Shown here piece after piece: positions 1-35,379 of a stretch of DNA of 35,379 bases. Source of the stretch: a virus (Duplodnaviria; Caudoviricetes); IMG/VR virus record IMGVR_UViG_3300027627_000440, positions 1-35,379 of that record. One strand, given 5' to 3'. A program made the translations under genes and the position numbers. How positions within the stretch are numbered: position 1 is the stretch's first letter; each line of letters starts with the position of its first letter. The notes under the pieces were generated by a model. It saw nothing but the letters and a program-made list of their open reading frames with translations, searched no databases and had not been told where the DNA came from.

Positions 1-243
1 CAGAAAAGAGTTAAAGTTCCAAACTTCGACAAGAGGAAATCCGTATTTGACTCTTTGATAGCCCTTTATTAGCCAGAATTTTGCATCTCGATAATTCCTA
101 TCGACTCCCCAATAAATATGCAGCCAAATGGATTTGTACCAAGCGTCTTTTCCGTCGTCCCCGAAAGCTTCAGCGAGGGTGGTTATATCTCCGGCTTTTA
201 GTTCTTTTTTCATGAATTTAAACCCTCTCCAGTCCATTTTCAT
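1..243 (-). CDS. Phage hypothetical protein, 3' end outside the window
   Basis: Manual translation from ATG at 243 (MKMDWRGFKF...YQRVKYGFPLVEVWNFNSFL) is open to base 1 and starts 6 nt after the upstream stop; absent from the ORF track. Confidence 0.7.
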   Translation of the reverse strand, partial: MKMDWRGFKFMKKELKAGDITTLAEAFGDDGKDAWYKSIWLHIYWGVDRNYRDAKFWLIKGYQRVKYGFPLVEVWNFNSFL

Positions 244-249
244 GTCACA

Positions 250-477
250 CTAATTGACGTAGTCTTTAAAAGATCTGGTGAGTGAATTTAATTTATCTTC
301 CGCCGATGCTACCTTGTCGACCTGTTTTGCCATCTCCTCCACAATCTGTGGGTGCTCGCCTATGCCTACTGAGTTTGAAAAATAAATATGCAAAGTGGCG
401 AGACCCTCGTCTCTTTCCGCTTCAAACTTATTTCTCAACGCTCTGAAGAGCAGGAATGATATTTGTCGGTTTTCCAT
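250..477 (-). CDS. Conserved phage hypothetical protein (VGIGEHP motif)
   Basis: Start trimmed to MENRQ at 477, right after the stop at 482; NSVGIGEHPQI resembles small proteins of T4-like aquatic phages. Confidence 0.7.
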   Translation of the reverse strand: MENRQISFLLFRALRNKFEAERDEGLATLHIYFSNSVGIGEHPQIVEEMAKQVDKVASAEDKLNSLTRSFKDYVN

Positions 478-481
478 CAAA

Positions 482-685
482 TTACTTTCTCGTGGTAGTT
501 TTGGTTGAACGTTCATAAGTGGAAGCGCGAGCGTCCGCGCCGATCTCTTGCATCTTGAGAAGAGAAAAGATAAAATACGCGTTAACAGCGAAGTTAAGCG
601 CGAGCAGCACAATGGCAATCCGCGCATAGATTGTCGTAGAGGTTTTACCGCAAGTTGATTTCTTATCGCAGGTTGTAGTGTTCAT
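482..685 (-). CDS. Small membrane protein
   Basis: Single hydrophobic stretch IAIVLLALNFAVNAYFIFSLL; fits the gene tiling. Confidence 0.65.
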   Translation of the reverse strand: MNTTTCDKKSTCGKTSTTIYARIAIVLLALNFAVNAYFIFSLLKMQEIGADARASTYERSTKTTTRK

Positions 686-718
686 GGTGATTCTCTATGC
701 TTCTTGCTGCGGGATAAG

Positions 719-1324
719 TCAAGAAATAAGTTTCTTCGTCTCGACAATTTCGTCAATAAGTCCGAAATCTTTCGCCATCTCTGGCGTCAGGAAGTTGTCT
801 CTGTCGCAAGCCTTGTCCATCTCTTTCATGGAGCGCCCAGAGTGCCGACACATTATCTCGTAGAGCTTCTTCTTGAGACTCAACATATATTTGGTGCGAA
901 TCTCGATGTCTGACGCTTGACCACTTGAGCCGCCTAATGGTTGGTGGATCATTACCGTGCTATTAGGTAGCGCAAATCTTTTACCCTTTGTTCCGCCGCA
1001 CAGAAGAACTGCCCCCATACTTGCAGCTTCACCAATGCAGTAGGTATTTACGTCGCAGCCGATGAACTGCATAACGTCGTAAATCGCGAGCCCAGCAGTT
1101 ACGCTGCCGCCTGGCGAATTGATATAAAAGTGAATGTCCTTTTTTGCATCGTTTTGGAATAGGAAAAGCATTTGAGCCACCACGGTGTTTGCGGACATGT
1201 CCGAGACTTCCTCGCCAAGAAAGATGATTCTATCGAGGAGAAGTCTAGAGTAGAGGTCGTAACTCCTTTCTCCATAAGTGCTTTTTTCGACGACGATTGG
1301 GATTAGGTGACTTTTAATATCCAT
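719..1324 (-). CDS. clpP: ATP-dependent Clp protease proteolytic subunit
   Basis: [23 protein letters not shown], catalytic Ser (AASMGA), His (MIHQP), Asp (DRDNF); ATG at 1324 preferred over TTG at 1342. Confidence 0.96.
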
Positions 1325-1348
1325 TAGGATGTAAAACTGCAACCACTT

Positions 1349-2047
1349 TTACCGCTTGTCAAGCGGGTGTTCAAGATTTGCTATTAATTTTCCGCTTGCA
1401 ATATTGATTTGAGATTTAGCTTGAGTCCGTAAGTTGTTTCCTAGCTTGTCTTTGTCTTCTGTGTACTTTATCCGTAAGTCGTCACCGTGCTTTAGAAACT
1501 TTAGTAAGGTATTTGAGCCGCGTCTCATGTTGAGGCCGATCTCCAGCGCCCTGTAAATTAAATCTGTATCTTCGTATCCCCATCCGTGACTGAGTATTTC
1601 ATCATATCCTCCCAGCAAGTGAAAGCCTTCGTCACTTAACGCTATCCTGCCACATCCGCCGCCCCAAGCGCCATCCCCGACGAAGTAAACGATAGAGTCT
1701 AAGTCCTTAGAAAAAACATCTAAAAGATGCAACGAGAAGTCTTTTGTCGCGGCATTGTCTGCGTCTAAATTGCAAAGAATCTTACCAGTTGCGTACGAAT
1801 GGGCCCTGTTTTTTTCCTTAGCATGAACCCAATGTTCTGCGCTCTCGTGTTTAAAGTACTTTACGACCCCAGCTTTTATCTCGTTCTGGAGCGTCGATTC
1901 CACCCATTCTTGCAGCCCGTCTGTCGAGCCCCCGTCAGAGACGATAAACTCTACGTCTAAGCCGACGTTATCATTTATTGATTCGGGCAGGGTGCTCTTT
2001 AAATAAGCAAGCCTGTCTCTGATTGATGTACAGTAAGAGATTTTCAT
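1349..2047 (-). CDS. GT-A fold glycosyltransferase (GT2/GT7C-like), paralog 1
   Basis: SDGGSTDG, DxD motif NLDAD, GGYDE..GWGYEDTDL. Confidence 0.88.
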   Translation of the reverse strand: MKISYCTSIRDRLAYLKSTLPESINDNVGLDVEFIVSDGGSTDGLQEWVESTLQNEIKAGVVKYFKHESAEHWVHAKEKNRAHSYATGKILCNLDADNAATKDFSLHLLDVFSKDLDSIVYFVGDGAWGGGCGRIALSDEGFHLLGGYDEILSHGWGYEDTDLIYRALEIGLNMRRGSNTLLKFLKHGDDLRIKYTEDKDKLGNNLRTQAKSQINIASGKLIANLEHPLDKR

Positions 2048-2724
2048 TGCTGATTGGCTATCACTTTCCCGTCCTTTATGTTCTGAGCCGACTTGAAATA
2101 AGCCAACTTACCCGTTTGATTCTTGTTTTGATTTTCCATGTAGATCGTCCGCACGTCGTCACCATGCCTTAAAAATGACACTAAGTCACTTCTGCCAACG
2201 ACGGGTCTAATTCCAAATGCCACCGCCCGATTTACTAAGTCCATGTCGTCGTAGCCCCATCCGTTATTTAAATACTCGTCGTAGCCGCCCAATGACTTAA
2301 AGCTTTTGGCGCTTAAGGTTACCCTGCCACCGCCCCCGCCCCAAGCCGCGTCTCCCAAAAAATACGCAACGGAGTTCTCGTTCTCGGAGAATGTGGAGAG
2401 TAACCAAATGCTGAACGCTTTAGTGGCAATGTTGTCCGCGTCTAAATTGCACACTATCTGACCCGAGGCGTAAGAGTGCGAAAGATTTTTTTCTCTGGCG
2501 AACCGCCAGAACTTTGGGGCTATCGTTCGGAAGTGCTTTATTGCGCCGCTTTTAAGCTCGGCGGGGAACGAAGACGAAAGCCATTCCTCAAGTCCGTCTA
2601 TTGAGCCGCTATCGGAAATTACGAACTCTGCGTCAACGCCGGAGTTCTCCTTTACGGAGATGGGTAGGGTCTGCTTTAAGTGGAAAAGCCTATCTCTGAT
2701 TGCGATGCAATAAGAGATTTTCAT
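2044..2724 (-). CDS. GT-A fold glycosyltransferase (GT2/GT7C-like), paralog 2
   Basis: Start set at MKISYC (2724) by alignment with its neighbour; NLDAD, GGYDE..GWGYDDMDL. Confidence 0.88.
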   Translation of the reverse strand: MKISYCIAIRDRLFHLKQTLPISVKENSGVDAEFVISDSGSIDGLEEWLSSSFPAELKSGAIKHFRTIAPKFWRFAREKNLSHSYASGQIVCNLDADNIATKAFSIWLLSTFSENENSVAYFLGDAAWGGGGGRVTLSAKSFKSLGGYDEYLNNGWGYDDMDLVNRAVAFGIRPVVGRSDLVSFLRHGDDVRTIYMENQNKNQTGKLAYFKSAQNIKDGKVIANQQ

Positions 2725-2729
2725 GGAGA

Positions 2730-3320
2730 CTAAATACTCTCTCCAAGATACTCTTTCTTGTCCTTGTCTGAAAATGGATTTACGGATTTCGTCTCGCTCT
2801 TGCATTTCTTGTAGCAACCATAACCAACGTAAAAAGCCAGCATCAGGATAACGATAGTCAAATAGTAAAGAAACAGACCGATAGGTTTAGTTGCAGCGCT
2901 GCCTTTAGAGGGGCTTGGGTCGAGCTGTATGACATTTAACGAGGCGGGGGATTCTCCTTCAGCGTCAGGGGTGGTCTTGTTTACCGCGATTGGATGAAGA
3001 TAGTCGTGTCTCTCTGCCGCCGCTTCGCGAGCCTTTGGAGACATAAAGGATTCAACCCGGACTTTGCTGTCGGGGGCCGTCGGTCTGATAGAGGCTACTC
3101 CGCTTGAAGGCTCTGGGTTTCTTTTGGAATAGCCAATGAGCGAAATTTTAGTCGCAGAATTCGTCGTCGGATTCTTCATGTTTAGCGAGTAAACATTATT
3201 ACCGATTTTAGTTAAGTTGTCTTTATTTAAGGTGGGGGCTCGATTAAGGCCAGAATTTGAGGCACAGCCCCAAAGAAGGGCGAGAAGAGTTAGTAGTAGG
3301 GGCTTAATTAGGTCTTGCAT
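2730..3320 (-). CDS. Putative lipoprotein with C-terminal transmembrane helix (u-spanin-like architecture)
   Basis: N-terminal KPLLLTLLALLWG-C lipobox-like signal; C-terminal TM IGLFLYYLTIVILMLAFYVGY followed by a basic tail. Confidence 0.6.
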   Translation of the reverse strand: MQDLIKPLLLTLLALLWGCASNSGLNRAPTLNKDNLTKIGNNVYSLNMKNPTTNSATKISLIGYSKRNPEPSSGVASIRPTAPDSKVRVESFMSPKAREAAAERHDYLHPIAVNKTTPDAEGESPASLNVIQLDPSPSKGSAATKPIGLFLYYLTIVILMLAFYVGYGCYKKCKSETKSVNPFSDKDKKEYLGESI

Positions 3321-3748
3321 GATGCCGTCGCGCTCCCGAAGTAAAACCCTACAATAGCAGAAAGGGTTTGCCTCACCTCTGGTACAATCAAATAGCCTTG
3401 AAGCTCTACGAAGATTCTCTCTCCTCCGCCACCGAATAAACCGAAAAGAAAGTCGCTTTTTTCCTGCTCTACCTCTACGATGGTGGAGTAGCCAAAAATC
3501 GACAAGATAAACGGTGCTAAAATGACACCGAACAGCACGCTGATTACAATTGCTCTTCTAACCCATTTTCCTGCGTCTATGGGAACGCGCTCAACCGCTT
3601 TATTCCTGCTGTCTTCTTCGGCCTTGTGCCTGTCCATCATCATTTTGAATTGATCTTGTCGGTCCTTGGCTCGTTCAGCCATGAACCTGAAGATAAAGCC
3701 GGTTATTGAACCTCCAAACATCGTTAACAGTTCTAAAGGAATGGGCAT
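3308..3748 (-). CDS. Holin-like membrane protein (3 hydrophobic segments)
   Basis: N-terminal, central and C-terminal hydrophobic segments; terminal IVGFYFGS resembles 3TM holin-type proteins. Confidence 0.55.
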   Translation of the reverse strand: MPIPLELLTMFGGSITGFIFRFMAERAKDRQDQFKMMMDRHKAEEDSRNKAVERVPIDAGKWVRRAIVISVLFGVILAPFILSIFGYSTIVEVEQEKSDFLFGLFGGGGERIFVELQGYLIVPEVRQTLSAIVGFYFGSATASCKT

Positions 3749-3796
3749 ATGCACTTTAGCTTACACCCTATACCAAACTTAGACTTTATTTAAAAA

Positions 3797-4396
3797 CTAA
3801 AAAGGAGCAAGAAATCTCTCTATTTTCCAACTAACATTTGCCACTATGCCCACTGAGAATCTGATTAAAAAGAATAAAACGAAAACGCCTTTCCGGTAGA
3901 GACAATAAGATGGAAACCAAAAGCTCGCCTCTCTGCGGCTGCGCTTCTCAAGTCTATCCTTGTAATTTGCTTCTTCTTTTTTTCGAACTTGGTTGTCTTC
4001 TTCTATCCAATCTTTTAGGCTTATCTCTTTCAAGTCCCCCCGAAAGAATAGAGCTTCAAAGCGAACGATATAGTCAGCTTTTTCTCTGGTGAAATAACAC
4101 GCGAAACTAAGCTCTCCAGTATAGTCGAGCTTCTCCATCTTACGGTCACTCTCTTTGAAGGAGCCACCGCAAGGAAGAGCCGCGTCGACCTCCCAGCCCT
4201 TCTCTATCTTGTATTTATAAAGCTGCCCCTGCTCAGTTATCAGATACTCCGAGTCTTGAGTTAGGCTAAATGACGAGAGGAATGTTACGGTGCTGAATTC
4301 CACTTCGCTCCATTTTACGTCGGCAAGATCCCCTAAATCCGGACGTAGCGGAAGGGCGAATTCGCAGACGACAATGTCTGATAAAGTCATATCCAC
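3797..4396 (-). CDS. Hypothetical protein
   Basis: 199 aa ORF fitting the tiling; hydrophobic C-terminus; no recognised motif. Confidence 0.7.
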   Translation of the reverse strand: MDMTLSDIVVCEFALPLRPDLGDLADVKWSEVEFSTVTFLSSFSLTQDSEYLITEQGQLYKYKIEKGWEVDAALPCGGSFKESDRKMEKLDYTGELSFACYFTREKADYIVRFEALFFRGDLKEISLKDWIEEDNQVRKKEEANYKDRLEKRSRREASFWFPSYCLYRKGVFVLFFLIRFSVGIVANVSWKIERFLAPF

Positions 4397-4417
4397 AAAA
4401 TAATTTATGATGCGTTG

Positions 4418-4543
4418 CTATCGTTTATCTGTCAAAGAAATAATATAGAGGCCCACTGAGGCGACCAGGATCAAGCTGAACCAAGTTAAGACCCACCCGC
4501 CGAGGAAAATCGCAGCAAGGCTATCTTCGATTTTTGGCGACAT
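4418..4543 (-). CDS. 41 aa single-pass membrane protein
   Basis: Manual translation MSPKIEDSLAAIFLGGWVLTWFSLILVASVGLYIISLTDKR; overlaps the sigma gene end and fills the gap; below the ORF-track cutoff. Confidence 0.6.
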   Translation of the reverse strand: MSPKIEDSLAAIFLGGWVLTWFSLILVASVGLYIISLTDKR

Positions 4544-5201
4544 AGAGTTTTTTTAGCTTATTTGTGGCGACGAGTTTTCTCTTAAAAGCCTGCATCTTCT
4601 TCTTTGCGTAGAAAATTCTAGACATCACCGTGCCTATGGGTATGCCTTCTTTCTTCGCTGCGTCCTTGTAGGACAGATTCTTGACTAGGACGAGGTCAAT
4701 AATTCTCTTCATTGGGCCGTCAAGACAGCTTGTTACCTCTGCGAGATCTTCTCTGCCTTTCGTCTCCAGTTCTTTTTTCAATAGAACATCTGCGGGAGAA
4801 GGCGGAATTATTGCTTCGTTCTGAGACTGAAGAATGAACTCGATTTGATTGAAGCCATCTAAATGCGGATCGTTATTATAGGGCTTCACCCAGTCTTCAA
4901 ATAAGACGTACTTCTTTCCTTTTTTCGTTTCGTCAAAAAAAGTATTGATTGCAATCCGGCAGCACCAAGTTGAAAATGAGCTTTCTCCTCTGAAGGTGGA
5001 AATTTTATTCCAAGCTTTAATCCAGCTTAACTGCGCGATGTCTTCCGCTTTGTGGGTGTTTCTTCCCTTTTGAATTAAAAGACATAGGACTCGCTCTTTA
5101 TAGAAAGAGACTAACTCCGAGAAGGCTTTTTCGTCTCCGGCTTGAGATCGAGTTATTAGCTCTTTTTCGTTCTCGATAGTCTCGCTCGATTTGGCTTGCA
5201 T
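4521..5201 (-). CDS. ECF-type RNA polymerase sigma-70 factor
   Basis: Region 2 (GDEKAFSELV, AEDIAQ, FRGESSFSTWCCRIAIN) and region 4 (LSYKDAAKKEGIPIGTVMSRIFYAK). Confidence 0.93.
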   Translation of the reverse strand: MQAKSSETIENEKELITRSQAGDEKAFSELVSFYKERVLCLLIQKGRNTHKAEDIAQLSWIKAWNKISTFRGESSFSTWCCRIAINTFFDETKKGKKYVLFEDWVKPYNNDPHLDGFNQIEFILQSQNEAIIPPSPADVLLKKELETKGREDLAEVTSCLDGPMKRIIDLVLVKNLSYKDAAKKEGIPIGTVMSRIFYAKKKMQAFKRKLVATNKLKKLYVAKNRR

Positions 5202-5251
5202 GCTACAGGCATATGCCCCCTTTTCCTGCCTAAGTCAATTAAAATAACGGA

Positions 5252-5572
5252 CTACTTCTTCTTGGGCTTCTTCGCTTTCGCGCGACTAAGACGGTCTGCT
5301 TCGTACTTTATGATGTTGCTTTCAATCTTGTTTAGATTCTGTGTCTCAAGTCTGCCTCGTCCGATTAAATTGGCAAGGCGACCCTCGAGAATTTCAAGCT
5401 TGACTAAGTCCCTTCCGCTAAGGGGTACGCCTGCGCCGTTCTTTTTGTTATGGCTTGCTTCTAAAGCGTCAAACTCTACCAGGGTTTTGTTCACCTGCGC
5501 TAGCCACCACAAAACGCTGCCCTCGGTCGTCTTGAATCCTTCTTCGATTGTTTTTTTAGTCATCTTTTCCAT
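5252..5572 (-). CDS. Hypothetical protein
   Basis: 106 aa ORF with Lys-rich C-terminus, tiles with neighbours. Confidence 0.65.
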   Translation of the reverse strand: MEKMTKKTIEEGFKTTEGSVLWWLAQVNKTLVEFDALEASHNKKNGAGVPLSGRDLVKLEILEGRLANLIGRGRLETQNLNKIESNIIKYEADRLSRAKAKKPKKK

Positions 5573-5873
5573 CTTGGCTTATTTTAAAATAAAAAGTTTT
5601 CTCACCGTCCGAAACTTTAATAGAAATTTCCTCAACATTTTTTTTCTTAGCTATGCCTGCCGCAATCTTAAACAAGCAGTCATGGCAGAAAGTAAGAGAC
5701 GGGGTGGACTCGTTTAACTTAAAATAAACAAGCTTTTTGCTGTCGAAAAGAATTTTGTATTCCCCCTTCGGGTATTCTATATCGCAGCCGTTACAACATA
5801 TGAGTTTCTTTTTAGAGGCTGATGGCCTCAGAACTGTAACATTAATCATGCCCACTATATTACACTCAGACAT
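5556..5873 (-). CDS. Hypothetical protein with two CxxC motifs (possible Zn-binding)
   Basis: CNGC and CHDC; alternative start at 5849 downstream of a GTGTAA motif. Confidence 0.65.
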   Translation of the reverse strand: MSECNIVGMINVTVLRPSASKKKLICCNGCDIEYPKGEYKILFDSKKLVYFKLNESTPSLTFCHDCLFKIAAGIAKKKNVEEISIKVSDGEKTFYFKISQDGKDD

Positions 5874-5875
5874 AA

Positions 5876-6043
5876 CTATCCTTCTTGTATGCGATATTTT
5901 TCTTTTGACTTCTTAGCCAACTCCGCTAGATGTGTTCTCGCCGTCCTGAGTCCGTCTTTGGAGTGGGGGAAAGCTCCGTATGTATAATCGCTACCCTTGG
6001 AGGTTATGATGTAGCACTTAATTTTTCCTTTTATTCTTGGCAT
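5876..6043 (-). CDS. 55 aa basic hypothetical protein
   Basis: Manual translation MPRIKGKIKCYIITSKGSDYTYGAFPHSKDG...RIQEG fills the gap; absent from the track. Confidence 0.6.
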   Translation of the reverse strand: MPRIKGKIKCYIITSKGSDYTYGAFPHSKDGLRTARTHLAELAKKSKEKYRIQEG

Positions 6044-6200
6044 TTTCAATCCCTTCTAGCTCTGTTCTTAAGAGCTTCAAATGATGAGTCATCCAGCCGT
6101 CCGCCCCTCGAACTAGCTCTAGGTCCGTCGCTTCTTCGATTCTGTCGTCTATTTGAGATTTCCAGATCATCTGACTCGTCAGTTCAATTAAAGTTCTCAT
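6018..6200 (-). CDS. Small hypothetical protein
   Basis: ATG at 6200 overlaps the HNH stop (ATGA coupling). Confidence 0.6.
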   Translation of the reverse strand: MRTLIELTSQMIWKSQIDDRIEEATDLELVRGADGWMTHHLKLLRTELEGIENAKNKRKN

Positions 6201-6811
6201 TTTATGAAAAAATGCTTCCAATCTACGTGTCTGTGTTCGATAAAAAAGGAGCTAGACATTATTGGCGCTGGTTCTTTCGCTTCTCTGAGGAGTTTCAGTC
6301 CAATTTCGTGATTGAGCTTGTTTCCCTTTTTAGCGTTTATGTTTTTGTCGCAATAAACTAAATTATCCCAACTTTCGCCACCGCCCTTGGCTTTGGGGAT
6401 GACATGGTCTATGTTCCCGTCTTCTGGCCGCAAAACCCTTCCTGTGTATTGACAGGTATTTTTGTCCCTTATTCTAATGTTGTTTTGATTAAGGGAAACT
6501 CTTCTAATTGGAATTTTGGAATAGTTTTTTGCGATTAAGACGGTTGGCACGCGAACGCATAGGGTCTTACTACTGATGCTGAAGTCGAACTCTCTAACTG
6601 GTAGCTTAATCCATTGTTCCCAGGAAACTGGGTCTAGGTTTCTCGGGGATGAAAAAACATAACTGTCTCCAATCTTTTCGTATTGGATATCTATCGCTAG
6701 GTATTCGCCGCCCACTAAGTCCGATATTGCTTGTCGGACCGTCTTGCATCCTATTGGTTGCCAGACGTTATTTAGATTAAGGCAGATGAGCTTGTCTTCA
6801 ATCCCCGTCAT
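6197..6811 (-). CDS. HNH endonuclease (McrA-like)
   Basis: RDKNTCQYTG, NIDHVIPKAKGGGESWDNLV, NAKKGN. Confidence 0.92.
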   Translation of the reverse strand: MTGIEDKLICLNLNNVWQPIGCKTVRQAISDLVGGEYLAIDIQYEKIGDSYVFSSPRNLDPVSWEQWIKLPVREFDFSISSKTLCVRVPTVLIAKNYSKIPIRRVSLNQNNIRIRDKNTCQYTGRVLRPEDGNIDHVIPKAKGGGESWDNLVYCDKNINAKKGNKLNHEIGLKLLREAKEPAPIMSSSFFIEHRHVDWKHFFIK

Positions 6812-6842
6812 CCTTTATAAATGCTGCTGCGAGAGGGAACAA

Positions 6843-7427
6843 TCAAGGCGCTTTATTCTCTCTCACCCACTTGACGGCTATCCACTTCTCCCCTTTGATA
6901 ACGGGGAGGCCAGCGTGCAAAGACGCACCGTTAGGCGTGCCGCAAACAATGTTTTTAAATAAAATCGCGTTTCCGCGCTTAGGCTCGAACTTTAAATCTA
7001 GAAGCGGGAAGGATGTTTCGCCGCCTTCCTCGACGTCATTTAGGTATAAAATAAAAGAAAACTCCCTCTGTCCTCCTCGGCTGATTACTTTCGAGTAAGA
7101 GCTCCCTTCAAACAAGTCCGTATCTTCGAAGAAATCAAAATGAGGAATATAATATCCGTTCGTGCTATAGCGAATGACACACAAATCTTCTTGATTTTCC
7201 TCCGGCTTACCCGATAACCCCGCGACCGTCTCGTCTAAAGTCTTTAAAAATGGATATGTTTTTGTCCTTAGAAAGACGCTATCACTAATCCTGGCCTTGT
7301 TATTCCTACCCAAAACCGTTGATTCTTCGAGAATATCCTTAGAGTATTTTATTATTTGCTGGCAAAGCTCCGCGCTTGCGGCCCCTTCGATATTCCAAAT
7401 GAAATTATTAACTGGAATACTAGTCAT
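6843..7427 (-). CDS. 2OG-Fe(II) oxygenase, prolyl 4-hydroxylase-like
   Basis: HFD iron motif, GGQR, YLNDVEEGGETSFP, LHAGLPVIKGEKW. Confidence 0.92.
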   Translation of the reverse strand: MTSIPVNNFIWNIEGAASAELCQQIIKYSKDILEESTVLGRNNKARISDSVFLRTKTYPFLKTLDETVAGLSGKPEENQEDLCVIRYSTNGYYIPHFDFFEDTDLFEGSSYSKVISRGGQREFSFILYLNDVEEGGETSFPLLDLKFEPKRGNAILFKNIVCGTPNGASLHAGLPVIKGEKWIAVKWVRENKAP

Positions 7428-7611
7428 TTGGCTTTATGATTTGACAAACGATGTTTTTCTTTTTAATGAAGCCCTCATCGTACAGATATTGAACGATTAG
7501 CGTCGCCTCCGTCTCGGACACGTCATCTAATTCGTCCATTATCATCACCTTGGTTTTGGTGACGCTGACTTCTAGCCCGTTCACTGTGATCGTTATCGGT
7601 TCTTTTGCCAC
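7420..7611 (-). CDS. Small hypothetical protein
   Basis: 63 aa, GTG start, overlaps the next gene. Confidence 0.6.
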   Translation of the reverse strand: MAKEPITITVNGLEVSVTKTKVMIMDELDDVSETEATLIVQYLYDEGFIKKKNIVCQIIKPND

Positions 7612-7659
7612 ACTTATATTTACACCACTCGTCTAGAGAAGTGGGCTTTAAATATAAAA

Positions 7660-7750
7660 TGGCGGTTAGAGAAGGATTCGAACCTTCGGTAGCTTTTAAG
7701 ACTACGGGACTTTAGCAAAGTCCTGCTTTAGACCACTCAGCCATCTAACC
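7660..7750 (-). tRNA. tRNA-Ser(GCT)
   Basis: Reverse complement folds as a cloverleaf: anticodon arm GGACT-TTGCTAA-AGTCC, long variable arm, GGTTCGAATCC, encoded CCA. Confidence 0.95.
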
Positions 7751-7758
7751 AGAAAAGG

Positions 7759-7834
7759 TGGAGCGCCAAGTGAGGTTCGAACTCACGACATTCGGTTTGG
7801 AAAACCGACTCTCTACCAACTGAGATATTGACGC
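7759..7834 (-). tRNA. tRNA-Gly(TCC)
   Basis: Acceptor GCGTCAA/TTGGCGC, U73, CCA; anticodon arm TCGGT-TTTCCAA-ACCGA; T arm GTGAG-TTCGAAC-CTCAC. Confidence 0.95.
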
Positions 7835-7840
7835 AGCCTT

Positions 7841-7846
7841 ACTATA
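7841..7846 (-). promoter_or_regulatory. -10-like element for the tRNA pair
   Basis: TATAGT 6 nt upstream of the tRNA-Gly 5' end; no clear -35. Confidence 0.45.
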
Positions 7847-7865
7847 CTACTCCGATCTAATGACT

Positions 7866-8990
7866 TTATCCAGAAAAGCTGGGAGAAAATTTACCTTCGC
7901 AAAGAACCATGTTTTTTGCGACTCTTTCTACGCTCTGCGCTGGAAGCTTGCCAGATTTAAGAAGCGATAAGCAAGAAGAATGACACTCTTCGTACTTCTG
8001 CGCGTAGTAAGCACATATAGCGTATTCGTCTAATAAGGCGTAATCGTAAACAGAGCTATTCACGAAAAGGGACTTAGTGCCTGGGTTTGGTATGTCTAGT
8101 GCAGCCTTCGCCAAAAGATAACCAGTTCCATATTCCCCACGGTTTCTTAGATAGAAAGCCGCAGCATGGACAGATTCTGACCTCCACGGCGCAGCGCAAA
8201 AAGCCTTAGAGAATAAAGAGATAATTTCTCCCTGCTCTTTTCCGAGTCGAATTGCGAGTTTGCCAGCGTTAAGAAAAGAAACGAATACCTCCTCGTTCCA
8301 CCCGCCTAACCCAGCTCTCTTTAAATAGTTTTCGTAAGCTTTCTGGTGGTTGTCAGAGTCCCTGTAGCTTTGCGCAAGATAGAAAATGTATCTAGTCCGC
8401 ATGTGTGCGTCCGTCTCGACTTCGACCGCTAGTTCTAACGCCTCTGCGTGCTTTTCGTATTTTCTGGGGTTTTGACTTTCCGCTCCATCAGAAAATGTTG
8501 ATTGATAAACTCCAACAGCCAGGCCCCTAGTGGACACGGGAATGCGGCTAGATGCGAACTCGTGGAGCTTGCCGATGTACGACCAGCCTAACTCATTTCT
8601 AGTGAGGGAATTTTTTACGTAAACTATATCACCGTGTTTATAGGTGAAATCATAAACGTCTGCGGTGAGAGACTCCTTGAACTTATTCTTATCAAACTCA
8701 TTAGTAAAAACCAAGAACTCATCTGCATCTATAAAAAGAGAATAATCCGACTTGTCTTTTGCGAGCTTTAGAACTTCTGTTCGATTTTTACCAGAGTCGC
8801 CAGTCCAAGGCAGGTCAATAAGTTCTCCGGGAACGCCGCTCATGGTTTCCGCTATGATCTTCTTTGTGTCGTCCGTCGAGCCGGTATCGGTTATTATCCA
8901 GTAATCAACGAGACCCTTTACGCTGTCAAGGCATCTCTTTATGATGCGAGACTCATTCTTGACCATCATGCAGAGGCAGATTTTTTTCAT
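7866..8990 (-). CDS. GT2 glycosyltransferase with C-terminal TPR-like repeats
   Basis: LCMMVKNE, DTGSTDDT, FIDADE, LHE, then FYLAQSYRD and helical repeats. Confidence 0.92.
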   Translation of the reverse strand: MKKICLCMMVKNESRIIKRCLDSVKGLVDYWIITDTGSTDDTKKIIAETMSGVPGELIDLPWTGDSGKNRTEVLKLAKDKSDYSLFIDADEFLVFTNEFDKNKFKESLTADVYDFTYKHGDIVYVKNSLTRNELGWSYIGKLHEFASSRIPVSTRGLAVGVYQSTFSDGAESQNPRKYEKHAEALELAVEVETDAHMRTRYIFYLAQSYRDSDNHQKAYENYLKRAGLGGWNEEVFVSFLNAGKLAIRLGKEQGEIISLFSKAFCAAPWRSESVHAAAFYLRNRGEYGTGYLLAKAALDIPNPGTKSLFVNSSVYDYALLDEYAICAYYAQKYEECHSSCLSLLKSGKLPAQSVERVAKNMVLCEGKFSPSFSG

Positions 8991-8995
8991 TTAAG

Positions 8996-9289
8996 CTATA
9001 GGGATTTTACGGGCAAGCCAATTCGAGCGGCCGCAAAGTCGGCGAGGTCTTTGGCCGTCTTTATAAGCTTGAAGTCCATCAGGCTGTTGTTGATGGAGAC
9101 GTTATAGAGATCTTCCATGGACATGACAAGCTCCAGAATCTCTAGAGAATCTAAGTCCAAGTCCTCTTTGAGCCTGGAGTCTAGTGTCAAAACGGCTCCC
9201 TCTCGGAGCGTAGCGATCTTACTAAGTTCACTGGAGAGAATCCCGCGCACTAGATTTCTGATTACTATGTCTTTATCTTCGGTTGTCAT
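8996..9289 (-). CDS. Acyl carrier protein 1
   Basis: EDLDLDSLEILELVMSMED phosphopantetheine attachment motif. Confidence 0.88.
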   Translation of the reverse strand: MTTEDKDIVIRNLVRGILSSELSKIATLREGAVLTLDSRLKEDLDLDSLEILELVMSMEDLYNVSINNSLMDFKLIKTAKDLADFAAARIGLPVKSL

Positions 9290-9906
9290 TTAAATGGGGG
9301 GCTTAAAATTTTGCTTCCTTTTTTCATGTTTTCGATGGCCCATAGGGCTTGGATGTTACTATAGTGATTAGCCTTAACCCACTGCTCGGGATCAAATGGG
9401 TCGAACGCAGATAGGGGGATTATATGATCTATGTGCCATTCGCCATGATTTTCCAATGTCATTCCGGGCTTAAATTTACTTTTTAAATGAGCCTTAAATT
9501 CATCGCCCGTACATCCTACAAGATTGACGAACTTTCCCGGGGACGCGCCATTTATTAAATGATTTAAGTGACGTGAGGCGTTTCTTCTTTTTCTTGCTTG
9601 CGGGGAGAGCGTCCTTTTGTTCCTGCGGGCATTAATTCTGTCTCTATTAAGGGCACCCCACTGACTACGTTTGGCTCGTTTAGCGCTTTTCATTTCGTCG
9701 CTTAGTGAAAGGTATGCCTTTCGGTTATGTTTACCATGGCAGTCTGAGCAATTATAGCGAAGTCCATCTTTTGCTGCTCTGTCCTTATTAAATTCGCTCA
9801 GAGGCTTCGCCGCTAAACATTTGCTACAAGTTTTGACCATATTAGGTTTTGACAAAGGGACAGGCTCCGGTATTTTTGGCTTAATGACTTTAAATGGAGC
9901 CGACAT
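9286..9906 (-). CDS. Free-standing HNH-family endonuclease with N-terminal Zn ribbon
   Basis: CSKC...CSDC, WHIDHIIP, NHYSNIQALWAIENMKKG; real start may be MVKTC at 9840. Confidence 0.8.
   Translation of the reverse strand: MSAPFKVIKPKIPEPVPLSKPNMVKTCSKCLAAKPLSEFNKDRAAKDGLRYNCSDCHGKHNRKAYLSLSDEMKSAKRAKRSQWGALNRDRINARRNKRTLSPQARKRRNASRHLNHLINGASPGKFVNLVGCTGDEFKAHLKSKFKPGMTLENHGEWHIDHIIPLSAFDPFDPEQWVKANHYSNIQALWAIENMKKGSKILSPPFK
9289..9897. mobile_element. 600 bp insertion bounded by 9 bp direct repeats, carrying the HNH gene
   Basis: TTTAAATGG at 9289-9297 and 9889-9897; removing one unit joins the ACP2 stop to the ACP1 start. Confidence 0.6.
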
Positions 9907-10126
9907 AATTAACTATATCTGAAATGGTTTTCGCGTTAGCGATGGTCTGCACGTTTGCGTCAATTCTTTTGCCAGTTTTTTCTTCTATGGAGAGGAAGAC
10001 GGAAAAGACGCCGAGCGAATCCAGTCCTAGGTCCTCTTCGAGTCTGAGTTCGAGATTCGGGGCGACTGTTACTCCTAGCTCTTTTGATAGGGCCTCTAGT
10101 ACTATTTCCTGGTTTGTCATTCCCAT
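9890..10126 (-). CDS. Acyl carrier protein 2
   Basis: EEDLGLDSLGVFSVFLSIEE, TISDIVNYV; 78 aa, acidic. Confidence 0.88.
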   Translation of the reverse strand: MGMTNQEIVLEALSKELGVTVAPNLELRLEEDLGLDSLGVFSVFLSIEEKTGKRIDANVQTIANAKTISDIVNYVGSI

Positions 10127-10497
10127 GTCTCTAGCAAAACTACTGCTGTGGCATACTCTTTTGTATGTGAAAGGCTAACGTGACAATCGCATTCCAACTT
10201 ATCGAAGCACTCTTTCGCCGAATTGTGAAATTTTAACTTGGGCTTTCCTAGTAAATTTTTATTTACTTCAATATTCTTCCAGTGAAACTTTATGCCTATC
10301 CCGTACCCGAACGCTTTTGACGCAGCCTCTTTTGCGGCGAATCTAGCGGCAATATATTGAGGCGGATTGGTATGACTAATGCAGTACTCCTTCTCTGATT
10401 CGGTAAGGACTTTATCTAAAAACTTGAGGCCATACTTGGCGTATAAGCTACTTATCCTTGCCACGTCAACGATGTCTGTCCCTATTCCTAATATCAT
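10117..10497 (-). CDS. acpS: Holo-ACP synthase (4'-phosphopantetheinyl transferase)
   Basis: ILGIGTDIV, AARFAAKEAASKA, GKP, HVSLSHT..YATAVV. Confidence 0.95.
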   Translation of the reverse strand: MILGIGTDIVDVARISSLYAKYGLKFLDKVLTESEKEYCISHTNPPQYIAARFAAKEAASKAFGYGIGIKFHWKNIEVNKNLLGKPKLKFHNSAKECFDKLECDCHVSLSHTKEYATAVVLLETWE

Positions 10498-10766
10498 AAA
10501 ATAGTCAAAAGAACTGTTTCGCCATTTTGGAACTGCACCGACCCGCCACCCAGAATTGTCTTTACTTCGAGCCTTTCTCCTTCAGTGATACTGACGATCG
10601 TATAGTAATAAGCGTCTAGCTCGTCCCGCTTCTTTTTTCTGATGCATTTGCAGCAGGTAGAATATATCGCATAAAGAGTCTGAAGAGATACAAAGAACGA
10701 GCTCTCATTGAATCGTGCGTCTTTGATCGCTAGGCCAAGCTCCGGCCCGGTTCTGATAATTCTCAT
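10494..10766 (-). CDS. Hypothetical protein
   Basis: ATGA-coupled at both ends; CxCxxK stretch. Confidence 0.65.
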   Translation of the reverse strand: MRIIRTGPELGLAIKDARFNESSFFVSLQTLYAIYSTCCKCIRKKKRDELDAYYYTIVSITEGERLEVKTILGGGSVQFQNGETVLLTIL

Positions 10767-11110
10767 TTGTACATCACCTTGATTAAGAGGTATGACGCTA
10801 TAGAACCTATGAAATATAGAGGAAAAGATTTAAGATCGCCAATCCCGCCGCCAAAAAATAGAGAAAGCCAAAACGAGACACAGATGGGGCAGGATATGAG
10901 CTTGGTAAAAAAGTTAGAATACTTAAGGTTTAAGAACTCATAGTATTCAGTAACTACTCCGCCAGTAAGGTGGCTGCTCTTCTCGTAAGCCTCTACGTCA
11001 AAATACTTGTTAAGTCGAAATAGCTTAACGTACTCAACGAACGCCTCGGTGTCAAACCAAATCACGAGACAGCTTGCCACGTAAGAGATTACCAGCAAGT
11101 CTTCTTTCAT
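10763..11110 (-). CDS. Membrane protein with CxxC (DUF1360-like)
   Basis: KLISCPICVSFWLS plus hydrophobic segments. Confidence 0.6.
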   Translation of the reverse strand: MKEDLLVISYVASCLVIWFDTEAFVEYVKLFRLNKYFDVEAYEKSSHLTGGVVTEYYEFLNLKYSNFFTKLISCPICVSFWLSLFFGGGIGDLKSFPLYFIGSIASYLLIKVMYK

Positions 11111-11113
11111 ATT

Positions 11114-11596
11114 TTAAACCCCAGAGCTACCGTACCCTCCATCTCCCCGCTCAGAAGCCGTTAGGAAATCTGCGTCCTCGAACTCAACGTCGTGACACTT
11201 CTCTATGATTATCTGAGCGATTCTATCGCCCTTCTCTACAAAAAATCTATTTCTCGAGCCGAACATGAGGGTCCTTTCGTTGAAGGATTTGCTGTTTTTG
11301 CTGACGGGGTCGTTCAAGTTAAGGTTAATTAATATCACTCCTATCTCACTTCTGTATCCGGAATCTACAACCCCGCCGAGAACGTCTATTCCCTTTATGG
11401 ATAGCCCGCTTCTCGGGGCTATTCTGCCGTAGTATCCAGGCGGTATTTCCAGAGCTATACTCGTCGAAACTACGACTCTGCTCATCGGGTCTATCACACA
11501 GGCAGTAGACGCGTACAAATCGTACCCCGCGTCGGACTCTTTCGCCCTAGTCGGGATTGTCGCGTTTTCGTTTAGTTTCTTTATTTTTATTTTCAT
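11114..11596 (-). CDS. dut: Trimeric dUTPase
   Basis: Five motifs: AGYDL, PRSG, GVVDSGYR, RIAQII, RGDGGYGSSG. Confidence 0.96.
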   Translation of the reverse strand: MKIKIKKLNENATIPTRAKESDAGYDLYASTACVIDPMSRVVVSTSIALEIPPGYYGRIAPRSGLSIKGIDVLGGVVDSGYRSEIGVILINLNLNDPVSKNSKSFNERTLMFGSRNRFFVEKGDRIAQIIIEKCHDVEFEDADFLTASERGDGGYGSSGV

Positions 11597-11865
11597 TAGA
11601 AATCTGCCGAACCTTCCGGCTTTTCGTCCTGAACTACTTTGTCCGAAATTTTGCGATAGATGCTGCTGGGTCTACCGGTCCTGGGCTCGCTCTTCCCGGC
11701 TTTGGTAAGCGTACCGTCTTCTAGGCCTTCGTTGATTTTCAACTGAACGGTTACGTTGCAAATTTTCCCGCCCATCATGTTCATTACGTCCTTGACGGTG
11801 AAGTTTGTTTCGGGCCACTGAATCGTTATGGGTGGGCGGCCTCTCTTATTGCTAGCTGTATTCAT
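11596..11865 (-). CDS. Small putative DNA-binding protein
   Basis: KRGRPP and TGRPSSIY; start MNTAS preferred because a promoter occupies the upstream extension. Confidence 0.6.
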   Translation of the reverse strand: MNTASNKRGRPPITIQWPETNFTVKDVMNMMGGKICNVTVQLKINEGLEDGTLTKAGKSEPRTGRPSSIYRKISDKVVQDEKPEGSADF

Positions 11866-11872
11866 ATCTGGA

Positions 11873-11900
11873 TATATACCCTTAATTCCAAAATTGTCAA
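11873..11900 (-). promoter_or_regulatory. Sigma70-like promoter for the leftward block
   Basis: Perfect TTGACA, 16 nt spacer, imperfect TATATA, 7 nt to ATG. Confidence 0.55.
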
Positions 11901-11929
11901 TCATTTTTTAATGAAAGGTTTTTTTTGGG

Positions 11930-11935
11930 TATAAT
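11930..11935 (+). promoter_or_regulatory. -10 element for the rightward block
   Basis: TATAAT 6 nt upstream of ATG 11942. Confidence 0.6.
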
Positions 11936-11941
11936 CTGTAT

Positions 11942-12349
11942 ATGACAATCGTAGAAGCTTCCAACAAACTGTTTGACTGGTTCTCTAAAAGTGACTACTT
12001 TTCTTTTGCTGACAATTTTCAAGAAATGATCGTTATTTCAGAAACTCTCGAAGAAGACAAGGCGTGCTTAACTTGCGCTTTGGAGGAGTTCGAAAAGTTA
12101 GAATTTGTAAAATCCGCACAAATTAAAGGCAAAAAGATTTGGGTGCTAAAGAAAGCGTTCGACTCGTTTGAACAAAACGTAAGCATAAATTTCGAAATGG
12201 CGCACTCGATCTCAGGGATTATCAATACTTTTTGTGAAACGATTAACGATACTAGCGACCAGTGTGATCCGACAAACATCACCAAGAAAGACATCAAGAA
12301 TTTACTGATAATCTTTCATCACGTCACAAAGACTAATGCAGAGAAATAA
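11942..12349 (+). CDS. Hypothetical protein
   Basis: 135 aa ORF directly after TATAAT; no recognised motif. Confidence 0.75.
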   Translation: MTIVEASNKLFDWFSKSDYFSFADNFQEMIVISETLEEDKACLTCALEEFEKLEFVKSAQIKGKKIWVLKKAFDSFEQNVSINFEMAHSISGIINTFCETINDTSDQCDPTNITKKDIKNLLIIFHHVTKTNAEK

Positions 12350-12350
12350 T

Positions 12351-12379
12351 TTGACTTTTCTGAAGTCTCACTATATCTT
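12351..12379 (+). promoter_or_regulatory. Sigma70-like promoter
   Basis: TTGACT-N17-TATCTT. Confidence 0.65.
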
Positions 12380-12384
12380 TGTGA

Positions 12385-12748
12385 AAAGGGTTCACCCCCT
12401 TTAGGCCAGCCGAGATAAAACGGCAAGGTTTCCCAAGAATGACCATCGCGGTGCGCCGTACCATCGGCCTCATTCAAAGGGCTGGGCTCTCGTTCATGCG
12501 AGATGAAAAAAAATGAAAGGTTAAAATCTTTCAGAATTACCCGCTGTGTCGCTTTAAGCGAGGGTTGGCTGCCGTTGATTTTCAATTGAAGTTTTAGCAT
12601 ATTTCTTCGCTCCTAGTGATAGGATAGGCAGTTCTAGCGTGTCGCTAGTGTTATGATTGCGTGGAGTTGACTTACCACATTAATATAAAAAGTCCTAAAG
12701 GAAAGCAAGCATATAATTTTACCCCCTGGAGAAATCTAGGGGGTATTG
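12385..12748 (+). ncRNA. Candidate structured non-coding RNA of unknown class
   Basis: Largest gap in the window, directly after a promoter; about nine hairpins, two GNRA tetraloops, G-U pairs consistent with the plus strand. Confidence 0.55.
12720..12745 (+). terminator. Strong hairpin (terminator or 3' stem of the RNA)
   Basis: TACCCCCTGGA-GAAA-TCTAGGGGGTA followed by only a weak U tract (TTGTT). Confidence 0.5.
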
Positions 12749-12807
12749 TTGCTCGATTATTCTTAGGAAAAGTCCACATATGACCGATTCGAAAGGCTTA
12801 AAATATT

Positions 12808-13452
12808 ATGATGATTGGAATTGCAGGGGTAGCCGGAGCTGGCAAAGACTTATTCGCCACGATTCTCTCTCAGACTCTCGACAAGTATCAAATTACTTCT
12901 CACAGATACGCACTAGCCGACGCGTTAAAGATCGAGATGCGGCCGATTTTATTAGATACTTACGGAATAGACATAGTCGCCTGTGACAGGGCCACCAAGG
13001 ACGCCCATAGGCCGTCGCTCGTGGCTCACGGAAAGTTCAGAAGAGACTCAAGTGGTGGAAGGTATTGGACAGATAAGATTTCTGAAAGAATAAAATTAGA
13101 AAAACCAAGCGGAGTTGTTTGTGTGACGGACATAAGATACGACCAATATGAGAAGGACGAGCTATTCTGGTTGAAGGAGGAGATGAGTGGTTTCTTGGTC
13201 CACGTATCTCAATTCAAGATTCAGGACGGAGCGAAGGTAATGAAAGGAGGCGCTAACGAAGAGGAGGCTAAGTACGATCCTATCCTTAAGTCGAAAGCCG
13301 ATTACGTAATCGAATGGGAGTCTGTTGATATCAGTCATGATAATGTAGGGAGCTTGCTTCAGCGACACATAGACGGGTTCCTGTTCTGGCTTAACAAAAA
13401 TGACGAACGTAGACATAGGCTTGGTAAATGCCATAAAAAGTACAAACTGTGA
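12808..13452 (+). CDS. Phage-type deoxynucleoside monophosphate kinase
   Basis: IGIAGVAGAGKD P-loop, ALADALK, YW, VTDIRY...E. Confidence 0.82.
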   Translation: MMIGIAGVAGAGKDLFATILSQTLDKYQITSHRYALADALKIEMRPILLDTYGIDIVACDRATKDAHRPSLVAHGKFRRDSSGGRYWTDKISERIKLEKPSGVVCVTDIRYDQYEKDELFWLKEEMSGFLVHVSQFKIQDGAKVMKGGANEEEAKYDPILKSKADYVIEWESVDISHDNVGSLLQRHIDGFLFWLNKNDERRHRLGKCHKKYKL

Positions 13453-13993
13453 AAATAGTCTAGTAGAGTTAATTCAAAAACACTCCAATCTCTGTTATAG
13501 TATTTGTCAGAAGTATTCTCCAGCCATGCTAGCTTCAGGCCTTCATCCCGAAGACGTAATCTCAGAGAAGGACTACATAATATACAAGTCCGCTCTATCC
13601 TACAATCCCACTTATAAGATAAAATTCTCCACTTGGCTTGGTAACCAGATTAGGTATCACTGCCTAAACAGGATAAATAAAGATAATGTTTATGTCACCA
13701 TGGAAGAAGGTGATTTAAATTACTTTGTAGAGAAAACCGCAGACGAGCAGTCTGGCGTCGAGAATGATAGCATAAAAACATATGTATTTAGTATCTTGGA
13801 CAACCTTCAAGATAAGCGCATATCTGAAATTTTCAAACTCAGATACTACGAGAACTCACCAAGGCTCACCACCTGGAAAGCAATAGCCAAAAAGATGGAC
13901 ATAAGCTCGCAGACCGTCATAAACATTCACAATAGAGGAAAGAGATTGTTGTTGAACCGCCTAAACGGGAAACCTTTAGAAAGTTTTCTTTAA
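13400..13993 (+). CDS. Phage sigma-70 family factor
   Basis: YNPTYKIKFSTWLGNQIRY (region 2), IFKLRY..TWKAIAKKMDISSQTV (region 4 HTH). Confidence 0.85.
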   Translation: MTNVDIGLVNAIKSTNCENSLVELIQKHSNLCYSICQKYSPAMLASGLHPEDVISEKDYIIYKSALSYNPTYKIKFSTWLGNQIRYHCLNRINKDNVYVTMEEGDLNYFVEKTADEQSGVENDSIKTYVFSILDNLQDKRISEIFKLRYYENSPRLTTWKAIAKKMDISSQTVINIHNRGKRLLLNRLNGKPLESFL

Positions 13994-13999
13994 ATTCTT

Positions 14000-14028
14000 T
14001 TGACTATCTGTCTTTACCGGCGTATAGT
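14000..14028 (+). promoter_or_regulatory. Sigma70-like promoter
   Basis: TTGACT-N17-TATAGT, 11 nt before ATG 14040. Confidence 0.7.
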
Positions 14029-14039
14029 ATATACCAAAT

Positions 14040-14393
14040 ATGAATACTACCGACACTTCAAATACATCAAACAAGGCCGCCAACGATTGGCAAAAGAGAG
14101 AAATCGGCGCCCTCTGGAAGAGAGTCAGTTCTCCGTCCTCGACGTTTCCAAGAGGCAGAACCTATCTCACCGGTACGCTCAAGATCGACGAGCTAGGCGA
14201 AGAGAAGATCGTAAAGGTCGTCGTATTTTCTAACGCGGACAAGAAGAACGAGAAGGCTCCGGATTTCCGGATATATATATCCAAGGACGCAACCAGCAAG
14301 GAGTCCGACTCGGTTGCTAAGTCGGCGCCAGTTAAACAGGTCGCCGCGAAAGTCCAGCAGCAAACTGCTGCCGATGGCGACGATATTCTATGA
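14040..14393 (+). CDS. DUF736-like protein, possibly ssDNA-binding
   Basis: EIGALWKR, YLTGTL, KKNEKAPDFRIY, flexible linker, acidic tail DGDDIL. Confidence 0.6.
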   Translation: MNTTDTSNTSNKAANDWQKREIGALWKRVSSPSSTFPRGRTYLTGTLKIDELGEEKIVKVVVFSNADKKNEKAPDFRIYISKDATSKESDSVAKSAPVKQVAAKVQQQTAADGDDIL

Positions 14394-15466
14394 GCTTTGC
14401 GCTAAACGCCCCAATTAATTCGGTCTCATTCGGCCAGGTGTCAATGACCTGGCTTAGAAAGCTTTACGAAAGAAAACTTGCCCTACCGATCTTCCCGATT
14501 GGAGGGCAAGTTGACTTATCGACGCAGCAAATAGATACGGCATTTCAGGCTTGGCTTCAAGGGAACATCAACGAGGCATACGCGACTCACTCAAGAAGCA
14601 ACACGGCGATTAAGCTTTGGCATCTCGAAGGGTCAATTGAATCCGTCAGTGAGAAGCAGGTTCTTTTTTCTTTCTACGAATTAGATCACCCGACGAAGCA
14701 GGAAATTAACGTCGGCAAGAATAACACTTTAGCCTTTAGCTCCAAATACTCTTGCGAGGTTTTTGCGGACTGCGGCGTTGAGTCTCATTATATACCCCTC
14801 GGATTTGACTCTTACAACTTTAAGAGGATAGAAAAGAAATACTTTTCCGATAATCGCATCGTTTTTAACGTAGTAGGCAAGCTGGAAAAAAGAAAGCGTC
14901 ACGAAAAAACAATCCGGACTTGGATTAAGAAGTTCGGAAACAATCCGAAGTATTTTCTACAGTGCGCCATTTACAATCCTTTTTTATCAGAGAAAGACAA
15001 TGCGGGCTTAGTTCACAACATCCTCGAAGGGAAGAAATATTTTAACGTAAACTTCTTAGGATTCATGGCTAAGAACCACGTATACAACGACTTTCTAAAC
15101 TCCGGAGATGTTGTTATTGGAACGTCCGGAGGCGAAGGCTGGGGATTACCAGAGTTTCATTCCGTAGCAATGGGCAAGCACGCTGTCATAGTTGATGCTC
15201 ACGGCTACAAAGGCTGGGCGACAGAAAATAATTCAGTCCTATTAAAGGTTTCCGGAAAGATAGATTGCTATGACGGCGTCTTCTTTAAGCAGGGCAGACC
15301 GTTCAGTCAGGGCCAAATCTTTGATTTCAACGAAGACGATCTAGCGGATTCTCTCGACTTAGCAATAGCCAGAGTAGAAAAAGACAGACTCAACGCGCAG
15401 GGACTCAAGCTTCAAGAAGAGTTTACTATCGATAAAAGCTTAGACGCTTTAATTAAACTCACGTAG
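14390..15466 (+). CDS. GT-B fold glycosyltransferase (GT4-like)
   Basis: VGKLEKRKR, SGGEGWGLPEFHSVAMGK. Confidence 0.85.
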   Translation: MSFALNAPINSVSFGQVSMTWLRKLYERKLALPIFPIGGQVDLSTQQIDTAFQAWLQGNINEAYATHSRSNTAIKLWHLEGSIESVSEKQVLFSFYELDHPTKQEINVGKNNTLAFSSKYSCEVFADCGVESHYIPLGFDSYNFKRIEKKYFSDNRIVFNVVGKLEKRKRHEKTIRTWIKKFGNNPKYFLQCAIYNPFLSEKDNAGLVHNILEGKKYFNVNFLGFMAKNHVYNDFLNSGDVVIGTSGGEGWGLPEFHSVAMGKHAVIVDAHGYKGWATENNSVLLKVSGKIDCYDGVFFKQGRPFSQGQIFDFNEDDLADSLDLAIARVEKDRLNAQGLKLQEEFTIDKSLDALIKLT

Positions 15467-15471
15467 CCCGT

Positions 15472-15819
15472 ATGCCAGTTTACTTATATCTTAACCCCAA
15501 GACTGGCGCGGTGGTTGAGATCTTACAGGACATGAATTCCAATCATGAGTACACCGATGACAAAGGGTTTAAGTACGAGCGAATCTTCACCAAGCCCAAC
15601 GCGGCAATAGACACTTCGATAGACGCCTTTGACCAAAAAGGCTTTGCTAGGAAAACTAGCTCTAAAAACGAAACGCTCGGCGACCTTTGGGACCGCTCCA
15701 GAGAGGCTAGTGAAAAAAGAGAAAAAGTCGTCGGCAACGATCCGGTTAAGGAAAAGTATCTGTCCGAATACTCGAAGCAGCGCAAAGGCAAGAAGCTTCC
15801 CAAAGATCTACAGAAATAG
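15472..15819 (+). CDS. FmdB-like small protein lacking the zinc-ribbon cysteines
   Basis: MPVYLYLNPKTGAVVEILQ N-terminus. Confidence 0.55.
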   Translation: MPVYLYLNPKTGAVVEILQDMNSNHEYTDDKGFKYERIFTKPNAAIDTSIDAFDQKGFARKTSSKNETLGDLWDRSREASEKREKVVGNDPVKEKYLSEYSKQRKGKKLPKDLQK

Positions 15820-15924
15820 TAGGCCTTCCATTTCGTCAAGCTAAAGTTATTCTTTGTCGATTTTTCTTTTCCCTTTGCCCGTTCCCGATGTAATATACCT
15901 TGCGAGCAGAAAGGCTATTCCGAA

Positions 15925-18360
15925 ATGAGCAAAGTAATCCACGTTAAAAAGCGGAATGGAAGAGTTGAAGAACTCAACATCAATAAAATAAATCTTTGCG
16001 CCGAAAGAGCGTGTAAAGGTTTAGACAACGTTTCCGCGTCTGAAGTCGTTCTCGATACCCACCTTCAACTTTTCGACAAGATACAGACGACCGAGATAGA
16101 CAAGGCCTTGATTCTCACCGCTAGGAGCAAAATATACAAAGAGCCTAATTACTCCTACGCGAGCGCGAGACTGCTCTTGGCGTATCTATACAAAGAAGTC
16201 TTCGGAGAAAAGCGCGAAGAGGAAAGCCTTGAGCTTCAGTATCGCCACGCTTTCATCCGGCACATTAAAAGCCTAGTAAAGAAAGGGATACTACACCCCA
16301 ACTGTTTAGACTTTGATCTGAAGAAGATGTCTGAGGCTCTGTGCGTTGACAGAGATTTAATCTTCAAGTACCACGGACTACAAAACCTTTGCGATAGATA
16401 TTTTCTCAGAGACGAAAAGGGAAAGATCGCAGAAACTCCTCAAGCATTCTACATGCGCGTTGCTATGGGTCTATGCTGGAACGAAGAAAACAAAGAAGAC
16501 AAAGCGATAGAGTTCTACAACATCTACAGTCAGCATCTCGCAAGCCCCTCGACTCCTACGCTTTTTAATTCAGCTGGCGTTAGCAATCAGCTGTCCTCCT
16601 GCTATCTATCGGAAATAGAAGACTCCATTGACGGCATCTTTGACAGCCTGTGGCAAGAGGCTCGCAAATCTAAATACGCTGGCGGCTTAGGGTTTCACGT
16701 TTCTAAGCTGAGGGCCACGAATTCTCGAATCGTTGGCACGAACGGCTCATCCAGCGGACTTGTTCCTTGGATGAAGATCTACAACGACATGCTCATCGCC
16801 GTTAATCAAGGTGGGAAACGCAATGGTTCCGGCTGTGCATATCTGGAACCTTGGCATCTTGACGTTGAAGATTTTATTGATCTCCGAAAAGAAACGGGAG
16901 AAGAGCGCCGTCGAGCCCACGACATGAACACCGCCCTATGGTGTCCCGACTTGTTCTTTAAGCGAGTTGAGCAGGACGCGGACTGGATGCTGTTCTGCCC
17001 GAGCGAAACCCCCGAACTGCCAGAGACGTATGGGGCTGAATTTGAAAAGTTCTATCAGGATTATGAAAAGAAAGCTCTATCTGGAGAACTTAAGCAGTAC
17101 CGCGTCATTAAAGCCAAAGACCTGTGGAAGAAGATGCTCAAGTCCTACTTCGAGACATCGCATCCCTGGATAACCCACAAGGACAACGCAAACATGAGAT
17201 ACTCTAACGCGCACGAAGGAACCCTTCACGGATCCAATCTTTGCACCGAGATATTCCTCCACTCGAAGCACTCTAAATACAAAGACGGAAAAAAGACAGA
17301 GGTCGGAGAAACGGCCGTTTGCAATCTATCTAGCATCAACGTCTCCGCTTACGTAGAGGATAAAAAGATCAACTACAAAAAGATGTCAGAAGTTATCAGC
17401 CGCGTCATTCGCGCCCTAGATAACGTAATTGATATTAACTTTTACCCCACCGACGAATCTAAAAACTCAAACACAAAGCACCGCCCAGTCGGAATGGGGA
17501 CAATGGGGTGGGCAGATCTTTATCATAAACTTGGCGTCGTTCAGGATAGCGAAGCTGGAGTTAAACTTGCCGATGAACTTATGGAGTTCATCTCCTACCA
17601 CGCCATTCTTACGTCGAGCAAGTTGGCCGAAGAGCGCGGGAAGTATCCATCATACGAAGGCTCCGCATGGAGCAACGGAGTTCTGCCAATAGACAGCTGG
17701 CTGTCCCTGATGAAATTTAAAGGCACAGAAGTCCAGTTCACACCAAAAATGGATTGGCTTCCGGTCAGAGAGTCGATTGCCAAGCATGGAATGAGAAACT
17801 CGAACACTATGGCGATTGCGCCAAACGCGTCCATAGCTTATCAGCTGGGTGTCGAGCAGTCTATCGAGCCGAACTTCAGTGTACTATTCTCCTACGAGAA
17901 TAAATCGGGTCGCTATTATATCATCAACGATCATTTTGTTAGTGATATGAAAGAAGAGGGGCTTTGGAGTGCGCGTTTTGCCGAGCAAGTCAAAGCCGCA
18001 GATGGAGACGTCTCCCTCCTAGACATACCCGAGAAATACAAAGAAAAATACAAGACATGCTTCGATAGAGACCAAATGAAACTTGTCGAGGCTTGTGCCG
18101 CAAGACAGAAGTGGATTGATCAGGGAATCAGCTTCAACGGCTACAACAAAGGAAGTAGCTTAAAGTTTCTCAATGATTACTATATGCTGTCTAATAGACT
18201 AGGCTTGAAGTCTAACTATTATCTGAGAAATGTTCCAGCTAGCAAAACACAAAAGACGACGACAGTAGTCACCCAAGAGACACCAACAGAGACGCAGAAA
18301 GCCGAGTGCTCCATTGACGCAATGAAGAATGGCGGAAGCTGTGTCATGTGCGAGGGATAA
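15925..18360 (+). CDS. nrdA: Ribonucleotide reductase class I alpha subunit with ATP cone
   Basis: VKKRNG ATP cone, TPTLFN, LSSCY, SNLCTEI, VCNLSS, YYLR, C-terminal CVMCEG; no intein seen. Confidence 0.97.
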   Translation: MSKVIHVKKRNGRVEELNINKINLCAERACKGLDNVSASEVVLDTHLQLFDKIQTTEIDKALILTARSKIYKEPNYSYASARLLLAYLYKEVFGEKREEESLELQYRHAFIRHIKSLVKKGILHPNCLDFDLKKMSEALCVDRDLIFKYHGLQNLCDRYFLRDEKGKIAETPQAFYMRVAMGLCWNEENKEDKAIEFYNIYSQHLASPSTPTLFNSAGVSNQLSSCYLSEIEDSIDGIFDSLWQEARKSKYAGGLGFHVSKLRATNSRIVGTNGSSSGLVPWMKIYNDMLIAVNQGGKRNGSGCAYLEPWHLDVEDFIDLRKETGEERRRAHDMNTALWCPDLFFKRVEQDADWMLFCPSETPELPETYGAEFEKFYQDYEKKALSGELKQYRVIKAKDLWKKMLKSYFETSHPWITHKDNANMRYSNAHEGTLHGSNLCTEIFLHSKHSKYKDGKKTEVGETAVCNLSSINVSAYVEDKKINYKKMSEVISRVIRALDNVIDINFYPTDESKNSNTKHRPVGMGTMGWADLYHKLGVVQDSEAGVKLADELMEFISYHAILTSSKLAEERGKYPSYEGSAWSNGVLPIDSWLSLMKFKGTEVQFTPKMDWLPVRESIAKHGMRNSNTMAIAPNASIAYQLGVEQSIEPNFSVLFSYENKSGRYYIINDHFVSDMKEEGLWSARFAEQVKAADGDVSLLDIPEKYKEKYKTCFDRDQMKLVEACAARQKWIDQGISFNGYNKGSSLKFLNDYYMLSNRLGLKSNYYLRNVPASKTQKTTTVVTQETPTETQKAECSIDAMKNGGSCVMCEG

Positions 18361-18361
18361 G

Positions 18362-19378
18362 ATGATGAAAAATAAAACCAAACTGCTGGACGGCAATCCG
18401 GCAGGAGTTTCCCAGCTGCTAGAGTCCAGGCATAAGTATCCAATAGAACTTTGGAAAAAGGCTTGCGCCAATAACTGGATGCCTCAGTCAGTTAACATGT
18501 CCGAGGATATCAAACAGTGGAAAGAGAAAGGGTTGATTAGCGACGATGAGCGACTTCTAATTAAAAGAACCCTTGGTCTATTTGCGGCCGGAGAGAGCCT
18601 AGTCTCGAACTCCATCATGCTCAACGAGTACAAGTATGTCACGGACGGAGCCTGCCGTCAGTACTTACTCCGCAAGTCGTTCGAGGAGAGCCTGCATAAC
18701 TTTACCGTTTCGGTGTGCTGCGAGGCGTATGGGCTTGATGTCCATGACGTCGCGGAGGCCTACAAGAGCATCAAGACTATCAAAGCTAAAGACCAGTTCC
18801 TAGAAGGCGTCATATCCGACATGGGAGCTAAGGACTTTAATATTGAGACCATCAGAGGCAAACAGGATTTCGTGCGCAACATCTTTACCTTCTATATTAT
18901 TTGCGAGGGTTGCTGGTTCTATCCCAACTTTGCTATGGTTCTCAGCCTAGGCAGACAGAATAAATTGCGCGGCCTATGTGACCAGATAGCCTACACCATG
19001 AGAGATGAAACTCTTCATTTCTCATTTGGGGTTTATTTAATAAACGAATTGAAGAAGGAATACCCCGAAATCTGGACTAATAAGTTCCAAAATGACCTAA
19101 TAGACCTCATGAAAGAGGCTATGGAATTAGAAGTTAACTATTCTAAAGAAGTCCTTCCTAATGGCATCTTGGGGGTAAATTCTCAAATGTTAGTGGAATA
19201 TGTACAGTTTTTAGCCAACGATAGGCTCGAACAGGTAGGCCTAGACCATAAGTTTCCTAGCGTTAAGAACCCATTTCCTTGGCTTGGGGAGACTCAGGAT
19301 AGTTCGGCTATGACAGCTTTCTTTGAGGTTAGAAACAAGGACTACCAGAACGCTGGAGCCCTAATTGACGACTTTTAG
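18362..19378 (+). CDS. nrdB: Ribonucleotide reductase beta subunit, class Ic (R2c)-like
   Basis: NNWMP, GESLV, EESLH, CEGCWFY, RDETLH, FFEVRNKDYQ; ATG 1 nt after the nrdA stop. Confidence 0.95.
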   Translation: MMKNKTKLLDGNPAGVSQLLESRHKYPIELWKKACANNWMPQSVNMSEDIKQWKEKGLISDDERLLIKRTLGLFAAGESLVSNSIMLNEYKYVTDGACRQYLLRKSFEESLHNFTVSVCCEAYGLDVHDVAEAYKSIKTIKAKDQFLEGVISDMGAKDFNIETIRGKQDFVRNIFTFYIICEGCWFYPNFAMVLSLGRQNKLRGLCDQIAYTMRDETLHFSFGVYLINELKKEYPEIWTNKFQNDLIDLMKEAMELEVNYSKEVLPNGILGVNSQMLVEYVQFLANDRLEQVGLDHKFPSVKNPFPWLGETQDSSAMTAFFEVRNKDYQNAGALIDDF

Positions 19379-19429
19379 AAGAAAGTATTTCTCCCCAGCT
19401 CACCCTTCGGTGTAAACTAAGTTGAAATC

Positions 19430-19729
19430 ATGGAAAATGCTTTTGCTCCCCAATTCGTGTTCAATATCGTTTTTGCGATATTAAGCTTCTTTTCAGGCTG
19501 GATGCTGAAGGTCATCTTCGGTCTAATAAGCCGAATTCAAGAAGACAACAAGAGTACCACGGATAAGATTCAGGAAGACTACCGCAGATTGGCTGAGCAG
19601 GTCACGGACCTCGCAATTTCCCTACCCCAAAACTACGTTTCCAAAGATGACTTCAATCAGCTTCTTAAGGCCGTTCATCACAGATTCGACAGGTTAGAGG
19701 AAAAAGTAGACTCTCTTAAAACGAAGTAG
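19430..19729 (+). CDS. Membrane-anchored coiled-coil phage protein
   Basis: N-terminal TM, then YVSKDDF...FDRLEEKVD. Confidence 0.7.
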   Translation: MENAFAPQFVFNIVFAILSFFSGWMLKVIFGLISRIQEDNKSTTDKIQEDYRRLAEQVTDLAISLPQNYVSKDDFNQLLKAVHHRFDRLEEKVDSLKTK

Positions 19730-19795
19730 CTTCTTCGTTCAAATTCTACAAATATCTTCAGTGCATTTACAGTCCTATCGACGGACTAATAGTGC

Positions 19796-20662
19796 ATGAA
19801 AATCCTCTTTATAAGCGATTATTCTCTTGAACATAACAAGGGCGGAGCGCAAAGAAGTAACGATTTAATAATAAAGAGAGGCAGGGAGCTCGGGCACGAG
19901 GTCAAATGCTTCCATTTTGATTGCGACCCCACGATTTGCAACGAGGAGTACGATCACGTCATCTCCTCGAATCTTCAAGATATAACTAGGTTTCATCCAA
20001 ATATTATTAGTTGGCTGTATAATCAGCCCGCCCACTCTAGGCTAGAGCATGACAAGAACGCGTACCTCACCCCCGATCAGAGAAGAATGCTATTTTCTAA
20101 ATGTAAAAACACCTTTTTTCTATCTCGGTATCATCACGAGCTATTCAAGACTCTCTACGGTGACTTTTTTACCAACGTCAAGATAGTCCATGACCCCATA
20201 GACACTGACCTTTTTTACGACAAGAAGCTAGTAAGAGAAGAGAAAACCCTCGGAGTCGGATTCATGCACTATCTTAAGGGCTCAGACTTGTTCTTCAACG
20301 TCGTGCGGAGCAATCCCGATAAACAGTTTGTCGTCGCTGGATGGGGGCTTCCAGAGTATGTCAGCCTTGCTCGATCTTGCCCAAACGTAGAGTTCCTTGG
20401 GGTAGTCGAGTATTCGGACATGCCAAATCTGTACAACAAGTACTCGAATCTTTTCTATCACCCCATAACGGAAGAGCCCTTTTGCAGATCAGTAGGGGAG
20501 GCAGCTCTGTGCGGTATAAAGCTGCACGTCCCGGCGGGAAAGATCGGGGCGATGCAAGAGATAGAAAGGCTTGGCCTAGACGGATTCAAAGAGGGCTGCA
20601 AAACAGCCGCAGACTCTTTTTGGAAGATCATCACCGATGAAAATACTATTAGTTCTCAATAA
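19796..20662 (+). CDS. GT-B fold glycosyltransferase (GT4-like)
   Basis: KILFISD..GGAQRS, KG, EPFCRSVGEAALCG. Confidence 0.85.
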   Translation: MKILFISDYSLEHNKGGAQRSNDLIIKRGRELGHEVKCFHFDCDPTICNEEYDHVISSNLQDITRFHPNIISWLYNQPAHSRLEHDKNAYLTPDQRRMLFSKCKNTFFLSRYHHELFKTLYGDFFTNVKIVHDPIDTDLFYDKKLVREEKTLGVGFMHYLKGSDLFFNVVRSNPDKQFVVAGWGLPEYVSLARSCPNVEFLGVVEYSDMPNLYNKYSNLFYHPITEEPFCRSVGEAALCGIKLHVPAGKIGAMQEIERLGLDGFKEGCKTAADSFWKIITDENTISSQ

Positions 20663-21551
20663 GTTCCTAGTCAGGAATGGCAATAAAAGAATTGACTCGG
20701 GCCACTTCAACGTGTACGTCCCGCTTTTAGAGCTTGGTCACGACGTTAAATGGTACGACACAGTAGAGCCAGAAGAGAAAGACTTTAAGCGGGTTGTCGA
20801 TGAATTTTCCCCAGATATAATTTTTTGCTGTTTTACTGGCAACTCCAACTTTGCCCCGTACGAGCCCCTGAAGGAGATTGAGGAGATAACCAAGATGGGC
20901 AATATAAAAACTTTTAATTGGTTTTGTGATGACACTTGGAGATTTGAAAATTTCTCAAGTAAGATATGCAAGGCGTTTCACTGCTGTTCCACCCCAGAGC
21001 CAAGCTATCTAGAAAAGTTCAAGGCAATTGGATACAACAATATAATCCTAGGAAGCTGGCACTGTAATAGGGATTTGCACGTAAAGCCCGAAGCCCTAGT
21101 AAAAGAAGTCGGCTTCTGCGGCGGGGTAACCCGAAGCAGACAAGTTCACCTAGCCAATTTATCAAATCTATTCGACGTTGGATATTTCGGTGGATGCACC
21201 TATGAGGAAATGTTTCTTGGCTACTCTGCATGCAAAGTTGGGGTTAACTTTAGCGTAAACGACAACGACCCAAGTGGGAAAACGCAAATGAAACTGAGAG
21301 TCATGGAGATCGCTAATGCCGGTTCTCTACTAATCACAGAGTACACTAGCGGGCTAGAAGACCTATTTGTCATTGGCGAAGAGATTGTTGCATTCTCATC
21401 GCCAGAAGAAATGATTGATAAAGTCCGATTCTATCTCGATAATGAAGAGAGTAGATTGAAAATAGCAAAGAGGGGTGAAGATAGGTTCGTTAAAGACCAC
21501 GAGTCCAAAATCAGAATGGAACAGATAATTAATCAAATAAATAAAATATGA
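20637..21551 (+). CDS. CgeB-like glycosyltransferase
   Basis: NWFCDDTWRF, VGFCGG, QMKLRVMEIANAGSLLITE, LFVIGEEI. Confidence 0.85.
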   Translation: MKILLVLNKFLVRNGNKRIDSGHFNVYVPLLELGHDVKWYDTVEPEEKDFKRVVDEFSPDIIFCCFTGNSNFAPYEPLKEIEEITKMGNIKTFNWFCDDTWRFENFSSKICKAFHCCSTPEPSYLEKFKAIGYNNIILGSWHCNRDLHVKPEALVKEVGFCGGVTRSRQVHLANLSNLFDVGYFGGCTYEEMFLGYSACKVGVNFSVNDNDPSGKTQMKLRVMEIANAGSLLITEYTSGLEDLFVIGEEIVAFSSPEEMIDKVRFYLDNEESRLKIAKRGEDRFVKDHESKIRMEQIINQINKI

Positions 21552-22453
21552 GGGCGTATATCCCAATTCACAATTCAGGCGCAGGCAAGTGGATCTATAA
21601 GGGTTACGCAAAGGCATGGAGTGCTCTTGGGTATGAAGTGCACTTCTTTTCAGGCATAAGCGAAATCAAGGACGACGGAGAATATTACGTTATGTGCATC
21701 GACGCCCAAGTCGATAACGAGAATTTTCACATTTTAGAAAATAGCACAGCAACATTCGTTTACACTCAGCCAAACGTCTTCCCGCTTCCATGGCGTAACC
21801 ACCCCAACTTTCAATGCCACTGCCGCCCAGACGTAATTAAAAAGATAAACAAACTCGGCAAAGCCAAAACGTGGACATTCGGACACTCTACAAGATTTCA
21901 TTCGCTATGGAAGAAGCCGCTCACTGTTCCGCTAGCTTTCGATGATGAGTCGTACAAAGACAACCAGCCGAAAGAAGACATAGACGTTTGCTTTATTGGC
22001 GGCGCGGCTAACAACGGCTTTGACACCAAGATGGGGATAATGAGCAAGACCCTTGAAGAGTTTAAAGATAGCGGCTTGAAATGCGCATTTCACGTAAATG
22101 AGTCAATTTCACATGAACGGGAGAGCCAGATTTTATTTTCCTCGAAGGTCGCGTTAAACATTCACGACGAATACCAAAGGGTTCTCGGCTTAGACACAAA
22201 CGAAAGAACGTTCAAGTCTCTCGGGTGCTGCGGATTACTCGTTAGCGATGAGATAGACTGTCTTGATTCTTTATTTAACGGGCTGCCACAAACTAATGAC
22301 CCCCAAAAGATGGTTAAGATTATCAAAGAATCCCTAGCCTCCTTCTCTGCCGATAAACTATCGGAGATGAAGGAGAGGACTAAGTCCCTCGTGCTGAAAA
22401 GCCACACATACAAAAATAGAGTGAAAGCGTTACTAAATGAACAAGCAACCTAG
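21548..22453 (+). CDS. CgeB-like glycosyltransferase
   Basis: VPLAFD, DVCFIGG, SKVALNIH, NERTFK, HTYKNRV. Confidence 0.8.
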   Translation: MRAYIPIHNSGAGKWIYKGYAKAWSALGYEVHFFSGISEIKDDGEYYVMCIDAQVDNENFHILENSTATFVYTQPNVFPLPWRNHPNFQCHCRPDVIKKINKLGKAKTWTFGHSTRFHSLWKKPLTVPLAFDDESYKDNQPKEDIDVCFIGGAANNGFDTKMGIMSKTLEEFKDSGLKCAFHVNESISHERESQILFSSKVALNIHDEYQRVLGLDTNERTFKSLGCCGLLVSDEIDCLDSLFNGLPQTNDPQKMVKIIKESLASFSADKLSEMKERTKSLVLKSHTYKNRVKALLNEQAT

Positions 22454-23195
22454 AGTAACTTGCATTATACCCTGCTACAACGCAGAGAATTGGGTAGAAG
22501 AAGCGGTTTCCTCCGTTCTTTCCCAAAGCTATGAAAATCTAGAGATCTTTGCAATAGATAATGAGAGCACGGACGGAACCTTAGTTAAATTAAAAGCTAT
22601 AAAAGAAAATCTATATCCAGACCTAATAGTGGAGTCCGTCCCGAATATATACCCGCTCTGCTGCCAAGAATGCGTCGAAGCCGTCCTCCCCAAGATGAGC
22701 GGCGACTACTTCTTCATCATGGGAGCCGATGACCTTCTCTACACGAACTTCGTCCGCAACAACATAAATTTCATACTTAACAGACAATTTGAAATTAGCG
22801 AAGAGATACTAATCTGGCAAAGCCAGATAATCTCAATAAACGCCGAGAGCGCGATTCTACAAGAAAGGGTCGCTCACAGTTACAAGGACCTAGAAGAGTT
22901 CAAGGCCCTCTGCCTCAAGCATAGCCCAGTTGCCACCCCCACCGTTTTCTACTCAAAGAAACTTGTCGACATGGGCTTGTATAAGCCAAATTCCGAAGAG
23001 TTCAGCGGCGCCGCCGATTATGACCTATACTGCCAATTAGCCGACGCCGGTGTTTTTATCCATATCATTCCCATGGCAATTGGTTATTATTACCGGTGGC
23101 ATCCAGAGCAATCAACGTGGGGGATGCATCGCCAACCGGTCAATTACGACGCCAAGATAAAAGAAAAATGGAGAAACAAATGGCAAGTAAAATAG
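22437..23195 (+). CDS. GT2 glycosyltransferase
   Basis: IIPCYN, DNESTDGT, GADD, ADYDL, YYYRWH. Confidence 0.9.
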   Translation: MNKQPRVTCIIPCYNAENWVEEAVSSVLSQSYENLEIFAIDNESTDGTLVKLKAIKENLYPDLIVESVPNIYPLCCQECVEAVLPKMSGDYFFIMGADDLLYTNFVRNNINFILNRQFEISEEILIWQSQIISINAESAILQERVAHSYKDLEEFKALCLKHSPVATPTVFYSKKLVDMGLYKPNSEEFSGAADYDLYCQLADAGVFIHIIPMAIGYYYRWHPEQSTWGMHRQPVNYDAKIKEKWRNKWQVK

Positions 23196-24136
23196 TTTAC
23201 GTAACTGGATGCTTAGGCTTTATTGGGTCTTATGTCACTAAAAAATGCCTTGATCTAGGATGGTTTGTCAGGGGCGTCGACAAATGCACGTACGCGTCCA
23301 GGCCAGACAAGCTAGCCGAGTTCAACGCTTATCCCAATTTCGTTTTTGAAAAAAAAGACATTAACGACATAGAGTTCCTTTACGACTGCGACTATATAAT
23401 AAATACCGCAGCAGAAACCCACGTAGGTAATTCAATTGTCGATAGCGCGGACTTCATTCACTCGAATGTCTCTGGCACCCATAAACTTTTAGAGCTTCTC
23501 CGAAACTATCGGCAAGAAAATAAAAATAAGCCGACTCTTCTTCACTTCAGTACGGACGAAGTATATGGGGACATCGGACAAGGGGAGCATGTAGAGACGG
23601 ACATCCTCAAGCCCAGCAATCCATACTCCGCCACGAAAGCCGCTGCGGACATGCTTGTCCTGGCTTGGGCTAGAACTTACGGAATTAATTACGTAATAGT
23701 GCGACCCACGAACAATTATGGCGTCGGTCAATACGTAGAGAAACTCATTCCCAAGACGATCAAATACCTTAAGCTCGGTAGAAAAATCCCTCTGCATAAC
23801 AACGGATCTCCAATCAGAAACTGGCTACATTCGGACGATACCGCGTCAGCAGTTATCCGCATAATTGAGAACGGTTGCCAAAACAAGATTTACAATATAT
23901 GCGGAGGCTTCGAGCAAGACAACCTAACTACGGTCAGGAAGATCATCAACCAGTATTCTAATTCTGAAACAGAAATAAACGACTATCTAGACTTAACCTA
24001 CAGTCGCGTCGGCCAAGACGTAAGGTACGCGCTCAACGACGATAAGCTTCGAAGCATCGGCTGGAGGCCCAAGATGAAATTCGATGAAGAACTCCCAGCA
24101 ATAGTCGATTTTTACAGAGACAAATTCATATGGTAA
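23180..24136 (+). CDS. rmlB: dTDP-glucose 4,6-dehydratase-like
   Basis: TGCLGFIGS, AAETHV, STDEVYG, PYSATKAA, NNYG, EKLIP; start trimmed to MASKIV. Confidence 0.9.
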   Translation: MASKIVYVTGCLGFIGSYVTKKCLDLGWFVRGVDKCTYASRPDKLAEFNAYPNFVFEKKDINDIEFLYDCDYIINTAAETHVGNSIVDSADFIHSNVSGTHKLLELLRNYRQENKNKPTLLHFSTDEVYGDIGQGEHVETDILKPSNPYSATKAAADMLVLAWARTYGINYVIVRPTNNYGVGQYVEKLIPKTIKYLKLGRKIPLHNNGSPIRNWLHSDDTASAVIRIIENGCQNKIYNICGGFEQDNLTTVRKIINQYSNSETEINDYLDLTYSRVGQDVRYALNDDKLRSIGWRPKMKFDEELPAIVDFYRDKFIW

Positions 24137-25200
24137 AGACCAACGCATTTGAAAATTTATTTGTACTGGAGCTAGCCAACAACCACTGGGGCTCTCTAGA
24201 TAGAGGAAAGAAGATCGTTAGAGAGTTCTCCAAGATTGTAAAGAAGCACAATGTAAAAGCTTCGATTAAATTACAATTTAGAGATGTTGAAAGTTTTATC
24301 CACAAGGACTATTCGGACGGCGCGAAATCCGCGTCTTTCGCTTACGGCAGATATATAAATAAAACCGCAAAAACAAAGCTCTCCAAAGAAGACCTGCTTA
24401 CTCTTGTTAATTATATTAAGAGATGGGGTTGCACGTCTATGGCGACGCCGTTCGATGAGCGCTCTGTTGATTGGTGCGAAGAGATGGGCATATCAATAAT
24501 TAAGATTGCAAGCTCCGACATAAACGATTGGATTCTCATTGATAGGATAGCCAAAACAAAAAAGCCAACTATTATCTCTACCGGCGGCGCGGACGAAAAG
24601 CAAATAGACGACGTAGTGAGATATTTTGAGAACAGAAAAATTCCCTTAGGAATCAATCACTGCGTATCCAAATATCCATCCGAAGACGATGAGCTAGATC
24701 TAAATCAGATAGACTACCTGAAGGCAAGATATCCCAATAATACCATCGGCCTATCTACTCACGAGCATAAGGACTGGCGGTCATCAATGCTCATCTCTTA
24801 CGCCAAAGGAGCCAGAACCTGGGAAAGACACGTCGATATTCCCTACGGCCCAGATGAGTGCGAGCAAAAAGAAATCAGCTCCTACTGCTCTCTCCCCACT
24901 CAAATAGATCAATGGTTTGATGCTCACAAAAAGGCAGTCGAAATGTGCGGCTCTTCCCCAGAAGAAAGAAGAGCAATAGGAGAAAAAGAATCCGAGTACC
25001 TAAAAGCCTTATACAGAGGGCTGTACTTAAAGTCAAGTCTAAAAAATGGCGACAAGATATCGTTAGGAGACCTATATAGCGCCGTGCCCTTCCAGAAAGA
25101 GAAGTTTCAATTTTCATCTAGAGAATTCATAGATGGAGAATACACTTTGAACAAAGACCTCCCAAAAGACAGTCCACTTACAGTTAGTGACGTTTTTTAA
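24130..25200 (+). CDS. NeuB-family PEP-dependent ulosonic acid synthase
   Basis: LELANNH, KLQ, TPFD, KIAS, STG, HCVSKYP, GLSTH, ERH, C-terminal SAF-like domain. Confidence 0.88.
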   Translation: MVKTNAFENLFVLELANNHWGSLDRGKKIVREFSKIVKKHNVKASIKLQFRDVESFIHKDYSDGAKSASFAYGRYINKTAKTKLSKEDLLTLVNYIKRWGCTSMATPFDERSVDWCEEMGISIIKIASSDINDWILIDRIAKTKKPTIISTGGADEKQIDDVVRYFENRKIPLGINHCVSKYPSEDDELDLNQIDYLKARYPNNTIGLSTHEHKDWRSSMLISYAKGARTWERHVDIPYGPDECEQKEISSYCSLPTQIDQWFDAHKKAVEMCGSSPEERRAIGEKESEYLKALYRGLYLKSSLKNGDKISLGDLYSAVPFQKEKFQFSSREFIDGEYTLNKDLPKDSPLTVSDVF

Positions 25201-25202
25201 GA

Positions 25203-26933
25203 ATGAAAGTCTCAGATGCCATAATTCTCTTCCTTAAGTCAAAAGGGATCGATACGTTTTTCACCGTATCTGGCGGTGGATGCATCCATCTCATAGAAAG
25301 TCTTAGAACCGGTGGGGTCAGAACTTACTGCGTACATCACGAGCAGTCCGCTTTAATGGCGGCCGAGGGTTTTTTCAGAACTAACGGTAAGATAGCAGGG
25401 AATATTGTCACAACTGGCCCAGGAGGAACCAACGCGCTGACAGGGCTTCTCGGCCTATGGCTCGACAGTATTCCGTCTATTGTCATCTCAGGTCAGGTAT
25501 CATCCAACCAGCTATCCGAAAATACGGGATGCAGGCAAATCGGAGATCAGGAATTTGATATCTGCGCTACGGTCAAAAACATGACGAAGTATGCAAAGGC
25601 CATTAAAAAAGCAAACGACGTTATATATGAGCTTGAGAAGGCATATCACATAGCCACGAGCGGGAGACCTGGCCCAGTTTGGATAGATGTTCCGCTAGAC
25701 ATACAGGCTTCAGACATAAACATGGAGAGCTGCCCCAGGTTCAACCGCAAAGACGGAGTAGAAATCGACGACGACCTGATGAAGAGGCTCGAAGAGTTGA
25801 TTTCCCAATCGAAGCGCCCGCTAGTAATCGCGGGGAACGGTATCAACCTATCCCAAACTCAAGGCGAACTATTTAATTTCTTGAAGAAAAGCAGCATACC
25901 TATAGTGACCGGCCCGCACTCGGGAGTAGATTGCGTAGACAATACAATTACCAACTATAGCGGAAGAATAGGAATCCTTGGTCAGCTTTCTGCAAATCAC
26001 ATCGTACAAGAGGCAGACCTTCTCATCTGTCTCGGAACCAGGCTTCCTGTCAAAATGACGGGATATAACATCAAAGACTTTTCCCCGAAATCCAAGAAAG
26101 TGATGGTAGACATTGACGAGAATGAAGTCAAAAAGCACCCATTCAAAATAGACCTGTCAATAATTGGGGACCTTAGAGATTTCTTTAAGATGGCTAAACA
26201 CCTAGAGCTCAAGCCGGAGATTTCAGAGTGGTTGATCAGAGTCAAAAGTCTGAGAGGCACCCAGCAGTACTTTCATAAAAAGCATGAAGAGCTAACTGGT
26301 TATGCTAGTTTTTACTATCTCATAAGCAAGGCCAGCGACATTTTCAAAACGCTCCCAATCGTGACGAGCAACGGCACGGCACACGTCGTCACTCTACAGA
26401 ACTATAGGATTAATAAGAATCAGAAACTCTTTACCAATGTTGGATGCGCAAGCATGGGGTACGGACTACCAGCAGCGATAGGCAGCTGTATAGCAGCCGA
26501 AGGTAAAGTAATATGCATCGAGGGAGATGGTAGCATAATGATGAACCTTCAGGAGTTGCAGACGGTAGTTGGATACAACCTTCCTATAAAGATTATAATC
26601 ATAAACAATGAAGGCTACTTGTCGATTAAGATGACTCAAGAGTCTTTCTTTAAAGGCAACGAGTTCGCGAGCGGGCCGAAAAATGGCGTCACCCTCCCAG
26701 ACTACAAAAAGATTGCGGATGCATTTGGTATCCAGTATCACAAAATATCTGAAAATAAAGAGATAGACAGAACCCTTCGCGCGGCGATAGAGTCGCATGG
26801 CCCCTGCATAATCGAGGTGTTCACGCACCCGAAAGAAAGACATGAGCCCAAAGTCACCCACAAGGGCATAGACAATGATGGCAAAATCATCCCTGGCTCG
26901 CTAACAGACATGTATATTTCTGACTCATTCTAA
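25203..26933 (+). CDS. TPP-dependent acetolactate synthase-like enzyme (YerE-like)
   Basis: HHEQSA, TTGPGGTN, GRPGPVWIDVPLD, SMGYGLP, GDGSIMMNLQEL..NN. Confidence 0.9.
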   Translation: MKVSDAIILFLKSKGIDTFFTVSGGGCIHLIESLRTGGVRTYCVHHEQSALMAAEGFFRTNGKIAGNIVTTGPGGTNALTGLLGLWLDSIPSIVISGQVSSNQLSENTGCRQIGDQEFDICATVKNMTKYAKAIKKANDVIYELEKAYHIATSGRPGPVWIDVPLDIQASDINMESCPRFNRKDGVEIDDDLMKRLEELISQSKRPLVIAGNGINLSQTQGELFNFLKKSSIPIVTGPHSGVDCVDNTITNYSGRIGILGQLSANHIVQEADLLICLGTRLPVKMTGYNIKDFSPKSKKVMVDIDENEVKKHPFKIDLSIIGDLRDFFKMAKHLELKPEISEWLIRVKSLRGTQQYFHKKHEELTGYASFYYLISKASDIFKTLPIVTSNGTAHVVTLQNYRINKNQKLFTNVGCASMGYGLPAAIGSCIAAEGKVICIEGDGSIMMNLQELQTVVGYNLPIKIIIINNEGYLSIKMTQESFFKGNEFASGPKNGVTLPDYKKIADAFGIQYHKISENKEIDRTLRAAIESHGPCIIEVFTHPKERHEPKVTHKGIDNDGKIIPGSLTDMYISDSF

Positions 26934-27562
26934 TGAAAATCTTTCTTACAGGAGGGAACGGATGTATAGGTAAAGAAATCAAAAAGGCCTTACTATGGCT
27001 TGGCGCCGAAGTAATAAGCCCGTCCTCAAAAGAGCTAGACCTAAGTTCCGATTTCAAACTGAAAACTCAGAAGGTGGATAGCTTTATCCATTGCGCGGGA
27101 ATCAATACGCTTGCGCCTTACGACAAAATAAAGACTGAGGAGTTTAACAGGCTACTGAACATAAACACAATAAGCTTCATTAAATTATGCGGTCAGCTTG
27201 ACATTCAAGCCGGAGGCAGCATACTAGCGATAGGGTCACTTTATTCAGCATGCACTAAAGAGCAGAGACTCCAGTACACGGTTTCCAAGCACGCGCTTTA
27301 CGGAGCAGTGAAGACCCTAGCTCTAGAGATGAGCGCAAAAGAGATCAAAGTGAACATGATATCTCCAGGATTTGTAGATACTGACCTTACCAGAAAGAAC
27401 AACTCCAAGAAAAGAATTAATTTTTTAAAGCAAAATGTCCCGCTCGGGCTCACCCCCGCGCGCGAGATAGCTAAGGTTTGCTCATATTTCATTGACAAGA
27501 ACCAGCACATAACCGGTCAAAATATCGTGGTTGACGGTGGTTATTCGCTCAGGGGTATTTGA
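26933..27562 (+). CDS. Short-chain dehydrogenase/reductase
   Basis: TGGNGCIG, HCAG, YTVSK, ISPGFVDT, ITGQNIVVDGG. Confidence 0.92.
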   Translation: MKIFLTGGNGCIGKEIKKALLWLGAEVISPSSKELDLSSDFKLKTQKVDSFIHCAGINTLAPYDKIKTEEFNRLLNINTISFIKLCGQLDIQAGGSILAIGSLYSACTKEQRLQYTVSKHALYGAVKTLALEMSAKEIKVNMISPGFVDTDLTRKNNSKKRINFLKQNVPLGLTPAREIAKVCSYFIDKNQHITGQNIVVDGGYSLRGI

Positions 27563-27563
27563 T

Positions 27564-28586
27564 GTGAATCGATTCGACATAGAAGGAAAGGATTTTTGGG
27601 TAAGTCCAGAAGTCAAAAACCAAATCACTATTAAGTCTTTTCCAGAAGACTATAGCGTTATTTTTGAGAAGTTTCATAACTCTTTCTCAGAAGATCACGT
27701 CGTTCTCGTAGACGCAAAGGTTAAGGAGCTATACGGAATAACTCATTCCAAGCTAATGGTAATTGATCCAAGCGAGAACATCAAGTCGGTAGAGACTGTC
27801 CTTGAAATATCCAAAAAGCTTTTAGAGTTTAATTTCAATAAGGGGAACACGCTTGTAGCAATTGGAGGGGGCATCATTCAGGACTTGGCCGCGTTTACGG
27901 CGAAAATTTACAAGAGAGGAATAGACTGGGTGTTCATTCCGACAACGCTCCTCTCCCAATGCGATAGCTGTATCGGAGGAAAGACGGCTCTGAACTTTTC
28001 CGGACATAAGAATCAACTGGCCCTCTTCTCTGCCCCCAAGCAGGTCATCATAGACGTAGACTTTATAAAGAGCCTAACCGATGAAGACGTCGTTTCCGGC
28101 AAGGGCGAAATAGTGAAGCTGTTCTTAATTGGTGGAAATTTTTACGTAAAGAATTTCAACAACTTCACCCTAAAAGAACTCATCTATCATTCCTTAGCAA
28201 TCAAGAAGGCCGTCGTGGAGTTCGATGAGTTTGAAAAGCTAGAAAGGAAGTCTCTCAATTTGGGCCATTCATTTGGGCACGTCATAGAGCCGCTTTCGGA
28301 CTATAAGATTACGCACGGAGAGGCCGTACTTCTAGGAATAGAGATCATTAACAAGCTATTTGACAACTCTCCAATGGTTAGCGGCTTGGTATCTAGGTTT
28401 ACAAGCTTAGACAAAATTAAACACCTGGACAGGTCTAAGATGATCGCCGGACTAAGAACTGATAAAAAAGTCGCTGGAAACGAGATTTCATTCGTCAGAA
28501 CTCTCGAGCCTGGAAAGACTATCTATACGAAGACAAGGGTAGACGAGGCCCTCGAGGTGAGATTGAATGAAATATTTATTAATTGA
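27564..28586 (+). CDS. 3-dehydroquinate synthase-family sugar-phosphate cyclase
   Basis: GGGIIQD, PTTLLSQCDSCIGGKT, GEIVK, LNLGHSFGH, HGEAV; GTG start after the SDR stop. Confidence 0.9.
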   Translation: MNRFDIEGKDFWVSPEVKNQITIKSFPEDYSVIFEKFHNSFSEDHVVLVDAKVKELYGITHSKLMVIDPSENIKSVETVLEISKKLLEFNFNKGNTLVAIGGGIIQDLAAFTAKIYKRGIDWVFIPTTLLSQCDSCIGGKTALNFSGHKNQLALFSAPKQVIIDVDFIKSLTDEDVVSGKGEIVKLFLIGGNFYVKNFNNFTLKELIYHSLAIKKAVVEFDEFEKLERKSLNLGHSFGHVIEPLSDYKITHGEAVLLGIEIINKLFDNSPMVSGLVSRFTSLDKIKHLDRSKMIAGLRTDKKVAGNEISFVRTLEPGKTIYTKTRVDEALEVRLNEIFIN

Positions 28587-29541
28587 TTTTGGCGCGTCCT
28601 TTGTAAAACACGCCCTATACGATAGCGACTCAAAGACCTTCGGCGACCAATCCTGGCTCACGTCCCCGTTCGTAACCCATAGCAAGGTGAATAAAGAGCA
28701 AGTAAGAGCTGTTCTGGATAAAATCATTCGCTTGTATTCGGGCGTAGACCGAATCTTAGCATGCTCTATTTTGGGGGGATACTACGTCGATGACATTTAT
28801 TATTCTTGGAAATGCTCAGAAAAACCCGCCATTCCAAAAAGTCCGTCGTGCCTTGTTGGCGGTTTATTTTATGGAGAAGATAACTTTCATATCCACGAAC
28901 ACCAGGCCAGCTCCCTTCTTGGCTGCGGCAATGGCTTAGAGACCGTTAAAGTGCTTGGTCAAATTAACGGCGTGCCTATCTATAGCAGCCTCGGAGATAC
29001 TAACTGCGTCGCAAAACATTTCGACTTGAAAGCCGGGGAACTGCTAATTAATATGGGTACCGGATCTCAAGTGATGTATAATTTATTTGGCAAGATCCAT
29101 ACGGTTTGCTATATTCCGAGCGGAAGAGCGTTTGCGGTTTTTAGAAAGTTCTTTGGCGAGCTTGGAGTAAATATCTTCCCCCTACTAAACAGTCTCTCCG
29201 CATCAGAAGTGCAGAAGGGATCTTTAGATTTAGACTTAAGGGTTTTCAGTCAGGCACTAGGCTACAGCAGCGGAGGGTCGATAACGGGAATAAACGAAGA
29301 CAGCTTTTCAATTAAAAATTTACTAGCTTCAATGCTAAAAAGCTACATCAACCAATACGACGAATTCATAGATGTTAAAACTACCACTAAAATAATCCTA
29401 ACCGGAGGCATACCGAAGAAGACGCCGGTTATCGGCGAGGTGTTCGAATTGAAATACCCAAATCAGATAGTCGTTCTAGACGACGCTGAAATAGAGAGGA
29501 CAATTTGTGGACTTAGCAAATACGCGGACGACTTACTATGA
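28567..29541 (+). CDS. Divergent FGGY/ASKHA-family carbohydrate kinase
   Basis: LIDFGASFVK, SLGDTNC, LINMGTGSQV, ILTGGI. Confidence 0.7.
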   Translation: MKYLLIDFGASFVKHALYDSDSKTFGDQSWLTSPFVTHSKVNKEQVRAVLDKIIRLYSGVDRILACSILGGYYVDDIYYSWKCSEKPAIPKSPSCLVGGLFYGEDNFHIHEHQASSLLGCGNGLETVKVLGQINGVPIYSSLGDTNCVAKHFDLKAGELLINMGTGSQVMYNLFGKIHTVCYIPSGRAFAVFRKFFGELGVNIFPLLNSLSASEVQKGSLDLDLRVFSQALGYSSGGSITGINEDSFSIKNLLASMLKSYINQYDEFIDVKTTTKIILTGGIPKKTPVIGEVFELKYPNQIVVLDDAEIERTICGLSKYADDLL

Positions 29542-30314
29542 ACGTATTAATTACCGGCGGAAACGGATACGTAGCCAAGTCAATCTCAAAAGCTTTACAA
29601 AAGAGTCATAAAGTCGAATCCATAAGCAGAGACAACTTTGACTTGCGAGACGAGCGCTCGACAGACTTATGGTTTAAAGATAAAAAGTACGACGCCGTAG
29701 TCCACACGGCTGTAAAAGGTGGCTCCAGGCTTCACCCCGACGAAGCAGATGTCATAGACGGCAACTTAAAAATGTATGGCAATTTATTAAATAACTCGGA
29801 TAAATTTAAAAAGCTAATACACTTTGGCTCTGGAGCAGAGCTCTACGCGCCGCACAGTCCATATGGAATAAGTAAAAGAATGATTTCCGAGTTAATAGAG
29901 AAGAGGGATGGATTCTATAATCTTAGAATTTTTGCTGTTTTTGATGAGAACGAGCTGGAGACGAGGTTCATTAAAGCAAACTTAAAGAAGTATATTGAGA
30001 ATAAACCCATCCAAGTCCACGCCAATAAACAGATGGACTTTCTTTACATGGAAGATCTGGTCTCTTTAGTGGACTATTATCTCTTAAATGGCGGGGCTAA
30101 GAACGTAGACTGTTGCTATCGAGAAAAAAAAACTCTACTCCAAATAGCTAAATTCATAAATACACTAGGATCGCACGGCGTCCAAATCGAAGAGGGCGAG
30201 TCTGATAAAATGTCATTCTACGTTGGGATTTCTGCATTACCAATCGAGCCTATCGGCCTAGACGAAGGCATAAGACGAGTTTATAAAATATTATGCCAGA
30301 CAACGACAAGTTAA
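29538..30314 (+). CDS. NAD-dependent epimerase/dehydratase/reductase
   Basis: ITGGNGYV, HFGSGAE, PYGISK. Confidence 0.85.
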   Translation: MNVLITGGNGYVAKSISKALQKSHKVESISRDNFDLRDERSTDLWFKDKKYDAVVHTAVKGGSRLHPDEADVIDGNLKMYGNLLNNSDKFKKLIHFGSGAELYAPHSPYGISKRMISELIEKRDGFYNLRIFAVFDENELETRFIKANLKKYIENKPIQVHANKQMDFLYMEDLVSLVDYYLLNGGAKNVDCCYREKKTLLQIAKFINTLGSHGVQIEEGESDKMSFYVGISALPIEPIGLDEGIRRVYKILCQTTTS

Positions 30315-31645
30315 ATCAAATTTTAAAGTTAATCTCTGAATACGTCATAGAGAAAAAGGTCGGAGAGAAGTGGGAGGCGTCGAAAGACTGGCTGCAATAC
30401 TCCGGGCCAACCTTCGATGATAAAGAGTACGTCGCAGCAGTAGAAAGCCTACTAAGCGAATGGTTGATCTTCGGAAAGAATTGCGGCAAATTTGAAGCCG
30501 AATTCCCCAAGCATTTAGGAAAATCTCAGGGCGTCATCACAAACTCCGGAAGCTCTGCGAATCTGCTTATGGTATATACCATGAGTTCAAAGAACATCCT
30601 GCCTAAATCCATGACGCTCCCCAAGGGCGCAAAGATAATTACTCCGGTCGTCTGCTTTCCTACGACTTTAAACCCCATCATCCAATCAGGATACACCCCC
30701 GTATTCGTTGACGTTGACCTACCAAGCCTTAACCTAAGCTTAGATCACGTAGAGGAGGTTTTAAAAAACGACAAGGAAATTAGAGGCATAATGTTTGCGC
30801 ACGTCTTGGGCAATCCCCCGGACATGGATAGACTAATGGCTCTAGTCAAAGAGTACAATCTAGTCTTTTTAGAGGACAGTTGCGACGCGCTAGGCTCAAC
30901 ATACGATGGCAAAAAACTTGGCTCTTTCGGGTTCATGTCTACGTGTTCATTCTTTCCGGCTCACCACATGACTATGGGGGAGGGCGGCTTCGTAGCCACA
31001 AACGATGCGATAGTCAAAAGAGCGCTATCTAGCATTCGCGATTGGGGCCGGGACTGTTATTGCAACCTCAAGATGCCAGGGCCAGTAACGTGCGGGACTG
31101 CTTGTGGAAATAGATTTAAAAACTGGTTCAAAAACCTGCCTGATGTCTCATATGACCACAGATATGTCTTTTCTGAAATGGGCTTTAACTTAAAACCTTT
31201 AGACCTACAGGCTGCAATGGGCCTCCAGCAGCTAGAGAAGTTGCCAGACCTAGACAAAGCAAGAAGAGACAACTACAAAGCTTTGATGGAGATTTTCTCT
31301 CCATACGAAGATTATTTCATGTTGCCGCGCCCAACAGCGAAGTCAGATCCGTGCTGGTTCGGTTTTCTTCTAACCGTCAAAGACGGTGCGCCATTCACAA
31401 AGCAAGAGTTTGTCGACTACTTAGAAAGTCATAAAATACAAACGAGATCTTACTTCACTGGAAACTGCCTATACCACCCAGCCTATAGTGAGCAGTACGA
31501 GCTTAATAAAGATAAAAAATTCCCGAACGCAGACAAATCCACAAGAGACACGTTATTCTTAGGAACGTTCAAAGGAATCAATCAGGAGAAGGTCGCGTAT
31601 ATAAAGAGCACCGTGGATGGATTTTTTAAACTGCTTATTACATGA
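30293..31645 (+). CDS. rfbH: NDP-4-keto-6-deoxyhexose 3-dehydrase E1 (RfbH/DdhC-like)
   Basis: NSGSSANLL, SFFPAHHMTMGEGG (His at the PLP-lysine position), GRDCYC...CGNRF Fe-S cysteines, YDHRY. Confidence 0.9.
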   Translation: MPDNDKLNQILKLISEYVIEKKVGEKWEASKDWLQYSGPTFDDKEYVAAVESLLSEWLIFGKNCGKFEAEFPKHLGKSQGVITNSGSSANLLMVYTMSSKNILPKSMTLPKGAKIITPVVCFPTTLNPIIQSGYTPVFVDVDLPSLNLSLDHVEEVLKNDKEIRGIMFAHVLGNPPDMDRLMALVKEYNLVFLEDSCDALGSTYDGKKLGSFGFMSTCSFFPAHHMTMGEGGFVATNDAIVKRALSSIRDWGRDCYCNLKMPGPVTCGTACGNRFKNWFKNLPDVSYDHRYVFSEMGFNLKPLDLQAAMGLQQLEKLPDLDKARRDNYKALMEIFSPYEDYFMLPRPTAKSDPCWFGFLLTVKDGAPFTKQEFVDYLESHKIQTRSYFTGNCLYHPAYSEQYELNKDKKFPNADKSTRDTLFLGTFKGINQEKVAYIKSTVDGFFKLLIT

Positions 31646-32565
31646 AGCCACTAATTAAGGAAAAGGCAATTTTAGTAACCGGAGGCAGCGGCTTCCTCGG
31701 AAAAAGGCTGAAAGATTTTTATCCTTCTTGGACTTATTTATCTTCTGCCGACTGTGACTTAACCAATAAGTCCTCGATACTAAAGACTCTCATCGATCAC
31801 AAGCCGGACGTCGTCCTACATCTCGCTTCCAAAGTCGGAGGGGTAAAGTATAACGTCGAAAATCAAGCGACGATCTACAGAGAAAATACCCTAATAAATA
31901 CCAATCTCTTACAGGCGTGCGCGGAGGTTGGGATCAAGCGAGTATTATCGTCTCTTAGCACTTGCGCTTTTCCAGACGCGCTCGAACGTTACCCGATGGT
32001 TGAGGAAGACATGTTCGATGGCGAGGCTCCACCCACGAATCGAGCCTATGCAGAAACCAAGAGGGGCTTACAGACCTTCTCCCTGGCCCTTAGAGATCAG
32101 CACGGACTCAACTACTCCACGTTTTGTCCGTCAAACCTGTATGGCCCACATGATCATTTTGGTGATGTAAACGCGCATTTCATAGCATCTCTACTACAGA
32201 AGATCGCGGACAGAAAAGACGGTCCTTTAGAATTTTGGGGCACGGGCAATCCATTAAGACAGCAACTTTTTGTAGACGACTTGTGTAAGATAATTCCAGC
32301 TTTAATAGAAAATCATAATGGACCTAGTCCAGTTATTGTCGCCCCGCACGAGAACCTCTCTATTAAAGGACTCATAGAGATAACTAAAAAAGCAGTAGGA
32401 TCAAATTTCGAATACTCGTTCAACGGTAAATTTGACGGACAGTTCAGAAAAGACGGAAGCAACGCAAAGCTTTTAGAGATTATAGGCGACTTCGAGTTTA
32501 CGAAATTCTCAGACGGCATTCAAAAAACTTTTTCATGGTATCTAGAGAACCATGCGAAAACGTGA
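31642..32565 (+). CDS. fcl: GDP-L-fucose synthase-like epimerase/reductase, catalytic motifs intact
   Basis: HLASKVGG, LSTCAFPD, YAETK, NLYGPHD, HF, WGTGNPLRQ. Confidence 0.8.
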   Translation: MKPLIKEKAILVTGGSGFLGKRLKDFYPSWTYLSSADCDLTNKSSILKTLIDHKPDVVLHLASKVGGVKYNVENQATIYRENTLINTNLLQACAEVGIKRVLSSLSTCAFPDALERYPMVEEDMFDGEAPPTNRAYAETKRGLQTFSLALRDQHGLNYSTFCPSNLYGPHDHFGDVNAHFIASLLQKIADRKDGPLEFWGTGNPLRQQLFVDDLCKIIPALIENHNGPSPVIVAPHENLSIKGLIEITKKAVGSNFEYSFNGKFDGQFRKDGSNAKLLEIIGDFEFTKFSDGIQKTFSWYLENHAKT

Positions 32566-33479
32566 AAGCCGTAGTTACTGGCGGTGCGGGGTTTATAGGA
32601 AGCCATCTCGTAAATAGGCTAGTCGAGCTGGGCCATCAAGTAACAGTCATTGACGATGAGTCTGCGGAGTATGCTAACGCGCTTCCCAGAAACCATCAAG
32701 CAGCGTATCATAAAATAGACATCTGCGATTACGAGGGCATCCTACCCCTCTTCGAGAGGGCTAAATTCGTTTTTCATTTAGCGGCAGAATCTAGAATCCA
32801 ACCCACACTACTCAGACCGCAAAGAGCTTGCCAAGTGAACCTCGTTGGCACCTGTAACGTGCTTCAGGCGTCTAGAGCTTGTGGGGTTGAAAAGGTAATG
32901 TACTCGTCTACGTCTTCCGCCTATGGTTTGAAGAATACGCCACCGCTCAAAGAAGACGCGAAGAACGATTGCCTAAACCCCTACTCAGTATCCAAAGCGG
33001 CGGCGGAAGACTTGTGCAGAATGTATTACAGTTTATTTGGGCTTGGAACCGTGACGTTCAGGTATTTTAATGTTTACGGGGAAGGCCAATGCTTAAGCGG
33101 GCAGTACGCTCCCGTTATCGGCGCCTTTTTGAGGCAGAAATCTGCCGGAGAAGACATGTCGATAGTCGGAGATGGCTTGCAAAGAAGGGACTTCACTCAC
33201 GTCTCAAATGTTATCGCAGCTAATTTACTGGCCGCGTTTTCCAAAGATGAAAGCGTACTTGGGGAAACGTTCAACATCGGAATGGGAGAAAGCCACAGTA
33301 TTTTAGAAGTTTGTGAAATGATAGGCGGAAGACGCCGTTTTATTCCGGCCAGACCAGGAGAAGCTAGAAACAGTACGGCAGATATATCCAAGGCAAAGAG
33401 CCTGCTTGGGTACGCGCCCGCCATGAAACTCCAAGACTGGATAAACAAAAATAACGTAAAAGCCCCTTATGCCTTTTGA
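32562..33479 (+). CDS. UDP-sugar 4-epimerase-like extended SDR
   Basis: VTGGAGFIGSH, STSSAYG, PYSVSK, RYFNVYG, GDGLQRRDF; GTG start overlapping the upstream stop. Confidence 0.88.
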   Translation: MKAVVTGGAGFIGSHLVNRLVELGHQVTVIDDESAEYANALPRNHQAAYHKIDICDYEGILPLFERAKFVFHLAAESRIQPTLLRPQRACQVNLVGTCNVLQASRACGVEKVMYSSTSSAYGLKNTPPLKEDAKNDCLNPYSVSKAAAEDLCRMYYSLFGLGTVTFRYFNVYGEGQCLSGQYAPVIGAFLRQKSAGEDMSIVGDGLQRRDFTHVSNVIAANLLAAFSKDESVLGETFNIGMGESHSILEVCEMIGGRRRFIPARPGEARNSTADISKAKSLLGYAPAMKLQDWINKNNVKAPYAF

Positions 33480-34419
33480 AACAATAGACACAAGCAGGGT
33501 CTTTATCGCTGGTCACAAAGGAATGATCGGATCAGCCATCGGCAGGAAAATTAGCGGCAACTTCATAAAGGCCGACAAAAGGATTTTAGACCTAAGACGA
33601 CAAGACATGGTCGAAGCGTTCTTTGCTGCTTATAGACCAGAGGTGGTTATTCTGGCTGCGGCCAAGTCAGGCGGAATTCATGCCAGCAACTCCTATCGAG
33701 CGGAGTTCATGTACGACAACCTACAGATTCAAAGCAACATCATCCACTGCTCTTATCTTTTCGGGGTAAAGAAGTTGTTGTTTTTAGGAGGGTCCTCTAT
33801 CTATCCGAAGTTTGCCAATCAGCCTATCAAAGAAGAGTATCTCCTAAACTCTCCATTAGAATGTACTAACGAGCCCGACTCAATTGCTAAGATAGCTGGG
33901 ATAAAAATGTGTGAAAGCTACAATAGGCAATATGGTAGTAATTTTGTTTCCGTAATATCAACAAATCTTTACGGCGAAAATGATAACTTTGATTCAATGG
34001 ACGCTCATGTTTTACCGGCACTTCTCAGGAGATTCCACGAGGCGAAGGCAAGCGGCGCACAGGAAGTCGAGGTTTGGGGGACTGGCAAAGCGAAAAGAGA
34101 GTTCATGCACGTCGACGACATGGCCGATGCTTGCCTTCACGTCTTAAACACTATAAGCGCAAAAGAGGTTTACGATAAAGGGGTCTCTCATATCAACATC
34201 GGAACAGGCGTAGATATATCCATCTCAGAGCTCGCCGAAAAGATAGCAAAGATAACCGGATTTACTGGAAAAATCAAGTATCAGCTAGATAAACCAGATG
34301 GCGCGCTCAGGAAGCTCCTAGACGTTTCTTTCCTTAATAAGTCGGGCTGGGAGTATAAAATTAAATTAGACGATGGATTGAAATCTACGTATAATTGGTA
34401 TGAACGAAACAGTGTATAA
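33469..34419 (+). CDS. GDP-L-fucose synthase homolog with substituted active site
   Basis: Colinear with Fcl (AGHKGMIGSAI, NLYG, HVLPAL, WGTG..REF) but GGSSIY for GSSCIY and NEPDSIAK for NEPYAIAK. Confidence 0.85.
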   Translation: MPFETIDTSRVFIAGHKGMIGSAIGRKISGNFIKADKRILDLRRQDMVEAFFAAYRPEVVILAAAKSGGIHASNSYRAEFMYDNLQIQSNIIHCSYLFGVKKLLFLGGSSIYPKFANQPIKEEYLLNSPLECTNEPDSIAKIAGIKMCESYNRQYGSNFVSVISTNLYGENDNFDSMDAHVLPALLRRFHEAKASGAQEVEVWGTGKAKREFMHVDDMADACLHVLNTISAKEVYDKGVSHINIGTGVDISISELAEKIAKITGFTGKIKYQLDKPDGALRKLLDVSFLNKSGWEYKIKLDDGLKSTYNWYERNSV

Positions 34420-35379
34420 AAAAGTATTAATCACAGGCACTCTCGGCCAGGATGGGGCCAACATGTGCGAACTTCTTCTCAAAAGGGGCGGGATAAAGGT
34501 CTTCGGCATGGTCAGGCGCTCTTCCAACCCTAACTTTGTAAATTGCGCCGCGTTTCTTGATCACCTCGATTTTCAACTTGTTTATGGGGACATGTCAGAC
34601 TCAATAAGCATAGATAAGCTAGTAAAAGATATACAACCAGATTATTTTATCAATTTTGCCGCAAACAGCTTTGTCGGATGCAGCTGGGATATGCCGCTTC
34701 AGGTTTTTGACGTAAACTCCCTAGGGGTATTAAGATGCCTTGAAGCAATTAGAAGGCTTCAACCACAATGCCGGTTCTATAGCGCCGGAAGCAGTGAAGA
34801 GTGGGGCAACGTAGACTACTCTCCTCAAGACATCGTCCACCCAATAAAGCCAAGATCCCCATATGGCGCATCCAAAGCTTCAGCGAGACACATAGTTAAA
34901 GTCTACAGAGAGTCTTACGATATGTACGCAGTTCATGGCATATTATTTAACCACGAAGGAACAAAACGCGGCGAGGAGTTCGTGACTAGAAAGATTTCCA
35001 AAGGCGTAGCCAGAATAGCGAAAGCAATCAAAGGGCAAAAACCGTTTCTACCCATAGAGCTTGGAAACCTTAGCTCAAAAAGAGATTGGTCTGACTCTGA
35101 AGACTTCGTAGAAGGCGTATGGTTAATGCTCAATCAAGAAAACTTTAACGGCCACATACAATCAGAACTAGAAGACGCAGAATTTCACTACATTCACGAC
35201 GGTCAAAACGCTAGAAGTGAAACGTGGAGAACATCATTCCTTTCTAAAAAAATCAAAGATTATATCCTATCTAGCAACGAGACGCACCCTATTAGCGAGT
35301 TTGTTGAAAAGGCTTTTGCTGCCGCTGGAATAGAGGGTTTCTGGCAAGGAAAAGGAGAGGATCAAAAGTATTTTCTAGC
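34400..35379 (+). CDS. gmd: GDP-mannose 4,6-dehydratase, 3' end outside the window
   Basis: Manual translation: ITGTLGQDG, AGSSEEWG, PRSPYGASK, GILFNHEG..RGEEFVTRKI, LGNLSSKRDW; absent from the ORF track. Confidence 0.94.
   Translation, partial: MNETVYKKVLITGTLGQDGANMCELLLKRGGIKVFGMVRRSSNPNFVNCAAFLDHLDFQLVYGDMSDSISIDKLVKDIQPDYFINFAANSFVGCSWDMPLQVFDVNSLGVLRCLEAIRRLQPQCRFYSAGSSEEWGNVDYSPQDIVHPIKPRSPYGASKASARHIVKVYRESYDMYAVHGILFNHEGTKRGEEFVTRKISKGVARIAKAIKGQKPFLPIELGNLSSKRDWSDSEDFVEGVWLMLNQENFNGHIQSELEDAEFHYIHDGQNARSETWRTSFLSKKIKDYILSSNETHPISEFVEKAFAAAGIEGFWQGKGEDQKYFL

Follow-up and report, generated by a model that had tools for sequence, protein, structure and literature searches.

The sole gap of more than 250 nt between the mapped genes of the window, i.e., of the whole stretch of 35,379 nt of phage DNA analysed here, very probably holds a genuine non-coding RNA gene of a new, uncatalogued family (probability about 0.93). 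A preliminary description, made from the letters alone, had singled out this gap (positions 12350-12807, 458 nt) as the only one of ~450 nt in a tightly packed window and as the site of a new ncRNA of unrecognised class. Both claims were borne out, the first by the gene map and the second by conservation, covariation, a conserved promoter and the lack of a match in Rfam. We call the RNA Family A. Its predicted length in the window is ~400 nt, or ~365 nt if it ends at a C-tract/G-tract hairpin, and the family ranges from 342 to 414 nt with a median of 386 nt. The locus is laid out as follows.

11942..12349, plus strand: 135-aa phage gene upstream of the Family A RNA, a usual but not obligatory neighbour
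12351..12379, plus strand: sigma-70-type promoter candidate by sequence pattern, with the -35 box at 12351-12356, a 17-nt spacer and the -10 box at 12374-12379
12385..12782, plus strand: whole predicted RNA (Family A), based on 88 distinct homologues and covariation
12808-13452, plus strand: dNMP kinase, neighbour outside the RNA (phrog_139/phrog_351 matches with the sigma neighbour)
13400-13993, plus strand: sigma factor, neighbour outside the RNA (phrog_139/phrog_351 matches with the kinase neighbour)

The window is a piece of a larger phage genome, and its genes encode, among others, ClpP, two sigma factors, acyl carrier proteins and their synthase, dUTPase and ribonucleotide reductase, with sugar-synthesis genes spanning ~15 kb. 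Genes run leftward up to 11904 and rightward from 11942. Near-identical copies of the window sequence were found in freshwater runs, and relatives of the phage include marine contigs, judging by contig names. Of two complete relatives, G013 and G016, one measures 158 kb and the other 178 kb; G016 encodes DNA polymerase III, DnaB, primase, RecA and several sigma factors (122 of its 150 ORFs were scanned). Since all 11 ClpP matches with an organism name and five of the nine such ACPS matches belong to Verrucomicrobiota, the host probably belongs to this phylum. Rfam and ARAGORN searches over the window yielded two tRNAs and nothing else; the distance from the RNA to the nearest tRNA is 4.5 kb in the window and ~2.3 kb in G016, and in G013 it is large.

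Several other features of these genomes deserve mention in their own right. The divergent genes at the strand switch encode proteins of 102 aa (11596-11904, minus strand) and 135 aa (11942-12349, plus strand) and form a possible regulator pair; the former, in a low-confidence model, resembles winged-helix structures of the Atlas (TM about 0.58), and the latter gave no Pfam or PHROG family match and weak Atlas structure leads. Two acyl carrier proteins and a phosphopantetheinyl transferase are encoded at 8996-10497 on the minus strand, and a 206-aa protein between the two carrier genes shows, by eye, an HNH-like motif without a Pfam match. G016 carries genes of the TnpB (L308:8130-9638), tubulin/FtsZ (L310:9983-11146) and histone-deacetylase (L308:14473-15390) families as well as an arginyl-tRNA-protein transferase domain (L308:5127-5915). 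Phage tmRNA genes are present in G016 (L306:3676-4080, between recA and dnaB), G013 (L314:10910-11327) and the relative G001 (L321:9269-9656), and the tags predicted for them are unusually long, with 21-31 residues. G001 also has a tRNA-Ser called by ARAGORN with the anticodon ACT (L321:8171-8260), which is rare in bacteria.

Loci were collected by searches with the sigma protein and with a kinase alignment, and gene order was retained in the loci so obtained; locus searches with the upstream gene alone or the kinase alone returned none. In IMG/VR, all 46 matches to a 5' pattern were true Family A members (one of them, L130, partial), as were 28 of the 30 matches to a core pattern, and a metagenome scan gave 115 true members among the 120 matches listed of ~140. 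A GTDB scan with one 5'-domain pattern, which is blind to cellular homologues bearing a different 5' domain, produced six matches, five by chance and one a true member. The latter (L297) is a copy with the phage gene order on a 44-kb contig in a MAG titled Pseudomonadales, probably a phage contig binned wrongly. Altogether, at least 205 member loci including duplicates were found, and the 160 near full length form 88 clusters at 97%, with the window and its duplicate L229 counted as one. Members share 57% identity on average, and none exceeds 58% identity to the window. All of these sequences come from one clade of 115-200-kb phages, which, like the window phage, probably infects Verrucomicrobiota. 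A very divergent copy is present in a 203-kb phage (L130:1278-1584, minus strand; 5' domain E 1.6e-8, core 29 bits); its terminal hairpin is longer and its repeat unlike the usual one. G013 and G016 have one Family A copy and one ordinary tmRNA each. G001 (87% complete) and G002 (83% complete) are without Family A and without the second family described below, and the core covariance model found nothing in either; the function of the RNA is thus presumably dispensable.

Searches for known relatives of the RNA were negative. At gathering score, Rfam gave no family match beyond tRNAs and one tmRNA in the window, four loci and 140 kb of G016; a permissive scan of the gap (E up to 10) returned five chance matches far below thresholds, and three other members gave none at E up to 0.5. 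Nothing was found by blastn with the window RNA and L028 against GenBank phages or with L106 against plasmids, or by tblastn with the two flanking proteins against phages, and full-text searches of the literature yielded no description of either family. As for a catalogue of 10,006 viral RNA candidates (PMC10690425), six IMG ids were absent from those of its files that were checked, and fragments of Family A may be listed elsewhere in it.

The fold was derived from covariation and is divided into a 5' domain, a variable region and a knotted core, followed by two 3' modules that flank a terminator-like hairpin.

12385..12431, plus strand: 5' domain, with a first hairpin (12385-12402) and a conserved hairpin with a purine-rich 8-nt loop
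12409-12412/12421-12424, plus strand: inner stem of the conserved 5' hairpin (helix structure test)
12432-12481, plus strand: variable multibranch arm, differing widely in length and sequence among homologues
12488-12503, plus strand: variable hairpin within the variable region 12432..12504
12505..12648, plus strand: knotted core, ~140 nt (covariation)
12511-12514/12601-12604, plus strand: core helix Pa (double-sided change in 3/4 pairs)
12514-12533, plus strand: core hairpin H4 (double-sided change in 5/6 pairs)
12533-12534/12544-12545, plus strand: short core helix Pf
12539-12542/12562-12565, plus strand: core helix Pe (weak support)
12546-12548/12598-12600, plus strand: core helix Pb
12549-12561 and 12575-12585, plus strand: hairpins inserted in the core of the window
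12567-12573/12627-12633, plus strand: long-range core helix Pc (double-sided change in 6/6 pairs)
12588-12591/12605-12608, plus strand: core helix Pd
12611-12624, plus strand: core hairpin H5
12634-12648, plus strand: core hairpin H6 (double-sided change in 4/4 pairs)
12652..12713, plus strand: 3' module 1 (covarying pairs 12662:12677 and 12663:12676)
12661-12664/12675-12678, plus strand: stem 1 of the module 1 pseudoknot
12669-12673/12690-12694, plus strand: stem 2 of the module 1 pseudoknot, weakly supported
12694-12705, plus strand: motif M1 within module 1
12714..12752, plus strand: terminator-like region, with a C-tract/G-tract hairpin at 12720-12745 and a broken U-tract
12753..12782, plus strand: 3' module 2, in which M2 (12762-12772) and Y2 nearly repeat M1/Y1 with one base less

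The core is pseudoknotted, with Pa and Pb crossed by Pc and Pd, and contains conserved unpaired bases within a compact double pseudoknot. Among the 88 sequences, the 15 strongest covarying column pairs scored above almost every maximum from 25 nulls simulated on the tree; 14 of the 15 are Watson-Crick. In a structure test on 38 diverse sequences, 39 of the 67 pairs of the named structure showed double-sided change, with 316 double-sided cells against 102 in shuffles (a level reached by none of 500) and at most 114 in slid controls; helix 3 of the 5' domain was 92% paired with four double-sided pairs. The columns of the 3' pseudoknot and the terminator were misregistered in this test, leaving three helices 42-65% paired, and support for them was taken from the 88-sequence covariation instead. 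Between the window and a close strain in RNA-library run X16, five pairs of Pc and H6 have changed in compensatory fashion. Over 27 well-aligned core pairs of the 88 sequences (three misregistered pairs left out), 128 G-U cells stand against 20 A-C cells, which fixes the plus strand and favours RNA. Folding is better than in all 100 shuffles for the plus strand (z = -3.2 for 12351-12748 and -3.7 for 12384-12785); the minus strand reached z = -2.8, and 11 of 16 sampled homologues had a plus-strand z below -2. No covarying pair joins the 5' and 3' ends in the 88 sequences. Together these data support a multiply pseudoknotted secondary structure. A conserved ORF within the element was also considered and rejected, since indels occur in all three phases and no frame is kept. 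One of the two hairpins inserted in the window (12575-12585) falls in an otherwise near-invariant 4-base junction after Pc, which shows that this junction is no closed tetraloop; at the place of the other (12549-12561), one subgroup has a hairpin, too.

Much of the structure proposed in the preliminary description could be recovered. Its local stems are present, and double-sided changes support the ones that lie in conserved parts; its remark that plus-strand G-U pairs favour RNA agrees with the counts given above, and the comparison of folding energy with shuffles that it had named came out in favour of the plus strand of the element. Of the checks it had named, comparison with Rfam gave no family match for the element, and covariation in syntenic relatives proved to be present and to exceed the nulls. 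It was right in expecting a pseudoknot and wrong about which: the crossed pairs it suggested (12404-12411/12563-12570 and 12419-12425/12570-12576) covary no better than chance in 38 homologues (0.152 vs 0.150, reached by 219 of 500 shuffles), and their strands are used instead by the 5' hairpin and by the helix 12567-12573/12627-12633, the existing pseudoknots having been found by covariation.

In module 1, a strand X (12652-12660) pairs with a strand Y1 (12705-12713) and encloses an H-type pseudoknot and M1. Y1 and X fit each other better within one locus than across loci, and Y1 also fits a strand behind the G-tract; X or X' with Y1 or Y2 makes two interchangeable helices. Module 2 repeats the motif behind the terminator-like hairpin and may lie outside the main transcript. 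The two motifs resemble each other far more within a locus than across loci (alignment score 12.1 vs 7.1); 50 of 51 loci lie above the cross median and 30 reach or exceed the best cross score, with lineage-specific variants present in both copies. Of 62 distinct pairs, 56 have an M1 one base longer than M2 and six have motifs of equal length, and the spacing between M1 and M2 is 46-76 nt without helical phasing. No consistent complementary partner for this purine-rich motif was found inside the RNA, which is why we think that it would be read from outside. A reading of M as a promoter box for a phage sigma factor was rejected: M-like motifs in G016, G013 and the window follow no pattern upstream of genes.

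The 3' arm of the terminator-like hairpin repeats two separate core strands in most homologues, the tail reproducing core strands in collinear order and skipping the inserted domains. Tail and core agree in a 4-mer in 78 of 88 sequences, where frequencies predict 31, and in the base after it in 81 of 87; the window belongs to the 10 sequences whose 4-mers differ. Changes in tail and core amount to only 2-4 independent pairs on well-supported branches, nearly all of them the same way or unchanged, which is not significant. Covariation also links the 5' arm of the hairpin to a strand of the core (columns 233:385, E about 0.04). A swapped fold had a probability above 0.5 in only seven of 88 truncated RNAs (ViennaRNA). 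A hairpin of like style closes an ordinary gene in G016.

Transcription of Family A is predicted to start near 12385. Here, the preliminary description had placed a promoter at 12351-12379, which holds for the family: of 88 homologues, 55 have a strict promoter pattern in this position, where shuffles would give 2.4. The letters of the window's site alone would not have carried the claim, as its 9/12 match is shuffle-like (4 vs 3.8). A second promoter-like site behind the element occurs in 48 of 82 loci vs 11.8 expected. The end that had been set at 12748 needed correction, for the element extends ~35 nt further, to about 12782. In two RNA-library runs from one study (X16 and X20), contigs span the element wholly or in part. 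Their depth in X16 reaches 31-46 over the element of a near-identical strain vs 5-10 over the kinase and sigma genes, and in the DNA run X7 depth is flat at 9-14; as contigs of these three runs carry no strand, transcript end or level, and contigs of 66 kb in one of the two RNA-library runs suggest DNA, depth is not counted as evidence.

In 81 of the 88 clusters, a homologue of one of the window's flanking genes lies directly beside the RNA; the remaining seven are the window itself, short contigs or loci with this neighbour further off. Twenty clusters lie on the other genome arm, adjoining dUTPase and/or a 115-aa gene, and many others have an additional gene ahead of the kinase. As a cis element would, the RNA invariably lies no more than about two genes from the start of a long operon, which measures some 40 kb in G016. 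The long ORF that follows has the same orientation in 69 loci and the opposite one in eight (i.e., 69 of 77 scorable loci agree in strand); two loci lack such an ORF, and nine are too short for scoring. In seven loci the ORF behind M2 is convergent, measures 142-305 aa and ends 3-28 nt from the motif, and module 2 is retained there; PHROG identifies one of the seven as a sulfotransferase. Because it relocates, has its own and a downstream promoter, can face a convergent gene and is absent from G001 and G002, the element behaves as a self-contained, dispensable unit, and from these sequence comparisons we consider it probable that the RNA acts in trans. The earlier suggestion of a regulatory leader for the dNMP kinase and sigma genes found little backing, given the variable downstream gene, the second promoter and the seven convergent loci.

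The same slot is occupied in other phages by a second non-coding family of ~420 nt, Family B (L002:2930-3365, L031:2025-2455, L352, L340, L388 and others). It has a promoter of its own and a long 5' closing helix, probably also a kissing pair, and it contains a direct repeat of 12-17 nt that co-varies within each phage. Among 46 loci with both flanking genes, 15 hold Family A, 28 Family B and three, near-identical to one another, neither; none holds both. Likewise, none of 72 loci matching the Family B pattern (48 of them true Family B) holds Family A. HMMs of the two families do not match each other, the Family A core covariance model finds no Family B locus, and Family B has no match in Rfam. 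The folding energy of the L002 member is that of shuffled sequence (plus-strand z = -0.2). Family B carries an M-like motif twice, ~200 nt apart, with an extra base in the first copy in 9 of 17 distinct patterns among the matches listed; by eye, a central strand can pair with either copy. In L373 a tRNA-like sequence, also seen by eye, starts right behind the second repeat.

What the RNA does can at present be put forward tentatively. We favour a decoy or scaffold acting in trans, with the two near-identical 3' sites as the places where a host protein would bind. Early in infection, host RNA polymerase would transcribe the RNA from the sigma-70 promoter in front of it, and the core would fold during synthesis, with the strand before the C-tract able to close the 3' domain. 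The tail, repeating core strands in order, could then displace them by strand exchange, and module 2 could catch the tail, which would give two folds. Recognition of M1 and M2 would fall to a host protein or complex, probably two-fold, which the phage would thereby sequester or redirect.

Other readings compete with this decoy or scaffold. In a ribozyme or self-processing RNA, one guide strand would dock at either of two nearly identical sites with a one-base difference, and the core would cut or join there; group I introns offer a parallel, with an internal guide that holds both splice sites. This seems unlikely, but it would account for the highly conserved unpaired bases in the double-pseudoknot core, for the one-base rule in two families without detectable similarity and for the tail that copies core strands collinearly; moreover, large, complex bacterial RNAs are often catalytic, according to PMC5737381. 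Against it, Rfam scans contain no known catalytic motif, and no cleavage or ligation joint was seen in the RNA-library contigs, in which rare forms are dropped. A broader version, for which we would give somewhat better but still poor odds on the sequence patterns, is that Families A and B are interchangeable members of a new ribozyme or strand-exchange class defined by a guide strand and two sites one base apart; if so, such an RNA would cut, join or refold itself or a host RNA. Slightly less probable than self-processing is cis-acting control of the long operon for replication and sugar genes, by attenuation or by RNA-only antitermination, in which the folded core would hold the 5' arm of the hairpin and block termination. 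The location at the start of a long operon (~40 kb in G016), directly after a promoter, the covariation of that 5' arm with the core (E about 0.04) and the same-strand gene in 69 of 77 scorable loci speak for it, as do the put RNAs, which sit behind early promoters and reach over 10 kb (PMC9378689). Yet seven loci have a convergent gene directly behind, 48 of 82 a separate promoter downstream, the downstream genes vary, and relatives retain the operon without the RNA. The plus strand shows only nine weak terminator-like sites at 12800-32700, and both strands together have no excess over shuffles (24 vs 20.4). The element is, in addition, five times the size of put. An RNA-only multimer after the manner of ROOL and GOLLD, in which X/Y strands and M motifs would swap between chains to form a ring or cage, ranks level with the cis-acting control. 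Its two interchangeable helices would allow domain swapping, and like those RNAs Family A is phage-borne, large, pseudoknotted and dispensable (PMC12286853); on the other hand it is much shorter (median 386 nt vs 581 nt for ROOL and >800 nt for many GOLLD), lies outside tRNA islands in two complete relatives, and no covarying palindromic kissing loop was identified in it.

Two further readings are improbable. M1 might, in the way of ColE1 RNA II, invade the DNA at M2 and prime replication from an R-loop, since the identity of M1 and M2 would allow an RNA-DNA hybrid and the element adjoins the strand switch, where the cumulative GC skew of the window is lowest. However, the skew follows the coding strand in G013 and G016 and not an origin, M1 and M2 differ by a fixed one-base gap at an unphased spacing of 46-76 nt, the element relocates and is missing in two largely complete relatives, and the phage clade has its own primase and DnaB; we regard an origin-priming transcript as highly doubtful. 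Hardly credible is a very divergent tmRNA, RNase P RNA, SRP RNA or remnant of a group I/II intron. The size fits tmRNA and RNase P RNA, and M2 of the window resembles the 5' conserved box of RNase P, but the letters of M2 vary among homologues instead of being fixed, and RNase P RNA models, with their closing helix P1 and the conserved regions of P4, do not match Family A (RF00010 matched in none of five relatives, four of which have a full Family A). ARAGORN finds no tmRNA here, no model matches a tRNA-like domain from paired ends, which do not co-vary, a tag frame is not kept, with indels in all phases, and the complete relatives carry an ordinary tmRNA elsewhere. The RNA is intergenic with intact flanking genes, so no gene is interrupted as by an intron, neither a conserved G-binding helix nor a domain V was found, Rfam contains no match at E up to 10 (0.5 in three other members), and the long-range helix in a P7-like position changes at 6/6 pairs. 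Searches for partners of other classes were also negative: RVT_1 (retron, DRT or DGR) was found in none of nine related records, five of them at least 90% complete, and a Ro60/TROVE gene, as expected for Y-RNA-like RNAs, in none of five phage records. No ROOL or GOLLD covariance model, both of which are present in Rfam 15, matched Family A.

Few large, intricately folded ncRNA classes are known in bacteria and phages, and such RNAs are held to be especially likely to show unusual biochemistry (PMC5737381). Family A comes with 88 diverse sequences and a worked-out knotted fold, and a size of ~400 nt makes it simple to transcribe, probe and image. The paired site with its fixed one-base difference, the tail that copies the core and the gene-for-gene replacement by Family B, which retains the paired site, provide experimental handles. 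The RNA may reveal how large phages use RNA to commandeer hosts from an aquatic phylum that is abundant and little studied.

Comparison with known systems places Family A among, and apart from, several kinds of RNA. Transcriptional ON riboswitches work by invasion of a terminator strand, and similarly the 3' arm of the terminator-like hairpin of Family A repeats core strands and could displace them; unlike in riboswitches, there is no consistent class of downstream gene, some neighbours are convergent, the core exceeds known aptamers, and an extra module copy follows the hairpin. Protein-sequestering RNAs such as CsrB/RsmZ and 6S RNA show repeated or mimic sites. OLE, with bS21, is another example of a protein-binding RNA (PMC12286853). 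Family A shares with them repeated sites in a free-standing predicted RNA, as expected for a decoy; it differs in a motif that changes in step within each phage and often lacks GGA, and in a fold that is knotted instead of a rod or a string of hairpins and that has no Rfam match. The put RNA of phage HK022, a cis-acting element of ~70 nt and two hairpins that sits behind an early promoter and reaches more than 10 kb (PMC9378689), resembles Family A in its place right behind a host-type promoter at the head of a long operon, whereas Family A is five times larger, may face a convergent gene and has its own promoter downstream. Closest in kind stand ROOL and GOLLD, described in PMC5737381 and PMC12286853 as large, ornate, multiply pseudoknotted ncRNAs of phages and prophages, with an average of 581 nt for ROOL, more than 800 nt for many GOLLD, and ROOL reported as non-essential in one strain. 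Like them, Family A is large, phage-borne and dispensable and contains several pseudoknots; unlike them, it is ~390 nt long, matches nothing in Rfam, has been found in one phage clade only, and lies at the head of a replication operon, outside tRNA islands in two complete relatives, with a duplicated 3' module.
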